This document shows positions 1 to 64,000 of a stretch of DNA of 64,000 nucleotides, piece by piece. Numbering within the stretch: the first letter of the stretch is position 1; each line of letters opens with the position of its first letter. The notes under the pieces are model-generated. The model searched no databases. It was given only the letters and a program-made list of their open reading frames with translations, and was not told the origin of the DNA. Source of the stretch: Armatimonadota bacterium (GTDB lineage: Bacteria > Armatimonadota > SYMT01); the NCBI GenBank assembly GCA_041690135.1, contig JAWLHY010000003.1, positions 160,001-224,000 of the forward strand, read 5' to 3'. A program made the translations under genes and the position numbers.

Positions 1-1499
1 CGGGCAGCGTCTACGTCGCCAGTACCGCGGAGACGCTCGGGGTGTTTTCGACCGACATCCTCACCCTGAAGTTGGCGGCGAACACCGGGGAATTGCTGTG
101 GCAGACCCGCTTCGTCGGGGTCCCCGCGGATAGCCACGAGGCCACGGCGATCGCCGTCAGCCCCACGGGTGGCGTTTTCGTGACGGGCCGGACCTTCTTC
201 GAAGAGGAGCCGGGTGACTACCTGACGCTCCGGTACGCCGCGGCGAGCGGGGCTGAGGTGTGGTCCGCCACCTACAACGGTCCCGGGGACGGGCGGGACG
301 GCGCCACCGCTCTCGTCCTCACACCCACGGGCAATGTGTGCGTGACGGGGAGCTCCGTAGGGGCGGACGATACGGCCGACTACGCGACCCTGCTCTACAG
401 CCCGGCCGGTGGCGACCCGCTGTGGGTGTCCCGGTACAGCGGACCCGCGCGGGGAAACGATGATGCGATCGCGGTCGCCGTCGACAGTCAGGGCAACGTC
501 TACGTTACCGGGGCCTCTGCCGGGAACCTGGGCCAGGCACGCGACTTTGCCACCGTGAAGTATGCCGCCGGCAACGGCGCCCACCTTTGGGCCGCGCGAT
601 ACGACGGTCCCGGCGGCGAGGATGAAGCGAACGGGATCTTCGACCGGCCGGTGGCGATCCGCGTGGATGCGGACGGCAACGCCACCGTGACCGGGAGTGT
701 CGTTACCGGGAGCCTGCGCCACGACATCGGCACGGCCCGGTACAGCGCTACCGGGCAGCGGCAGTGGCTGCACCTGTTCGACACCCGCAACCTGGAGGAC
801 GTCGCCGCGGCACTGCGGTTAGACGGCGCGGGCAACGCGCTGGTAGTCGGCACCTCCGCCGCCAGCAACTTCTCCGGCGACCGCACCCTCCTCACCCTCA
901 AGTACCACCCGACCGGCTTCCGTTCCGGCGAGCCGCCCGCACCGACCCTGGTCTTCACCGAAAGCAGCAGCGACCGCCTGCTCCGCCGCCGGGACCAGGG
1001 GACGGTGATCTACGAGGAAGTGACGACCCACACGTTCCGGATCAGTTCCGGAGCCACCCTGTCGGAAGCGGAGATCGCCGGCTTCAACACCGCCACTCCC
1101 TTCTCGCTCTCCGTGGCCGGCTTCCAGTTCGACGGCCTGCTGGGCGACGACCCGCGCTACCGGCCGGGGAAAACGAGCGCCACGTTCACGGAGAGTGCAC
1201 CGGACGGCAGCGGCCGCACGCGCAAGACGCTGACGGTCACCGTCAACTGGGCCCAGGGCAAGCTCAAGATCACGATCACGGGCACGCCCGTGTATGCCGG
1301 CGACCTGCTGGCTTCCGGCTACCAGGACACTCCCACCGGCCGGATCACCGACAGCACCCCTGCTACCGTGTCCCTGGGAGATTACACCCAGGAGTTTGAG
1401 GTGGCCGTGACCGGTAAAGTGACCACCCGAGAAGTCCGCGATGGGGAGTTCTCGCTCTCTACCGTGAAGCTTTCGGGGAAGGGAACGGCGGTGGAGTAG
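1..1499 (+). CDS. 5'-truncated SBBP/PQQ-like beta-propeller repeat protein with a C-terminal beta-rich domain (likely secreted/surface)
   Basis: Frame is open from base 3. Repeated units such as AVDSQGNVYVTG...DFATVKY...LWAARYDG. Confidence 0.75.
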   Translation, partial: GSVYVASTAETLGVFSTDILTLKLAANTGELLWQTRFVGVPADSHEATAIAVSPTGGVFVTGRTFFEEEPGDYLTLRYAAASGAEVWSATYNGPGDGRDGATALVLTPTGNVCVTGSSVGADDTADYATLLYSPAGGDPLWVSRYSGPARGNDDAIAVAVDSQGNVYVTGASAGNLGQARDFATVKYAAGNGAHLWAARYDGPGGEDEANGIFDRPVAIRVDADGNATVTGSVVTGSLRHDIGTARYSATGQRQWLHLFDTRNLEDVAAALRLDGAGNALVVGTSAASNFSGDRTLLTLKYHPTGFRSGEPPAPTLVFTESSSDRLLRRRDQGTVIYEEVTTHTFRISSGATLSEAEIAGFNTATPFSLSVAGFQFDGLLGDDPRYRPGKTSATFTESAPDGSGRTRKTLTVTVNWAQGKLKITITGTPVYAGDLLASGYQDTPTGRITDSTPATVSLGDYTQEFEVAVTGKVTTREVRDGEFSLSTVKLSGKGTAVE

Positions 1500-1505
1500 G
1501 CAGGA

Positions 1506-1533
1506 GGCAGTGGGCAGTGGGCAGTGGGCAGTG
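1506..1533 (+). repeat. Heptamer tandem repeat (GGCAGTG)x4
   Basis: Read directly after the stop codon. A related GGCAGWN run lies at ~14350-14405. Confidence 0.85.
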
Positions 1534-1545
1534 CTGCCGCGGGGG

Positions 1546-1583
1546 AAAAGGCGCGGGAGGGGCAACTCTCCCGCGCCTTTTTT
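1546..1583. terminator. Bidirectional intrinsic terminator
   Basis: AAAAGGCGCGGGAG-loop-CTCCCGCGCCTTTTTT between convergent genes. Confidence 0.85.
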
Positions 1584-1590
1584 CGTGGGA

Positions 1591-2004
1591 TCAGGCCGTT
1601 GCTTCGGCGGCATCCTTCATGGTCCCGGCGAGAACGCCGTAGACGACCACCCAGGCTTCTTCCACCTCTGGCGTGAAGGCATCGCCCAGACCCTGGCCCA
1701 GGGTCCAGAGCAGCGCGGCGCCGACGGTGTCGTAATCCTCGTTCTTCACGCCGTACGCCACGTGCCGCTTCCCCAACGCCTGCACGGCGGGCACCACCTC
1801 GTCCAGCTTGTCGAGACTGCGCACAGCGAACGTAATGGTGTTCATCAGCACCTTCCGCTGTTCCGCCATGTCGGGCTTGAAGAGGGGCCGGAGCTTGGGG
1901 TCCAACTCGAACAGCTTCTCGTAGAACAGTTTGGCGGCGGTATCGGCAATGGGAACGACCTGTTCCCAGGTGGTCTGTACCAGGGTCTTCTGGGTGGGAG
2001 TCAT
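1591..2004 (-). CDS. Single-domain globin (Vitreoscilla-Hb/flavohaemoglobin globin-like)
   Basis: LFYEKLFELDP..LF, LGKRHVAYGV..Y..VGAALLWTL motifs; 137 aa. Confidence 0.92.
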   Translation of the reverse strand: MTPTQKTLVQTTWEQVVPIADTAAKLFYEKLFELDPKLRPLFKPDMAEQRKVLMNTITFAVRSLDKLDEVVPAVQALGKRHVAYGVKNEDYDTVGAALLWTLGQGLGDAFTPEVEEAWVVVYGVLAGTMKDAAEATA

Positions 2005-2217
2005 AGTTTACTTCAGATTCGTGGGTCGGGGACCGATTTGCGGTCCGGATCGATCGGCCGGGGGCCTGAGGAGATTATCGGGAGAGCCGGCTATCCGCCA
2101 AGAGGACTGCGGATCACCACGCCACCCATCCCGTCGCCCCACTGGCAGTCGGTGCGGAGACTGTCCCGAAGCCCATTCTGACAGGTAACACACGCGGGCG
2201 CAAGCGCCTCGACTGGT

Positions 2218-3894
2218 TCAGAACTTCTGGGTTACTTCGAGGTAACCGAGCAGCCCCGTGCTGCCGCCGCCATAAATGCGGTCGATAACGTCGCCGCCCC
2301 AGGCATACCCGAGGTAGCCGGAGAAGGTCGTGTTCTTACGCCACTGGTAATCCGCGCTCAGATCCACCAGCGTTGCCAGGCTGCGCTTGCCGCGGGAAGG
2401 TCGACCGCCGTAGCCGAAGGTGGGCCGCTGGAATGCCCCGCCGCCGAGGTACCAGAGATCGCTGTCGTCCGCGAGCCAGAGGCCGTGCACGTCACCGCGC
2501 AGCGTCAGCTTGGGGTGCGGCTTGACGATCACCTGGGCGAAAGCGTCGTTCAGGTTGGCGAGCGTGAAGAAGGGGAACCGGGCATAGATGCGCGGCGTGG
2601 GGAGGATCGGGAAGAACGTCTCATGCGAGCCGTCTCCCGGATCCTTATCGCCGCTGGCGTGGAAGAACCCGGCGCGGATCCACGGGTTCCAAACCGTGCC
2701 CTTCGGCTGGAACCCTAACTCCGCGGCGCCCGAGAAGGCGCTGTGGGAGAGGGAGCCGAAACCACCCACCTGCCCCGCAGCCCAGAGCAGGGCGTCCACC
2801 TTCCCCGTGGGCATCTCCCACAGGCCGATTGCGTGGCCCCCAAAGGTGCCGATGCTCACCTCCTGGGTATCGGCACGGCGCTCCGGCAGGGGACGGTTGT
2901 CCGTCTTCACCACGCCCTCCCGGTCGTCCAGGTAGTAGATTCCGAAGAGCCGTCCCTCCCCCTGGAACCCCTTCCACCGGTAGGCACGGGTGACGGAGGC
3001 GTAGCCCACCTTGATGTCGTCGAGCGTGGTCCCGCCATCGAGGTCGAACACCCCTTCCGTGGGCATGCCCGCGAACAGCGTAACGTTTTGATCGGGGGAG
3101 GTGTGCACGTACTGCCCGCCGTCGAAGCTCCGGCCCACGTGCGTGAACCCGAAGGTGCCGATCAGCCGGTGCGCGATGCGTTCTCGCTTTAGCCAGGCGA
3201 GGGAGGGGTCCTTCGGCATCACCTCTGCACCCTCGACGAACTCGAAGCGCCCGAGCCGCGCGTTGCTGCCGGGACCGGTGACCCCCTTCACCCGCCAGTA
3301 GGCCTGCTTTACGAAAAGGCTGGCTTCCTGGGACGTGTTGGCATCCCGGTAGGAGGGTCCCTGTCCCAACTGACCGAGGGGTCCCGGAAGAGTTGCGTCC
3401 GTGGGCAGGTTCAGAAGGGTCGGCTGCGCCAGTTCCAGGGCCAACTCGTGTTTCGGCGTGAGGTAAGTGGCGCCCACCCGGAGCAGCGAGCCAGTGTACG
3501 TGTAACGGCCCTCCGGCTGCGGGCCGAACCAGTCCCAGTACTCCTGGCGGACCCGCAGGCTGCCGCCCAGGATCAGTTGACGCTTCGGCGGGGGAGCCGG
3601 AGCCGGGGCGGTCGTGCGGGCCGCCGTGGGCGGCGCGCCGGCGGCAAGCATTCCCGGAGCGGTGGACGCCGGTGTGGTGGCTGTTTGCGCGACGGCTGCC
3701 GGTGCGGCGGGATCCGGCGAGGTGGCCGCCGGCGCCGCGGGAGGCATGCTGTCGGCCGCGCCGGCCGTGCTGGGGTGCAAACCCACCACGGCCAGCAGCA
3801 GGGCCGCGGCTCCGCGCCAGCTAATCGCCCCATGGTCCGGAATTGCAAGGTCCGTACACACGTCCCTACCGGCTCGATCGTTGCCTGAGTTCAT
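2218..3894 (-). CDS. Alginate export family outer-membrane beta-barrel protein
   Basis: Signal-like hydrophobic segment, Ala/Pro linker, RLGR..., GRSFDG, ASGDKDPGDG..ETF motif, C-terminal Phe. Start at ATG 3894 is my choice. Confidence 0.75.
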   Translation of the reverse strand: MNSGNDRAGRDVCTDLAIPDHGAISWRGAAALLLAVVGLHPSTAGAADSMPPAAPAATSPDPAAPAAVAQTATTPASTAPGMLAAGAPPTAARTTAPAPAPPPKRQLILGGSLRVRQEYWDWFGPQPEGRYTYTGSLLRVGATYLTPKHELALELAQPTLLNLPTDATLPGPLGQLGQGPSYRDANTSQEASLFVKQAYWRVKGVTGPGSNARLGRFEFVEGAEVMPKDPSLAWLKRERIAHRLIGTFGFTHVGRSFDGGQYVHTSPDQNVTLFAGMPTEGVFDLDGGTTLDDIKVGYASVTRAYRWKGFQGEGRLFGIYYLDDREGVVKTDNRPLPERRADTQEVSIGTFGGHAIGLWEMPTGKVDALLWAAGQVGGFGSLSHSAFSGAAELGFQPKGTVWNPWIRAGFFHASGDKDPGDGSHETFFPILPTPRIYARFPFFTLANLNDAFAQVIVKPHPKLTLRGDVHGLWLADDSDLWYLGGGAFQRPTFGYGGRPSRGKRSLATLVDLSADYQWRKNTTFSGYLGYAWGGDVIDRIYGGGSTGLLGYLEVTQKF

Positions 3895-3925
3895 TGGGTT
3901 CCTCTTTTTCCGGTCCTTGGCGCTG

Positions 3926-3974
3926 AGACAAAAGAGGGGCCGCGGGCACGCGCTGTGCGCTGCCGCCGCCCCTC
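3926..3974 (-). terminator. Candidate leader terminator/attenuator upstream of the porin gene
   Basis: Minus strand GAGGGGC-GGCGGCA-GCGC-aca-GCGC-GTGCCCGCG-GCCCCTC followed by TTTTGT, ~30 nt before the ATG. Confidence 0.45.
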
Positions 3975-4406
3975 CACCCTCGGAAGGAATTCTCTGTTCA
4001 GTTCGTTTGCCGGCTTCCCTGCCGAGCGCGCCGGAGCAGCCCGGCAAGTGAAGGGTAACCTGGGAGTATTACCGGAGAGTATCCTGAAGATGAAGAGTGT
4101 GTTACGGCCCTTTTTACAATAAGGCGCGACCCTGAACGGTCTCGCTCTGGAACAACACGCTGCCCACACCCACACCCGCAAGCGCCACCACACCCACTCC
4201 GTGGGTACCCGGGTGCCCGGCCCGAGCGTAAACACCCCCTCGGGGCGCAAGCCTCCGTGGGCGCCCGGTTTGGGTTCCAAGTGGCGGCCCATGTCACCTA
4301 ACCCGGACCCGCCACTTTCCCTCTCCCTCCATTCCTCCGCTCTCGCGGCTATATTCCATGCGGCAGGGGCCGACCGGTACGAGGACCGCTACAGGAGAGA
4401 AGAAGG

Positions 4407-4760
4407 ATGTATTTCACGCCGCGCATGCTTCAAGGCGTCTTTCCCTTCGAAGGGCAGGGGCTCGACCGCCCCCAGCCGCTGGCCGACCGCATGAGTTACG
4501 TGGTGCCCGAGGGAAGCCGGACCCAGTTGGTCTACTTCCGCGCCGGGAATTCCGCTCCGGAGTTGGTTTGCGCCACCCTGCTGCGCGACGGGGAGCCGAT
4601 GCGCCTGTTTCCGGTGGGCGCCCGGAACGACTGCCATATCTCCCTGGCGGTGATCGAGGACCTCCTCCCGGGAACCCGGCTGGAAGTGGTGCTCGCGGCC
4701 CCCGCAGGGGTACGCGGCGAGTTCGTGGTGGATGTGGGCCTGGTCGAGACGATGGACTGA
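4407..4760 (+). CDS. Small conserved protein of the family found beside assimilatory nitrate/nitrite reductases (often labelled molybdopterin oxidoreductase)
   Basis: LQGVFPFEGQG, YFRAGNS, MRLFPVGA, VDVGLVE motifs; AAGGA RBS-like sequence. Confidence 0.7.
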   Translation: MYFTPRMLQGVFPFEGQGLDRPQPLADRMSYVVPEGSRTQLVYFRAGNSAPELVCATLLRDGEPMRLFPVGARNDCHISLAVIEDLLPGTRLEVVLAAPAGVRGEFVVDVGLVETMD

Positions 4761-4770
4761 AGCAGCGATC

Positions 4771-6159
4771 GTGGATCCCGACTTTCGCCTGATGCTGGAA
4801 ACCCTGGCCGACGCCGTGGTCGCCGCCGACCGCGCCGGTCGCATCGTGTACGCCAACCCCGCGGCGGAGAAGCTGCTCGATTGGCCGCGCGGGGCGCTGG
4901 CCGGGCAACCGGTGACGGCGATCATCCCGGCCCATCTGCGCGCGCGCCACACCGCCGGTTTCAACCGGTACCGCGCCACCTGGGCGCCTCGGGTGCTGGG
5001 ACGGGCAATCCGGGTGGCCGCGGCGCGGAAAGGTGGGGCGGAACTGCGGATTGAGCTGACCCTGACCGCATACCGGGGCGGCGGGGGAAATGAGCTTTAC
5101 CTGGCCTCTCTCCGCCCCCTATCCCGCCAGCCTCAGACCGAAAGCCATCCCACCCCCACGCGCCCGCTGGGCGAGGATCCGCTCGGGGCGCTGTTGCCCC
5201 TCCTGAAGGAAGCCTTCGAGCCGGAGCACGTAGCGCGCCGGACGGTGGAAGCGCTGGCCGTGCATTTCCAGGCCACCTGCGCCCAGTTGTGGCTGCTGGA
5301 CCCGGAGACCGGAGACCTGCGGCTGCTGCGCCCTTCACTCGAGCTCGCCGGGCTGGAACGCCCGCCGGCGGCGATCTCCGTGGAAGGCGACCCGGGGCTC
5401 CTGGCCGAAGCCGCACGCACTCGCCAGCCGCAGCTCCGGCGGGAAAACCTGGCGGCGCTCACCCTCTGGGCCGGGCAGTGCGGCGTACCGGGATTGGAAG
5501 CGGTGCAAGCACTCCCCCTGGTCCAGGGAGGCGCGTTGCTGGGGGTGCTGGTGCACGGAGGGGCGGCACCGCTCCCAGAGGACCTCGTGCGCTCGCTGGC
5601 GGTTTACGCTTCCCTGGTGGCAGGAGCGCTTCAGGCGCTCCACAGCGCTGCCTTGACCACGCGGCAACAAACCGCCCTCGCGCAGGTAGAGGCTCTCCGG
5701 GAATGCAATCGTGCCATCGCCATGGGTGCGGCCGGCCCTCCCCTGCTGCAAGACCTGGTTCGCCGGGCGGTGGAGCTCACCGGGATGGATGGTAGCCTGC
5801 TGTTCCGCCCCGAGGATCAGGGATGGACGGTCGCGGCGAGCTGGGGGTACCGGCCCCCGTTGGAAGGGATGCCGGTCCCCGACGACGAGGCGATCCTGGC
5901 GGCTGTCCTGACCGGCCGCCGGCCCTGGCGTAGCGAGGCCTACGCGTCCGCGGCGGGAGCGCTTCCGGCGCTGCGCCAGCGTGGCATCCGCGCTGTAGTG
6001 GCGGCACCTTGCATCGTGCGGGGCATGATTGCCGGTGTGCTGGCGCTCGAGTCGCGGAAGGCGGGCCGCCACCTTATGGAAGAGGACGAGACTCGCGCGA
6101 CGGCCTTTGCGGAACAGATCGCCGTGGTACTGGAAATCGAACGGCTACGCGCATCCTGA
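4771..6159 (+). CDS. PAS-GAF-GAF sensory protein with no output domain
   Basis: PAS (DAVVAAD..GRIVYANPAAEKL) followed by two GAF-like segments ending FAEQIAVVLE. Start is uncertain (GTG 4771 or ATG 4791). Confidence 0.75.
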   Translation: MDPDFRLMLETLADAVVAADRAGRIVYANPAAEKLLDWPRGALAGQPVTAIIPAHLRARHTAGFNRYRATWAPRVLGRAIRVAAARKGGAELRIELTLTAYRGGGGNELYLASLRPLSRQPQTESHPTPTRPLGEDPLGALLPLLKEAFEPEHVARRTVEALAVHFQATCAQLWLLDPETGDLRLLRPSLELAGLERPPAAISVEGDPGLLAEAARTRQPQLRRENLAALTLWAGQCGVPGLEAVQALPLVQGGALLGVLVHGGAAPLPEDLVRSLAVYASLVAGALQALHSAALTTRQQTALAQVEALRECNRAIAMGAAGPPLLQDLVRRAVELTGMDGSLLFRPEDQGWTVAASWGYRPPLEGMPVPDDEAILAAVLTGRRPWRSEAYASAAGALPALRQRGIRAVVAAPCIVRGMIAGVLALESRKAGRHLMEEDETRATAFAEQIAVVLEIERLRAS

Positions 6160-6263
6160 ACCCGGTGGAGTACGCCTGCTCCCATGAGAAGGCGAATAGC
6201 CCCTCCCGGACGAGGTATTTACTAGCAAACGGACTTTAGATCTTGCAGGGATTACCTAAAATA

Positions 6264-6341
6264 GTACAGGGAACAAATTCCCTGTACGGAGGTCGAAGCC
6301 TCGTCCGGTGTCTCGCGGGACATCCGGGCGGGGCCTTTTTT
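6264..6341 (+). ncRNA. Candidate small RNA (hairpin + GGAGG + terminator)
   Basis: TAAAAT at 6257-6262; perfect hairpin GTACAGGGAA-CAAA-TTCCCTGTAC; then a GC stem with T6. Confidence 0.3.
6298..6341 (+). terminator. Intrinsic terminator
   Basis: GCCTCGTCCGG..TGTC/GACA..CCGGGCGGGGC followed by TTTTTT. Confidence 0.7.
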
Positions 6342-6356
6342 ATGGGGTGACCCGGG

Positions 6357-8591
6357 CTACCCTTCGCCGTGCGCCGCCGCCCGTACCGGCCTCTCCCCGC
6401 TCGGGGACGTCGCCATCGGGAGGCGCACGGTAAACGTGCTGCCCTGGCCGGGTCCCGTGCTTGCGACCGTAACGGAACCTCCGTGCATCTCGACCAGGCG
6501 CTTCACCAGCGTCAATCCGATCCCCAGGCCCCCGTCGGACCGCGCGAGCGAGCGTTGCCCCTGGGTAAACAGGTCGAACACTTGCGGCAACAGGTCCGGA
6601 GCGATCCCGATCCCGGTATCCCGGACCGTCAGGACGGCCTCGCCGGCGCCTGATTCGTTGCCGAGTGGGGAGAGTGTGCCGGTTGCCGTCCGTCCGTTAG
6701 CGCCGGCCGGATCGAGGGAAGACGGGCGCACGTCCACCTCCACCCAGATCCGCCCGCCGTCCGGGGTGTACTTGGCGGCGTTGTGAAGGAGATTGGAAAC
6801 GACCTGCGCTACCCGGGCGGGATCGGCCAGCAACGGTACGGGCTCCGGCGTGAGCCGAACCTCCACGCGGTGGCCACGACTCTCCAGTTGGGGCTGGGCC
6901 GCCTCCACTGCGTGTTCCACGATCGTGCGGAGGTTGATCGGCTCGCGGCGCAGTTCGATCTTGTTGCGGGTGATCCGGGAGACGTCGAGCAGGTCGTCCA
7001 GGAGGCGGGCCATATGCCGGGCCTGTCGCTCGATAATGTCGCGCTGGCGCCGGGCCGCGGGCAGCTCGAGCGCGCAAAGCTTGAGGACCTCGGTGGCGCT
7101 GAGGATGGGGGAAAGGGGGTTCCGCAGCTCGTGCGCCAGCATGGCCAGGAACTCGTCCTTGCGCCGGTCGGCCTCTGCCAGGGCAGCCTGGCTGGCCTGC
7201 GCCGCCTCCAGAGCTTCCTGGGCTTCCCGGTAGAGGCGTGCATTCTCGATGGCGGTGGCGGCGCGATACGCCAGGTCTTCCACCAGTGGGAGATCCTCCG
7301 GACCGTAGCGACGCCCGGATTCGGCCGCAAACAGCGACATCGCTCCCAGGGTGCGCCCCTGGCTGCGCAGGGGGAGGATCATACAGGAAGTCAGGCCGAC
7401 ACTGCGCAGGACCTCCAGTTGCTCGGCGTCGCGCGCCCCAGCGACCAGCATTTCGTCGGTGATTTCCGAATAGATCTCGACTTCGGCGGTCCGGATAACC
7501 CGCGGGACCCCGCTGGGGGCGTCCGGGTCGTACGCCCAGCGTTTCTCCAACTGCCGCGCCCAGGCGACTTTCGCCTCGTCCATGTGCGCGACGGCGACCT
7601 GCGAAACGCTCCCATCCGCCTGGACCACGTGGACGGTACACCAGTCCGCCAGGTAAGGGACCAGAAGATGCGCCAGATGCTGCAGCGTGGTTTCGTAATC
7701 CAGGGAGGCAGCCAGGATGCGGCTCGCGTCGGCGATAAAGAGCTGGGCCTCTTCGTTTCGCTTGCGCTCCGTGATGTCCACGCAGCTTCCCACGTAGCCG
7801 GCGAAAGCACCGTCTTCGGCGAACCGCGGCACGCCCGTATCGAGCATCCAGCGGTACTCGCCGGTGGCGCTGCGCAGCCGGAAGCGCGTGGTAAAGGGTC
7901 GCCTCTCCTGAAAGGCCTCCGCACAGGTGGCGAGATAGACCTGGTCGTCGGGGTGGACCCCGGTGGTCCAGCCGTCGCCCAGTTCCTCTTCCAGGGTCCT
8001 GCCGGTAAACTCCAGCCAGACCCGGTTGAAGTACACCCCCCGCTTTTGGGCATCGGACATCCAGATGAGTACCGGCGCGCTGTCGGCCAGATTCCGGAAG
8101 AGGACTTCGCTCTCGCGGAGCGCCTGCTCCGCTCGCAACAATTCTTCCGTATGGGCCGCCAGGGAGCGCTGCTCGTCTCGCTGCCGCCGCAGCACCTCTC
8201 GGGCCGCGTGAAGCTCGGTGACGTCCTGGAACACGTTGACCGCACCGACGAGCCGGCCGTCCGCATCGCGGATCGGATCGATATTCACCAGGGCCGTGAA
8301 GCGCGAGCCATCCGGCCGCTCGACCACCGCCTCCTGGTTGCGCACGGCTTCGCCCGTACGGAGGACCGCCGCCATCGGCGTTTCGTCGCGGGCGACCGAT
8401 CGTCCATCTAGCGTCAGCACGCGGAAACTGGCGCAGAACCGTTCGTCCGGATCGCCCAGGCACGGCTCGCGCCCCCAGAGCTCCACCGCTCGGCGGTTGC
8501 ACTGAAGGATAACGCCGGAGGGCGCCTCGCAGACGTAAACGGCCGCGGGGAGCAGGTCGAGCAGTTGAAGGTCGAGTTGCTGGAAGTCCAT
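6357..8591 (-). CDS. PAS/PAS/GAF sensor histidine kinase
   Basis: H-box FLAMLAHELRNPL, N-box NLLHNAAKYT, G1 DTGIGI, G2 GGLGIGL; no receiver domain. Start at ATG 8591 or up to 8612. Confidence 0.93.
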   Translation of the reverse strand: MDFQQLDLQLLDLLPAAVYVCEAPSGVILQCNRRAVELWGREPCLGDPDERFCASFRVLTLDGRSVARDETPMAAVLRTGEAVRNQEAVVERPDGSRFTALVNIDPIRDADGRLVGAVNVFQDVTELHAAREVLRRQRDEQRSLAAHTEELLRAEQALRESEVLFRNLADSAPVLIWMSDAQKRGVYFNRVWLEFTGRTLEEELGDGWTTGVHPDDQVYLATCAEAFQERRPFTTRFRLRSATGEYRWMLDTGVPRFAEDGAFAGYVGSCVDITERKRNEEAQLFIADASRILAASLDYETTLQHLAHLLVPYLADWCTVHVVQADGSVSQVAVAHMDEAKVAWARQLEKRWAYDPDAPSGVPRVIRTAEVEIYSEITDEMLVAGARDAEQLEVLRSVGLTSCMILPLRSQGRTLGAMSLFAAESGRRYGPEDLPLVEDLAYRAATAIENARLYREAQEALEAAQASQAALAEADRRKDEFLAMLAHELRNPLSPILSATEVLKLCALELPAARRQRDIIERQARHMARLLDDLLDVSRITRNKIELRREPINLRTIVEHAVEAAQPQLESRGHRVEVRLTPEPVPLLADPARVAQVVSNLLHNAAKYTPDGGRIWVEVDVRPSSLDPAGANGRTATGTLSPLGNESGAGEAVLTVRDTGIGIAPDLLPQVFDLFTQGQRSLARSDGGLGIGLTLVKRLVEMHGGSVTVASTGPGQGSTFTVRLPMATSPSGERPVRAAAHGEG

Positions 8592-8776
8592 AGCGTCGAC
8601 GGGGCGGAACAACTACTTCCCAGTTCGCTGGTGACGGAAAGTTTCCTTTCCGTCCGTTCGCACGGCCGGCAGCGAAGTTCACCCTAAAGGGAAACGAGCA
8701 AACAGCCAAATCCTGCTTGAGCCGGCAATACCGGCGGTCGAAGAGAGAGTATCTCGTCTACTCCCCGGAATGAATT

Positions 8777-10807
8777 ATGTCTCCCGCGATCCGGTCCGGA
8801 GCGCCTACCGGTTCCACGCGCGCGCTCCTTGCCGAGTTGCAGCGTTCTCTGCCGGCGCAGGAAATCCCTTTGAAAGCACCCGTGGCCGGTGGCCCCGGCG
8901 AGCACCGAGCCGACGAGCATTTGCGCCACGTGATGGAAACCCTGCCGGAAGGCGTGTGGTCGATCGGTTTGCCGGGCCTCGAACTCCTCTGCGCTAATGC
9001 CGCGATCGAGCGTATTTTCGGATACTCGCGCGCCGAGTTCTACCGGAATCCTCACCTGTGGCTGGAGACGATCCACCCCGAGGACCGGAAGAATCTGGGG
9101 ACGAGCTTTCGAGAGCTGCTTCGCGACGGTCAGGGCGAGTTCGAGTTTCTTGGAATCCGCGCCGACGGCGAACTCCGCCGCTTACGATCCCGGACCTGGT
9201 GTGTTCGGGACGAGCACGGCCGGCTCCTCCGGATCGATGGTATCACCACGGAAGTTCGCACTCCCGGGCCGGGTGAACCGGGGCTCCGGAACAGCGCCCG
9301 CCAGCTTCGCCGGCTGATCGACCACGCCGCCGATACCCTTTTCATTCACGACCGCGAGGGACGCATCTTCGACGTCAACGAGCAGGCATGCCGCAGTCTC
9401 GGCTACACGCGAGTGGAACTCCTGAGCCTGCATGTCGAACAGATCGAAGTGGGGACCGGAGCGGACGAACTCCACCGTCTCTGGCGAACCGCCGGCCGGG
9501 ATATCCCCATGACCTTGCAGGGAACCCACCGGCGCAAAGACGGAACGACCTTTCCGGTAGAGGTCCGCCTGAGCCGCCTGAATGCGGAGGACGACACCTT
9601 TTTCGTGGTCGTGGCTCGCGATGTTTCGGAGCGCCGGCACCTGGAGGAGCAGTTGCGGCAGTCCCAGAAGATGGAGGCGGTGGGGCGGCTGGCCGGGGGC
9701 GTGGCGCACGACTTCAACAACATGCTGGCCGTGATCAACGGCTACAGTCATCTGCTACTCCAGATGCCGGAGACTCCCGAAACGGTCCGGCAGCACGTCG
9801 CACAGATCGCCCAGGCCGGCGAGCGGGCGGCCTCGCTCACCCGGCAACTCCTGGCGTTCAGCCGCCGCCAGGTTGTGAATCCTCGCCCCCTCGATCTGAT
9901 CGAGACGGTGCAGAACCTCCGACGCATGCTCGACCGGCTGATCGGGGAGGACGTGCGCCTGGCCGTCGAATGCGTGCCCGAGACGGGCCGGATCCTGGCG
10001 GACCCGAGCCAGATCGAGCAGGTGTTGATGAACCTGGTCGTGAACGGGCGGGATGCCATGCCCCAAGGGGGCAGCATCACGATTCGCACCCGGAATGTGC
10101 CGGCGGGCGAAGGACCCTCCGTGGCGCGGGAAGCGGCCGCGGGATGGGTGGCGCTCTCGGTGGCGGATTCCGGAGTCGGCATGGATCCGGAAACCGTCAC
10201 CCGCATCTTCGAACCGTTCTTCACGACGAAACCGGCGGGCCAGGGTACGGGGCTCGGTCTCGCGACTGTGTACGGCATCGTGTGCCAGAACGGGGGCGAG
10301 ATCGAAGTTGCCACGGACGTGGGAAAGGGGACGACGTTCACGATCTACCTTCCCAGGCTGGCGGGGGGCGGTGAGGCGAGCGAAGCGGCGGATCCCACCG
10401 CGGATAGTCACCGGGGAGCCGAGACCGTGCTGGTCGTGGAGGACGATCCCCTGGTGTGTCGCATCGCGGAAAGCGCCCTGCGAAGCGCCGGTTACGCCGT
10501 GCTGTCGGTGGGATCGGGACCCGAGGCTCTGGAGCTACTCTCCACATTCTCCTGCGATCCGGACCTGGTACTCACCGACGTGGTGATGCCGGAAATGAGC
10601 GGAGGCGAGCTGGCGGAGGAACTGGCCCGGCGGCGGCCCGACCTCCCCATCCTGTTCATGTCCGGGTACAACGAAGACTTCATCCTGGCCCAGGGGCTGC
10701 GCGCCGGCCAGGTGGAACTCCTGTCCAAGCCGTTCACCCCGCTGGAACTGGCCCGGAAGGTACGGGCCATGCTCGACCGGCGGCACCATGCGCGGTCCGT
10801 TGCGTAA
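8777..10807 (+). CDS. Hybrid PAS histidine kinase/response regulator (CckA-like architecture)
   Basis: QSQKMEAVGRLAGGVAHDFNN, FEPFFTTK, GTGLGL, C-terminal REC (VEDD..LTDVVMP..KPF). Confidence 0.95.
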   Translation: MSPAIRSGAPTGSTRALLAELQRSLPAQEIPLKAPVAGGPGEHRADEHLRHVMETLPEGVWSIGLPGLELLCANAAIERIFGYSRAEFYRNPHLWLETIHPEDRKNLGTSFRELLRDGQGEFEFLGIRADGELRRLRSRTWCVRDEHGRLLRIDGITTEVRTPGPGEPGLRNSARQLRRLIDHAADTLFIHDREGRIFDVNEQACRSLGYTRVELLSLHVEQIEVGTGADELHRLWRTAGRDIPMTLQGTHRRKDGTTFPVEVRLSRLNAEDDTFFVVVARDVSERRHLEEQLRQSQKMEAVGRLAGGVAHDFNNMLAVINGYSHLLLQMPETPETVRQHVAQIAQAGERAASLTRQLLAFSRRQVVNPRPLDLIETVQNLRRMLDRLIGEDVRLAVECVPETGRILADPSQIEQVLMNLVVNGRDAMPQGGSITIRTRNVPAGEGPSVAREAAAGWVALSVADSGVGMDPETVTRIFEPFFTTKPAGQGTGLGLATVYGIVCQNGGEIEVATDVGKGTTFTIYLPRLAGGGEASEAADPTADSHRGAETVLVVEDDPLVCRIAESALRSAGYAVLSVGSGPEALELLSTFSCDPDLVLTDVVMPEMSGGELAEELARRRPDLPILFMSGYNEDFILAQGLRAGQVELLSKPFTPLELARKVRAMLDRRHHARSVA

Positions 10808-10929
10808 GTTTGTTCTTCAGAATCCGTCGCCAACGGTCGAACGGGTGGGTGTCGCGGCCGGAGAAAGTAGCGGAAACGCCGCGGCTTCGGACGGTCCGGC
10901 GGCTAGCACTGCCCCGTGAGGAAACTCGA

Positions 10930-11376
10930 ATGGATCCCTGGGACCTGATCATCCTTAGAAACGAGCGGCTGGACACGCTGCAGGAGACGGTCCGCGCACG
11001 CTGCGGTGAGGGCTGGCGCCTGATGTGTCTGGTCGCGCGGGTCCACAGCCGCACCGGCTCTTCCCCGGAGTGCGGCCAGGTGGGCCCCCCCTTCGTGGCC
11101 GTCCTCCAGAAGGGCGCGGAGGGCGGGCCCGGGATCGCGCCTCCGCTCCAGGTACTCCGAGATCCTGCGCCCGGCAGCGACGCCGAAGTGGAGTGCATCA
11201 GCCGGGAGGCGGAACGCCTGGCGCGAGAAGGCCAGTTCGCCCGGGGTTACACGCTGTTGCTGCAGGGCTTGGACGTGGCCAGATTCGAGTGCGGCGAGGG
11301 CGATTCGGCCACGGTCTCCCTCTGGCAAGCGGCGCTCGAAGACTTCTGCCGCCGCCATGCCGGCTGGCTCACGTAA
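10930..11376 (+). CDS. Hypothetical protein
   Basis: GAGG RBS before ATG 10930; protein-like composition; fills the gap before marR. Confidence 0.55.
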   Translation: MDPWDLIILRNERLDTLQETVRARCGEGWRLMCLVARVHSRTGSSPECGQVGPPFVAVLQKGAEGGPGIAPPLQVLRDPAPGSDAEVECISREAERLAREGQFARGYTLLLQGLDVARFECGEGDSATVSLWQAALEDFCRRHAGWLT

Positions 11377-11396
11377 CGCGAGCTAATTTCTGTAGA

Positions 11397-11429
11397 AACA
11401 GTTTACACGTGAATTATTCGGCGTATAAT
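11397..11429 (+). promoter_or_regulatory. sigma70-type promoter of marR overlapped by a palindromic operator
   Basis: TTTACA-16-TATAAT; operator AACAGTTTAC-AC-GTGAATTATT at 11397-11418. Confidence 0.75.
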
Positions 11430-11435
11430 AGAGAC

Positions 11436-11879
11436 GTGAGCAAGAGTTATGACTACCGGGGCAGCCGGACCATGCAGTTACTCCGGTCGCTGGTCGAAGC
11501 GCACCGCAGCGTCATCGAGGCGGACGACGCGCAGATCGAGAGCTATGGGCTCTCTTCCTGTGAGTTCGACTGCCTGGTGACCCTGGGAGTGGCACAGCCG
11601 CTGCGGATGTGCGACCTGGCCAGTCAGTCGCTGATGACGAAAAGCCATACCACCCAGGTAATGAAAGCATTGGAACGACGGGGTTTGGTACGGCGGGAGC
11701 GGAGCCCGGAGAGCGACCGGGAGGTACTGGCTTCGCTAACGGCGGAAGGGGAGACCTTGTTCGAACGGATCTATCCGCTCCACTACCACTGGCTTACGGC
11801 GCTTTTTGGAGAACGCCTTTCCGACGAGGAACAACAGGAGCTAACCGGCCTTTTGCGCAAACTGGCGGATGGCGGGTAG
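11436..11879 (+). CDS. MarR family transcriptional regulator
   Basis: GLS..EFD.L..L, LA...TQVMKALERRGLVRR..S..DRE wHTH signature. GTG lies 6 nt after the -10. Confidence 0.9.
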   Translation: MSKSYDYRGSRTMQLLRSLVEAHRSVIEADDAQIESYGLSSCEFDCLVTLGVAQPLRMCDLASQSLMTKSHTTQVMKALERRGLVRRERSPESDREVLASLTAEGETLFERIYPLHYHWLTALFGERLSDEEQQELTGLLRKLADGG

Positions 11880-11896
11880 CGCTTTTCTTTTGGGAC

Positions 11897-11918
11897 AACA
11901 GTTCACCAGTGAATTGTT
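11897..11918. promoter_or_regulatory. Second copy of the putative MarR operator, upstream of doxX
   Basis: AACAGTTCAC-CA-GTGAATTGTT, near-identical to 11397-11418. Confidence 0.75.
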
Positions 11919-11942
11919 CTTGATTGAACTAGGAGAAGACCG

Positions 11943-12470
11943 ATGACTGCGGAACGAACGACAGGATGGGAAACGGCTCGGGATCTGGGTTACCTGGCCT
12001 TGCGTGCTACCCTGGGGGTAATCTTTATGGCCCACGGGGCGCAGAAGCTGTTCGGCTGGTTCGGGGGCTACGGCTGGAACGCCACGCTCGATTACTTCGC
12101 GACCCAGATGGGCGTGCCGGCGCCGCTGGGCGCGCTGGCCATTCTGACAGAGTTTTTCGGAGGCGCGGCGGTGCTGTTGGGCGTCTTCAGCCGGCTGGCT
12201 GCGTTGGGGCTGGCGGTCACGATGGTGGTCGCGGCTGCGAAGGCGCACCTGGCCAACGGCTTCTTTATCAACTGGACCAACGCGGCGGGCCAGGGCCACG
12301 GCATCGAAATGAACCTGGCGCTGTTCGGAATGGCCCTGCTGGTGCTTCTCGCCGGTCCGGGCCGATGGGCCGTAGCCGGCGACACGGAACGGGTCCTGGC
12401 GGATCGCCTGGGTAGTCAACCCGAAGCGGGTGACCCGAAGCCGGCCGTCGCAGGCGGCGCCACTGCCTGA
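11943..12470 (+). CDS. DoxX family membrane protein
   Basis: LRATLGVIFMAHGAQKLFGWFGG, EFFGG, GIEMNL, GPGRWAV; AGGAG RBS. Confidence 0.92.
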   Translation: MTAERTTGWETARDLGYLALRATLGVIFMAHGAQKLFGWFGGYGWNATLDYFATQMGVPAPLGALAILTEFFGGAAVLLGVFSRLAALGLAVTMVVAAAKAHLANGFFINWTNAAGQGHGIEMNLALFGMALLVLLAGPGRWAVAGDTERVLADRLGSQPEAGDPKPAVAGGATA

Positions 12471-12550
12471 CGTCCCGGAGTTCCGGTCCCCAGGGCGGGC
12501 CCTGACCAGCAGGTGCCCGCCCTGGGCTGCGTACCTGGCCCCGGAAACTT

Positions 12551-13168
12551 TCAGTAGCGGTAGGGGGGATAGGGATATCCCGCTTCCGCGGGCGTGCGCA
12601 GCTCATTCAGGTCCGCGAGCCACTCTCCCAGCACCCGCGCGAGCTCGGCATTCCCCCGGACCTCCCACCGCTCGTCCCGCACCGGGCGCTCCCCCAGGGC
12701 CGTTCCCAGGCCGTCCGGGTGTTCCAGGTGCCACGGGGCCAACTCGATGTAGCGCAGGTGATAAGTCCGCGCCGAGGTCTCCCCGGCCCCTCCCGCCTGC
12801 CGCATCTCCTGCCAGCCCTCCAGGAGCTGCTCCAGGCCCTGGTGCGTCCATACCACCGGCTCGACGTAGATCCAGGCGGTGGGGAAGTGATGCGTGTTGC
12901 GTAATGCGTAATGGGAACCGGCTGGGGCAGGAGTGAGTTCGGTGTTCGGGTGTTCGGTGTTCGGGTGTTTGGTGTTCGGGTGTTTGGTGTTCAGGCCCTC
13001 AGTTGGGTGTAGAGCCTGGGCAAGGGGCGGTGGGAGTTGGGAGGCTGTGGCGGTGGGGGTTGCCGCCGGCACAGGGGAGGCGGCAGCCGGTGACAGCTTA
13101 CCGGAGACCCGGGCGGCGACCGCCCCTCCCAGCCGAAGACGGTTAGTGACCTTGAGAGGCAGGGTCAT
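12551..13168 (-). CDS. Hypothetical protein with a low-complexity N-terminal half and in-frame DNA repeats
   Basis: Globular-looking C-terminal ~110 aa; begins 15 nt after the NHL gene stop. Start is uncertain. Confidence 0.45.
   Translation of the reverse strand: MTLPLKVTNRLRLGGAVAARVSGKLSPAAASPVPAATPTATASQLPPPLAQALHPTEGLNTKHPNTKHPNTEHPNTELTPAPAGSHYALRNTHHFPTAWIYVEPVVWTHQGLEQLLEGWQEMRQAGGAGETSARTYHLRYIELAPWHLEHPDGLGTALGERPVRDERWEVRGNAELARVLGEWLADLNELRTPAEAGYPYPPYRY
12940..12992. repeat. 15-bp tandem repeat GGTGTTCGGGTGTT(C/T), ~3.5 copies
   Basis: Read directly; encodes (NT[K/E]HP)n on the minus strand. Confidence 0.85.
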
Positions 13169-13183
13169 GATCCGTAATTGGAC

Positions 13184-14269
13184 CTATCGAACCGGATTCA
13201 CGCGAATCCGGTGGTTGTTGGTGTCGCCGGTGTAGAGGTTGCCCTTCGCATCGACCCAGCACCCGTGCGGCCGGCCCATGCCCGCCTGGGTGGCGGGACC
13301 GCCGTCGCCGTCCGAGCCCGCGTGGCCGCCCGCGACCGTGGTGATGACGTTGCTTTGGGTATCGATCCGCCGCACGCACTGGTTCTCGGTATCCACGATG
13401 TAGACGTGATTGTCCGGCCCGACATGGATCCACTTGGGACCGTTGAACGTCGCGGCTGCCGCCGGGCCCCCGTCTCCCGTGTAACCCTTCTTCCCGTTAC
13501 CGGCGATGGTCCGGATGATGTGCGTCTTCGGATCGACCCGGCGGATGCGATTGCCCTCGCGCTCGCAGATGTACATGGTGCCGTCCCTGGCGAAGGCCAC
13601 GCCGCGGGCGCCCTGGATGCCGGCCTCCCCCACCGGTCCGCCATCCCCGGTGAACTCGCGCTTTCCGGTTCCCGCCACCGTGTTGATAATCCCCGTCTTC
13701 GCATCCACCTTGCGGATCCGGTTATCGGTCACGTCGGCGATGTAGAGGTTCCCGTCGGGATCGAAGTCGAGCGCGTTCGGCTCCTTCATCATTGCCTGGG
13801 TGGCCGGACCCCCGTCTCCGCCGTAGCCTTTCTGGCCGTTTCCGGCATACGTGCTCATGGTGCCGGTCTTCGCGTCCACGCGCCGGATCACCTGGTTCAG
13901 GCGGTCGACGATGAACAGGTTCCCATCCCGGTCCGGCAGCACCCCGTAGGGTTCATTCATCGTGGCCCGGGTGGCGGGACCGCCGTCGCCGGAGTACCCC
14001 TTCTGGCCGTTGCCGGCGACCGTGGTGATGACGCCGGTCTTGCCGTCCACCTTGCGGATGCAATGGTTGAAGGTGTCCGCAATGTAGAGGTGGCCGTGCC
14101 GGTCCATGCTGCAGTGGAACGGCTGGTTCAACGTGGCCTGGGTCGCGGGCCCGCCGTCCCCCGAATACCCCTGCGCCCCCGTTCCCGCATAGGCCCGGAT
14201 GATCCCCGGGCTCTGGGCCGCCGCGCTCGTCGCGAGTAATGCCCCCAGTAGAGCTGCCGCCTTCCGCAT
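13184..14269 (-). CDS. Secreted NHL-repeat beta-propeller protein
   Basis: Signal peptide MRKAAALLGALLATSAAAQ; repeated AG.G..GYSGDGGPAT.A...P....D..GNLYIAD..N..IRKVD. Confidence 0.93.
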   Translation of the reverse strand: MRKAAALLGALLATSAAAQSPGIIRAYAGTGAQGYSGDGGPATQATLNQPFHCSMDRHGHLYIADTFNHCIRKVDGKTGVITTVAGNGQKGYSGDGGPATRATMNEPYGVLPDRDGNLFIVDRLNQVIRRVDAKTGTMSTYAGNGQKGYGGDGGPATQAMMKEPNALDFDPDGNLYIADVTDNRIRKVDAKTGIINTVAGTGKREFTGDGGPVGEAGIQGARGVAFARDGTMYICEREGNRIRRVDPKTHIIRTIAGNGKKGYTGDGGPAAAATFNGPKWIHVGPDNHVYIVDTENQCVRRIDTQSNVITTVAGGHAGSDGDGGPATQAGMGRPHGCWVDAKGNLYTGDTNNHRIRVNPVR

Positions 14270-14405
14270 GACCGATCTTCTCCTCCCAACCGTTCGATAA
14301 CGCATTCCGGGCTTTCGTTCGCCGCGTGCACCGCAGGTGCCTCCGCGTTAGCAGAAGGCAGTGGGCAGAAGGCAGTCGGCAGATGGCGGTAGGCAGAAGG
14401 CAGAA

Positions 14406-14464
14406 GTAGGGCGGAGGCTCCGTCCCCGCCTGCCTTTGGACTTGCACCGGTGCTGCCGTGTGGG
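14406..14464 (+). repeat. GTAG-type REP-like element, family A copy 1
   Basis: GTAGGGCGGAGGCTCCGTCCCCGCC...GGACTTGCACCGGT..TGCCGTGTGG; further copies at 18250 and 62833. Confidence 0.8.
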
Positions 14465-14677
14465 ACCCCACGTACGCAGATGGAATGCGGACCCGCAAGG
14501 CATACAACTCACTGGTGCGTTCCAGGTGCGCCGGCGCCAACCCTCCGCCTCGCGTGGCCCATCCATTCGCCCAATTCGCCCAATTCGCGGATCGTTCCAT
14601 TCGCGGACCCGGGTTTCACTTCCGGCTCCTGCCAGAATAACCATCCTGGGATGGCTCCCCGAGACGCCTGCGAAACC

Positions 14678-15193
14678 ATGACTGCATCCAACCGCGAAAG
14701 CCTTCGGCCCGTACAGGGAGCGGACCGCTCCCTTCGCCGGCGGCTGACGCTGAAAGACGAGTTGCTGCTGGCCGTGTTACCGACGGTGACGATCCTGCTG
14801 GTGCTCGCCATGGTCGAGGTGCTGACGGAGCAGCGCTTGCTTTTCGCTTCCCTGGCTTCCAGCGCGTTTCTCATCTACCTCGACCCACAGCACGGCACCA
14901 ACTCCGTGCGGACCCTGGTCCTTTCGCAGATGAGCGCTGCCGTCATCGGCCTGCTGGCCTACGTCATCCTGGGCCCCGGCTACGCTTCCGGCGGGTTGGC
15001 CATGGTGGTCACGATCGTCCTGCTCATCGTCCTCGACGCCGTGCACCCGCCCGCCATCTCCACGGCCCTCGGCTTCGCCTTCCGCGCCGGCGATCAGAGC
15101 AACCTGGTCCTGTTCAGCCTCGCCGTGGCGATCACGGCCGCGCTGGTGCTGATGGAGCAAGCCGCTCTCTGGCTCCTCGCCCGTCGCTCCTGA
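14678..15193 (+). CDS. HPP family membrane protein
   Basis: LFASLASSAFLIY, VHPPAISTAL motif, several TM helices. Confidence 0.88.
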   Translation: MTASNRESLRPVQGADRSLRRRLTLKDELLLAVLPTVTILLVLAMVEVLTEQRLLFASLASSAFLIYLDPQHGTNSVRTLVLSQMSAAVIGLLAYVILGPGYASGGLAMVVTIVLLIVLDAVHPPAISTALGFAFRAGDQSNLVLFSLAVAITAALVLMEQAALWLLARRS

Positions 15194-15194
15194 C

Positions 15195-16883
15195 CTAATC
15201 CGCCATGCGCGGTTGGGCGCGGGGCTTGTTGAAGTTGCTGTCGGCGTTCCAGGTGGGGAGCCCCGGCTGGTTGGCGACGTGCAAGCCTAGAAGGAAGGCG
15301 ACCTGGGTGTGACGCCGCATCCCTTCCCAGCTCCAGGTAGGGTCGAAGCCGTCTTCCACCTGGTGGTAGATGGTGCGGAGCTTCTCCTGGTGGACCTTCT
15401 TCACCCGGGCCGGCTCGATGTCCTCATACTCGTTCCCCCACCGGAGGAAAAGGGAAGGCACACCGGCCTGGACGAAGCTGAACTGGTCGGAGCGGACGAA
15501 GGTCCCCAGTTCGGGGGTCGGGTCGGGGCCCACCTTCATCCCCAGCTCGCGGGCCACCACCTCGGCGGTCCGCTGTAGCGAGCTGTGCTCCACCCCCAGG
15601 GCGTTGAAGTCCTTGGGCACCCCGAAGATCTCCGTCATGTCCAGGTTGATGTTCGCGGCCGTCTGGGCGATCGGGAAGGCGGGGTCGGCAACGTAATGGC
15701 GGGAGCCCAGGAGACCATGTTCCTCGCCTGTTACCAGCAGGAAAAGGACGGAGCGCTTGGGGCGGGCTTCCTTCGGCAAGTTGCTGAAGGTGCGCGCCAC
15801 CTCCAGCACGCCGGCCGTGCCGCTGGCGTTGTCCCAGGCGCCATTGAAGATCTTGTCTTCCTTGTCTCCCCCGGTGCCCACGTGGTCGTAGTGCGCGGAA
15901 TAGACGACGACCTGCTTCTTCAACTCCGGATCGCTGCCTTCCAGGTAACCGGCCACGTTGGGCGCCCGGAACGGCTCCCGGTGTACGCTCACCTCCACCC
16001 GCAACTTACCGGGCAGGGGGAAGCCCTTGACGGCTCCCTTTTCGGCTTGCTCGTCCACCTGCGGGAACGAGAGCGGCGCTCCCTGGAAAAGCTTCTCCGC
16101 GCCGTCCGCGCGCATCAACAGGGTGGGAAAACCGTTCACCCGTGCGCGGGCCAGGGTGATGACGGACCGCACCTGGCCGGCCCGGGCCCGATCCCAGCTG
16201 AACTTCGGAGCACGACTCGACGTCAACAGGGTGACGACGCCCACCGCGCCTCGCTCGCGCGCCTGCTGGATCTTATACGATCCGAGCGCGTACTTCGTGT
16301 CCTTGTCTCCGTCAAAGAACGCGGGATCGCTGGAAGGCGGCTCTCCGGAGAGCAAAACAACGAGCTTCCCTTTTGCGTCTAAACCATTGTAGTCATCGTG
16401 CTTGAACTCGGGGGCGGTGATGCCGTAGCCGGCGAAGACCAGCGGCGCCTCCAGTTGTGCATCGGTGGTGGCGAAGCCGTTCAGGATGAAGTCGGTGCCG
16501 TAGGACAGGGTTTGGGACTGGCCGTCGCGACTTAGAAGGAGCTTTGAACGGTCCGCATCCTGACGGGAGCGCTCGAACGGCACCGGACGCAGGAAAGAAT
16601 CTCCTTCGCCGGCCGGTTTCAGGCGCATCGTTCGGAATTCTTTGGCGATATACTGAGCGGCCAGCTCACCGCCCGCCGTGCCGGTGTCTCGTCCCTGGAG
16701 TCGATCGTCCGCTAGATAACGGACATGCTCCCGGAGGCGATCGATGCTGACTTTATCCAGCGAGCGGCGGATGGCCGGAGTTACCAGCACCGGCTCCCCA
16801 GGTTGAGGGAACGCCTGGCGAGCCCCGAGGGTCAATCCGAGAGAAAGCGGCAGCAGAATTAAGCAGCGAGTGCGTCTGAACAT
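15195..16883 (-). CDS. Secreted M28 family aminopeptidase with PA domain
   Basis: SAHYDHVG, NGAWDNASG, TGEEHGLLGS, NINLDM, RSDQFSF, YHQVED. Confidence 0.93.
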   Translation of the reverse strand: MFRRTRCLILLPLSLGLTLGARQAFPQPGEPVLVTPAIRRSLDKVSIDRLREHVRYLADDRLQGRDTGTAGGELAAQYIAKEFRTMRLKPAGEGDSFLRPVPFERSRQDADRSKLLLSRDGQSQTLSYGTDFILNGFATTDAQLEAPLVFAGYGITAPEFKHDDYNGLDAKGKLVVLLSGEPPSSDPAFFDGDKDTKYALGSYKIQQARERGAVGVVTLLTSSRAPKFSWDRARAGQVRSVITLARARVNGFPTLLMRADGAEKLFQGAPLSFPQVDEQAEKGAVKGFPLPGKLRVEVSVHREPFRAPNVAGYLEGSDPELKKQVVVYSAHYDHVGTGGDKEDKIFNGAWDNASGTAGVLEVARTFSNLPKEARPKRSVLFLLVTGEEHGLLGSRHYVADPAFPIAQTAANINLDMTEIFGVPKDFNALGVEHSSLQRTAEVVARELGMKVGPDPTPELGTFVRSDQFSFVQAGVPSLFLRWGNEYEDIEPARVKKVHQEKLRTIYHQVEDGFDPTWSWEGMRRHTQVAFLLGLHVANQPGLPTWNADSNFNKPRAQPRMAD

Positions 16884-17070
16884 GGTATGGGAGTGTATGC
16901 GGGCGATCCGGGAATACTCAATGTCAGCGGATAATCCAACAGCTATGCGAGGAAGTATCCCGGGGAAGTTCCGCCGCTTTCGCCGTTTTTCCTGGATTCT
17001 ATCCCGGCGGGCCGGTCTTGAGAACCGGGTCCTGCGACCCGACAATGGGAACGGCAAGGAGGACGCGCCG

Positions 17071-18084
17071 ATGGACCGGCACACGTCGCCACAACCTGGG
17101 ATCCGCGGCGGGACCTTTCTCCTGCTGCTGGGTCTGGCCACTCTCACCCTGCCGGTGCCCGAAGCGCGGGCCGCGGCGCCTGCCCGGGAGACGGTGACCC
17201 GGCTGGCCCAGAAGTCTCGCTTCCGCCGTCCCTCTCCGGATGAGTTCCGGCAGATCTACGCCGCCCTGGCTGAAAAGGGATGGTCTTCAGCGATCCTAGC
17301 TCGGGTCCCCACCAGTTACACCGCCGGCGAGAGTGGGGTGCAGGTCGGCGATTACCAGGAAGCGGTCCTCCAGGGCAACGTGGATGAGGACGACCAGCCC
17401 GAATGGGTGTTGGGCCTTTACTTCCCCCTGCGCATGCCCGGAATGCCGGAAGCGGAAGAGACGCCCTTCAGCATGATGGCGCGGATGGACCCGGCGCGCG
17501 CGGCGCACGACGACCGCGCCAGTATCGTGGTCCTCAAGAAGGATACCTCCGGCCAACTGAAAGTTTCCTGGCGCAGCCCGGGCCTGGGCTTTGAGTTCGG
17601 CGCTCCCCGCTTCAATATGCGCGAGGTCGATCTCGGAATTGAGCCGCTCCGGAACCTCCGGACCGCCCTGGCGCTGGTGGACGTGGATGGGGACCGCCGC
17701 CTGGAGATCCAGTACAGCTGTTGGAGCCAGACCAGCAGCGTGGGACTGCTGCCAGGGGTCTACCGCTGGGACCGCAGCCGGTGGGTGAGCGTGGCGCCGC
17801 AGGCGGACCGCTTCTGTCTGCTGGATCTCAACCGGGATGGGAAACTGGAATTGGTGACCGGCTCCCGTCACATCGGTTACGGCATGGGCGACGACGACGT
17901 CCCGCGGGTGTGGCGGTGGAAAGACGGCCAGTACCAGGAAGCCAGTACGGAATTCCCCCGTTACTACGGAGCCCTGGCGCGTCGTTACCAGGATTACGTG
18001 CGCCGGTCGACCGAGCGTGGGGAGAAGGTTGACACGGCCGTGTGGGAGCGGGCCATCCAGAAGGCTACCAGTCTCTCTGGGTAG
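17071..18084 (+). CDS. Secreted hypothetical protein with FG-GAP/VCBS-like Ca-binding motifs
   Basis: AGGAGG RBS, signal peptide, DVDGDRRLEI and DLNRDGKLELV motifs. Confidence 0.7.
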   Translation: MDRHTSPQPGIRGGTFLLLLGLATLTLPVPEARAAAPARETVTRLAQKSRFRRPSPDEFRQIYAALAEKGWSSAILARVPTSYTAGESGVQVGDYQEAVLQGNVDEDDQPEWVLGLYFPLRMPGMPEAEETPFSMMARMDPARAAHDDRASIVVLKKDTSGQLKVSWRSPGLGFEFGAPRFNMREVDLGIEPLRNLRTALALVDVDGDRRLEIQYSCWSQTSSVGLLPGVYRWDRSRWVSVAPQADRFCLLDLNRDGKLELVTGSRHIGYGMGDDDVPRVWRWKDGQYQEASTEFPRYYGALARRYQDYVRRSTERGEKVDTAVWERAIQKATSLSG

Positions 18085-18249
18085 GCTGTGGCCTCTGATT
18101 CCAATAGGCGTAATCTCTGCAGCTACCGTGCGCTGGGTAACCTCCCCGAAAGTCTCCGGGGCAAGCCCCGCGCCCTACCCACGCCCGCGATGCGCAACGG
18201 GATGGGGCTCTTGGTGAGCGGAGCGTGTTCTGTCCTTGCACTCGCAGAA

Positions 18250-18306
18250 GTAGGGTGGGATCTCCGTCCCCGCCTGGCTGTGGACTTGCACCGGTCATGC
18301 CGTGTG
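18250..18306 (+). repeat. GTAG-type REP-like element, family A copy 2
   Basis: GTAGGGTGGGATCTCCGTCCCCGCC...GGACTTGCACCGGTCATGCCGTGTGG. Confidence 0.8.
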
Positions 18307-18409
18307 GAAGGGGGCTCCGGCACCCCGCGACGACAACCATGAACCTGCGACGGAATTGGTCCACAAGCGCACCGCCCTGACCCCTAATCCCCGGCCCCCA
18401 ACCCCCACC

Positions 18410-20197
18410 ATGCTTCGTTTCGAAACTTTCCTGCAAGTCAAGTCGGCGACGGGCGGCGTGTTCTCGCCGGATGGCCGGACTCTGGCTTATCTCTCGAACC
18501 TCACCGGGGTGGCGCAGCTCTACTGCCTGGATGCGCCGGGCGCGGATCCGCGGCAGTTGACCGACACCGGCGAGATCGTGCGGGCCGTGCACTGGTCGCC
18601 CGACGGCAGCCGGCTGCTCTACACGATGGACCGCGGCGGAAACGAGCACGAGCAGCTCTACCTGCTCTCCTCCGATGGTGCTGAAGGCCGGGCGCTCACC
18701 GATGTGCCCGCGGCGATCCACACCTTCGGTGGGTGGTCGCGCGACTCTCGCTCCGTGGCCTTTGCCGCCAACCGCCGGAACGCCGCCCACTTCGACGTGT
18801 ACGTGCTCGACGTGCAGACGGGAGAGGAACGGTGCGTGCTGCAGCGCGACGCCTACTTCACCGTTGCGGACTGGTCGCCGGACGGTCGCCACCTGGTGGT
18901 CCGGCAGCACCACGCCAGCTTTAACCAGGATCTGCACCTGCTCGATCTGGAGACCGGCGACCTCCGGCTGCTGACACCTCACGACGGGAATGCCCGCTAT
19001 CCGGCGGCGCGGTTCCTTCCGGACGGGCGCCACCTGCTCCTGCTGACGGACCAGGACCGGGACTTCGTGGCGCTGGAGCGACTGGATGTCCCCACGTCCC
19101 GGCGGAAGGCCCTGTTGGAGAAGCCCGGCGACGTAGAGAGCCTGGACCTCTGCGCGGACGGCAACCGCGTGGTGATGCTGCTGAACCGGGAGGGCTGGTC
19201 CGAGGTCCTCACCGCCCGGCTGACGGAACGGGGCCTCGCCAACCTGGCCCAGATGCCCCTGCCCGGCGTTGCCGCAAGTGCCCGGATCTCGGGAGACGGC
19301 ACCCGGATCGCTCTGTCGCTCAACGGCCCGACCCGCAACTTCAACGTCTGGAGCCTGGACGCGGACGGTGTCTCGCGCACCCCGTGGACCCGCGTGGACC
19401 TGGGCGAACTCGACCCTGCGAGCTTAGTGGAACCGCAGTTGATCCGCTACCCCACGCACGACGGTCGCGAGATCCCCGCCTGGCTCTACCTGCCGCGCGA
19501 ACGTGCGGGGCCGCATGCGGTGATCGTGCACGTCCACGGAGGCCCCGAAGGCCAGGACCGGCCCAACTTCTCGCCCGTGTACCAGTACCTGGTCCACCGG
19601 GGCTACGCCGTGCTGGCCCCCAATGTGCGTGGCAGCAGCGGTTACGGCAACACCTACTGCCACCTGGACGACCGAGAGAAGCGCTACGACGCCCTGCGGG
19701 ACGTGGAGTTCGCCTACCACTGGCTCGTGTCCAGCAACACCGGCGAGCCCCGCCGCATTGCGATCATGGGAGCCAGCTACGGCGGCTTCACCGTGCTCTA
19801 CTGCCTCACCCGCCAGCCGGAGCTCTGGGCGGCGGGCGTGGACATCGTGGGCATCGCCAACTTCGAGACCTTCTTCCAGCACACCGGCCCGTACCGCCGC
19901 CACCTCCGGGCCAGCGAGTACGGAGACCCGGAGCGCGACCGGGAACTTCTGTGGGACCTCTCCCCGATCCACCGCGTCAACCAGATCCGCGCACCGTTGA
20001 TGGTGGTCCAGGGCGCCAACGACCCGCGTGTGCCGCAGGAAGAGTCGGACCAGAGGGTCGAATCGCTAAGGGCTCGCCGCCACCCGGTGGTGTACCTTCT
20101 CTTCCCGGACGAGGGCCACGGGATCGTCAAGCTCCCGAACCGGGTGCGGGCCTACACCGCCATCGGGGAGTTTCTCGACCGGCACCTGGAGATCTGA
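18410..20197 (+). CDS. S9 family (prolyl oligopeptidase/acylaminoacyl) peptidase
   Basis: N-terminal propeller (WSPDG repeats), HGGP, GASYGG nucleophile, ANDPRV, DEGHG triad. Confidence 0.95.
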   Translation: MLRFETFLQVKSATGGVFSPDGRTLAYLSNLTGVAQLYCLDAPGADPRQLTDTGEIVRAVHWSPDGSRLLYTMDRGGNEHEQLYLLSSDGAEGRALTDVPAAIHTFGGWSRDSRSVAFAANRRNAAHFDVYVLDVQTGEERCVLQRDAYFTVADWSPDGRHLVVRQHHASFNQDLHLLDLETGDLRLLTPHDGNARYPAARFLPDGRHLLLLTDQDRDFVALERLDVPTSRRKALLEKPGDVESLDLCADGNRVVMLLNREGWSEVLTARLTERGLANLAQMPLPGVAASARISGDGTRIALSLNGPTRNFNVWSLDADGVSRTPWTRVDLGELDPASLVEPQLIRYPTHDGREIPAWLYLPRERAGPHAVIVHVHGGPEGQDRPNFSPVYQYLVHRGYAVLAPNVRGSSGYGNTYCHLDDREKRYDALRDVEFAYHWLVSSNTGEPRRIAIMGASYGGFTVLYCLTRQPELWAAGVDIVGIANFETFFQHTGPYRRHLRASEYGDPERDRELLWDLSPIHRVNQIRAPLMVVQGANDPRVPQEESDQRVESLRARRHPVVYLLFPDEGHGIVKLPNRVRAYTAIGEFLDRHLEI

Positions 20198-20202
20198 AAA
20201 CC

Positions 20203-21021
20203 ATGCGCTACCTGCCCTGCCTGAACACCAGCACCCTCCGGCCCGCTTCCGTGCCGGATAAGATCGACGCCGCCGCCGCGGCCGGGTTCCGGGCCGTGGA
20301 GCTGTGGAACACGGAGGTCACCGACTACCTCGCGAGCGGCGCCGGAACCCTTCAGGACGTGAAGGACCGCCTCGCCGGGCATGGCCTCGCGGTGCCGAGC
20401 ATGATCGCGGTTATGGGGTTCGTGGGGAACGAGAGCCCCGGCCGGGCGGAACGGGTGGGGGAGGCCCGCCGGCGCATGGAACAGGCCCGGGAGCTGGGCG
20501 CCCCGTTCATCGTCGCCTCGCCGCCGATGGGCCGCGCCGACCTCGCCCGCTGCGGCGACGACTACGCGGAGCTCCTGGCGATGGGCCGGGAGATCGGGAT
20601 CCGGCCGGCCATGGAGTTCCTCGGCTTCGTGGAGCATGTGAACTCGATCCCCGTGGCGCGGGAGATCATGGAGCGGTCCGGCGACCCCACCGCCACGATT
20701 GTCATCGACTGGTTCCACATGGTCCGCGGCGACGGCCGGGAGACGATGTTCGACGACCTGCGCGCGCTGAAGGCGGAGCAGATCGCCATCGTTCACCTCG
20801 ACGATGTGCCGTACCGGAAACCGTTCGCGGAGATGACGGACGGCGACCGCGTCTACCCCGGCGACGGCGATATCCCCATCGACCAGCTGTTCGCGGTGCT
20901 GGAAGAGACCGGCTACCAGGGTCCCGTGAGCCTGGAACTGTTCAGCGAGGAGCTCTGGGCGCAGGACCCGTATCAGGTGGCCAGGACGGGGTTCGAGAAA
21001 AGCCGGAACTGGTTCCAGTGA
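20203..21021 (+). CDS. Sugar phosphate isomerase/epimerase (xylose-isomerase-like TIM barrel)
   Basis: AGFRAVELW, MEFLGF, DWFH, VHLDD, DRVYPGDG, SLELFS. Confidence 0.9.
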   Translation: MRYLPCLNTSTLRPASVPDKIDAAAAAGFRAVELWNTEVTDYLASGAGTLQDVKDRLAGHGLAVPSMIAVMGFVGNESPGRAERVGEARRRMEQARELGAPFIVASPPMGRADLARCGDDYAELLAMGREIGIRPAMEFLGFVEHVNSIPVAREIMERSGDPTATIVIDWFHMVRGDGRETMFDDLRALKAEQIAIVHLDDVPYRKPFAEMTDGDRVYPGDGDIPIDQLFAVLEETGYQGPVSLELFSEELWAQDPYQVARTGFEKSRNWFQ

Positions 21022-21300
21022 TGCGTATTGCGTGAGCCTACGTGCGAGGTGACTGCGATGACGGAAAAGCTACCTCGGGATCGATGCGGACGTAATGCGT
21101 GAAACGTGAAGGTCCGGACGAGGGCAGGATCACCCCACACCGCCTGAGCCGTTAAGACTCTCGCTTGAGTAACCTAACCGGTTTTGATGGCGACTCCCAA
21201 CGCTGCGCGGGCCAACGCGAAATCACGACGCCCAGAGGGCACCCGACGAAATTCGCGAAAAGGGTAAGGCTTCGTCCCAGGTGCTCCCAGCAGTCTCCAT

Positions 21301-21358
21301 ACAGCTTCCTTGCCTGGAGAGAGGGATTCTGGCGCTTCTCTCCAGGCAAGGAAGCTGT
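21301..21358. repeat. Perfect 22-bp inverted repeat (terminator or minimal MITE-like)
   Basis: ACAGCTTCCTTGCCTGGAGAGA-14nt-TCTCTCCAGGCAAGGAAGCTGT. Confidence 0.8.
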
Positions 21359-21363
21359 CGTAG

Positions 21364-22767
21364 TTACACGGGTTCCGGAGTGGCGAAGTCGCCCGTCATC
21401 GTTGCGGGGAGGCGCCACACGCGGTCGCAGGCGCGGTTGGTGAAGTAGAGGTGGGAGGGAGACGGCTGCTTCGCGTGGCCGTCCGCCCACAAGGCATAGA
21501 AGTCCGGGTGCGCGTCGACCGGTCGCCGCGGGTAAGTGTGATTGAAAGGGCTGTCGCGTGTGAGCACCCGTTCCCGCTTCCAGGTGCGACCCTGGTCCCG
21601 GCTTTCCCAGACGGCGATCTCCCCGCCGGTGCAGTAGGGCTGCGGTCCGGGTTCCGTGGCCCCGATGATCCGCCAGCGGCCATCCGGTTCGATGTACAGC
21701 GAACCGAAGTCGTAGTTGTGGTCCGAGGTGGTAACGGGGCGGAAGGCCCAATCGGTGCCGGTCCAGCACGCCAGCATCCAGGCGCGCGGACCGTTCTTCG
21801 GGCCGGATTCGTAGCCGTGGCTCGTCAGGTAGAGGATCACCGGGTTTCCGGCCGCGTCAAACGTCAGGTCCTTCAGGTAGACCAGCAGCCCTCCACTCTC
21901 ATATTCCCGGACCAGGGCCGGGTTGCGGATCTCGGTGAGCGGGGTGCGCACCACCTCTCCCGCGATCGTGCGCCAGGTAGCGCCGCCGTCGCGGGTCTCC
22001 AGGTAATAGAGGTTGGTGCGCGCATTCAAGCCGCCCTTCTCCGGATGGTAGTTGAATGCTGTCGCCAGCCGGTCCCCGTTCCGCCAGCTTACCTGGTAGT
22101 GACCCTGGGCGATCCGTGCCAGGGGCCGCGGCTCGTTCCAGCTACGACCGTCACGGCTGGTCATCCAGTGCAGGCCGCGCCCGGAGGCGTAGCGGGTGTG
22201 CAGGAATAGAAAGCCCCGGTCCGGCAGATACCACGGTTGGCCGTAGGAGAAGTTGGTCGTCACCACGCGCTCGAAGGTGTCGATGGAGTACGGCTTGGTG
22301 CTGCGGTGGATGTAGGAGGGCCGGGAGGTGCCGTGGGCGTTGGAGAAGATCCAGAGATGGCCTTCGGCGTCCAGCGTGAGCACGGGATTGTCGTGCGCGT
22401 CGTCGGTCTTCTTGTTCAGCAGGATCCGCGGGCACGGCACCTTCCCCGTGGCGTGGTCGAAGTAGGAGACCATGTGCAAGAGCTCGTTCTTCTCCCGAAG
22501 TGCGCCGCCGTAGACAAAGAAGGTCTTGTTCGCCGCGCGGGAATAGTGCGCGATGGGTAGGTGCTGCTGGGGGTAGGTCGCAAACCCGCCGGAGTACTTG
22601 TAGACGTACTCGTCTTTGGAAGGCTGGTTGAAGTACCAGATTCCCCGGTACCCGTCATCCGCGGGCAGCACCTGTTCCTCGGCACGGCCGTTCGTGGCGA
22701 GGGAGGCCCCGGCTGTTCCCAGGGCCAGGGCGGCGGTATTCTTGAGGAGGTCGCGGCGGTTGGGCAT
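21364..22767 (-). CDS. Tat-exported BNR-4 repeat (sialidase-like propeller) protein
   Basis: MPNRRDLLK Tat motif; DDAHDNP; Asp-boxes SRDGRSW, TRDGGATW, SRDQGRTW. Confidence 0.88.
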   Translation of the reverse strand: MPNRRDLLKNTAALALGTAGASLATNGRAEEQVLPADDGYRGIWYFNQPSKDEYVYKYSGGFATYPQQHLPIAHYSRAANKTFFVYGGALREKNELLHMVSYFDHATGKVPCPRILLNKKTDDAHDNPVLTLDAEGHLWIFSNAHGTSRPSYIHRSTKPYSIDTFERVVTTNFSYGQPWYLPDRGFLFLHTRYASGRGLHWMTSRDGRSWNEPRPLARIAQGHYQVSWRNGDRLATAFNYHPEKGGLNARTNLYYLETRDGGATWRTIAGEVVRTPLTEIRNPALVREYESGGLLVYLKDLTFDAAGNPVILYLTSHGYESGPKNGPRAWMLACWTGTDWAFRPVTTSDHNYDFGSLYIEPDGRWRIIGATEPGPQPYCTGGEIAVWESRDQGRTWKRERVLTRDSPFNHTYPRRPVDAHPDFYALWADGHAKQPSPSHLYFTNRACDRVWRLPATMTGDFATPEPV

Positions 22768-23429
22768 GGGTTTGTATTGCGTTTTGCGTAAGGGACCGTG
22801 CTGGGTGTGAGCGCGGCAACCGGGTGGCTGCCTCGCACGGTGCCCGTGAAACGTGAAGCGTAAAACGTGAAGTCTGGGGCGGGACGGCAAACGGTTGGCA
22901 GGGGTCGGTGTGCCGGCTTCCGCCCGTGGCCGCCCCAGAGACAATGCCGGCCGGTACCGCAGCCGCCAGTCAACTTTCCCAAATGGAATCTACCGGATGC
23001 CGCGAACCTCGTCAGGTGATTCGGTCCGGGTTGGTCAGCCGCCGGAGTATACCCGAAGGAGCACAAGGGCATAGGGCCGTCCCCAGCCAGGATCATGCCC
23101 CCGCACCCGGAGTGCAGGATGGTGGTCGCTACGTAGGGTCGGCTCGCTGTCGCCGACCAGGGCTCCTGCCCCCGCACCCGGCGTGCACCGCGTAACGCCA
23201 TCGTGGGGCCCAACCGGATTCGCCGCATCGGTGCTGATCCCGTCGTGCGTCACGGTACGCCGTCCCATCGCAGACCAGGAGCGCTGCACGGTTGGTCGAC
23301 GGGAGCAAGATCACGATCTGGGGAAGGGACTGCGACCATTCCCCTACCGCCACCGTGACGACTTCACAGTTGGCCAGCAGGTCATCCACAGGCCACGGCC
23401 CGCGGAAACCCATTCAACTACCGCGACCG

Positions 23430-24515
23430 TCAACGCAACCAACGCGTGAAACGTTCCAACCACGTTGGCTCGGAGGTTGCCGACATCTCCGAATCCGCGT
23501 CGCCGGGGAGCGGAAGTTGGCCCGCGTTGGCGGTAGCCGGGCCGGCGGGAAGAGGCAGATCATCCGCTGGATCGGGTTTTCCTTCCGCAGGAAGCGGGAG
23601 GTCGGCCAGGTTCTGCGTGGCCCGGTGGATCGCCTCTCTGGCGGCTTCGTAGCATTCCTTTTCGGCCGCATTCCAGGTCCGTGCGAGGCGCGCCAGGACC
23701 GGCAGTGCTTCCCGGAGGCGGCGGTCGCGCAGCCGCCCGGCCATCTTCCCGAGTGCATAGGCAGCTTGCATGCGAATCCCCGGCTGATCCGTCTCCAACA
23801 TCCGCAGGAGGGGACCCATTGCCGGCTTCCCGATCTGTCCCAGGGCCCCGATCACTGCCTGATCGAGATCCCGATGGATGTCCAGGGCCCGGCAAAGAGG
23901 TTCCACGGCACGTGGGTCCCCAAGGGTTCCCAGGGCCGTGGCCGCCGTTCTCCGAACACGCGGATGGTGATCTCGCAGGGCGGCGCAAAGATCGAGCACC
24001 GCCCTGCGGTCCCCGATTCGTGCGAGCGCCTTCGCCGCGGCTTCACGCACACGCCGGTGTGGATCCCGCAAGCCGTGGGAGAGATCCCCGAGAACCGTGG
24101 GGTCCCCAATTTCGCCCAGACCTTCCGCCGCGTGCGCCCGCACCGGCCCATCCGGATGTCGTTCTAGTGCGGCGCGCAGCGGCCAGATCGTACCCGCGGC
24201 GCCCATTCGCACGAGCCCCCGCACCGCTTGCAGGCGCACCCAGCAGTTGTGATCATCCAGAAGCTCCGCCAGTGCCTCCACCGCCGCGGCGTCGTTCAGT
24301 CCGCCGAGACCCGCGGCAGCGAAACCGCGCACGCGCGCATCCGAATCGCGGCGGGCGGCATGCAAGAGATCGGCCGTCTCCGGGCCGGGGCGCGTGCTCA
24401 GAGCGCGGACCGCCTCGCGACGGACGATCTCCCGCTCATCGCGGAGGGCCTCGGTGAGCGCATCGATGTCAAAGGCCGGGGCTCCTTCTACATCGGGTTG
24501 TGCGTTGTGTGGCAA
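23430..24515 (-). CDS. HEAT/PBS-lyase repeat protein
   Basis: Repeated L.D....VR..AA.ALG.IGD..AV..L units. Start is uncertain (TTG 24515). Confidence 0.85.
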   Translation of the reverse strand: MPHNAQPDVEGAPAFDIDALTEALRDEREIVRREAVRALSTRPGPETADLLHAARRDSDARVRGFAAAGLGGLNDAAAVEALAELLDDHNCWVRLQAVRGLVRMGAAGTIWPLRAALERHPDGPVRAHAAEGLGEIGDPTVLGDLSHGLRDPHRRVREAAAKALARIGDRRAVLDLCAALRDHHPRVRRTAATALGTLGDPRAVEPLCRALDIHRDLDQAVIGALGQIGKPAMGPLLRMLETDQPGIRMQAAYALGKMAGRLRDRRLREALPVLARLARTWNAAEKECYEAAREAIHRATQNLADLPLPAEGKPDPADDLPLPAGPATANAGQLPLPGDADSEMSATSEPTWLERFTRWLR

Positions 24516-24529
24516 GGTGGGTGGGAATT

Positions 24530-25240
24530 GCGTGATGCGTAAGTCTCGTGCGCGGCAGGTGCGGAAGCAAGGATAGGACCTCGCACAATGCTGTATTGCG
24601 TGATGCGTATTGCATAAGGGCTCGTGCGGGGGCGAGTGCGGAGGCAAGCGTGGTGCCTCGAACAGGGCTGTACTGCGTGACTCTCGTGCCGGAGTGGGTG
24701 GGTGGCGGGGATGCAGCCTCGTTCGTAGCCGTGAAACGTGAAACGTCCGCCCACGGGGCACCCGGTGACGGTCCGGGACGGGGTGCGGCAAAAATGCCCT
24801 TTCTACCAACCAGAACTACATTGCCGCTGCACGACCCGGTTGTTGCAGAGGGTGAGGTCAACGGCCCAACCTGTGTAGGTTTCAACAAGCTGAACCTGTG
24901 TGCCTCTGTGCGGCCGGCATCCACCCCAAAAGAAAGGGCAGGAAACCCGGAACCCCACGTGTGACGGAGTATTAACCGGCACGCCTGATCCGGCCCCGGG
25001 AACACGCATAGGCAAAACAACGCCAATCCTGCCCCAGACTCTCACTGGGTGCCCCGTGGGCGGACGTTCGCGGACCGCGCGACGAGGCCACACCTTTCCC
25101 CGCACCGCCCACGCACGTGAGGCAGCCCTTACGCATTACGCATCACGCATTACGAAGCTCACGCATCACGCACTACGAGCCGCGGACGAGGCTCTACCCT
25201 TGCCTCCGCACCTGCCGCGCACGAAAACGACGCATCACGG
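24530..25240. repeat. Large composite imperfect inverted-repeat element with TGCGTRA heptamer runs
   Basis: 24546-24583 pairs with 25187-25224; 24742-24768 pairs with 25042-25068 (26/27). Confidence 0.75.
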
Positions 25241-25249
25241 ACCAAACCC

Positions 25250-26632
25250 ATGTCACTCACCCGACGCAACCTGTTGAAATCCACCGCGGCCGCTACCGGG
25301 CTCGGCACCCTGGCGACCGGCGCCCTCACTACGGAAGCGAAGACGGCACCAACTGCTGGGGCCGCCGGGGGCGGTAACAGCGGTCCCATTCCCGTACCGG
25401 CCCCCCGGATCGCCCGCTTCGAGCGCATGGCCTTCGGGATGTTCGTCCACTGGGGCCTCTACTCGCAGATCGGCCGCGGCGAGTGGGCCAAGAACAACCA
25501 GAAGATCCCTACCGACGAATACATGAAGCTGATGAAGACCTTCACCGCGAAGGACTTCAGCGGACGGGAGTTCGCACGGATGGCGAAGCGGGCGGGGATG
25601 AAGTATATCACCCTCACCAGCCGCCACCACGACGGTTTCAGCCTGTACGATACGCGGGGCCTCTCGAAGTACGACGTAATGCACACTCCGGCCAAGCGGG
25701 ACCTCATCCGCAACTTCGTCGAGGGCTGCCGCGCGGAGGGCATCACCCCGATGCTCTACTGCACCACCCTCGACTGGACCGAGCCGCGCTTCGAGGCCGA
25801 TTTCCCCGCCTACCTGCAGTACCTGCGGGACAGCATTGAGCTGCTCTGCACCCGGTACGGCCCCATCGGCGGCTTCTGGTTCGACGGCAACTGGAGCAAG
25901 CCCAAGGCGGACTGGCAGGAAGATAAGCTGTACGCCGTCATCCGGAAGCACCAGCCGGAAGCGCTGATCATCAACAACACCGGCATCGGCTCCGGCGGCA
26001 AGCTGGGGAACCCGGAGATCGACAGCGTCACCTTCGAGCGCGGCCGGCCGAAACCACTCGACCGCCGCGGGCACCCCAAGTACGTGGCCGCCGAGATGTG
26101 CCACACGATGAACTTCCACTGGGGTATCGCGAACCAGGACTTCAACATGCTCTCGCCCGCCCACGTGATCGAGGAACTCTGCCTCTCCCGACGGGCCGGC
26201 GCCAATCTCTTGATGAATCTCGGTCCGGAAGCTCAGGGGAAACTCCCTGCCTATGAGTCCGCGGCGTTTGCCCGCGTGGGCGATTGGATCCAGATACACG
26301 GCGGCGACTCCGGCCCCATCTACCAGGGACGCCCCACCATGATCTCCGGGGATGGCGAGGACTTCGCCCTGGAGTTGAACGGCGACCTCTATCTGTTTGT
26401 CTTCGGCCTTACGCCCACGGCGAACACCCAGGCTCACGGCAGCGGCGGGAAGGGTCCGGGCAAGCGGCTGTTCAAAGGGGTGGAAAAGGCCTATCGCACG
26501 GCCCAGTGGATGGACAACGGCGAAGACCTGAAGTTGGAGTATGACGTTACCGGTAAGCAGCTCACACTCCACGCCACGCGCTACCCCTACGGGACGAACA
26601 CCGTGGTAAGGGTGGCGCGCGTTCGGGCCTAA
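25250..26632 (+). CDS. Tat-exported alpha-L-fucosidase (GH29)
   Basis: LTRRNLLK; FGMFVHWGLYS, AGMKYITLTSRHHDGFSLYDT, WFDG nucleophile, NLLMNLGP. Confidence 0.93.
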   Translation: MSLTRRNLLKSTAAATGLGTLATGALTTEAKTAPTAGAAGGGNSGPIPVPAPRIARFERMAFGMFVHWGLYSQIGRGEWAKNNQKIPTDEYMKLMKTFTAKDFSGREFARMAKRAGMKYITLTSRHHDGFSLYDTRGLSKYDVMHTPAKRDLIRNFVEGCRAEGITPMLYCTTLDWTEPRFEADFPAYLQYLRDSIELLCTRYGPIGGFWFDGNWSKPKADWQEDKLYAVIRKHQPEALIINNTGIGSGGKLGNPEIDSVTFERGRPKPLDRRGHPKYVAAEMCHTMNFHWGIANQDFNMLSPAHVIEELCLSRRAGANLLMNLGPEAQGKLPAYESAAFARVGDWIQIHGGDSGPIYQGRPTMISGDGEDFALELNGDLYLFVFGLTPTANTQAHGSGGKGPGKRLFKGVEKAYRTAQWMDNGEDLKLEYDVTGKQLTLHATRYPYGTNTVVRVARVRA

Positions 26633-26641
26633 CGGGGCTCT

Positions 26642-26720
26642 GTTAACCGCCAAGACGCCAAGAGCGCCAAGACAAGAGCGTTCTTCCCCTCGTGGCGTCC
26701 TTGGCGTCTTGGCGGTTAAC
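26642..26720. repeat. Palindromic element built from 9-bp units (CGCCAAGA..) between convergent genes
   Basis: Perfect 21-bp IR GTTAACCGCCAAGACGCCAAG ... CTTGGCGTCTTGGCGGTTAAC. Confidence 0.85.
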
Positions 26721-26726
26721 TCTCCA

Positions 26727-27848
26727 TCAGTCCGGGATGAGCCGCACGGTCTCCCCAAACGGGAACCGGTCGAGATCCAGGCCCCCGGCGGTGACGACCC
26801 AGAGGACCGGGAGGCGCGGGGCGGCCTCGGGGAAGGCGCCGTAGCCGTCCGTCAGGTAGAGGCAGACGCCTTCCACTTCGGCCTGGGTCTCGCGCTCCAC
26901 CGCCGCGAAGAACGGGCGGAAGTCGGTGCCTCCTCCGCCTTGCGGTGGGGGTAGAGCGGCGCCCGAGCCGAGGCGATAAGGGCCGTAGGCAGCCGCATCC
27001 ACGTAGTAAAGGTCGCAGAGGAGGTCCGGGTAGGCGGAGAGGATGCCATGGACCTCCCCCAGGAACTGCGCCAACTCGCGCTCGCTGATGGAACCGCTGG
27101 TGTCGATGCCGACGTGCACGCGCACCGTCTCCGTCTCCAGCCCTTCCAGGTAGAGACCGCGACCGATGAAGCGGCGGTCGAAGCCGGAGAAATCGGTGGG
27201 GGTGCGCACCATGTAGCGCCACAGGTGCGAACGCCAGTCGAGACGGGAAGGTTCCAGGCAACCCAACTCGCGAGTTAGGCCGGCGGGTAGGGAGCCCTGG
27301 CCCAGGCTGCGCACCAGGACCGCTGCCTGCGTCCGCGCCTGCCGCCACTGGTTCTCCAACTCCACCGCGGTGGCTCCGGTTGGGAGGTCCAGCAGGTCAC
27401 GGAACCGGCAGAGGACTTCGCCCAGCCCGCCGCCCCGTTGGAGCAGCTCGTACACTTCCTCCACGGAGAGCTTCTCCATCTCCTTGTCGCGGAGGGTGTC
27501 CTTCGGCAGGGAGAACCCCGGCAACGGAGCGATGATCCCGTTGACCACGATATCGGCCGCGATATTCCACAACTCCGGGTCGCGGGTGCCCCGGCGGGGA
27601 ACGTGCAGCAGTGCGGCGTGCAATACCTCATGCAACATCACGCCGTCCAGCTCCGCCTGGCCCAGGGAGAGGAGAAACTCCGGGTTCCAGAAGAGGTCCC
27701 GCCCATCCGTGGCTGCCGTCGGGCAGGTTTCGGTGAGGACGATGCGTGCAAAGAGGGCCAGGGTCGCGAAGAACGGGGCGCGCGACCGCAGCCGCAGCAT
27801 CGAAGCGCTGATCCGGCGCTGGGCTCGTTCGAGGTGGGGATCACTCAC
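26727..27848 (-). CDS. DUF2201 (COG3864-like) putative metallopeptidase fused to a vWA domain
   Basis: PFFATL, TAATDG, MLHEVLHAALLH (HExxH), WNIAADIVVN, MIDAS DTSGS, GGGGTDFRP, YLTDGYG. GTGA overlap with the ATPase stop. Confidence 0.93.
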   Translation of the reverse strand: MSDPHLERAQRRISASMLRLRSRAPFFATLALFARIVLTETCPTAATDGRDLFWNPEFLLSLGQAELDGVMLHEVLHAALLHVPRRGTRDPELWNIAADIVVNGIIAPLPGFSLPKDTLRDKEMEKLSVEEVYELLQRGGGLGEVLCRFRDLLDLPTGATAVELENQWRQARTQAAVLVRSLGQGSLPAGLTRELGCLEPSRLDWRSHLWRYMVRTPTDFSGFDRRFIGRGLYLEGLETETVRVHVGIDTSGSISERELAQFLGEVHGILSAYPDLLCDLYYVDAAAYGPYRLGSGAALPPPQGGGGTDFRPFFAAVERETQAEVEGVCLYLTDGYGAFPEAAPRLPVLWVVTAGGLDLDRFPFGETVRLIPD

Positions 27849-28846
27849 TGGCGCAGCAACTCCGCGTACTCTTGCAGGAACCGCTGCAGCCGGGCGTCCC
27901 GCTGGACGATCTGTGCCAGGACTCCCATCTGCCCGCGTTCCCGCAGGAGCCGGAAGAGGTCCTGGGCAAAGAGCTGCACCCACTCCGCGGGGGCGCGGTC
28001 CGCCAGCCAGCGGAAGGCATGGAACGCTTTGCCCGCGTCCGTGGCACGCGTGGTGAGACCGATGGCAACGGCGTAACGCACGGAGGGGGCCTCCGGAAAG
28101 GAGATCCGCTCGCCCCGACCTTCCAGGATGGCGGCCAGGTCCGGCAGGGACCCGTAGACCTCCAGGTAAGCCATGAACTCCGCGGCGGCCCCCTCCCCCA
28201 CCACCGGTGCCACGTCCAGGCCCACGGCGTGCAGGCTGCCGGCCATGGTCCAGGAGCGCGGAGAAGGCCACGCCACCTGCTGCGGGTCATGCTTGTGCAA
28301 GAGGGAGGGTCGGAACGCAAGGAACGCCAGCACCTGCTCGTGCAGCCCGCTGGCCAGCGAGTGGGTCTTGAAGCTGTCGAAGTCCGGGCTCACATCCAGG
28401 TGTAGGAACCGGTTCGCGAGCGGGGCCGGCATCTCGAAAACGGAGGCACGGTCCTCCTTCCGATTGCCGGCCGCCCAGATAAACCAGCCTTCCGGCACCG
28501 TATACGAGCCGACGCGACGGTCCAGGATCAACTGCTGGGCGATTCCCTGCATGGCCGGCGGCGCCATGTTCAGCTCATCCAGGAAGAGGACGCCCCGGCC
28601 CCCGTCCGGCAGGAACTCCGGCGGGTACCAGCGCGAGCGCCCCCCTTCCGGAACGGGGAGCCCGCGGAGATCCGTCGGCGCCAACTGGGAAAGGCGCACG
28701 TCCACGAACTCCAGCCCGTGCGCCGCCGCGACCTGCGCCACGATGTTCGATTTCCCGATGCCGGGCGGCCCCCAGATCATGGTGCTGAGCATCATCCGGT
28801 GCTCGACCAGCTTCTGGAGATAGTTCTTCAGCGCCTGCGGAGTCAC
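27845..28846 (-). CDS. MoxR-like AAA+ ATPase (AAA_5/dynein-related type)
   Basis: Walker A GPPGIGKS, DLRGLP, Walker B LFLDELN, AAGNR, APLANRF, PSPRSW. Confidence 0.95.
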   Translation of the reverse strand: MTPQALKNYLQKLVEHRMMLSTMIWGPPGIGKSNIVAQVAAAHGLEFVDVRLSQLAPTDLRGLPVPEGGRSRWYPPEFLPDGGRGVLFLDELNMAPPAMQGIAQQLILDRRVGSYTVPEGWFIWAAGNRKEDRASVFEMPAPLANRFLHLDVSPDFDSFKTHSLASGLHEQVLAFLAFRPSLLHKHDPQQVAWPSPRSWTMAGSLHAVGLDVAPVVGEGAAAEFMAYLEVYGSLPDLAAILEGRGERISFPEAPSVRYAVAIGLTTRATDAGKAFHAFRWLADRAPAEWVQLFAQDLFRLLRERGQMGVLAQIVQRDARLQRFLQEYAELLRQ

Positions 28847-28870
28847 GAATACCCGTCCTTTCCTATCTGC

Positions 28871-30508
28871 TTACTCCCTGGTCCGTTCCGCATTCCCACT
28901 CGAAACGAACGAACCCGGGTCCGTAGTTCGAAGTCCACCTTCCCTCACCGAATCCGGCAGCGGAACCTTTAAACGGGCCCGGACCGCGGCCCGGACGAAC
29001 CGGTTGCCGTCGTCCAGCAAAGGCGCGAGATCACCTTCCGGCGTGGCGGGATGGAGCGCTGCAGCGAGACGATCCACCCAGTGGCAGGAGGCCAGGTAGG
29101 GCTCCGCCTGGAGGGCCGCCGCCTCCAGGTGAAGTATCCCCACGAACCGGCAAACCGGATGGAACTCACTTACTGCGTGGACGCGAGCCTGATGGCGTAG
29201 TCGCACCAGTGTGTGGACGGAGAGATCCGGGCGGCGAGCGAGCCGGAGACGCGCCGGCACTTCCGAGTGTCTCACGAGCTTCAACTGGAGATCTATCGGG
29301 GTGAGCGGATGGCCGGCCACGAAGCAGCGGTCATCCGCACTTCCGGAAAAGACCAGCGTGAGCAGGTGATCCCGGATATCCGCCAGCTTCTCCGGGGGGA
29401 GCGTGTTCCCGAGCGCACGCAGCACAGGACGGGGGTACCGAGCAAGAATCTCGATGGGTGCATCGGGGTTGCAGGCACCCAGTGTGGGGATCCCGCGGTC
29501 GGCCTTTGGGCTCGACATCTCTAAAGTAATGTCCTCTTCGGGCCGGCGTTTCTTCGCCAGGGAAGCGCTTCGCCGGACGCAGGGATCGCGGTCGTCGGCC
29601 AGCCGCACGCGAATCTCATCCGGGGTGGACGGGTTGCGGGCAACGCGAACTCGCACGGGGCGGAGCGCATCGCCCGCCAGACGGACCAGGTCTTCACGCG
29701 GAGTGTTCGGATGCCGCGCCGCGACGATGCGGGCCCAGGCCCCACCGCGAGCAAGCTGCGCCAGCGCCCGGGACGGAAGCGTAGGATCCGGCCGCGCCAG
29801 CCGGCCGGCCCGCCGAGAACCCGCGGCCCGCTCCAGGAGACCGGCCAGTCCTTCGCACTCCGCGCTGCGGGCCATCCCCGCCACCACCGCCCGTAGCGCC
29901 GCGAACTCGCCGGATGCGGCGGCCGCTTCCATCACCAGGGCCGGAGCCAGTCCGAGCTCCACGATCTCCAATAAGCGATCGTATACCGGAGTGCACGCCT
30001 CAGCGAACGCCCCACTCAACTCGCGGGCCCAACCGGGCCCCACCTCCCCGGACAGTCCCACGTGATGCCGGGCAGCCATGGCCACCTCATGCTCCGGATG
30101 ATCGGTAAGAGACGCCAGTAGCGGGCGGGATACCTGGGAGCGTCGCAGCAGTTCCTGGCAGAGAATACCGGGTAGGGCTCTCCACACGTCGGGACGCTCC
30201 AGAACGGCGAGATCGAGCGCGGGATTACGAACCACCAATTGGGGATGGAACAGCAGGAGATCTCGCAGGACGTCCGGAGGGGTGTTGGGGTTCAGCGCCA
30301 CCGCCTCTCGTAGCCACGACTCCAGGCCGGCCATTCCCGACCACTCCGCGATTTGCCGCAGCCGGTCGGCGGGAGTTTGGGGGTCCAGCGCATCGGAAGC
30401 CAGTTGCGCCAGTTCGTGCGGATACGGCGGGATCGTTCCATACCGGGGTCGGTCGAGCCGAAGCCTCGCCAGGTTGAGCACCACGTAGGAAGTCAACATC
30501 AACGGCAT
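28871..30508 (-). CDS. Leucine-rich-repeat-variant/HEAT-like repeat protein, paralog 1
   Basis: A.NPNTP..L repeats; C-terminal DGNRFVRAA. Start is uncertain (30508-30646). Confidence 0.8.
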   Translation of the reverse strand: MPLMLTSYVVLNLARLRLDRPRYGTIPPYPHELAQLASDALDPQTPADRLRQIAEWSGMAGLESWLREAVALNPNTPPDVLRDLLLFHPQLVVRNPALDLAVLERPDVWRALPGILCQELLRRSQVSRPLLASLTDHPEHEVAMAARHHVGLSGEVGPGWARELSGAFAEACTPVYDRLLEIVELGLAPALVMEAAAASGEFAALRAVVAGMARSAECEGLAGLLERAAGSRRAGRLARPDPTLPSRALAQLARGGAWARIVAARHPNTPREDLVRLAGDALRPVRVRVARNPSTPDEIRVRLADDRDPCVRRSASLAKKRRPEEDITLEMSSPKADRGIPTLGACNPDAPIEILARYPRPVLRALGNTLPPEKLADIRDHLLTLVFSGSADDRCFVAGHPLTPIDLQLKLVRHSEVPARLRLARRPDLSVHTLVRLRHQARVHAVSEFHPVCRFVGILHLEAAALQAEPYLASCHWVDRLAAALHPATPEGDLAPLLDDGNRFVRAAVRARLKVPLPDSVREGGLRTTDPGSFVSSGNAERTRE

Positions 30509-30624
30509 ACCGTCGCCCTCACCCCGATCCCCCTTTCCCAAGCAGACGCGGGCGGGCAGCCGGATGTTCCCCGGTAACCGCGTCGAGGGACGGCGGTGCC
30601 GGACGCGGTGAGAGCAGCCGGCTA

Positions 30625-32520
30625 TCAGCCGACGCCCCACAGGCACTCGGGTGGCGGGTTCCCCGTCAGGCGCCAGCGGGCGGCGGCGCGAACCAGGCGG
30701 TTACCGTCCCGCGCCAGCTTCTCCAGGAGGTCGTACGGAGGAGTGGGGTGGAGGGTGACTCCCAGGCGCACCTGCCAGCGGTGGCTCCGGCTCGCGGTGC
30801 GCAAGTGCTTTTCCGGTAGGGCCGGATGGGACAGGCCGAGGATCGCCGGCAGCGGTTCGTGACAGCCGCCGCAAGCCGCCAGGACCTTCTCCCGCAGCAT
30901 CTCCCCGGCCTCCACGGGTAGGTGACGGTTCCGCCAAAGGCTCCGACGGACTTGCACGCTGGGGTCTTCCGCCAGGCGGACGAGGGCCTCGGGAGACCGC
31001 ACGCGCCACGCAGCGCCGGCGGCGTATTTCTCAATCAGCTCCGCCGGAGCCACCGGGTTGCGGAGCACGGCCCGCGTGATTTCCGCGCTCCATCCACGCG
31101 CCAACCCGGACAGCGTCTTTGCCGGGGTATTGCGATTCCGGGCCACTCGCAGACGGATCGCGTCGTACCGGCTGGTGGCCAGCCGCTCCAGGGCCAACGG
31201 CGGGGTCGCGGGGTTCCCGGCCACAGCCAAGCGAATGTCGCGCTCGCGGTCGCTTGCCAGTCGCATCAGCAGGTCCGGCGGCTGCGCGCGGTCCCGAGCC
31301 AGGGCGAGGCGCACCGGGATGGCCAGCCCCGCCACCCACTCCTTCAGCGACACCTCCGCAGGCGGCTCCGGCAGGGGAAGCCGGATTGTCTCAAGAGGTT
31401 CCGTGGGCTGGAGTCTCCCGCATCCGGCACACGCGGGTTCCGGAGTTGCGATCGGGCGCAACGCCCGCTCCGCCGAGTTCCGCACGCGGGTGTCGGGGTC
31501 GCAGGCCAGGTCCTCCGCGACTCCCATCGGGATAGCCGGATGCCGGGCCACCGCGGCGCGGACTCGAGCCTCCGGGTCCCGGGCGAGGCGGCACAACAAC
31601 TCCGCGGGTGCGCTTTCATTCCGGGCCACGGCGAGACGCTCCCGCAGGCGTGGGGAGGCGGCCAGCGTTTCTAGAGCCTCCACCGGAGTGGCCGGATGCC
31701 GCGCTACCGCGCGCCGGACCGCCACCTCCGGATCGGCGGCCAGGCACTCCAGGAGTTCCGGCGGCGTGTTCGGGTGCCGAGCCGCCAGCCTGCGGAGCCA
31801 GGTCCCTCCGGCTGCCAGGCAGGCGAGCTCTTCCGGTGCGGCAGGCACGTCCGGGCGAACGGGACCGCTGAGGTCCCAGGTGCCCGTGAGCCGCCGCAAC
31901 AGGTCGAAGAGAGGCTGATAGCCGGAGTTGCGGCGGGCTCCCCAGCAGAAAGAGACGCGTTCCCACCGACGGAGTTGCTCTCCCAGCAGCCGCTCCGCCA
32001 CCCGGGGCGACACTTCACCCTGCTCCAGCAGCGCCAGCACGCACGCGTGCCGCTCAGGATTGAGCCTTCGCTGCATCAGCTTCCCGAACTCGGCCTGTAC
32101 CAGCGCGACCCACTCATCCCCCGTTTCGCCGGCCAGGAGGACGTGGTGCCGGGCCTCGTCAGCCAGGGCCGGTGAGCGCTGTGAGAAGGTAACTACCAGC
32201 GATTCCGGGACATCGGCGCGGGCCAGGACGGCCCCGGACACGAACTCCGGGAGCTTCCGCATGAAGTCCGGGTCTTCGAGCAGCAGGAGGGGAAGGACCG
32301 GGTTCTCCAGCAGTGCCTCCGGAAACTGCTCGAAGGCTTGCCGGAGGAGACTCGGCGGCGCGTTGGGGTTCCGGGCGATCGCGGCCCGCAACTCCCGGCG
32401 CAGGGCACGCCGGAAATCCCACCCGTCGAAGAGCTCCTCCAGCCGCTCCGGCGGCGTGGATGGGTCGGCCGCATCCAGCCGCGCCCGCTCGATCTCCAGA
32501 ACCAGGTCACGCTTCGACAC
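30625..32520 (-). CDS. LRV/HEAT-like repeat protein, paralog 2
   Basis: LA.D....VR.AVA.HP.TP repeats; C-terminal DGNRLVRAAA. Confidence 0.85.
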   Translation of the reverse strand: MSKRDLVLEIERARLDAADPSTPPERLEELFDGWDFRRALRRELRAAIARNPNAPPSLLRQAFEQFPEALLENPVLPLLLLEDPDFMRKLPEFVSGAVLARADVPESLVVTFSQRSPALADEARHHVLLAGETGDEWVALVQAEFGKLMQRRLNPERHACVLALLEQGEVSPRVAERLLGEQLRRWERVSFCWGARRNSGYQPLFDLLRRLTGTWDLSGPVRPDVPAAPEELACLAAGGTWLRRLAARHPNTPPELLECLAADPEVAVRRAVARHPATPVEALETLAASPRLRERLAVARNESAPAELLCRLARDPEARVRAAVARHPAIPMGVAEDLACDPDTRVRNSAERALRPIATPEPACAGCGRLQPTEPLETIRLPLPEPPAEVSLKEWVAGLAIPVRLALARDRAQPPDLLMRLASDRERDIRLAVAGNPATPPLALERLATSRYDAIRLRVARNRNTPAKTLSGLARGWSAEITRAVLRNPVAPAELIEKYAAGAAWRVRSPEALVRLAEDPSVQVRRSLWRNRHLPVEAGEMLREKVLAACGGCHEPLPAILGLSHPALPEKHLRTASRSHRWQVRLGVTLHPTPPYDLLEKLARDGNRLVRAAARWRLTGNPPPECLWGVG

Positions 32521-32928
32521 GAGAGTGGATGATGCTCCTCGACATCGGTGAGCGTGCCAGCGCAATGCTGGCACCCAACAACTGGCGTCTCAACTTTCGG
32601 CTCCTTTCCGCTGGATGGAGCGAGGGTCCTCCTCTCCATCACACCTGCTCGCACGGCAGTTCCCAACGCCAAACCGCATCACCCGGGCTGACCAGACGAC
32701 TTCCTGCGATGCAATGTGATGCAACGTTGCGGATCCCGAACATCTGCTAAATTAGTTCGAAGTTAGGTGTTCACACTAATTTTCTTAAGAAAGTACTGAG
32801 ATTTGGCACATGCGACGGTTACCGGGAGGTAGGTAGCACTGTTAGGGTGCAAAGTAGAGTAAGCCCAGCCAATCAGGCGGCAGGAGTGCTAACCTGCCAC
32901 GGGTTCTCTCAATTGTGGAGGGAGTCAG

Positions 32929-33732
32929 ATGAACCAGCGAAAGGGGTTCACGCTCATCGAGCTACTGGTGGTGATTGCCATCATAGCCATCTTGGCCGCA
33001 ATACTTTTCCCGGTCTTCGCACGAGCGCGTGAGGCGGCCCGCGCGACCAGTTGCAAGAGCAATCTCAAGCAGCTTGCGCTCGGCATCTCCATGTACGTGC
33101 AGGACTACGACGAGCTGTACATGAGCCGCAGCATGCCGTTCGTCGGCACTGCAGGCACCCACTGGGGATACGCGATTGCTCCGTACACGAAGAACCTGAA
33201 CATCCACCAGTGTCCTTCGAACCCGCAGCGGAACGCGAATACCAGCCAGGCGCCTCCACCGGGCTCCGGGCTCCCGCAGATGAAACGGTCCTACGGAGTC
33301 AACGCCTGGTTCCTCCAGGACCCCGGCTTCAATGGCCAGGTGATGAACAACTACAACGTGGGACAGGCCCAGATTGCCGATCCGGCCGAACGGATTATGA
33401 TTGGCGAGCTCATGGACGGGCACAACGACTACGTCGGCGGAATCTGGAACGGCACAGGTAACTACGCGGCAACGACCCGGCCACCGACCAGCCGTGGTTT
33501 CGCCGGACATAGCGGCATGATGAACGTGGCCTTCTTCGACGGCCACGTGAAAGCTATGAAGCCAAGTCAGACCGTGAGCGGCAAGCTGATGTGGGTTCCG
33601 AACATGCAGAGTGCGGACCCCGCCCAGTGCCCCAACTTCACCACGGGCGTGCGCGCTTCCGGGACGGCCAGTGCCCAGCAGTGTACGGACCTCAAGCTCG
33701 GTATGCAGGCGCTTGAGGCCGTTTGGAACTAG
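32929..33732 (+). CDS. DUF1559 prepilin-type N-terminal cleavage/methylation protein with H-X9-DG motif
   Basis: [40 protein letters not shown]; [15 protein letters not shown]. Confidence 0.95.
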
Positions 33733-33763
33733 ATGGCGAGAACACTCTGAACGCCGACTTCGT

Positions 33764-33801
33764 AAGAGAGGGGGGAGGGCGCTTCGCTCCTCCCTCCTCT
33801 T
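33764..33801 (+). terminator. Intercistronic stem-loop (partial terminator or mRNA stabiliser)
   Basis: AAGAGAGGGGGGAGGGCG-cttc-GCTCCTCCCTCCTCTT. Confidence 0.5.
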
Positions 33802-33843
33802 GCGGAATACTACGCCGCACCGCTCCGCACCGGTCTCTTCTGC

Positions 33844-35019
33844 ATGTCGCTGCGCATTCTCATCCTGGCCGCCTCGGTACTGATCAGTATTGGAGCCGCC
33901 GTTCTCCTCTTGGGAGGTAGCCGCCCTCCCTCGCAAGACCTGGCGACGGCCCAGCGTCGGCTCGAGGCAGGTACCGCCAGCCCGGCCGAAATCGTGGCGC
34001 TGGGAGAGAAGTTCCTCCAACGCGGGGAGCTCTTGAAAGCCGCCGAAATGGGGTTTCGCGCCCGCAAGGCCGATCCACGGCTTCCCGCACCCCACCTCCT
34101 TCTCGCTACGCTCTACACGCAAAGCCAGGAGCCGGAGAAGGCGCGTGCCTCCTACCAGGATGCCGTCCGGGTCGCTCCCGAATTACTCGTCCCCCGGCTT
34201 AACCTGGCCCGCTTCGAACTTGAGCAGCGGAACGGCCCAGCCGCGCTGGAGCACGCGCAGGCGGCCGTCAACATCGACCGGAACAGCGCCGAGGCGTGGC
34301 TCCTCGCCGGCAGGATACAGCGCCTGTTCAAGAGCGACGGGACCTCCGCGTCCTCCTACCGCCGCGCGATTACCCTCAACCCGGAGCTGGCCGAGGCCCA
34401 TCTGGAGTTGGGGGTGCTGTCGCTGGATTTCGACAAGTACTCGGAGGCCGTCGCTCCGTTGGAGCGCGCCTACGAATTGGGCCTGCGTACCCCACAACTG
34501 ATGTCCTGCCTGGCACTGGCCCTGGTGGCGGGACCGGGCGGCGACGACGCCGCTACGCGCGCCGAGCAGTTGCTGAAGGAAGCGGGAAGGCCGGAGATGC
34601 CGGCCTCCTGGTTTGCCCAGGGTCTGCTGCACCACCGCAGCCGGGACCTCCCGCGGGCCTGTGAAACATTCGAAAGGGTCCTGCGCGCTAACCCCCGCAA
34701 TGAACGCGCCCAGTATGCACTCGCCATGGCTTACCGCGATGCCGGGCGGAAGACGCTGGCCCAAAAGGCCATACGGCGTCACGATCTCCTGGTGCGTCGG
34801 CGCCAAGCCTTACGGCAGTTCTCCCAGGGAATCACCGAGGAACCCAATTCACCCTCCCGGCGCAAGGCCTATGGACAGGCGCTGTTCGAGATCGGGGACT
34901 TCCGGGCGGCGGAAGCGCAATTCCGCGCCTGGTGCGAATTGGCGTCGAAGAACGCGGAAGCCAAACAGTGGCTGCGCCGGGCTCGGGAAAAGCTGCGCGA
35001 ACAAGACGGGGCTCGATGA
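33844..35019 (+). CDS. Membrane-anchored tetratricopeptide repeat protein
   Basis: N-terminal TM segment; TPR units (YRRAITLNPELAEAHLELG, FERVLRANPRNERAQYALA). Confidence 0.88.
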   Translation: MSLRILILAASVLISIGAAVLLLGGSRPPSQDLATAQRRLEAGTASPAEIVALGEKFLQRGELLKAAEMGFRARKADPRLPAPHLLLATLYTQSQEPEKARASYQDAVRVAPELLVPRLNLARFELEQRNGPAALEHAQAAVNIDRNSAEAWLLAGRIQRLFKSDGTSASSYRRAITLNPELAEAHLELGVLSLDFDKYSEAVAPLERAYELGLRTPQLMSCLALALVAGPGGDDAATRAEQLLKEAGRPEMPASWFAQGLLHHRSRDLPRACETFERVLRANPRNERAQYALAMAYRDAGRKTLAQKAIRRHDLLVRRRQALRQFSQGITEEPNSPSRRKAYGQALFEIGDFRAAEAQFRAWCELASKNAEAKQWLRRAREKLREQDGAR

Positions 35020-36683
35020 GTAACCGATACCCTTCCCGCACCACGTTCGCCATACTGGCCGCTGCCGCAAGTTTGACCGGCTGCCAACCCCCCCGGCAGT
35101 CTCAGCGTGCCCCGGCTCCGGAGACTCCGCAGTTCGTGAATCGGACCGCGGAGTCCGGGATCGACTTCGAGCAACGCAGCGGTGCGGAGAAGGTTCTCGA
35201 TATCGTGCAGACTTCCGCCGGCGGGGTTGGGGTCCTCGACTACGATGGCGACGGTTGGCTGGATCTCTACTTTGTGCAGGGGCAACACCGGAACGGCGCG
35301 GGCGGCGGTAACCGGCTATACCGGAACCGCGGCAACGGCACCTACGAGGATGTTACCGAACGCGCCGGGGTGCGCGGTCGCGGCTACGGCATGGGCTGCG
35401 CGGTCGGCGATTTCAATGCGGATGGATGGCCGGACCTCTTCGTCTGCAACCACGGAACCAGCCAACTGTTTCAGAACCGCGGTGATGGAACCTTTGAGGA
35501 TGTCACCGCGAAGACCGCCGCGGACGTGCGGGGGTGCAGCATCAGCGCGGTGTTCACCGACCTCGACCAGGATGGCTGGCCGGACCTGTACGTCGCCCGC
35601 TACATCCGCCTGGCGCCGGACAGTCGCATGCTCTGCACCAGCAGCGGCCTGCCGGTGAGCTGCGATCCGCAGGCCTACCCCGCGCAGCCCGGCGTGTTTC
35701 TCCGCAACGAGCAGGGCCGCCGCTTCGTGGACCGGACTCTTCCGGCGGATCTCCTGAATGAGGGCCGGGGAATGGCGGCCCTGGCGGCGCACCTGAACGA
35801 CGACTCCCGGTTGGACCTGTTCATTACCAATGACACGAGCGCCAACGCCCTGTTCCTGGCGAAGCCCGGTGGCAGCTTCGAGTCGGCGGGCGCGCTCTCC
35901 GGGGTAGCTTACGGCGAGTTGGGGGTGGCCGAAGCCAACATGGGGTGTGATGCCGGCGATTTCAACGGGGACGGCCGGCTCGATCTTTTTGTGGGCGTGA
36001 TGCAGGACCGCGCCAGCCTGCTGTTCCGGAATGAAGGCGGCGGGCTGTTTACCCTGGTGACCCGCGAGGCTGGGTTGGCCGAGGCCAGTAGTCCCGTCGT
36101 CACCTGGGGAGTGGGTTTCCTGGATTTCGATCAGGACGGCGACCTCGATCTCTTCCAGGCGAACGGGCACGTCAACACCCTCGCCGCGGAGGTCAACCCG
36201 ACGCACCGCTTTCTGCAGCCACGTCAGCTCTTCGAGAATGACGGAGCGGGGCGGTTTACGGATGCGAGCGCACGCGGCGGCCCCGCCATGACCACCCCCG
36301 CCGCGGGTCGCGGCGCCGCCTTCGGTGACCTGGACAACGACGGGGATGTAGACATCGTGGTGAACAACCTGGATGGCCCGCCGTCCGTGCTCTTCAACCA
36401 GGCGGAGAAGTCCGGAAGCCACTGGCTGCAGATACGCCTGGTGGGGAAGCATCCCAATTCCAGCCCTGAGGGCACGCTGGCACGGCTTTCCGTTGGTGAA
36501 CGCACCCTAACCCGCCACCTCCACCGCGGCTACAGCTATGCATCCGCCAGCGACCCCCGGCTCCACTTCGGCCTGGGACCCGCCACCCAGGTGGGACCGC
36601 TCGTCGTCACCTGGCCGGACGGTACTCGCCAGGAAGTCGCCGTACCGGGCATCGACCGGGAGTTGACCGTGCGCCAGCCCTAG
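35016..36683 (+). CDS. CRTAC1 family (FG-GAP + ASPIC/UnbV) lipoprotein
   Basis: Lipobox LTGC; DYDGDGWLDLYF, GDFNGDGRLDLF repeats; SYASASDPRLHFGLG; ATGA overlap with the TPR gene. Confidence 0.93.
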   Translation: MSNRYPSRTTFAILAAAASLTGCQPPRQSQRAPAPETPQFVNRTAESGIDFEQRSGAEKVLDIVQTSAGGVGVLDYDGDGWLDLYFVQGQHRNGAGGGNRLYRNRGNGTYEDVTERAGVRGRGYGMGCAVGDFNADGWPDLFVCNHGTSQLFQNRGDGTFEDVTAKTAADVRGCSISAVFTDLDQDGWPDLYVARYIRLAPDSRMLCTSSGLPVSCDPQAYPAQPGVFLRNEQGRRFVDRTLPADLLNEGRGMAALAAHLNDDSRLDLFITNDTSANALFLAKPGGSFESAGALSGVAYGELGVAEANMGCDAGDFNGDGRLDLFVGVMQDRASLLFRNEGGGLFTLVTREAGLAEASSPVVTWGVGFLDFDQDGDLDLFQANGHVNTLAAEVNPTHRFLQPRQLFENDGAGRFTDASARGGPAMTTPAAGRGAAFGDLDNDGDVDIVVNNLDGPPSVLFNQAEKSGSHWLQIRLVGKHPNSSPEGTLARLSVGERTLTRHLHRGYSYASASDPRLHFGLGPATQVGPLVVTWPDGTRQEVAVPGIDRELTVRQP

Positions 36684-36699
36684 AACCTGCCGGCCGGCT

Positions 36700-38775
36700 T
36701 CACTCCGGCTCCCAAGCCCTCGGGGGTACCTCTCCCGCCAGTTGCGACCGTGCCGCGGCCCGGACGAGGCGGTTCCCGTCGCACGCGAGACGGCTGAGTA
36801 GCTCGGGGCCTGCCTTCGGGTTCAGTGCCACGGCCAGGCGGCATTCCCAATAGCGGTGAATTGCCCCCTTCCGGAGGCCCTCCGCCGGCTGCTCCGGATG
36901 GGAAAGCGCCAGGAGCTGGCACAGGTCCAGGCCGTGCTCGCTGGCCTGGCAGAGGGCGGCCCCCCGGAGCGCCGCTTCCGTCGCCGCTGACCGCCGGGGA
37001 TGGCGCCGGACCGCGCGGCGCACTTCGAGATCAGCATCGCCGGCCAGGCGGTTCAGGATCTCCGGTGGGAGTTCCGGCTTGCGGGCCACTACCAACCGCA
37101 CCTCCGTGGCCTGCGCCCCGGCGAGGCACTCCAGTACCGCAAAAGTCCCGTGCATGGCAACCAGTGCTTCCGCCACCGTATCGCTCCAGCACTGCGCGGT
37201 CAGCCGGTCCAAGTGTTCGGGAGTCAGGCGGGGATTACCGGCGAGGGAGAAGAGGATCCGGGGAGTGCTGCTCTGCGAAAGGCGCTCCAACGCGGCCTCC
37301 GGTGCGGAAGGATTGCCGGCCACCGCCGCCCGGACCTCCCACTGGAGATCCTGCGAGAGCAGGTCCAGCATTTCCGCCGCTTCTGCCGGGTTCGCCGCGA
37401 TCTCTCGACGCCGGCGCATCCCCAGCCCCTGAAGGCGCTCAGCGGGGGGCCGCTGCCGGTCCGGCTCGCTCGGGAGCGAGCCGGCAGCCACCGAGTTGGC
37501 CTCATACCCAGGGGGTAGTGCGTGTGATACTGCCCCGTGAATGGAAGGATCGCCCGCAGCCATCCGCGCCCTCCCAGGTAAGGGGCGCTGTCGCGTCCGG
37601 TACTCCCCATCAAGCCGCTGCTTCCGAACCTCTGCCGGGGCGGCCGGGTTCCTCACCGCGCCCAGCCGCACCGCAGGCTCGACATCCGACGCCAGCGCAA
37701 TAAGCGCCTCCGCCGGACACGCGGGGTTCCGCGCCACGGCACTCCGTACCCTTTCCGCAGTATCGCCAGCCAGTTGGGTCAACCGTTCCCCAGGAGTGGT
37801 CGGGTGGCGTCCGACGGCGGCTCGAATCCGCGCCTCGGGATCCTCGGCCAGGCGCGCCAGTAGTTCCGGCCCCGCCGACGGGTTGCGAGCCACCGCCAGG
37901 CGCACCCGCAGGTAGCGGGATCCCGCCAGGTCCGCCAGGACCTCCGGAGGCGTGGCGGGGTGCGCGGCCACCTCGCGCTGGACGGTCAGGTCTCCCACCT
38001 CCGCCAGGCGCGCCAGAAGGTGCGGGGGCGTGCGCGGATGGCGGGCCGCAAGACGGCGCAGCCAACCGTCGTTCCCGGCCAGCCAGCACAGGGGTTCGGG
38101 ATCGACCTCCGGGTCCGGCGCCCCTCTTCCGCGAAGGTCGCGGGTTCCGGTGACCTTCCGCAGCAAATCCAGCAGCGGCCGGTAGGCGGCATTCCGGGTG
38201 GCGCCGCGGAGCAGGACCTGTCGCACCGGATAGGCGGAGCTGGCGCCGACCGCGCGGGCCGCCACTTCCACCGGAACCAACCCGAGTTCGATCAATTCGA
38301 GCAGGAACGGCGACAGGTGCAACGACGGGGCCCGCAGGACATTGTGGGCCTCTTCCCTCCACTCCGCGCCGGCTTCTCCCGCCAGGCGCACGTGCTGGGC
38401 GGCTTCGGTAGCCAGCCGGGGTTCCCGGTGGGCCAGGAGCGCCGAGAGGAAGAAGTGGGGGAGGTCCTCTTCACGGAGGAGGTTCTGCAGGGCCGCCCGG
38501 TCACAACGGGAAAGGAAACCCGGATCTTCCAGCAGATAGAGCGGCAGCGCCGGGTTCTTCAGCGCCTGGAGCGCGGGCCCGTCGAAGAAGAGGAAGCAAA
38601 GGATCTCCGGCGGGAGGTTGGGATTGGCCGCCGCGCCACAGATCACCGGGGATTGTTTGCGATCCGCATCCAGTTCTTCCCGGCAGAGCTCGACCAGGCG
38701 CGCGGAGGGCGTGGTCGGATCGGCCGCTTCCTGCAGACGGCGCGCTTGCGAGCTGCGCTTTCCCTGCTTTGGCAT
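36700..38775 (-). CDS. LRV/HEAT-like repeat protein, paralog 3
   Basis: AGGAG RBS; same N-terminal block, repeats and DGNRLVRAAA terminus. Confidence 0.85.
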   Translation of the reverse strand: MPKQGKRSSQARRLQEAADPTTPSARLVELCREELDADRKQSPVICGAAANPNLPPEILCFLFFDGPALQALKNPALPLYLLEDPGFLSRCDRAALQNLLREEDLPHFFLSALLAHREPRLATEAAQHVRLAGEAGAEWREEAHNVLRAPSLHLSPFLLELIELGLVPVEVAARAVGASSAYPVRQVLLRGATRNAAYRPLLDLLRKVTGTRDLRGRGAPDPEVDPEPLCWLAGNDGWLRRLAARHPRTPPHLLARLAEVGDLTVQREVAAHPATPPEVLADLAGSRYLRVRLAVARNPSAGPELLARLAEDPEARIRAAVGRHPTTPGERLTQLAGDTAERVRSAVARNPACPAEALIALASDVEPAVRLGAVRNPAAPAEVRKQRLDGEYRTRQRPLPGRARMAAGDPSIHGAVSHALPPGYEANSVAAGSLPSEPDRQRPPAERLQGLGMRRRREIAANPAEAAEMLDLLSQDLQWEVRAAVAGNPSAPEAALERLSQSSTPRILFSLAGNPRLTPEHLDRLTAQCWSDTVAEALVAMHGTFAVLECLAGAQATEVRLVVARKPELPPEILNRLAGDADLEVRRAVRRHPRRSAATEAALRGAALCQASEHGLDLCQLLALSHPEQPAEGLRKGAIHRYWECRLAVALNPKAGPELLSRLACDGNRLVRAAARSQLAGEVPPRAWEPE

Positions 38776-38783
38776 GGCGTCTC

Positions 38784-40133
38784 CTAACCTTTGGGGAACG
38801 TCATCGGGGTATCCGGGAGCGGCTCACCCGCCAGCTTTACCAGCGCGGTTGCCCGGACCAACCGGTTCCCGTCCTCACTCAGCAGGAGCACCAACGTCCG
38901 GGGAGCCTCTGGATGCAGCAAGACCCCCAGGCGGTCCGACCACTCGAGGGAGGCTGCCGCGCGCTCCAGAACCTGCAGCGGGGTGCCGGCGCGGGAAAGC
39001 GCCCAGTACCGGCAGAGCGGCTCCGGAGCACGGGCTGCCTCTTCCAGGACCCTCCTTTGGAGAGTAGCTTGCTCCTCTTCCGTCCGGTCCTGGCGCCGAA
39101 AGAGCGCCACCTGGACCACCGGGTCCGTGTCCCGCAGCAGTTCCCGGCGCATCCACGCCGGCAATTCCGGATGCGCGGCGGCCGCCCGCCGCACCTCACG
39201 GGAAGGAAATCCGGAGTTCCGTTGCCGCGCCAGCTGGCGCCAGATCTGCTCCAGGAGTTCCGCCGTGGCATGGGGGTGCTTCGCCAGCCTTTCCACCAGC
39301 GGCAAGTCACCTACCCCACGCCGTTCGGAAAGGCGCAGCAGGACCTGGGCTTCCGAGGTGGGGTTCTTCGCCAGGCGCTCCCACACCGTCCTGGAGGGAT
39401 CTTCCACCAGGCGCATCCGGATCTCATGGGGAGTAGAAGGATTACTCGCCACGGCTTCCCGCACCGCACTGCGGGTGTCCGCAGCCAGGATGAAGAGTTC
39501 TTCCGGTGATGCCGCCGGATCGCGCGCGCGCTTGACCCTGAGGTTCGGCGGCATACCTTCGACCGGTGAGAGTACTCCTGGCTTTGTGGATGCTGCGTTG
39601 GCACCGGATCGCAGCCGCCTCGCACCCGGTTTCCGGGCCGGGTGAGTGACCGGACCGGACGGTGCGGCACCGATCTCCTCCAGCGCCAACCAGTGGTCAC
39701 TTCGGACGAGCGGCTGCCTCCCCAGCTCTTCCCGCAGTTCCGCTCGCCAGTCGCCGTCCTGCTTCGCGAGAGATACGTGCAGCCGGGCCGCGGTGGCGAC
39801 CTCCGGAGCCGGGTGTTCCAGGAGGATGCGTGCCCAAACGGCCGGCGCGTCCGCCCGGCAAAGGATCTGTTGCAGGGCGAAGGCCGGCGAACGATGGAAG
39901 CACTCCGGCTGTTCCATGAACAGGAGCGGGACCACTGGGTTCAGCATCACCCGGTACGGATGCCACGGCAGCAGCCACTGGAGAACCTCCAGGGGAGTAT
40001 TGGGGTTCCCGGCAATGCTGTTCAACTGGGCGCTGCGCGGGCCCTGGAGGTTGTAATAGGCGCAGGCGGCGGCAAGCAAGAGATGCGGAGGGAATTCCGG
40101 GTTCTCGTAGATCGCGCTATCGCAGCCACTCAT
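38784..40133 (-). CDS. LRV/HEAT-like repeat protein, paralog 4
   Basis: IAGNPNTPLEVL, LNPVVPLLFMEQP, DGNRLVRATA; start overlaps the end of the DHDPS-family gene. Confidence 0.8.
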   Translation of the reverse strand: MSGCDSAIYENPEFPPHLLLAAACAYYNLQGPRSAQLNSIAGNPNTPLEVLQWLLPWHPYRVMLNPVVPLLFMEQPECFHRSPAFALQQILCRADAPAVWARILLEHPAPEVATAARLHVSLAKQDGDWRAELREELGRQPLVRSDHWLALEEIGAAPSGPVTHPARKPGARRLRSGANAASTKPGVLSPVEGMPPNLRVKRARDPAASPEELFILAADTRSAVREAVASNPSTPHEIRMRLVEDPSRTVWERLAKNPTSEAQVLLRLSERRGVGDLPLVERLAKHPHATAELLEQIWRQLARQRNSGFPSREVRRAAAAHPELPAWMRRELLRDTDPVVQVALFRRQDRTEEEQATLQRRVLEEAARAPEPLCRYWALSRAGTPLQVLERAAASLEWSDRLGVLLHPEAPRTLVLLLSEDGNRLVRATALVKLAGEPLPDTPMTFPKG

Positions 40134-41193
40134 CGCGGTGCTCCCGGACGAAGGCATCGTCGTTCTGGTCCGGATAGGCGCGGTAGACGCGATCGATCTC
40201 CTCCGCCTGGCCGGGGGAGAGGCCTTCGCGCTCGTCCAGGCACCAGGTGCCCGCAAGCAAGCCCTGCCGCCGCAGCACCTCGTGCAGGCCGGCGATGCAG
40301 CCATGGAACCCATGCGCCGCATCGAAGAAGGCGGCGTTGGCATCGGTGACCTGCACCGCGCGGCTCAGCCAGGCGGCATCGATCCGCGGCTCCGCGCGGG
40401 CGGCCTTCACTTCTTCCAGGAGTTGAACCGCCTTCCGGGCCCACACCGCCCAGTGGCCCAGCAGTCCCCCGGCGATCCGCAGGCGGACGCTCTGACCCTC
40501 CACCGGAAGCTCCCAGGTGGTGAGGAGATCCAGCACGATGTTGTCGTCGTTGCCGGTGTAGAGGGCGATGTCGTCGCGCCCGGACTCGGCCACGGCGCGG
40601 ACCACGTCCAGCGTCTGGTAACGGTTGAACGGCGCCATCTTGATCGCCACGACGTTGGGAATCTCCACGAAGCGGCGCCAGAACTCGTACCGGAAGACCC
40701 GTCCGCCGACCGCCGGCTGCAAATAGAACCCGAACACCGGGATCGTGTCCGCCACCGTCCGGCAGTGCTGGAGGACGGCTTCGTCCGGCTGCTCCTTCCA
40801 GGCGGAGAGGCTGAGCAGCCCGGCGTGATAGCCATACCGGCGCGCCGTTTCCGCTTCGCGGAACGCCTGCGCGGTATCGCCGCAGAGGCCCGCGATCTTC
40901 GCTACCGGCGCGCCGCCGTCGGGGCGTTCCGCGTCCACCGTTACGGAGGCCAGCTCCAGCACCGGCGCGTACAGACCGCGCTCGCGAATGGTGAACTGCG
41001 TGGTGTGCACCCCCACCGCTACCCCGCCCACGCCGGCCGCGAAGTAGTACCGGGTGAGGGCACGCTGCCGCCGCTCATCCAATTCCCGCTCGGCCGTCAG
41101 CGCCAGGGGATGAGCGGGAATCACCTGCCCCGCCAGAAGGTGAGCCCGCAAAGCTGCCGGATCGAAGAGAGACACTGACTTGGGGCCTGTCAT
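40117..41193 (-). CDS. Dihydrodipicolinate synthase family aldolase/dehydratase
   Basis: VIPAHPLAL, GVHTTQF, FYLQPAVGG, AIKMAPFNRY, LYTGNDD. Confidence 0.9.
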   Translation of the reverse strand: MTGPKSVSLFDPAALRAHLLAGQVIPAHPLALTAERELDERRQRALTRYYFAAGVGGVAVGVHTTQFTIRERGLYAPVLELASVTVDAERPDGGAPVAKIAGLCGDTAQAFREAETARRYGYHAGLLSLSAWKEQPDEAVLQHCRTVADTIPVFGFYLQPAVGGRVFRYEFWRRFVEIPNVVAIKMAPFNRYQTLDVVRAVAESGRDDIALYTGNDDNIVLDLLTTWELPVEGQSVRLRIAGGLLGHWAVWARKAVQLLEEVKAARAEPRIDAAWLSRAVQVTDANAAFFDAAHGFHGCIAGLHEVLRRQGLLAGTWCLDEREGLSPGQAEEIDRVYRAYPDQNDDAFVREHRDEWLR

Positions 41194-41292
41194 GAAAAGG
41201 CTTTCCCTGGTCCTGGCCCGTACGGGCATCGCAGTTTGCAGGTGCAAGTTACGGAGATTGACAAGTAAGTCGCACCTCTGCACTGGGTATGG

Positions 41293-41353
41293 CCGGTTTC
41301 AAGTCCGCGAAGGCGGACTTCGGTCAGTCAGCCACGGATTTGAATCCGTGGGG
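41293..41353. repeat. Double-hairpin intergenic repeat
   Basis: AAGTCCGC-GAAG-GCGGACTT followed by CCACGGATT-TG-AATCCGTGG. Confidence 0.7.
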
Positions 41354-41354
41354 C

Positions 41355-42404
41355 TCAATACTTTCCGTCGCGGGTTTCGTAATGCGTCGGCTTCCCCAGC
41401 AGCCGCCCGCCGCGCGAGAGCCAGCCGGCGACCCAGCCGATCAGGATATCCAACGGTACGGTGGGGTAGCCGAACAGGGCGTGAGCGCGGCCGGCATTGG
41501 AAAGGAGGGCCGTCTCCGCTTCCGTCCCCACGATCCGCGGCTCCCGTCCGAACAACTCTCCAAAGCGCTGTGCGAGCACCCGGACCGAGACGGTCTCCGG
41601 CCCGGTGACGTTCAACGCCAGCGGCGGCGCGGAGGCGTGCGCCAGGCACTGCAGCGCCTGGGCGCCGGCATCCCCCTGCCAGATCACATTGACGTAGCCC
41701 ATCGTCACGTCCACCGGTTCGCCGGCCAGGACCTTCTGCGCCACGTCCACCAGCACCCCGTAGCGCAGGTCGATGGCGTAGTTGAGGCGGAAAAGGACCA
41801 TCGGCGTGCCCTGGGCCCGCGAGAAATAGGTCAGGATCCGCTCCCGGCCGACGCACGAGTTGGCGTAATCGCCCAGCGGTCCCAGTGGGTCTTCCTCCCG
41901 CGATCCCCCGGAGGCCACCGGCACGTTCGGATAGACGCACCCGGTGGAGAAGGCGACGATCCGCGACCCCGCAAACCGCTCGGCGACCAAGGCAGGCACG
42001 TAGGTGTTCATGTGCCAAGTGGCGTCTGGCGCGTCCGTGGTCCCGAACTTTTGCCCGGCCATAAAGACCACGTTGGGGACCTCGGGAAGGCCCGCCACCT
42101 CACCGCGGTCCGTCAGGTCAGCGCGGACCGGCGCTACGCCCACCGCTTCCAGCCCCGCCCGTACCGCCGGGTCCGAAAACCGCGCGACCGCGATGACTCT
42201 CTGGTCCCGGCGGCCCACTTCGTCCAGCGCCCGCCGGGCCATCCGCGCCAGGGTCGGCCCCATCTTCCCGCCCGCCCCCAGGATCAGCAGGTCGCCCTCC
42301 AGCTCCGCAAACGTGGCCAGGAGGCCGGACGTCGGTCGTGAGAGGAGCTCTTCCAGGGCCGCTTCATCGGCCGGTGCTTCGATGGGGAGAAAGGGGGAAG
42401 GCAT
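41355..42404 (-). CDS. NAD-dependent epimerase/dehydratase family protein
   Basis: ILGAGGKMG Rossmann motif, FSTGCVY, YANSCVGRE, RLNYAIDLRYGVL. Confidence 0.9.
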   Translation of the reverse strand: MPSPFLPIEAPADEAALEELLSRPTSGLLATFAELEGDLLILGAGGKMGPTLARMARRALDEVGRRDQRVIAVARFSDPAVRAGLEAVGVAPVRADLTDRGEVAGLPEVPNVVFMAGQKFGTTDAPDATWHMNTYVPALVAERFAGSRIVAFSTGCVYPNVPVASGGSREEDPLGPLGDYANSCVGRERILTYFSRAQGTPMVLFRLNYAIDLRYGVLVDVAQKVLAGEPVDVTMGYVNVIWQGDAGAQALQCLAHASAPPLALNVTGPETVSVRVLAQRFGELFGREPRIVGTEAETALLSNAGRAHALFGYPTVPLDILIGWVAGWLSRGGRLLGKPTHYETRDGKY

Positions 42405-42868
42405 GGATCGATTGTACCACACCGGATGGGAGATCTCACCACGGAGACACAGAGACACGGAGAGCACACGGAGAGAGTCAATCGTGATGGAGAGCTCTTG
42501 CAACCAACCGGGCAACAGGCACGCGGTAGCGGGCGATGTCATCTTGATTCGTCACCTACGTCCTCCTGACGCAAGCCCGCCCGCATGGGTGAAGGCTCTC
42601 CTTACGACCCTGCCCCCGCTTCCCGTCTCGCCAACCCTGCCTCCGTCCAGGGCCTTTGTGTAGAGTCGCCGATTGCATCGGCACCTTGCGACCCTGCTCC
42701 CGCTTCCCGGCCCGCCAACCCCGCCCCCGGCTCCGGGCACGATCCCGGAATACAATCCTGGACCTATGGCTGAAGGTACGACCGTCGCGAACTCCGTGGT
42801 GAACGGCGGCGACAGCGGTACAATTGGGGTAGCGGACCGCCACGAGCAGTGAGGACGGAGGGAATCGG

Positions 42869-43116
42869 ATGACACAAACAGCGGAGCCGGTCATCAGCCC
42901 CGCGCCACAGTCGCGCGAGCCACTATTCCGGGAGATTACTCTCCGGAACTTCCTCTCCTTCGGCCCGGATACCGACTAGCAAACCAAGATGCGTCGCCTG
43001 GACGAGGATGAACTCTCCCACTGGCTGAAGAAATACCGGCTGGGTGAGCTCTGGACCAGTGGCGAACTGGGCGGCAAGCGCTGGTGAAGGTGACGAACTT
43101 TTTCGAGGGTAGTTGA
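42869..43116 (+). pseudogene. Remnant of an AAA_21/ABC-type ATPase plus DUF4276-like partner, with internal deletion
   Basis: MTQT..REITLRNFLSFGPDTD*QTKMRRLD..WLKKYRLGELWTSGELGGKRW*, then a GTGA-coupled VKVTNFFEGS*. Confidence 0.65.
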
Positions 43117-44417
43117 TGTCTTTTGAGATCGAATCGCCGGAGCGCCGGCGGGTGTTACTGGCCGGCCTAGGCCTGGCGGGGCTCGCGATAACAGGAGCCG
43201 TACCCGGCCGGAGCGCGGAAACAAGCAGCACAGGCTGGCAGCCGGACCCGAAGCTGCAGGCGGACCTGGAGCGGCGAAAGGTATCGTGGCTGTACCGGGA
43301 AGAAGGGGTGCCGAGCTACACCCTGCCGGACCCGCTGCTCTGCGCCGACGGCGCCCGCGTGAAGAACCGGCGGGAGTGGGAGCGGAAACGCCGCCCGGAG
43401 ACGCTGGAGCTGTTCCGGGAGCACGTCTACGGGCGGTCCCCCGGCAAGCCCGCCGACGTGCGGTTCGAAGTGCTGGAAACGGATCCCCAGGCGCTGGAAG
43501 GGAAAGCGACCCGGAAGCGAGTGAAGATCACTACCACGGATGCCGGGAAGGCGTTCGCGTTCGAGACGTCGCTCCTCGTTCCCAATATCCGCAAGGGACG
43601 GGTGCCGGCGTTCATCCTGATCAACAACCGCGGGGTGAGCAGCGCCGATCCCACCCGCCAGCAGAAGGACGGCTTCTGGCCCGCCGAGGAGATCATCGCC
43701 CGCGGCTATGCAACCGCCGTGTTCCGAACCAACGACGTCGATCCGGACAGCAAGGATGAGACGCTCCGACCGAAAGGAGTCCGTGGGGTATGGCCCGCAG
43801 GCAGCGGCACGCCGGGCGAGGACGCCTGGGCGACGCTGGGCGCGTGGGCCTGGGCCGCAAGCCGCGTGCTGGACTACCTCCTGACGGAGCCCGCCATCAA
43901 CGGCAAGCGGGTCGCGGTGATCGGACACTCGCGCGGCGGCAAGACCGCGCTCTGGGCGGGGGCGCAAGACGAACGGTTCGCCCTGGTGATCTCCAACGAC
44001 TCCGGCTGCGGCGGCGCTGCTCTCAGCCGACGCAAGTTCGGGGAGACGGTGGCGGTCATCAACCGCAGCTTCCCCTACTGGTTCAACGGCAACTTCAAGA
44101 AGTACAACAGCCGGGAAGCGGAGCTCCCTATCGACCAGCACCAGTTGATGGCCCTGATCGCCCCCCGGGCCCTCTACGTCGCCAGTGCCGACGCCGACCT
44201 CTGGGCCGATCCGCGCGGCGAGTTCCTGTCGCTGGCACACGCCTCTCCCGTCTTCGGCCTCTACAGAAACCCACCGGTGAAGCCGGACGAAATGCCACCG
44301 CTCGACGCCCCGCTGGTCCGCGGCCGGGTCGGGTACCACGTCCGCAGGGGCATCCACAACCTCACGCCCTACGACTGGGAGCAGTACATGAACTTCGCCG
44401 ACCGTCTCTGGCGGTAG
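43116..44417 (+). CDS. CE15 glucuronoyl esterase-like/acetylxylan esterase, secreted
   Basis: RRR signal, LPDPL, AWAWAASRVLDYL, GHSRGGKTALWAGA, DQHQLMALIAPR, WADPRGE. Confidence 0.9.
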   Translation: MSFEIESPERRRVLLAGLGLAGLAITGAVPGRSAETSSTGWQPDPKLQADLERRKVSWLYREEGVPSYTLPDPLLCADGARVKNRREWERKRRPETLELFREHVYGRSPGKPADVRFEVLETDPQALEGKATRKRVKITTTDAGKAFAFETSLLVPNIRKGRVPAFILINNRGVSSADPTRQQKDGFWPAEEIIARGYATAVFRTNDVDPDSKDETLRPKGVRGVWPAGSGTPGEDAWATLGAWAWAASRVLDYLLTEPAINGKRVAVIGHSRGGKTALWAGAQDERFALVISNDSGCGGAALSRRKFGETVAVINRSFPYWFNGNFKKYNSREAELPIDQHQLMALIAPRALYVASADADLWADPRGEFLSLAHASPVFGLYRNPPVKPDEMPPLDAPLVRGRVGYHVRRGIHNLTPYDWEQYMNFADRLWR

Positions 44418-44440
44418 GTGTATGTTCCACGGATACCCGG

Positions 44441-45055
44441 TTATGGGATGCGCCTGGCGAGCGTGGAACCCGGGTCGTAGATCTCGATGAAGCTGTTGGG
44501 GGCGAGCAGGTCGCAGAAGAAGACGAAGCAATAACCGCCACCCGGCACGGCTGACTGGTAGCGAATTCCCTGTGCGGTAGCCGAGTCACAGACGGCCTGT
44601 CCCAACGATTGCGTCGGAGACAGGTTCCCAGCCGCCTGGAAGAGGCGGTACGGGCTGGCAAGCTCTGCCCGATTAGTCCCGAGGTTCGCCTGGACCGTCG
44701 GGTCGGACACGTCCAGGACTCGTTCAGCTTCCACTCTTGCCGTAAAGAGGACCGTTGCCGGTGGTCCAGGTACGGCCGCGGGATTGATCTGCTGAACCGC
44801 CAGATAGGCCTGATTCGCTTCCAGGTCGGCGGTCTGGCGGTCCTCTGCAAAGTAGATGGACGGCATCCCCCCGAGCGGGGTAAACCGGGCGCCCTTCCTG
44901 GGAGCTCCCTCGCAGAACAGGGGGTTCGGCGCGTAGACAACGGGGCTTCCTACCCCGTGGAGTGCCGCGTAATTGATGGCGCGATACAACGTGCCACGAA
45001 ACGGCTGGACGGGGAGACGGGGCAAGACCTTAAGGAGTTCCGGATAGGCTAGCAT
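44441..45055 (-). CDS. RES domain toxin (NAD+-consuming family)
   Basis: LYRA, GARF, YFAED..TA..E, TQ.LG, GIRYQSA, i.e. conserved R, E and S. Confidence 0.88.
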   Translation of the reverse strand: MLAYPELLKVLPRLPVQPFRGTLYRAINYAALHGVGSPVVYAPNPLFCEGAPRKGARFTPLGGMPSIYFAEDRQTADLEANQAYLAVQQINPAAVPGPPATVLFTARVEAERVLDVSDPTVQANLGTNRAELASPYRLFQAAGNLSPTQSLGQAVCDSATAQGIRYQSAVPGGGYCFVFFCDLLAPNSFIEIYDPGSTLARRIP

Positions 45056-45849
45056 CAGGCCGGTTGACCCACGAGCAAGTCTTCCAGCAACTCCGCTACC
45101 ACTTCTCCCTGGCCGGAAGCAAGCAACTCGATTGGGGTCTTGCCGTCCAACTGCGGATTACGGACGTTGAGCCAGATGCGAAGCCCCTCCCGGGTCCCCA
45201 CCAGATGCCGTAATGCCGTGGCAATCCGCTCGAAGAGTGCCAGGCCCTTCTGCAGGCCGGGCGCGTCGGGGGTCTTCGAAACAGTCTGCGGATTCCGGCC
45301 CAGCAACATGGCGATACGACGCACCGGGAGACCAAACAGCTCGCTCACCCTGCGAGCGTCCAGCCGCCCACTCTCTGGATTGTGCAGGTCGAAAGCCACG
45401 TGTTCCAGCGGAGGATTGCCGACCGCTGGAACCGGACCTTGATTCCCAACAGGTTCCCGATGCTCGCGCTGCCGGGCTCCCAGGAGGCGATCTACCCGGT
45501 ACACAAGTTCCTCGAAATCCAGGGGGGATCGGACAAAGTCGGTGGCCGGCTCCTCGATAATCTCTGCCAGGCTTTCGTCCTTCAGGTCAGCTTCGAGGAT
45601 CAACATCGGCAGATCCGGCTGACGAACCTGGACCTCTCGGAGCGCGCGACGCGATTCCCCACTGGCCAGCTTGCTCCAATCCCACAGGACCATATCCACG
45701 GCGCCCAGCGTGCTGGCCCACTCGCGGTTCACCAGTGCCGGGGGCCGTACATATACCGATGTCGAATGCCAACGGCTTTCGAGGCGCCGGATCAGGTCCA
45801 GGTCGTCATCTACCAGGAGAAAGGTAAGCCCCTGTGCTGTTCCAGCCAT
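45055..45849 (-). CDS. Xre/MbcA/ParS-type antitoxin with N-terminal receiver-like domain
   Basis: LLVDDD..DMVLWD..DFVRSP REC fold; HTH; WLNVRNPQLDGKTPIELL antitoxin C-terminus; TGATG coupling to the RES gene. Confidence 0.85.
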   Translation of the reverse strand: MAGTAQGLTFLLVDDDLDLIRRLESRWHSTSVYVRPPALVNREWASTLGAVDMVLWDWSKLASGESRRALREVQVRQPDLPMLILEADLKDESLAEIIEEPATDFVRSPLDFEELVYRVDRLLGARQREHREPVGNQGPVPAVGNPPLEHVAFDLHNPESGRLDARRVSELFGLPVRRIAMLLGRNPQTVSKTPDAPGLQKGLALFERIATALRHLVGTREGLRIWLNVRNPQLDGKTPIELLASGQGEVVAELLEDLLVGQPA

Positions 45850-46150
45850 GTGTCAACCTTTCGCGGAATTCCTCGGTCCCTGGAGAACTGTACACCCGAT
45901 TCTTACCCAATGGCAACTCCATGTCCACTTCGTGTCTCGCATTCCCCGGCCTCCTGCCGGCATTACGTTCAGAAGCGCCTCCGGAGGGGGCCCTATAAGG
46001 ATTCAACCGGTTCTTGAGGGGAAGATCAGATACCATATTCCGGTTCAGGGGTGGAACTCTCGCGGCCCCGGATCACGAATTTCACCCCGGTAGTACCCGC
46101 GGGAAGCCCCTCGGGGAGCGGGAAGGGACGTTGGGAAGGGCAGTACGCGG

Positions 46151-47221
46151 ATGGGTACCCAGACGGTTTACAACGTTAACATTATTTCGGACACGGTCCT
46201 GCCAACCCCCCGGGAGGTGATGAGCGGCCTTCCGCTGACGGAAGCGCTGCAGGACCGTCTGGTGGGGTACCGCATCGCCCTGCAGCGGATTCTCGACCGG
46301 GAGGACCCGCGCCTGTTTGTGGTGGTGGGGCCCTGCTCCATCCACGATCCGGAGTCCGCGCTGGAGTACGCCGGCCGCCTGGCTCGCCTCGCCGAAGAGG
46401 TGAAGGACAGCATGCTGCTGGTGATGCGCGTCTACTTCGAGAAGCCGCGCACCGTGGCCGGGTGGAAGGGCCTCATCAACGATCCCTACCTGGACGACTC
46501 GTTCCGCATCGAGGAAGGTCTGGTCCGCGCCCGCACCCTGCTCCTGCAGCTCGCCGAGCTGGGCCTGCCCGTGGCGACCGAGGCCCTCGACCCGATCACG
46601 CCCCAGTACCACGGCGACCTGATCTCCTGGACCGCCATCGGCGCCCGCACCACGGAGTCGCAGACGCACCGGGAGATGGCGAGCGGCCTTTCCACCCCCG
46701 TCGCATTCAAGAACGGCACCGACGGCAACATCGAGGTGGCGATCAACGCGATCCGCTCTTCATCCACGCCCCACCGTTTCCTCGGCATCAACGTGGACGG
46801 CCAGGTTTCCGTGTTCCACACCCGCGGCAACCGCTACGGGCACGTGATGCTCCGGGGCGGCAAGCAGCCGAACTACGACGCCGAAAGCGTCGCCGCCGTT
46901 GAGGCCCGCCTGAAGGCCGCCGGTCTCCCGGCGAACATTACCGTGGACTGCAGCCACGGCAACTCCTCCAAGGACCACCGCCGTCAGCCCCTCGTTTTTC
47001 GGGATTGCGTGGACCAGATCCTCGCCGGAAACCGCTCGATCGTCGGCCTGATGCTGGAGAGCCACCTCTCCGAAGGCCGCCAGGACATCCCGGCGGACAA
47101 GTCGGAGCTGAAGTACGGAGTCTCCGTCACCGACGCCTGCATCGACTGGGAAACCACCGCGGAGCTGCTCCGCGAAGCGCACCAGAAGCTCGCTCCGGTG
47201 GTCGCCGCCCGACGGAAGTAA
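46151..47221 (+). CDS. aroF: 3-deoxy-7-phosphoheptulonate (DAHP) synthase, class I-alpha
   Basis: VGPCSIHD, RVYFEKPRT, ATEALDP, IGARTTESQTHREMASGLS, DCSHGNS, SVTDACI. Confidence 0.95.
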   Translation: MGTQTVYNVNIISDTVLPTPREVMSGLPLTEALQDRLVGYRIALQRILDREDPRLFVVVGPCSIHDPESALEYAGRLARLAEEVKDSMLLVMRVYFEKPRTVAGWKGLINDPYLDDSFRIEEGLVRARTLLLQLAELGLPVATEALDPITPQYHGDLISWTAIGARTTESQTHREMASGLSTPVAFKNGTDGNIEVAINAIRSSSTPHRFLGINVDGQVSVFHTRGNRYGHVMLRGGKQPNYDAESVAAVEARLKAAGLPANITVDCSHGNSSKDHRRQPLVFRDCVDQILAGNRSIVGLMLESHLSEGRQDIPADKSELKYGVSVTDACIDWETTAELLREAHQKLAPVVAARRK

Positions 47222-48109
47222 AGGCGCGCGCCGGACTCACCCCGAGCTGAACCTCGGGGCTCAAATACGGATCGGCTGCAGTTGCACTGCAGCCGGAACA
47301 CTTCGTGCGCAGGCATACGCCCGTACGGGTTGCACTGCGCCGCTCCCGTCCTGATCTGGCAGTGGCGACCCGGGCGACCAGGGGCGCCTGTTGCACCACA
47401 CATCGCTGCGGTGCAACCCGCCACCCCTTCGGGGTACCCGGCGTACGCTTGCGGGCCAGAGCCATTCGCGGGCAGCCTAACTGCCCACGATCGGATCTAC
47501 CCAGTAGCGCTCCCTTGGGGGAATGATCCAGGCGGGTAATCCAAGCGGGTCGCCCTCGGCATTGGGTGCCGCAGCAGGTTCTGCAAAGCGGGCGAACGGG
47601 GGCGAAGGTCGCGATGCGGAGACCAGGGGGATTGCCCTAGCTTCGCCGGGTAAACTCGCACTCGCTAAGGGACTGCTCAACAATATCCGCTACAGTTGGG
47701 CGAGTGACGACCCACAAGTGGGTGCCCCGGCTACACACGGCGAAGCCGACACCCCCACGGGGCGTAAACCTCCGTCGGCTGGGAACCACGTAGCCGTTAT
47801 TCCTTGACGGGTCCTAAGTGGTGCATCTAGCAAGTGGCGATCAGATTCGCACGTCGCTGAAACACGTCCGGCGGCTTAGGTTGGGACTCGTCCGGCAAGC
47901 CTGCTAAAGCGGCACTTGTAGGGAACGTCTCGCCGCAGCGTTCCGCCGTTGTGGAAGGTGATGCCGTCCTGCCAACTCGTTGCGGTTCGCGCCCAAGACC
48001 GGTCCGGGTTGGCACAACCGCTTCAGCTTCACCGATTGCGGAATGGAGCGGCGTCACATTCCCTACTGTACGGGCGTGTCAGGCCGTTCTGACTTCTGGT
48101 ACTGAGTCC

Positions 48110-48328
48110 TCAGGAACGGCCCGTCTGGAGCGCCCGTGCGGCCTCGTGAACCAGTTCATCGAGGCCAGGGCCGCCGGCTTCCAGGTACTCCAGGAGCTGG
48201 CGGCGCATGCGGGGCTCCCAGAACTTTGCGAAGTGGTCCGCGATGCCGGCGACCGCTTCTTCGTGGGGATAGGCCGCGAAGTACCGGGCGATCGAGTTCG
48301 CCTTGTGGACCATCACCGAAGGCTCCAT
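48110..48328 (-). CDS. fdsD: Formate dehydrogenase subunit delta
   Basis: AN.IA.YF......AVAGIADH..KFWEPRMR; last gene of the fds operon. Confidence 0.9.
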   Translation of the reverse strand: MEPSVMVHKANSIARYFAAYPHEEAVAGIADHFAKFWEPRMRRQLLEYLEAGGPGLDELVHEAARALQTGRS

Positions 48329-48331
48329 CGT

Positions 48332-51310
48332 TTACCCCTGTGTCCTCGCCGGCTCTTTCGTTCCGATGGTCACCGCGGGTGCGCCGGCCCCGTGGCTCCC
48401 GTTCTTTCCGTTGCCGCCGTTCGGGTGATTGCCGTTGCTGCCGTTGCTCCCCTCGCTTCCACTGCTCCCAGGGGCCGCATCCGCCGCTAACTGCGTCGTG
48501 CGGCGACGCTGCTCCTGGTACTCGGTTTGCCAGGCCGAGGGCTGGTGGGTCTTGCGCACCTGGACGGCCGTGACCTTGTACTCGGGACAGTCGGTGGCCC
48601 AGTCGGTAAACTCGGTGGTGACCACGTTGGCCGCCGTCTTCGGGTGGTGGAAGGTGGTGTAGACGATCCCCGGCTGCATCCGGTCGGAGATCCGGGCGTG
48701 CAGGGTGGTTTCCCCGGCCCGGCTGCACAGCGCCACCAGGTCGCCGTCCTGGATGCCGCGCACTTCGGCGTCCCAGGGATGGATCTCCAGCACGTCCTCA
48801 CTGTGCCACACCTCGTTGGCGGTGCGGCGGGTCTGGGCCCCCACGTTGTACTGGGAGAGAATCCGGCCCGTGGTAAGCAGCAGCGGGAAGCGCGAGGTGG
48901 TCCGCTCTTCGGTGGGGACGTACTGGGTGATCATAAAGCGCCCCTTGCCGCGGACGAAACCGTCCACGTGCATCACGGGCGTGCCTTCCGGGGCCTGGTC
49001 GTTACAGGGCCACTGCACGCTGCCCAGGCGGTCCAGCTTCTCGTAGGTGACCCCGGCGAAGGTGGGGGTGAGCCGGGCGATTTCATCCATGATCTCGGAT
49101 GGATGCCGGTACTGCATCGGGTAGCCGAGGGCGTTGGAGAGCGCCATGGTGATCTCCCAGTCGGCCATCCCGTTGCGCGGCGGCATCACCTTCCGCACCC
49201 GGCCCAGGCGCCGCTCCGCGTTGGTGAAGGTGCCGTCCTTCTCCAGGAAGGAGGAGCCGGGCAGGAACACGTGCGCGAAGCCTGCCGTCTCGTTCAGGAA
49301 CAAGTCCTGGACGACCACGCACTCCATGGCGGACATGGCGGCGGTCACGTGGCGGGTGTTGGGATCGGACTGCACCACGTCTTCTCCCTGGACGTAGAGG
49401 CCCTTGAAGGTACCCGCCATCGCGGCATCGAACATGTTGGGGATGCGCAGGCCCGGCTCGCGCTCGAGCGGCACTCCCCACAGCGCCTCGAACGACTCCC
49501 GCACCGCCGTGTCGCTCACGTGACGGTAGCCGGGGAACTCGTGCGGGAAGGAGCCCATGTCGCAGGACCCCTGCACGTTGTTCTGGCCCCGCAGGGGGTT
49601 CACGCCGGTCCCCAGCTTGCCGATGTTGCCCGTAAGCATCGCCAGGTTGGCCATACCCATCACCATCGTGGAGCCCTGGCTGTGCTCCGTTACGCCCAGA
49701 CCGTAGTAGATGGCCGCGTTCCCGCCGGTGGCGTAAAGGCGGGCGGCGCCGCGCAGGTCGGCGGCGGGGACGCCGGTGATCGCTTCCATCGCCTCGGGCG
49801 AGTTGGCCGGGTCGGAGATGAAGGCGAGCCAGCGGTCGAACGCTTCCGCCTCGCACCGCTCCCGGATGAACTCCAGGTTGGCCAGCCCCTCGGTCACCAC
49901 CGTGTGGGCGATGGCGTTGATGGCGGCAACGTTGGTGCCGGGCCGGAGCGCCAGGTGGTAGTCCGCCCGGATGTGCGGCTGCTGCACCAGGTCGATCCGG
50001 CGGGGATCGATCACGATGAGGCGAGCCCCCGCGCGCAGACGGTGCTTCATGTGCGAGGCGAATACGGGGTGCGCGTCCGTAGGGTTGGCGCCGATGACCA
50101 CGATCACGTCGGCGTGATCCACCGAATCAAAATGCTGCGTGCCGGCGGAGGTGCCGAAGGTCGCCTTGAGGCCGTAGCCGGTGGGCGAGTGGCAGACCCG
50201 GGCGCAGGTGTCCACGTTGTTGTTGCCGAAGGCGGCGCGGACCAGCTTCTGGACCAGGTACGTCTCTTCGTTCGTGCAGCGGGAGGAGGTGATGCCCCCG
50301 ACCGCATCCCGGCCGTACTGCTCCTGGATGCGCCGGAACTCCGCGGCCGCGTAGCCGATGGCCTCTTCCCAGCTCACCTCCCGCCAGGGGTCCGTGATCT
50401 TCCGGCGGATCATGGGCTTGAGGATCCGCTCCCGGTGGGTGGCGTAGCCCCAGGCGAAGCGCCCCTTCACGCAGGAGTGCCCGTGGTTCGCCTGCCCGTC
50501 CTTGTACGGCACCATCCGCACCACTTCGTTGCTCTGCATCTCGGCCTTGAAGGTGCAGCCGACCCCGCAGTAGGCGCAGGTCGTGACGACGCTGTGCTCC
50601 GGCTGGCCCTTCTCGACGACGGACTTCTCGATGAGGGTAGCGGTCGGGCAGGCCTGCACGCAGGCGCCGCACGAGACGCACTCCGAGTTGAGGAACGGCT
50701 GCCCGCCGGGCGAGATCTTCGATTGGAAGCCCCGGCCGAGCACCGTGAGGGCGAAGGTCCCCTGTACTTCCTCGCAGGCGCGCACGCAGCGGGAGCAGAC
50801 GATGCACTTGGCGGGATCGAAGGTGAAGTAGGGGTTCGACTCGTCTTTCGGCTCTTCCAGGTGGTTGGCGCCGGCGTAGCCGTACCGCACTTCCCGCAGG
50901 CCCACCACCCCCGCCATATCTTGCAGCTCGCAGTCGCCGTTGGCGGGGCAGGTGAGACAATCGAGCGGGTGGTCGGAGATGTAGAGCTCCATCACGCCGC
51001 GGCGGAGGCGGGCGAGCCGTTCGGAGCGGGTGCGCACCTGCATGCCCGCCTCCACCGGCGTGGTGCAGGAAGCGGGAGTGCCGCGGCGACCTTCGATCTC
51101 GACCAGGCAAAGACGACAGGAACCGAACGGCTCCAGGCTATCGGTCGCACAGAGCTTCGGGATCTGCGTGCCGGCCACCATTGCCGCGCGCATCACCGAT
51201 GTGCCGGAAGGAACCGTCACCTCCTGGCCGTCGATGGAGAGCGTGACCCAGGCGCCGGGGACCGCTCCCCGGGGCGGGGTGCCGAAATCGGTTTCCTTAA
51301 TCAGCGTCAT
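48332..51310 (-). CDS. fdsA: NAD-dependent formate dehydrogenase alpha subunit (Mo-bisPGD, Cys-ligated)
   Basis: IPKLCATD..GSCRLC, HPLDCLTC, CIVCSRC, CAYCGVGC, CARVCHSP, RGQNNVQG. Confidence 0.96.
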   Translation of the reverse strand: MTLIKETDFGTPPRGAVPGAWVTLSIDGQEVTVPSGTSVMRAAMVAGTQIPKLCATDSLEPFGSCRLCLVEIEGRRGTPASCTTPVEAGMQVRTRSERLARLRRGVMELYISDHPLDCLTCPANGDCELQDMAGVVGLREVRYGYAGANHLEEPKDESNPYFTFDPAKCIVCSRCVRACEEVQGTFALTVLGRGFQSKISPGGQPFLNSECVSCGACVQACPTATLIEKSVVEKGQPEHSVVTTCAYCGVGCTFKAEMQSNEVVRMVPYKDGQANHGHSCVKGRFAWGYATHRERILKPMIRRKITDPWREVSWEEAIGYAAAEFRRIQEQYGRDAVGGITSSRCTNEETYLVQKLVRAAFGNNNVDTCARVCHSPTGYGLKATFGTSAGTQHFDSVDHADVIVVIGANPTDAHPVFASHMKHRLRAGARLIVIDPRRIDLVQQPHIRADYHLALRPGTNVAAINAIAHTVVTEGLANLEFIRERCEAEAFDRWLAFISDPANSPEAMEAITGVPAADLRGAARLYATGGNAAIYYGLGVTEHSQGSTMVMGMANLAMLTGNIGKLGTGVNPLRGQNNVQGSCDMGSFPHEFPGYRHVSDTAVRESFEALWGVPLEREPGLRIPNMFDAAMAGTFKGLYVQGEDVVQSDPNTRHVTAAMSAMECVVVQDLFLNETAGFAHVFLPGSSFLEKDGTFTNAERRLGRVRKVMPPRNGMADWEITMALSNALGYPMQYRHPSEIMDEIARLTPTFAGVTYEKLDRLGSVQWPCNDQAPEGTPVMHVDGFVRGKGRFMITQYVPTEERTTSRFPLLLTTGRILSQYNVGAQTRRTANEVWHSEDVLEIHPWDAEVRGIQDGDLVALCSRAGETTLHARISDRMQPGIVYTTFHHPKTAANVVTTEFTDWATDCPEYKVTAVQVRKTHQPSAWQTEYQEQRRRTTQLAADAAPGSSGSEGSNGSNGNHPNGGNGKNGSHGAGAPAVTIGTKEPARTQG

Positions 51311-51346
51311 TGCAGATTCCTCTCTCCCAGCCCGATCCGGACCCGG

Positions 51347-52897
51347 TCACGAGACCGGCCGGGAGAAGTCTTCCGGAAAATGGCGGACGGCGCTCCGCAC
51401 GGGAAGGGGGGTGAGCCCTCCGAGGGCGCAGAGCGACGCATCGGTCATAACCTCACAGAGATCCTCGAGCAGCACAAGGTTTCGCTCGCGTTCCCGGCCG
51501 GCCATGATGTGTTCGATCACCTCCACGCCCCGCGTCGAGCCGATGCGGCAGGGGGTGCACTTGCCGCAGCTCTCCGCGGCGCAGAACTCCATGGCGAACC
51601 GGGCCTGCCGCGCCAGGTCCACGGTGTCGTCGAAGACGACGATACCGCCGTGCCCCAGCAGACCGCCCCGGGCGGCGAACGCCTCGTAATCCAGCGGCGT
51701 GTCGAGCAGCTCTTCCGGGAAGTACGCGCCGAGCGGTCCCCCCACCTGCACGGCTCGGAACGGGCGCCCAGAGGCGGTGCCGCCGCCATACTCGAAGATC
51801 GCCTCCCGCAGCGTGAGGCCGAACGCCTTCTCCACCAGGCCCCCGCGGCGGAGGTTGCCGGCGAGCTGGAACGGCATCGTCCCGCGGGAGCGCCCCATCC
51901 CGAAATCGGCGTAGAACTCCGCGCCCCGGTCCAGGATGATCGGGACGGTCGCCAGGGAGAGCACGTTGTTGACCACAGTCGGCCGGCCGAAGAGGCCCTG
52001 GATGGCGGGCAACGGCGGCTTGAACCGGATCGTGCCCCGCTTCCCTTCCAGGCTCTCCAGCAGGGAGGTCTCCTCGCCGCAGATGTAGGCCCCCGCCCCG
52101 AGCCGCACGTCGATCTCGAAGCGGTGCTCGCTGCCACGGATCCCGTCGCCCAGCCAGCCGGCCGCGCGCGCCGCTTCCACCGCCTGCCGGAACGCGGCGA
52201 AGGCGTGGGGGTATTCGGACCGGATGTAGACGTACCCCTGCTCCGCCCCGACGGCCAGCCCGGCGATGACCATCCCCTCGATCAGGCTGAACGGGTCGCC
52301 TTCCATCAGCATGCGGTCCGCAAAGGTGCCGCTGTCGCCTTCGTCCGCATTGCAGACGATGTACTTGGGCCCTTCGGGCTGCTGGAGCACGGTCCGCCAC
52401 TTGATGCCCGTGGGGAAGCCCGCCCCGCCGCGCCCGCGCAGCCCGGACCGGGTAACTTCCTCGACGATTTCTGCGGAAGAAAGGGAGAGCGCCCGGTCCA
52501 ACCCCCGCAGGCCGCCATGGGCCACGTAGTCCTCGACCGAAAGCGGGTCCGTCACGCCGCAGCGGGCGAACGTCAACCGCTCCTGGCACTGGAGGTAGGG
52601 AATCTCTTCCGTCGGCCCCAGGTAGAGCGAGGCGGCGGTTCCTCCGGGACGGGTCTCCGGGAAGCCGCCCGCGAAAAGGGCGGGCACGTCTTCCGGCCGC
52701 ACGGGCCCGTAGGCGATCCGCCCCGCGTCCGTTTCCACTTCGACCAGCGGCTCGAGCCAGAAGAGGCCCCGGGAGCCGTTCCGCACGAGCTGGATTTCCC
52801 GGCCCGCCGCCGCGGCCTCGCGGGCGATGGCGGCCGCCACGGCCTCGGCGCCCACGGAGAGCGCGGCGGCATCGCGGGGAACGAACACCCGGATCAT
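51347..52897 (-). CDS. fdsB: Formate dehydrogenase beta subunit (NuoF-like, FMN/NADH)
   Basis: SGLRGRGGAGFPTG, CNADEGDSGTFADR, YICGEETSL, ESCGKCTPCR, SLCALG. Confidence 0.95.
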   Translation of the reverse strand: MIRVFVPRDAAALSVGAEAVAAAIAREAAAAGREIQLVRNGSRGLFWLEPLVEVETDAGRIAYGPVRPEDVPALFAGGFPETRPGGTAASLYLGPTEEIPYLQCQERLTFARCGVTDPLSVEDYVAHGGLRGLDRALSLSSAEIVEEVTRSGLRGRGGAGFPTGIKWRTVLQQPEGPKYIVCNADEGDSGTFADRMLMEGDPFSLIEGMVIAGLAVGAEQGYVYIRSEYPHAFAAFRQAVEAARAAGWLGDGIRGSEHRFEIDVRLGAGAYICGEETSLLESLEGKRGTIRFKPPLPAIQGLFGRPTVVNNVLSLATVPIILDRGAEFYADFGMGRSRGTMPFQLAGNLRRGGLVEKAFGLTLREAIFEYGGGTASGRPFRAVQVGGPLGAYFPEELLDTPLDYEAFAARGGLLGHGGIVVFDDTVDLARQARFAMEFCAAESCGKCTPCRIGSTRGVEVIEHIMAGRERERNLVLLEDLCEVMTDASLCALGGLTPLPVRSAVRHFPEDFSRPVS

Positions 52898-53400
52898 GCT
52901 TCGGCCCTCACTTCCCGGACCAGGGCGTCCGCGCGCTCGGGGGAGACCCGCCCGTAAAGCTGGTGGTCCAGCAGCACCGCCGGGGAGAGCGCGCAGTTGC
53001 CCAGGCAGTAGACCGTTTCCAGGGTGAGGGCGCCGTCCGGCGTGGTCTCGCCCATAGCGATCCCCAGGCGCTCCTGCAGGTGCGCGACTAGCGCCTCGCA
53101 GCCCATCGACTGGCACGCCTCCGCCCGGCAGACTTTCAGCACGTGCCGGCCGGCGGGCTCCCGGCGGAAATCGTGGTAGAACTCGATCACCCCCACGACC
53201 TCGGCCCGGGAAAGGACCAGGGCGTCCGCGATCAACGGCACGGCCGGATCGGGAATGTAGCCGAACGCCTCCTGCAGGGCATGAAGCATCGGCAGCGCCG
53301 CCCCCGGCACCGCCTTCCAGGCCGCGATGATCTCCTGTGCCCGCGCCGGGTCCCACTCGCCGGCCGCTTCCGGGCTCCGGCCGTTAACGGACATCGGCAC
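52894..53400 (-). CDS. fdsG: Formate dehydrogenase gamma subunit (NuoE-like 2Fe-2S)
   Basis: LHALQEAFGYI, FYHDFR, CRAEAC, CLGNC. Confidence 0.95.
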   Translation of the reverse strand: MPMSVNGRSPEAAGEWDPARAQEIIAAWKAVPGAALPMLHALQEAFGYIPDPAVPLIADALVLSRAEVVGVIEFYHDFRREPAGRHVLKVCRAEACQSMGCEALVAHLQERLGIAMGETTPDGALTLETVYCLGNCALSPAVLLDHQLYGRVSPERADALVREVRAEA

Positions 53401-53489
53401 ACCTCACTCGAAAGCCCCCTTGCTTCCGCACTTCCCACTGCTGTCTCACCGCTACTGCCTCACGCTTCCTTGCGTCCTGCCGTAATGGG

Positions 53490-54317
53490 TCATCCCGGAG
53501 AGTTTTGAGGATGCTCTATCCGCTCCGGGTGACTGTAAAGATTGAACCGTTCCGCCCGGACCCACCCCACCAGCGTGATCCCGAAGCGCTCCGCCAGTTG
53601 GACGGCCAGGCTGGACGGCGCCCCCACGGAGGCCACCACCGGAAAGCCCCACACCAGCGCCTTCTGGAGCAGTTCGAAGCTGGCCCGCCCGCTCAACAGC
53701 AGGATCGGCTCCGCCGGCGCCGGGGCTTCCCCCAGGAAGAGCGCCCCAATCAGCTTGTCCAGGGCATTGTGTCTACCTACATCTTCGCGCACGAGCCGCA
53801 GACCCCCTTCCCGATCGAAAAGAGCCGCGGCGTGCAGACCGCCCGTGAGGTCGAAAGTAGGCTGGGCGGCGCGGAGGGTTTCCGGCAGGTTCATCAACAC
53901 CTCCGGCGCGACCCGGTACCCCACGGGCAGCGATGGGTGGTCCACCGCAACCTCCAGCGCTTCCAGCGAGCTCTTGCCGCAGACCCCGCAACTGGAGGTG
54001 GTGTAGAAGTGGCGCTGGAGCCGGCCGAGATCCACCTCCACCTCGGGACGCAGCTCGACCCGGACCCCGTTCGGCGAACCTGCGTCGCCTTCGGAGCCGT
54101 CGCCGCCGCGGATCTCCAGCAGCTCGTCCCGGCTCTGGACGATCCCTTCCGTGAAGAGGAACCCCGCCGCCAGCTCGCGGTCATGACCGGGAGTCCGCAT
54201 GGTCAGCGACACCGGACGGCGGCTGCGGGCGTTCAGCGGCCCGTAGCCGAGCCGGATCTCCAGCGGCTCCTCGACGGCCAGCACGTCCTCGAAGGCGCGG
54301 CGGCAGCCCCGCTCCAC
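53490..54317 (-). CDS. fdhD: Formate dehydrogenase accessory sulfurtransferase FdhD (FdsC)
   Basis: AVEEPLEI, TMRTPG, SSCGVCGK, TGGLHAA, EDVGRHNALDKLIG. The start may be CTG at 54371. Confidence 0.95.
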   Translation of the reverse strand: MERGCRRAFEDVLAVEEPLEIRLGYGPLNARSRRPVSLTMRTPGHDRELAAGFLFTEGIVQSRDELLEIRGGDGSEGDAGSPNGVRVELRPEVEVDLGRLQRHFYTTSSCGVCGKSSLEALEVAVDHPSLPVGYRVAPEVLMNLPETLRAAQPTFDLTGGLHAAALFDREGGLRLVREDVGRHNALDKLIGALFLGEAPAPAEPILLLSGRASFELLQKALVWGFPVVASVGAPSSLAVQLAERFGITLVGWVRAERFNLYSHPERIEHPQNSPG

Positions 54318-54457
54318 CCGGAGGACGGAACGGGCCAGGGTCGTCCGGTCTTGAGAAGCTGCGTCGCTCAGGATGACCTCACCAAACCTGGGGTATTCCG
54401 GCTATCCCCTTCCACTCCTACCATACCACAGGTTTGCAGCCGCTTCGACGGCGTGGG

Positions 54458-55423
54458 TCAACGCGCCTGGGGCACGTTGCGGTATTTGGCGTGGCAACCG
54501 CCGCAGCCCGCGGCGATCTTACCCAGCGCCATGCTGGCGGCTTCCAGGCGACCGGCCCGGAGGTTGGCCTCCAGCGCCTTGCCTTCCCGCTCCCCCTCCG
54601 TCATCCAGTTCCGGTAGTCGGTGGGATGCTTCCGGACCTCCTCGGTGCGGTTGAGCTCGGTGTAAAGTTCCTGGAGTTGCAGCGCTTCGTAGGCGGCGTC
54701 GGTACCCGGCTGGGCCTTCCAACCCGCCTTCTGGAGCTTCAGCAGCGTATCGAACCGCTTTTCGATCTGCACCATCGCCTCCACCAGCTGGGGCGTGGGG
54801 GCAATCTCCCGGAACTCGACCTTCAGCCGGTCCAACTCTTCCCGGGTGGGCGGATGGTAGGCGCGCACGTCCCCATAGAGCCCAATGTAGTTCTTGCCCG
54901 TACCGGCCCTCTCCAGTTCTTGCACCGCCTGTTCGTTGGGGATCCCGTCCAGGGCGATCCGGGCAAAGGCCGCCCCCGCCGGGCTCCGGTGCTTGCCGTG
55001 GTGGCAGTGCAGGTAGACCGGCCCCGGAAGGTCGCGGACCGCCTTCACCAGCACGTTGGCGGTCGGCGTGGGGCACCCGTCGTAACCGAAGGGGACGTGG
55101 ACGTACCGCATCCCGTACTTCCGGGCCGTTTTCACGTCCGGCTTCTCGCCGTCCACGGTGATGATCGTCTTGACCCCCAGCCGCTGGAGCACCTGGAAAC
55201 CTTCCTCCCCAACCGGCACGCCGCCCGAATAGAGTTTCTCGGAGAGCCGGATCACGTTATGCAGCGCGGAATAGTCCACCGGCTTCTGCCCAACCGGCAG
55301 CGGCCCGGCGGGGAGGTCGGCGGCGAGGGAAAGCGCGGCGCAGAGCAGCAGCATGCAGGTGAGCGTGGCGAACGTCGCGTATGTCGCGGTAGTCGGGCGG
55401 CGCTCCCGGAAGCGAAACAGCAT
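54458..55423 (-). CDS. Exported PTP/DUF442-like phosphatase-fold protein fused to a C-terminal class II cytochrome c domain
   Basis: Signal peptide; GVKTIITVDG; P-loop HCHHGKHRS (CX5R); terminal CGGCHAKYR heme motif. Confidence 0.8.
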   Translation of the reverse strand: MLFRFRERRPTTATYATFATLTCMLLLCAALSLAADLPAGPLPVGQKPVDYSALHNVIRLSEKLYSGGVPVGEEGFQVLQRLGVKTIITVDGEKPDVKTARKYGMRYVHVPFGYDGCPTPTANVLVKAVRDLPGPVYLHCHHGKHRSPAGAAFARIALDGIPNEQAVQELERAGTGKNYIGLYGDVRAYHPPTREELDRLKVEFREIAPTPQLVEAMVQIEKRFDTLLKLQKAGWKAQPGTDAAYEALQLQELYTELNRTEEVRKHPTDYRNWMTEGEREGKALEANLRAGRLEAASMALGKIAAGCGGCHAKYRNVPQAR

Positions 55424-55573
55424 CAAGATCTCACAGGGGGCGGAAAGTGGCAGCCATCCAGCCGTGTGAACAGCGTGCGAAAAGTACTACCGTTGCCGGC
55501 AGTAGAGTATACGAGAACAGCAAGCGAGAGGTTACGTAGGCTTCGCGGATCAGGATGAGGATTGGGGGAGTTT

Positions 55574-55686
55574 GACACGGAAGCCACGGATCGGACGGAT
55601 CGCCACGGATTTGACCGAAGGATGGGGCATGCTTTAGGCCACTGTCATCCGGGATGCTGTAGGGGAAGTGCCGCTGTCCCTTCCCC
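55574..55686 (+). repeat. Composite repeat family B copy 1 (9-mer ACGGAT run + GTAG hairpin)
   Basis: Same layout as 62444-62549. Confidence 0.7.
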
Positions 55687-55768
55687 AAGCCGTGAACAAG
55701 CACCCGTTGACCCACCGTGCGTGCCCCTTGTCGGTGAAAACCGGTGTGGGCAGTTCGGAAAGCGGCGG

Positions 55769-56035
55769 TTACCACCAGTAGGCCCGCACCACCCCCAGAT
55801 CCAGCCGCTGCATGCGACTTCCGGCCCAGGTGTCGCCATCGGGAATTCGGCTCACCGCAAAGGAGCACTCCCACAACCTCGCCCGGGTGGGGTCGAGGGC
55901 CGGCACCACCCACACCCAACGGGCGGGGCGATGCCGGGCAAGAATTGCACCGGCACCGCCCACCATCCCCATAGCCAGGACTGCACCCCAGACCCATGCG
56001 GTTCCCACGCGCCTCGTCCCGTCCTTGCCATGCAC
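55769..56035 (-). CDS. Small hypothetical membrane protein
   Basis: GGAGG before GTG; one hydrophobic helix; co-oriented downstream of the prepilin gene. Confidence 0.35.
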   Translation of the reverse strand: MHGKDGTRRVGTAWVWGAVLAMGMVGGAGAILARHRPARWVWVVPALDPTRARLWECSFAVSRIPDGDTWAGSRMQRLDLGVVRAYWW

Positions 56036-56138
56036 CTCCGGCCTCCCTTCCCTATCCCCCTCTTCCCTTCTTCCCTCTCTTTGCGGCTTTGCGTCCCATA
56101 CGGGGCGTATGCCTTGGCGCGAGACCCTACGGGAGCAG

Positions 56139-56816
56139 TTACTGCCGCGGATCGTAGGCGCCGGACCAGACCTGCGGGCGAGGCGGGTTGTTCCAGGTAC
56201 GCGACCACTGGACCCACTTGGCGTGGCCGTCGCAGTAGCTCACGTTGAAGCCGCCCTGGTGCCGGTAGAGCGCCAGTTCCTTCGTTTCGTTCTTCGCGGC
56301 GTCCCAGGTCATGTTCTGCATGAAGCCGCTGGTCCGCTCCGCGGGAGATCCCCAGTAGAACGGGTGGAAGTGGTCACGGTCGATGTTCTCCGCGCTTTCC
56401 GCCAGGTAGATCACGCTGGCCGGGCTCTGGATGGCGGCCAGGGTGCCGTAGCTGTTGGCGCCGGCCATCCAGGCATTGAGGAAATAGGAGGAGCGGCGCG
56501 GGTTGGTGGGGGAGGTCCAGGTGGTGCTGGTGTCGCTGGGGCAGCGCAGCATCTGCCGATTCTTGATGTACGGCTGAACCGTGTCCGTCCAGGAGTTGCT
56601 CGGCATGGGGTAGGTGGTCAGGGGCAGGGACTCGTCATAGTCTTGCGTGTACTGCATGAACGCCATACCGATCTGACGGCAGTTGGAGAGGCACGAAGTA
56701 CCGCGCGCTTTGTCGCGCGCCTGGGCGAAGACGGGGAATAGGATCGCGGCCAGGATGGAGATAATCGCGATCACGACGAGCAATTCGATCAAGGTGAAAC
56801 CACGACGACGGGTCAT
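56139..56816 (-). CDS. DUF1559 prepilin/H-X9-DG protein
   Basis: [19 protein letters not shown]; DHFHPFYW; [15 protein letters not shown]. Confidence 0.93.
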
Positions 56817-57424
56817 GGAAGTCGCTCCGTAACTGGACGTGGACACGACGCCGGAGGTCTCCCGACCGGGGAGAACCGTCTCAACGGCCTTGCGTCCGAT
56901 CTCGTTGAAGCACCGCGCGCTCCCGAGGGTCCACATCAAAGACCCATGTGAATGAAGCACGCCCGCTGACCCTCGGCCGGTAGACGCACAGCGGGCTCAC
57001 AAGTCACTCGGAGTGGAGACAAGGGCGACGCAGCGTCGTTCGGCGGAGATCAACGGTGTCGGTGAGCGGCAGACCAGAGGATTGCAAAAACCATCAGCGT
57101 TGCCCCTAAAAACCTCACCCCCCCAGCCCCCTCTCCGACCCAGAGAGGGGGAGCCCGTATCCAAAGCGGGTTCGATTTGGCGGTGGCGTAGCGATTCCTC
57201 GCCTGCTCTATAGCAGGGGACCTCGCGAGTTAGATTTAGCTCCCTGAACGCCGCGCTTCCAAGGGGTTATGGGAGTAACTGAGCAGACCCGATCCGACCC
57301 TGCGCCGCGCTAACCCCGCAGGGGTTTCACTTTGCAGTAGCCTCGGAATTCCATTCCGTGGCGGGCGGTGGTGACCCGCATCCGCCAGGGATTCTGGAGC
57401 CATTCAGTTGCTCACACGCACCCC

Positions 57425-57841
57425 TTAACCGAGGCCCGTCAGGCGGGGAGGTGGAGTCAGGGCGCCGGGGAAGCCGGCCAGGGCTCGCTGGTCGCCCGTG
57501 GAGTAAGCCACACCGGTGAACGGCGGGGCCGGAGCAGGCGAAGCGGTGGTCGGCAGGGCGAGCGGCTGCCAGCCGAAGGTGGCGAGCACCTCGGGGGCCG
57601 TACCGCCGTCGCACGGAAGCTGGGTGAACCGGCACCCTTCCTCTCCGTGACCGTCGGCGCAGCAGCAGTCTTTCACCTGGTGGACGTCGGCGCGGCAGGA
57701 GCAGGTGTGCTCTCGCTCGACGGCGCACGCCAGGGGGACGGAAGGCGCGGGGAGCAGCGGCAGCACCATACCGACGATGCCATAAGCGAGCATCGCCAGG
57801 AGGGCCAACCAGAGAGTTCCACGCTGCCTTCTGCGTATCAC
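57425..57841 (-). CDS. Cys/His-rich small exported protein (DUF2946-like architecture)
   Basis: TM/signal segment, CSC..DCCC..C..PC cluster, C-terminal TPPPR; TATAAT 6 nt before GTG. Confidence 0.65.
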   Translation of the reverse strand: MIRRRQRGTLWLALLAMLAYGIVGMVLPLLPAPSVPLACAVEREHTCSCRADVHQVKDCCCADGHGEEGCRFTQLPCDGGTAPEVLATFGWQPLALPTTASPAPAPPFTGVAYSTGDQRALAGFPGALTPPPRLTGLG

Positions 57842-58082
57842 AAGCGGATTATACCTGAGAGATCCCGCTTATCCCAATAATGTTTCGTCGAGGACGGGAG
57901 CTTTCCTGTTGCTTCTGCTGCTGGATTACCCTCTGACGAAGGGGGAAGTGAAGGGTTCGTTGCGAGAATATGGAAAATATGGACAGCCTGGCAGGAATTC
58001 ACCTGCCAGGTCGGGAATTTGAGATCGGCGGACGGGGATCGGCTCCGGTCCGTAGTCATCGTTCGAGAGGAAGACAGCCACT

Positions 58083-58307
58083 GTGGCCTGCAAATTCTTT
58101 CGCCGCTCCTACCCCATTCTGATGCTCAGTTCCCTGCTGCTCGTGGGCTGTGGGTCCGATCCCGGAACTCCCACCACGCCGCAGGAGGCCACGCAGCAAG
58201 ATGCGCTGACGCAGCAGGGTGCGCAAAACGCCAATGCACCTACTGCGGCTGAGTCGTCCCAGGATGCCTTGACGCGCCAGGGGCAGGGCGCCTCCGGCGG
58301 AAACTGA
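58083..58307 (+). CDS. Small lipoprotein
   Basis: GAGGA RBS; lipobox LVGC; duplicated QDALTxQG. Confidence 0.7.
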   Translation: MACKFFRRSYPILMLSSLLLVGCGSDPGTPTTPQEATQQDALTQQGAQNANAPTAAESSQDALTRQGQGASGGN

Positions 58308-58378
58308 CCGCACTTACCCGCGGGAGGGGTGCTCGCAACAGCGCACCAGCACCCTTTTAGGACAAAGGAGACTCTTCC

Positions 58379-59098
58379 ATGAACCGTAAACGAGGGTTTA
58401 CCCTCATTGAACTTCTCGTAGTCATCGCTATCATCGCCATCCTCGCCGCCATCCTGTTCCCCGTTTTTGCCAGGGCGCGTGAAGCCGCTCGCAAGAGTAG
58501 TTGCCAGAGCAACCTCAAGCAACTTGCAAACGGGATGATGATGTACATCCAGGACTACGACGAAACCCTGCCGCGCCACTACAACCCAGGCGGAGGCCTT
58601 GCCCCTCGCTACCCCCGCGATGGGGAGCAGTGGATCAATACCGGCGACTGGTTCGATCCGCATGACCAGATTTTCCCGTACGTCAAGAACCGCGAGGTCT
58701 ACGCGTGCCCGAGTAGCGCGCGCGCTCGCACCGGTACTAACTGGCGTTACGAGCACGATCTTGCCTGGAACACTTCCGCAGTGAATGGCCGGGCACTGGC
58801 CACGCTGGAGAGGCCGGCGGAAACGCTTTTCTCCAGTGACACCGACTGGGAGTATCTTCAGACGAACCTGTGGGCCGAGGCTTGCGGCGGGGCCTATCCC
58901 AACAACCCGTGGGGTGCCGTTCCGGGCGGCCGTTTCAAGAGCCGCCACTCTGGCCAGTTGAACGTGCTCTGGGGTGACGGGCACGTGAAGTCTATGAAGA
59001 TCAGCCAGATCAAATACAGCGAACTCTCACCGGGATACACCGGCACCGGCAACGTGCCGCCGCCAAATAACGTACCCGCCTGCGATTACGCACGGTAG
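58379..59098 (+). CDS. DUF1559 prepilin/H-X9-DG protein
   Basis: AAGGAG RBS; [10 protein letters not shown]; [15 protein letters not shown]. Confidence 0.95.
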
Positions 59099-59120
59099 TC
59101 CACCACTACCTTTCAAAGGG

Positions 59121-59162
59121 CAAAGCGCCAGGCTCGGACAACCGTCCAAGCCTGGCGCTTTG
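59121..59162. terminator. Bidirectional terminator
   Basis: CAAAGCGCCAGGCT.GGAC-aacc-GTCC.AGCCTGGCGCTTTG. Confidence 0.8.
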
Positions 59163-59216
59163 TTGTTCTTCACCCTTGCAAAGACGGACTCCCATCCTCA
59201 CGCGCGATCCGATTCC

Positions 59217-59882
59217 TCAGGTCATCTTGGTGTCAGCAGTCTTCACCAGAATGACCTCCAGCGTTCGGGGGCCGTGGACGCCCTTGATACGCGTCATCTC
59301 GATGTCGGAAGTGGCGGAGGGGCCGGAAATGGTGGTGAGCGGGGCCGGCGCCAGGGCGGTCATCCGGCGGATCGCCTCGGGGACCGTCTCCACGACCTGC
59401 TCTTCCCGCACCACGCAGAGGTGATAGTCCGGCACCAGGGTGAGCGCGCGGCGACCGTGTTCCGGGGAGTGGCGGACCACCAGCGTTCCGGTCTCCGCGA
59501 TCGCCAGGGCACAGCCGGTCAGCACCCCTTCGCTGGCATCGAGATCCCCGTAAGACATCCCGTCGTCACGGAGGAAGCGGTAGCCGCCGGGCAGCCACGC
59601 GTCTGGAAGCTCCAGGGGGATCAGCAGGCCCTCTTTGCCGCGCTCCGCGAGGATGCGAGCGATCACCTCGGGCAGTTCCGCCTCGACGCACCGGTGGACG
59701 GCGGCGTTGTAGTCGCGGAGGCGCTCCTCGAACCGGTCCAGCCGCTCGGCCGGGCTGAACGCGGGCGCGGCGCGGTAATTCCGCGGCAGGGCCGCGTACT
59801 CCCCGGCCCGTTGGTCGGGTCGGCGGTCCGCTTCCAGGGCACGGCGGACCCTTCCCAGGACCTCCTCGCGGGCCGCGCTCAT
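59217..59882 (-). CDS. lutC: Lactate utilisation protein C (LUD domain)
   Basis: AIAETGT, GRRALTLVPDYH, ISGPSATSDIEMTRIKGVHGP. Confidence 0.92.
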   Translation of the reverse strand: MSAAREEVLGRVRRALEADRRPDQRAGEYAALPRNYRAAPAFSPAERLDRFEERLRDYNAAVHRCVEAELPEVIARILAERGKEGLLIPLELPDAWLPGGYRFLRDDGMSYGDLDASEGVLTGCALAIAETGTLVVRHSPEHGRRALTLVPDYHLCVVREEQVVETVPEAIRRMTALAPAPLTTISGPSATSDIEMTRIKGVHGPRTLEVILVKTADTKMT

Positions 59883-61309
59883 GATTGCTTCTCCCCGTCC
59901 CGGCGCTCCCACCACTGCCGGAACGATTCCGGCGGGACGGCCGCCAGGTCGCGGAAGGCGGTCCAGGCCCCCAGCGGTCCCGGCAGGTTTTGCAGCTTCT
60001 CCCCGCGCTTGAACGGAAGCTGGCCGATCCGCACCAGGGAATGAGCGCCGGAGAGCCGGCCGGCATCCCCCATCGCGAAGGCCGCCCCCTTCATCGCAAG
60101 CTGCTCGGAAAGCGGCGTACCCCCGGCCTCGACGACCTTCGTCCGCAGGTGGATCAGGATCTCCGGGATGTTGATCCGGACGGGGCAGACTTCGTAGCAG
60201 GCGCCGCAAAGGGACGAGGCGTACGGCAGCGACTGCGAATGCTCCATCGCCTGGAGCTGCGGCGTGAGGATGGCGCCGATGGGGCCGCCATAGACGGAGC
60301 CGTAAGCGTGGCCGCCGGTCTGGCGGTAGACGGGGCAGATGTTGAGACACGCGCCGCACCGGATGCACGCCAGCGTCTCCCGCGATTCGGCGTCGGCGAG
60401 GACGTTCGTCCGGCCGTTGTCGAGCAGCACCACGTGGAATTCCCGTGGTCCGTCGCCCGGGGTGACGCCTGTCCAGAGGGAGTTATAGGGGTTCATCCGC
60501 TCGCCGGTCGCGGAGCGGGGCAGGAGCTGCAGGAATACTTCCAGGTCCTGGAAGGTGGGGACGATCTTCTCGATCCCGACGAGACTGATCAGCACTTCCG
60601 GAAGGGAGAGGCACATCCGCCCGTTCCCCTCGGACTCGACCACGCACACGGTCCCGGTCTCCGCCACGGCGAAGTTGGCGCCGCTGATACCGACCTTCAC
60701 CCGCAGGAACTTCTCCCGGAGGTACTGACGCGCGGCGGTGGTGAGGTCCTCCGGCTCGTAGCCGAGGTGGTCCAACCCCATCTTCTTGAGGAAGATCTCG
60801 CGGATCTCCAACCGGTTCCGGTGGAGCGCGGGAACCACGATATGCGAGGGCCGGTCTTCTCCCAGTTGCACGATCAGGTCGGCCAGGTCGGTTTCGTAGG
60901 GCGTGATCCCGGCCGCTTCCAGCGCCACGTTCAGCCGGGTCTCATCCGAAGTCATGGTCTTGACCTTGATGACCTCGTCCTGCCCGTGTTTTTGAATGAG
61001 GCCCACGATGATCCGGTTCGCCTCGTCCGCGTCCCGAGCCCAGTGGACGTGACCGCCGGCCTGGGTGCAGGCCGCCTCGAACTGCTCCAGGTAGTGATCC
61101 AGGTGGCGCAGCGTGTGGCCCTTGATCGCGCTGGCGGAGGCGCGGAGCTCTTCCCAGTCCGGCATCTCGCCGACCACGCGGCCGCGCTTGGTCCGGATCA
61201 CGTCCGTCGCGCGGCGGACGTTGCTGCGGAGTTGGGAGTCCGCCACGAGCTCCTTCGCGGCGGTGGGAAAGCTGGGGGCCTCGGCGGCCTGGCCGACGCG
61301 CACGCTCAT
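59879..61309 (-). CDS. lutB: Lactate utilisation Fe-S protein B
   Basis: ETDLADLIVQL, SHIVVPALH, ESEGNGR, CIRCGACLNICP, SSLCGACYEVCP. Confidence 0.95.
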   Translation of the reverse strand: MSVRVGQAAEAPSFPTAAKELVADSQLRSNVRRATDVIRTKRGRVVGEMPDWEELRASASAIKGHTLRHLDHYLEQFEAACTQAGGHVHWARDADEANRIIVGLIQKHGQDEVIKVKTMTSDETRLNVALEAAGITPYETDLADLIVQLGEDRPSHIVVPALHRNRLEIREIFLKKMGLDHLGYEPEDLTTAARQYLREKFLRVKVGISGANFAVAETGTVCVVESEGNGRMCLSLPEVLISLVGIEKIVPTFQDLEVFLQLLPRSATGERMNPYNSLWTGVTPGDGPREFHVVLLDNGRTNVLADAESRETLACIRCGACLNICPVYRQTGGHAYGSVYGGPIGAILTPQLQAMEHSQSLPYASSLCGACYEVCPVRINIPEILIHLRTKVVEAGGTPLSEQLAMKGAAFAMGDAGRLSGAHSLVRIGQLPFKRGEKLQNLPGPLGAWTAFRDLAAVPPESFRQWWERRDGEKQS

Positions 61310-62088
61310 GACCGCACCTCGGCGGGGTCGGTGGAGGCGAGGATCTCCGCCAGGTGGACCGTGCGCACGCCGGTCCGCTGCCGGCTCAGCGCGCCCCCGA
61401 TGTGCATCAGGCAGGAGTTATCGCCGCCGGTGCAGACTTCCGCGCGGGTAGAGAGGATGCAGTGCGTCTTCTCCGAGAGCATGGCGCCGGAGACGTCCGC
61501 GTTCTTGACCGCGAAAGTGCCGCCGAACCCGCAGCACTGGTCGCTGTTCGGCAGCTCGACCAGGGTGAGGCCGCGGACCTGGCGGAGCAACTGCACCGGC
61601 TTATCTCCCACCCCCAGTGAGCGCAGGGCGTGACAAGAGGTGTGGAGCGTAACCGTGTGGGGATAGAACGCCCCCACGTCGGTGACTCCCAGGCGGTCCA
61701 CCAGCAACTCCGAGAACTCGTACACCCGCGAGACGACCGCTTCCACCTGCCGCGCGAGCTCCGGATCGTCCAGACCGGCGGCCATCTTCGGGTAGTGCTC
61801 CCGGATCATGGAAACGCAGGAAGAGGAAGGGCAGCAGATCACCTCGGCGTCCGCGAACACCTCCACGAAGTGGCGCATCAGGTCCCGCGCTTCCTTCCGG
61901 TAGCCGCTGTTGTAGTGCATCTGCCCGCAGCAGGTCTGGGCCGCACGGAACTCGACCCGGTGCCCCAGCCGCTCGAGGACGGCTACCACGGCCTTCCCCG
62001 TCTCCGGAAACATAACGTCGTTGTAGCAGGTGATAAAGAGCGAAATGAGCACGGCGGCCCCAGTCCCGTCCCGTCCAATTGCCGGCAC
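61306..62088 (-). CDS. lutA: Lactate utilisation protein A (CCG Fe-S)
   Basis: LFITC, QTCCGQ, HTSCH, CCGFGGTF, SCLMHI. Start at GTG 62088 or 62052. Confidence 0.95.
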   Translation of the reverse strand: MPAIGRDGTGAAVLISLFITCYNDVMFPETGKAVVAVLERLGHRVEFRAAQTCCGQMHYNSGYRKEARDLMRHFVEVFADAEVICCPSSSCVSMIREHYPKMAAGLDDPELARQVEAVVSRVYEFSELLVDRLGVTDVGAFYPHTVTLHTSCHALRSLGVGDKPVQLLRQVRGLTLVELPNSDQCCGFGGTFAVKNADVSGAMLSEKTHCILSTRAEVCTGGDNSCLMHIGGALSRQRTGVRTVHLAEILASTDPAEVRS

Positions 62089-62096
62089 ACCCAGCC

Positions 62097-62125
62097 AGTA
62101 TAGGGTCCCCGGGGGAGCGGGTCAA
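62097..62125 (-). promoter_or_regulatory. sigma70-type promoter of lutABC
   Basis: Minus strand TTGACC-17-TATACT. Confidence 0.75.
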
Positions 62126-62143
62126 TTGACGGATTAGGAAGAA

Positions 62144-62192
62144 GATGAGGATGAAGATGAAGATGAAGATCAGGATAAGGATAAGGATAAGG
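62144..62192. repeat. Hexamer tandem repeat GAT(G/C/A)A(A/G)
   Basis: GATGAG GATGAA GATGAA GATGAA GATCAG GATAAG GATAAG GATAAG. Confidence 0.8.
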
Positions 62193-62443
62193 AGGCCGGC
62201 GGCAGGGCCTGTGTCTGTTTGACCGCTGCCGGGAAGAGCTTTCGGCTCAGAGGAACGTGGTCGCTGCCGGCCTCCAAAGGTAGCAGAGGGGCTTGTCCCC
62301 GTTGGTCACGGCACACGCACGAGGTGCACCTCGTCTGCGTTACTGCTCACGGGCCGCCCCCGCTAAGGTTGCGGAAATTGCGAACGAGGTGACCCACCTC
62401 CGAACTGGTCACGGTGCCGCGGGTTGCGCCGCACGAAGGCGTG

Positions 62444-62549
62444 GACACGGATAACACGGATCGAACGGATGGCCACGGAGCCGCACGAGAACACCGTCTG
62501 CCTTTCCGCGGACGAAGAGCCGTAGGGGAACGGTCGCTGCCCCTTCCCC
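62444..62549 (+). repeat. Composite repeat family B copy 2
   Basis: GACACGGATAACACGGATCGAACGGATGGCCACGG ... GTAGGGGAACGGTCGCTGCCCCTTCCCC. Confidence 0.7.
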
Positions 62550-62832
62550 AGAGGTTGGATCCGCAACCGTCGACCCACCGTGAAGCCGGCTCAGAGTCCC
62601 TCCGGCCAACGCTCCGAGTGCATGCCAGTGGATATCACCTTTCGCACGCTCGGCCCCCTGCCCACCAATCTCGGGGAATCCCGTTGCCTTTGCGGCTGTT
62701 TGGTATCAAGCCGGCATACCGGCTCGCCAGCAGGTCATTCGCCATCCAAGTTCTGGTGGTCCGCGCCCGCTCTGCGTTGCAGTGGGTTGGCTCATGGTGA
62801 ACGGCACGGACTCTGTTCCCGCACCTGGAGAT

Positions 62833-62889
62833 GTAGGGCGGAGGCTCCGTCCCCGCCGCGCCTTGATCTAGCACTCGTCCTGCCGTGTG
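62833..62889 (+). repeat. GTAG-type REP-like element, family A copy 3
   Basis: The first 25 nt are identical to 14406-14430. Confidence 0.8.
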
Positions 62890-63037
62890 AGCCACCATTC
62901 ACCCCGGCTTATACGAACCCGCAAGGCAACTGGCCTACTCGCCGACTTCGTCGGGTGCGGTGGAACCCAACCGTTCGATGAATGCCTCGCCGGGCCAGTT
63001 CCTCGACGGGAAATACCCTTCGAACCGGACCACTGCT

Positions 63038-63982
63038 TCAAGCATCCAGTTCCGCAGTAATTGTGCCATCCCCCAGTATTTCGTTAGCGATGCGGATACC
63101 ATCGCGCCACATGCGGGGGTAGTCGCCGTACTCCACGCCCGCTGCTAGCCCGACCGGATACAAGCCCCCACTTTCGATCGCCCGTTTCGCTTGAGAGACA
63201 TCGCCAAAGAACTCCCACATAGGACTCGGGCCGTCCGCGGGGAAAAGCAGCTCACAGCGAAGTTCTCGCGGTCCACCGCTGTTCTCAAACAGAACTCCGT
63301 CGATCCTGCCCGCTTCATCTTGGTGCAGCCTGAGGTAGCGACACCCGAAGTGAACATTCACGTTGGGAAGAGCCGGAACGACCTGACCGATAAGCTGCCT
63401 GGCGGCTGGCGACGTTTTCTCCAGGCTGGACCGGTAGCAGCTCAAGAGTACATTCACCTGACCGGCTTTCCTTGCGGCGTTGGCAGCTTGCTCCAGGGCA
63501 TATGCGCCCGAGCCCAGGATCACGAGATGGCGGGAGTTGATGTCGCGGGGATCCGCGGTGGCCGAGAAGATCACCCCTCCGCCCCAGCTATACTCCGACA
63601 GTTCCGCACGTGATGGGAGCCCGATGGGAACGGTCGGGTAACCGTGTGGCGCAAACACCGCCCCGGACACGATAAACTCCCTCCCCTGGAAACTGCGAAG
63701 GGTCAAGCTTTTGTCCACATGGATCTCAAGCTGCTCCGCATCGAGAAGCTCCTCGTCGATTCTCACTCTCCCCGTTCGAACCAACGCCGCGAATGATACG
63801 TCCCTGAACGCCGCGCCTGGCATGGGAGAGTCGGTGAGAGGAGTCGGTGCTACGCTATGAGCGTCCCGGAGTGAACCGGTTACGCCGGCCGTGGTCAAGA
63901 GGACGACGGAGAGCCCGGCGGCTGCCAGGGCATGCGCAGCCGCTACGCCGCTCACGCTCTCTCCAATCACCAGATACTCCAT
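63038..63982 (-). CDS. Divergent FAD/NAD(P)-dependent oxidoreductase, thioredoxin-reductase-like fold
   Basis: YLVIGESVSG..AA, GVIFSATAD, LVILGSGAYALEQA; GGAGG RBS. Confidence 0.6.
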   Translation of the reverse strand: MEYLVIGESVSGVAAAHALAAAGLSVVLLTTAGVTGSLRDAHSVAPTPLTDSPMPGAAFRDVSFAALVRTGRVRIDEELLDAEQLEIHVDKSLTLRSFQGREFIVSGAVFAPHGYPTVPIGLPSRAELSEYSWGGGVIFSATADPRDINSRHLVILGSGAYALEQAANAARKAGQVNVLLSCYRSSLEKTSPAARQLIGQVVPALPNVNVHFGCRYLRLHQDEAGRIDGVLFENSGGPRELRCELLFPADGPSPMWEFFGDVSQAKRAIESGGLYPVGLAAGVEYGDYPRMWRDGIRIANEILGDGTITAELDA

Positions 63983-64000
63983 CGCTGTCGCGCCTCCGGT

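Follow-up and report, generated by a model that had tools for sequence, protein, structure and literature searches.

A candidate ATP-driven protein-remodelling machine in Armatimonadota built from a MoxR-type ATPase, a metallopeptidase-vWA protein and a dedicated family of LRV-repeat proteins

A 64-kb stretch of an Armatimonadota chromosome, analysed here as a whole and referred to as the window, carries a locus in which a MoxR-type ATPase, a metallopeptidase-vWA protein and four paralogous LRV-repeat proteins are encoded together. Our preferred, though tentative, reading is that this locus encodes a three-part, ATP-driven machine that remodels and cleaves proteins, with the LRV proteins as exchangeable target-binding subunits. 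The machine would combine a MoxR-type AAA_5 ATPase with a co-chaperone that joins a zincin-type HExxH peptidase to a MIDAS vWA domain; LRV alpha-solenoids, a family dedicated to the pair, would be its third component.

ORF calling over the 13.4-kb region places all six genes of the claimed set on the minus strand. The fusion of a zincin-like metallopeptidase (DUF2201_N) with a vWA domain (DUF2201) is 373 aa long and occupies 26727..27848, and the MoxR-type AAA+ ATPase (AAA_5, 333 aa) lies at 27845..28846. The vWA gene starts with a GTG at 27848 and overlaps the stop codon of the AAA gene (27845-27847) as GTGA, as verified by frame check and translation. Upstream, 24 nt containing a purine-rich stretch separate the stop of LRV paralog A from the AAA start, so that both the spacing and the overlap given in the original prediction are correct. 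Paralog A (28871..30508, ~545 aa from ATG 30508) has its N-module at 30002-30400 and its C-cap at 28934-29137, and paralog B (30625..32574), a 649-aa ORF of uncertain start, has them at 32077-32475 and 30631-30834. Paralog C (36700..38775, 691 aa with an ATG start; N-module 38332-38730, C-cap 36709-36906) begins 8 nt past the stop of paralog D (38784..40157, ~457 aa from ATG 40157; N-module 39720-40127, C-cap 38808-38999). The ORFs of A and D are open as far as 30646 and 40343, respectively, but the upstream parts are probably non-coding and ATG 30508 and ATG 40157 the likely starts.

The paralogs had been described as four co-oriented genes leading into the AAA gene. All four are indeed on the minus strand, and A and B lead in; C and D, however, are cut off by an insert of three plus-strand genes between B and C (32929..36683), which encode a DUF1559/N-methyl prepilin-type protein (32929-33732), a TPR protein (33844-35019) and an FG-GAP/ASPIC protein (34932-36683). 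Because these opposite-strand genes interrupt the series, with 4.1 kb parting D-C from B-A-AAA-vWA, the four LRV genes do not form one co-oriented run. The insert is not part of the system and divides the LRV genes into two units. G+C content is 0.625 at 32001-34000, compared with 0.66-0.71 in the adjacent 2-kb intervals.

The ATPase and the vWA protein form a well-defined pair. Pfam assigns the vWA gene DUF2201_N (112.3 bits, cut-off 23.2) and DUF2201 (62.2 bits, cut-off 26.4), in that order, and the protein retains an intact HEVLH motif and an intact MIDAS (DTSGS...T...D). H73, E74, H77, D249, S251, S253, T308 and D334 are invariant across 49 vWA orthologues, which together with the Pfam result confirms the predicted DUF2201 protein with HExxH and MIDAS vWA elements. 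In its AF2 model (pLDDT 83.8), the vWA fold matches 9doc_A (Z 14.0, rmsd 2.4 over 133 residues) and superposes on the MDN1 MIDAS, Rea1 MIDAS and NorD vWA domains (Z 11.3-11.4). The N-terminal domain, covered only slightly by the structure comparison, matched no peptidase structure. The ATPase scores 35.2 bits for AAA_5 (cut-off 22), has the Midasin AAA domain as its top PDB sequence match (E 6e-12), and carries Walker A (GPPGIGKS) and Walker B (LFLDE) residues that are invariant in 42 orthologues. The MoxR clade as such is marked by a helix-2 insert and an arginine finger (Kaur et al. 2020, PMC7159879). Judging from the conserved Walker A/B, HExxH and MIDAS residues, the machine looks active.

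The closest families of both proteins are phage families. The match to phrog_1297 spans the whole ATPase (E 6e-81), and that of the vWA protein to phrog_1314 runs from residue 6 to 370 of 373 (E 5.8e-68); the phage pair (PHROG 1297 + 1314) has the same domain order, and 12 of 13 viral loci share with the window the gene order ATPase, then peptidase-vWA. With a relative of the vWA protein in 461 phage records, MoxR/zincin-vWA is among the commoner uncharacterised phage gene pairs, and it is also found on plasmids and chromosomes. For group 2.2 jumbo phages, in which the pair was noted, a role in chaperoning and peptidolytic processing of structural proteins has been proposed (Iyer et al. 2021, Viruses 13:63, PMC7824862). 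The resemblance has limits, as the window proteins are merely 28-45% identical to the phage proteins. A virion-assembly role cannot apply to the window pair, since it lies on a chromosome without phage genes nearby. Furthermore, an LRV-family gene is present in none of the 13 viral loci carrying the pair, whereas the cellular orthologues are tied to LRV or pentapeptide partners; the phage pair therefore works on something else.

The four LRV paralogs share their ends and differ in between. Pfam LRV (PF01816) is detected in A, B, C and D at 39.4, 93.7, 117.9 and 29.8 bits (cut-off 21.6), and LRV, LRV_2 and HEAT are the only Pfam families found in them. Pairwise identity is 29-38%; the closest paralog of B is C (38%), and the nearest database relative of C is P0002 (60%). 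The four appear to be old, diverged copies that were amplified in the present genome. An N-module of ~130 aa (NPNTP...NPxLPLLLLExP...) is collinear in all four, with 23 invariant columns over 134 positions of the four-way alignment, and every paralog ends in a C-cap (W..RL....(H/N)P..........DGNR(L/F)VRA) whose terminal repeat closes with DGNRxVRAA. ORFs, Pfam and alignment thereby recover the six-gene set and the N- and C-terminal motifs that had been quoted for it. The accompanying picture of conserved caps around a variable solenoid is accurate for architecture, since repeat number and indels differ in the middle (54-235 gapped columns, versus 0-9 in the caps), but overdrawn for sequence: mean pairwise identity is 35% in the N-module and 40% in the cap against 32% in the middle, a mild contrast.

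We define the N-module together with the DGNR cap as the hallmark of a putative LRV subfamily, and both ends are retained in 82 of the 120 best homologues. Across 46 family members, only an Arg and the Asp of DGNR are invariant, and these positions are typical of any LRV repeat; like the mild contrast in identity, this counts against the target-binding reading. The AF2 model of paralog D (pLDDT 89.7) consists of short-helix solenoid modules at ~14-161 and 204-442 with a disordered linker between them, contains no enzymatic domain, and finds its best fold matches in PP2A HEAT scaffolds and 1LRV. The latter, the Azotobacter vinelandii LRV protein on which the Pfam LRV family was founded, has the same short-helix repeat as the window paralogs (E 1.1e-2, TMt 0.45 against the paralog D model). 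1LRV carries an Fe-S cluster domain; the four-way alignment contains no conserved Cys motif common to the paralogs. A search of the family profile against PDB chains gave no significant sequence match.

The LRV family and the pair are distributed together. Of 251 Armatimonadota genomes, nine have a vWA orthologue (E <= 1e-60), the very same nine have the N-module (E <= 1e-12), and 242 have neither; in six of the eight other carriers, LRV genes adjoin the pair (G010, G018, G031, G038, G050 and G183). The best 80 orthologous loci span three phyla (Armatimonadota, Cyanobacteria, Ktedonobacteria), with filamentous Cyanobacteria and Ktedonobacteria, which are multicellular, supplying most of them; 61 contain LRV-family ORFs, 1-7 per locus. 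A co-directional LRV gene stops less than 400 nt upstream in 39 of the 67 loci having the AAA gene, and clustering of 1019 neighbouring ORFs left only vWA (83 loci), AAA (67) and LRV (64) as widely shared, followed by repeat proteins, a restriction-modification pair and an SDR (9 loci). In the 9.1-Mb genome of the window itself, 60,380 stop-to-stop frames are 80 aa or longer; the N-module and cap profiles match only the four paralogs, all within 13.4 kb of the pair, so their clustering exceeds chance. The predicted linkage of LRV genes to the AAA/DUF2201 pair is therefore borne out, by co-occurrence in nine of 251 genomes and by the 61 loci, out of 80 in three phyla, that hold both. It could still be supposed that the LRV genes are mere neighbours of a domesticated phage gene pair, functionally unrelated to it, as the opposite-strand genes separating C and D from the pair might suggest, along with LRV arrays found away from it in some genomes (seven in tandem on G044:C11, three on G031:C1). 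The shared set of genomes, the adjacency in three phyla and the confinement of all own-genome copies to one locus already contradict this explanation, which we consider very improbable; exact phyletic co-occurrence and adjacency support a functional tie between the LRV genes and the pair.

Relatives differ in how many LRV genes they carry, so that the anticipated variation in paralog number is found and invariance is ruled out: 0-7 copies occur per locus, at lengths of 245-976 aa, and one relative has up to 25 N-module matches. Nostocales inherit their LRV genes stably, as position-specific orthologous groups whose divergence is only ~1.5-2.5 times that of the ATPase/vWA pair. At the sequence level, the LRV genes thus diverge faster than the pair and are not hypervariable.

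Other scaffolds occur at the same place. Pentapeptide-repeat genes, some fused to WD40, are found in 22 of the best 80 loci, and of the 19 loci lacking LRV genes, 10 have one, often adjoining the vWA gene. Since LRV or pentapeptide/WD40 genes take the same slot, this slot accepts different protein-binding repeat scaffolds. Together with the scaffold-like solenoid of paralog D, this favours target binders, as does the fact that one pair serves several partners, both within a locus and in the unlinked arrays. Against binders stand the nine of 80 loci with neither LRV nor pentapeptide genes (at least four of which are truncated, the contig ending shortly upstream of the pair) and the pair of G044, next to which no LRV gene was found within the 12 kb examined.

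A further possibility, which we hold to be real though rather doubtful, is that the LRV proteins are clients: the MoxR/vWA pair would fold, assemble or disassemble the solenoids, and the zincin domain would process them. The co-occurrence and linkage data fit this equally well, and it parallels the virion assembly and processing proposed for the phage pair (Iyer et al. 2021, PMC7824862). As a rule, the third protein encoded with the classical MoxR-vWA pairs (Kaur et al. 2020, PMC7159879) is a client and not an adaptor, and characterised substrates such as Ytm1/Rsa4, Rubisco and NorB support clients by analogy and count against binders. Minimal family members of 245-271 aa, which consist of N-module and cap alone, would remain recognisable clients and lack a repeat body with which to hold a target, and the disordered linker of paralog D may be a site of capture or cleavage. 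Clients of this kind, however, would lack any obvious function in their own right, because no enzymatic, membrane or DNA-binding domain was found in the LRV proteins (Pfam on the four paralogs; model and fold search for paralog D). Unrelated scaffolds in one slot are easier to explain by interchangeable binders than by a specific client, and the viral loci carry the pair without LRV genes.

RavA-ViaA, CoxD-CoxE, NorQ-NorD, CbbQ-CbbO and Rea1/Midasin resemble the window pair in that a MIDAS vWA protein partners an ATPase of the AAA_5/MoxR class. Their vWA partners lack a peptidase domain, whereas the window protein is predicted to carry one. They act on defined enzymes or ribosomal factors; here the partner is a family of repeat scaffolds, and the system as a whole has a patchy distribution. 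By likeness to CoxD/CoxE, NorQ/NorD, CbbQ/CbbO and RavA/ViaA, the pair could be a housekeeping maturation factor that inserts a metal or cofactor or assembles a complex for a specific enzyme, with LRV proteins as assembly scaffolds and no link to conflict, which we judge unlikely. The surroundings would suit such a factor: neighbours across the 64-kb window are ordinary metabolic genes (fucosidase, DHDPS-like, epimerase, peptidases), a tRNA search of the window found none, and no integrase is among the annotated neighbours. So would the stable Nostocales orthologous groups and the lack of a match to PADLOC models (no family in PADLOC-DB 2.0.0 for the six proteins at E <= 1e-3). However, no conserved candidate client enzyme emerged near the pair from the clustered neighbouring ORFs, the closest families are those of phages, and in Synechocystis PCC 6803, whose plasmid pSYSA carries all three parts, the trio sits among toxin-antitoxin genes. 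The distribution is very patchy, with none of six other genomes of the window's own family carrying the system, and yet the cellular ATPase/vWA pair forms a tight group, 52-77% identical between members from three phyla. Such a pattern is consistent with an accessory function that spreads horizontally.

In known systems of this type, the vWA protein captures a peptide via its MIDAS and the MoxR ATPase remodels the bound protein (Kaur et al. 2020, PMC7159879). For the exchangeable subunits that we favour, the N-module and the DGNRxVRA cap, collinear around a body that changes by repeat number, would tie the LRV proteins to the pair, and a protein target would be held by the repeat body of variable length. 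An exposed acidic peptide would be caught by the MIDAS of the vWA protein; remodelling of the assembly would fall to the ATPase, and cleavage, of either the bound target or the solenoid, to the peptidase. The four paralogs would give one motor four specificities. Beyond the observed gene set, intact catalytic motifs, linkage and co-occurrence, this scheme infers physical binding, the docking end, the cleaved substrate and the biological role.

A defence role for the LRV/MoxR/vWA locus is plausible, although the lack of PADLOC matches, the ordinary neighbours and the stable inheritance in Nostocales lend it no support. Ternary MoxR-vWA conflict systems of VMAP, iSTAND, FtsH and beta-propeller types (Kaur, Burroughs, Iyer, Aravind 2020, eLife 9:e52696, PMC7159879) likewise pair a MoxR ATPase and MIDAS vWA core with a variable third gene, and they often contain repeat scaffolds (HEAT/TPR, pentapeptide, beta-propeller). 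Unlike these systems, the window has an ATPase of the phage phrog_1297 type and a vWA protein with an N-terminal zincin domain of family DUF2201_N, and Pfam detected no VMAP, STAND NTPase, FtsH or vWA-fused propeller at the locus, where no effector domain or DGR was found either. The terms LRV and COG3864 are absent from the main text of that paper, and our literature search found no publication connecting LRV proteins with the MoxR/DUF2201 pair. By its gene content, the window locus would join the known ternary kind with an LRV third component. We see some chance, although a limited one, that it represents a fifth conflict class, in which a captured phage chaperone/protease pair and arrays of repeat-protein sensors bring about ATP-gated proteolysis. 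The LRV solenoids, or the pentapeptide and WD40 proteins, would then recognise invader proteins, and lineage-specific expansion of these sensors, from the four here to the larger set in the relative, would determine the repertoire. A role in defence, if real, would extend the MoxR-vWA conflict systems that have been predicted in multicellular bacteria by a branch based on a protease.

The trio recurs in several bacterial phyla as well as on pSYSA and, as Synechocystis PCC 6803 is genetically tractable, what the machine binds and cuts is directly testable. New here is that one well-conserved cellular branch of the pair has a dedicated family of partners, and a large one: the N-module profile matches 5,535 cluster representatives at E <= 1e-3 and 108 at E <= 1e-30.

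The gene set comprises six genes, all on the minus strand according to the ORF calls in the window, in a 9.1-Mb genome of 25 contigs; the G+C content of the window ranges from 62 to 71% in 2-kb windows. The vWA ORF (26727-28271) carries a Pfam DUF2201_N putative metallopeptidase domain (112.3 bits) and a DUF2201 vWA-like domain (62.2 bits), and is preceded by the gene for the MoxR-type AAA ATPase (27845-28846; AAA_5, 35.2 bits). Upstream of this pair lie the four LRV-repeat paralogs: A (28871-30646), B (30625-32574) and C (36700-38775), each with LRV/LRV_2 repeats above the Pfam cut-off, and D (38784-40343), which exceeds the cut-off for LRV and reaches 24.0 bits for LRV_2, short of the cut-off of 27. 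In the vWA ORF, the Pfam match begins at residue 152, and an in-frame GTG is found at 27848. Translation and a frame check confirmed the proposed GTGA coupling, with this GTG overlapping the AAA stop codon (27845-27847). The distance from the stop of A to the GTG at which the AAA gene begins is 24 nt, a gap that contains a purine-rich stretch. The stop codon of D is followed after 8 nt by the ATG of C. Because the N-module, the shared N-terminal region of the paralogs, begins at ORF residues 83 in A and 73 in D, the ATGs at 30508 and 40157, respectively, are their probable starts.

The original prediction of a variable-receptor protein-targeting or conflict system had treated the four LRV genes as a single co-oriented run. 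This arrangement was not borne out, as 4.1 kb with three plus-strand genes separates B from C. The insert (32929-36683) encodes a DUF1559/N-methyl prepilin-type protein, a TPR protein and an FG-GAP/ASPIC protein, and due to its opposite orientation the set is better described as a D-C unit and a B-A-AAA-vWA unit. G+C content is lower (0.625) in the first 2 kb of the insert. Promoter-like and terminator-like sites in the window did not exceed the shuffle expectation (1 versus 1.1 and 4 versus 9.4), and no tRNA genes were found there. On the far side of a plus-strand fucosidase gene, 2 kb from the vWA gene, lies a separate 459-aa HEAT_2/PBS-lyase-type repeat protein (23430-24809, minus strand) that matches neither the N-module nor the cap profile. 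Searched against all 60,380 frames of 80 aa or longer in the genome, these two profiles match A-D and no further copies.

The paralogs share 29-38% pairwise identity, with B and C forming the closest pair. Their alignment contains the predicted N-terminal blocks (DP.TP..RL, NPN.P, NP..PL....E.P and A..HV.L......W) within a module about 133 aa long, in which 23 columns are invariant, and likewise the predicted C-terminal cap, a terminal repeat of the form W..RL....(H/N)P..........DGNR(L/F)VRA. Gapped columns per pair number 0-9 at the ends versus 54-235 in the middle, indicating that the ends are collinear while the body varies by repeat number. The proposed opposition of conserved caps and a variable center therefore stands in part: changes in repeat number are confined to the body, but the ends are not strikingly better conserved, with mean pairwise identities of 35% for the N-module and 40% for the cap compared to 32% for the middle.

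This architecture extends well beyond the window. Among the 120 best homologues of C in 5.8 billion proteins, 82 (435-1192 aa) have an N-terminal N-module together with a cap at most 60 residues from the C-terminus; LRV proteins fused to NACHT, Uma2 or H3TH domains lack both. The N-module profile matched 5,535 cluster representatives at E <= 1e-3, 1,841 at <= 1e-10 and 108 at <= 1e-30, a signal that is partly generic to LRV repeats since most matches fall in several stretches. The shortest members, from an Armatimonadota genome with a minimal trio of LRV, ATPase and vWA genes (G018), consist of N-module and cap only (245-271 aa). The structure that AF2 predicts for D, an all-alpha solenoid of short helices (pLDDT 89.7, pTM 0.84), is organized in two modules (residues 14-161 and 204-442) with a disordered linker in between. 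Its best Foldseek matches, none of them at E <= 1e-3, are PP2A HEAT scaffolds and 1LRV, i.e. generic HEAT/ARM/LRV solenoids, and the LRV-family profile had no match among PDB sequences.

Both proteins of the pair retain their signature residues. The Walker A (GPPGIGKS) and Walker B (LFLDE) motifs of the ATPase are invariant across 42 orthologues, as are the HEVLH motif and the MIDAS residues D249, S251, S253, T308 and D334 of the vWA protein across 49. In the AF2 model of the vWA protein (pLDDT 83.8), a linker that is poorly defined connects the vWA domain to an N-terminal helical domain, which contains the HExxH helix. Fold searches returned matches in the vWA domain alone, with the N-terminal peptidase domain barely covered. 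More specifically, the vWA domain aligned with 9doc_A (Z 14.0, rmsd 2.4, 133 residues) and with the vWA domains of MDN1, Rea1 and NorD (Z 11.3-11.4). The vWA profile had no match among PDB sequences, and neither NCBIfam nor PADLOC contained a family for any of the six proteins. A relatives search placed the nearest relatives of the pair in Armatimonadota records, and on this ground an origin in Planctomycetota, to which the DUF1559 and PSCyt2/PSD1 genes had pointed, was rejected.

To assess the predicted linkage, we surveyed 251 sampled genomes of the phylum for vWA orthologues (E <= 1e-60; 58-63% identity) and N-modules (E <= 1e-12). The same nine genomes, including the genome of the window, have both and the remaining 242 have neither, in agreement with the prediction; the nine carriers belong to four families and are kin rather than independent cases. 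The six other genomes from the same family as the window have neither a vWA orthologue nor an N-module. LRV genes directly adjoin the pair in G010 (one copy), G050 (one), G038 (two) and G031 (four), while G018 has two upstream of the pair and one on its other side, and G183 has an N-module 2.2 kb upstream of the vWA gene. In the fragmented assembly of G233, pair and N-module are on separate contigs, and in G044, whose pair is on a 15.5-kb contig, the 12 kb examined contain no LRV gene. Unlinked copies also occur, with 25 N-module matches at E <= 1e-3 in G044, seven of them in tandem on contig C11, and 11 such matches in G031, three of them on C1. In G038, a 512-aa ORF without a Pfam family (L007:5429-6967, minus strand) separates the two LRV genes from the AAA gene. 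Genomes outside the nine showed only a distant vWA paralog of about 620 aa (30-38% identity), which is found in several relatives. The genome of the window has this paralog too, as part of a second, distant AAA_5 + DUF2201_N pair without an LRV gene (C7:107066-110009; L106:6067-9010, minus strand), in which a 618-aa vWA-type ORF, its peptidase domain matched in two stretches, is followed by a 263-aa ORF without a Pfam family.

A scan with one genome per species yielded 424 vWA relatives, of which the best 80 loci were analyzed. These belong to Armatimonadota, Cyanobacteria and Ktedonobacteria, the cyanobacterial loci being mostly from Nostocales (Calothrix, Rivularia, Nostoc), along with Pleurocapsales and Leptolyngbya. 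At least one LRV-family ORF is present in 61 of the 80 loci, N-module and cap occur in one ORF in 57, and an AAA gene is found in 67; in 39 of these 67, a co-directional LRV gene ends less than 400 nt before the AAA start. Paralog number differs among relatives, as had been anticipated: counting copies of at least 200 aa, 22 loci have none, 27 have one, 22 two, four three, three four, one five and one seven. Clustering of 1019 neighboring ORFs from 84 loci, with L021 and L092 omitted as duplicates, gave three widely shared clusters, namely vWA (83 loci), AAA (67) and LRV (64 loci, 126 ORFs). Together, these comparative data establish the LRV genes, the ATPase and the vWA-peptidase as a three-component module. 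Individual loci deviate in their ATPase: a 727-aa AAA ORF in Scytonema (L087:7117-9300) has an N-terminal AAA_5 domain and then about 400 residues without a Pfam match, and in Hyella (L016:7430-9903) genes for a Piwi-domain protein and a trypsin-like peptidase lie upstream of an orphan vWA gene with no adjacent AAA.

A fourth cluster comprises pentapeptide-repeat proteins, some of them fused to WD40, in 22 of the 80 loci and usually right beside the vWA gene (L050:11198-12301, L068:11226-12317, L018:11238-13532, L023:11256-13519 and 18 further loci). In the annotated Nostoc loci L018 and L023, the pentapeptide repeats are fused or adjacent to WD40 propellers. Among the 19 loci that lack an LRV gene, ten carry a pentapeptide gene, suggesting that these proteins may be an alternative partner type; as a result, 71 of the 80 loci hold one or the other. 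At least four of the nine loci with neither end at a contig edge just upstream of the pair. A short-chain dehydrogenase gene was observed beside the module in nine loci from three phyla (L008:3959-5341, L012:4801-6114, L090:4226-6013, L050:12363-13595 and five more), with its Pfam match split in two stretches; the window has no homologue of it.

In our reading, which we hold tentatively while ranking it first, the LRV proteins would serve the ATPase/vWA-peptidase pair as exchangeable partner subunits that bind targets. This is suggested by a slot that takes unrelated protein-binding scaffolds, by several paralogs per single pair, and by the retention of both ends around a variable body across the family. 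Complex prediction for the G018 minimal trio (AAA 334 aa, vWA 362 aa, LRV 245 aa) gave scores of 0.60, 0.58 and 0.57, compared to 0.00 and 0.00 with unrelated proteins in place of the LRV partner; replacing the vWA protein with an unrelated one still gave 0.55, so that the scores speak neither for nor against binding. The chief alternative, which we consider somewhat unlikely, is that the pair remodels and cuts the LRV proteins as its clients. Four MoxR-vWA ternary conflict systems (VMAP, iSTAND, FtsH and beta-propeller) were described by Kaur et al. 2020 (PMC7159879), whose main text mentions neither LRV nor COG3864, although its supplementary tables might list such loci. Literature searches on DUF2201 gave nothing on this system, judged by titles and abstracts; those on COG3864 and on 'leucine rich repeat variant' with MoxR found no papers, and those joining LRV, AAA+ and von Willebrand found nothing relevant.

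The pair has counterparts in phages and plasmids. The ATPase matches phrog_1297 (E 6e-81) and the vWA protein phrog_1314 (E 5.8e-68), both over their full length; the label 'HNH endonuclease' of phrog_1314, shared by several RefSeq phage records, is at odds with the HExxH and vWA domains. A total of 461 phage records include a relative of the vWA protein, in every case with less than 60% identity, and in cyanophage S-TIM5 the relative adjoins a 'MoxR-like ATPase'. Iyer et al. 2021 (PMC7824862) noted this MoxR + metallopeptidase-vWA pair in jumbo phages of group 2.2 and proposed for it a role in virion assembly that includes peptidolytic processing. None of 13 viral loci carrying the pair contains an LRV-family ORF. 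A further 70 plasmid records contain vWA relatives. On pSYSA of Synechocystis PCC 6803 (L107, record 20266-28630), which has been termed a defence plasmid (PMC9978351), MoxR SGL_RS00750 and 'VWA-like' SGL_RS00745 (47% identity) are surrounded by RelE/ParE, PIN-like, HepT, GNAT/DUF1778 and DUF262 genes. Located 4.2 kb away, the 638-aa 'hypothetical protein' SGL_RS00715 matches the N-module (E 6.7e-50) and the cap (8e-13), so that pSYSA carries a complete trio among toxin-antitoxin and DUF262 genes; no literature linking pSYSA and MoxR was found. Thermus oshimai pTHEOS01 (L108, record 59581-72728) also carries the pair, its vWA protein being matched at 52.7% identity over 88% of the length, with a RecQ-family helicase gene on one side and a UvrD-type helicase gene on the other; a weakly LRV-like ORF (E 3.7e-5) is found upstream, and downstream there is a hypothetical gene of 746 aa. 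In 13-14 Rivularia-type loci of one lineage, the vWA gene and an LRV gene downstream of it have a DpnII/Dam restriction-modification pair between them. In the cyanobacterial locus L041 (11556-13441), this restriction-modification pair consists of a DpnII restriction endonuclease and a D12 adenine methyltransferase, and 12-13 loci are similar.

The ATPase of the window is 58-77% and its vWA protein 52-68% identical to the counterparts in other loci, and the best LRV match per locus reaches 22-33% identity over more than 190 aligned residues, with 40-43% in short fragments only. In the Nostocales series, LRV orthologues are 78-94% identical where the ATPases are 90-94% identical, and 35-56% where these are 71-83% identical; they diverge faster than the pair, without hypervariability. 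A quick maximum-likelihood tree of N-module and cap (124 rows, after exclusion of two duplicate loci and of rows that were shorter than 220 aa or contained X) separates the Armatimonadota proteins from those of Cyanobacteria and Ktedonobacterales (SH-aLRT 89). Within the Armatimonadota group, paralogs cluster by genome, indicating lineage-specific duplication: seven G044 rows require one change, and the G038 pair has a support of 100. B and C of the window group together (84), whereas A and D are long and not placed, and the four copies are old duplicates. Nostocales proteins form position-specific orthologous groups.

A conflict role, as a candidate function of the module, would fit the phage ancestry of the pair, its patchy, apparently horizontally spread distribution, the lineage-specific LRV expansions, and the pSYSA and restriction-modification contexts. 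The stable orthology in Nostocales, the lack of hypervariability and the ordinary context of the window weigh against a reading of the LRV proteins as arms-race receptors. A housekeeping role in maturation seems improbable next to the partner-subunit reading. The neighbors in the window are alpha-L-fucosidase, DHDPS-family, NAD epimerase, BNR, S9 and M28 peptidase and glucuronyl esterase genes.
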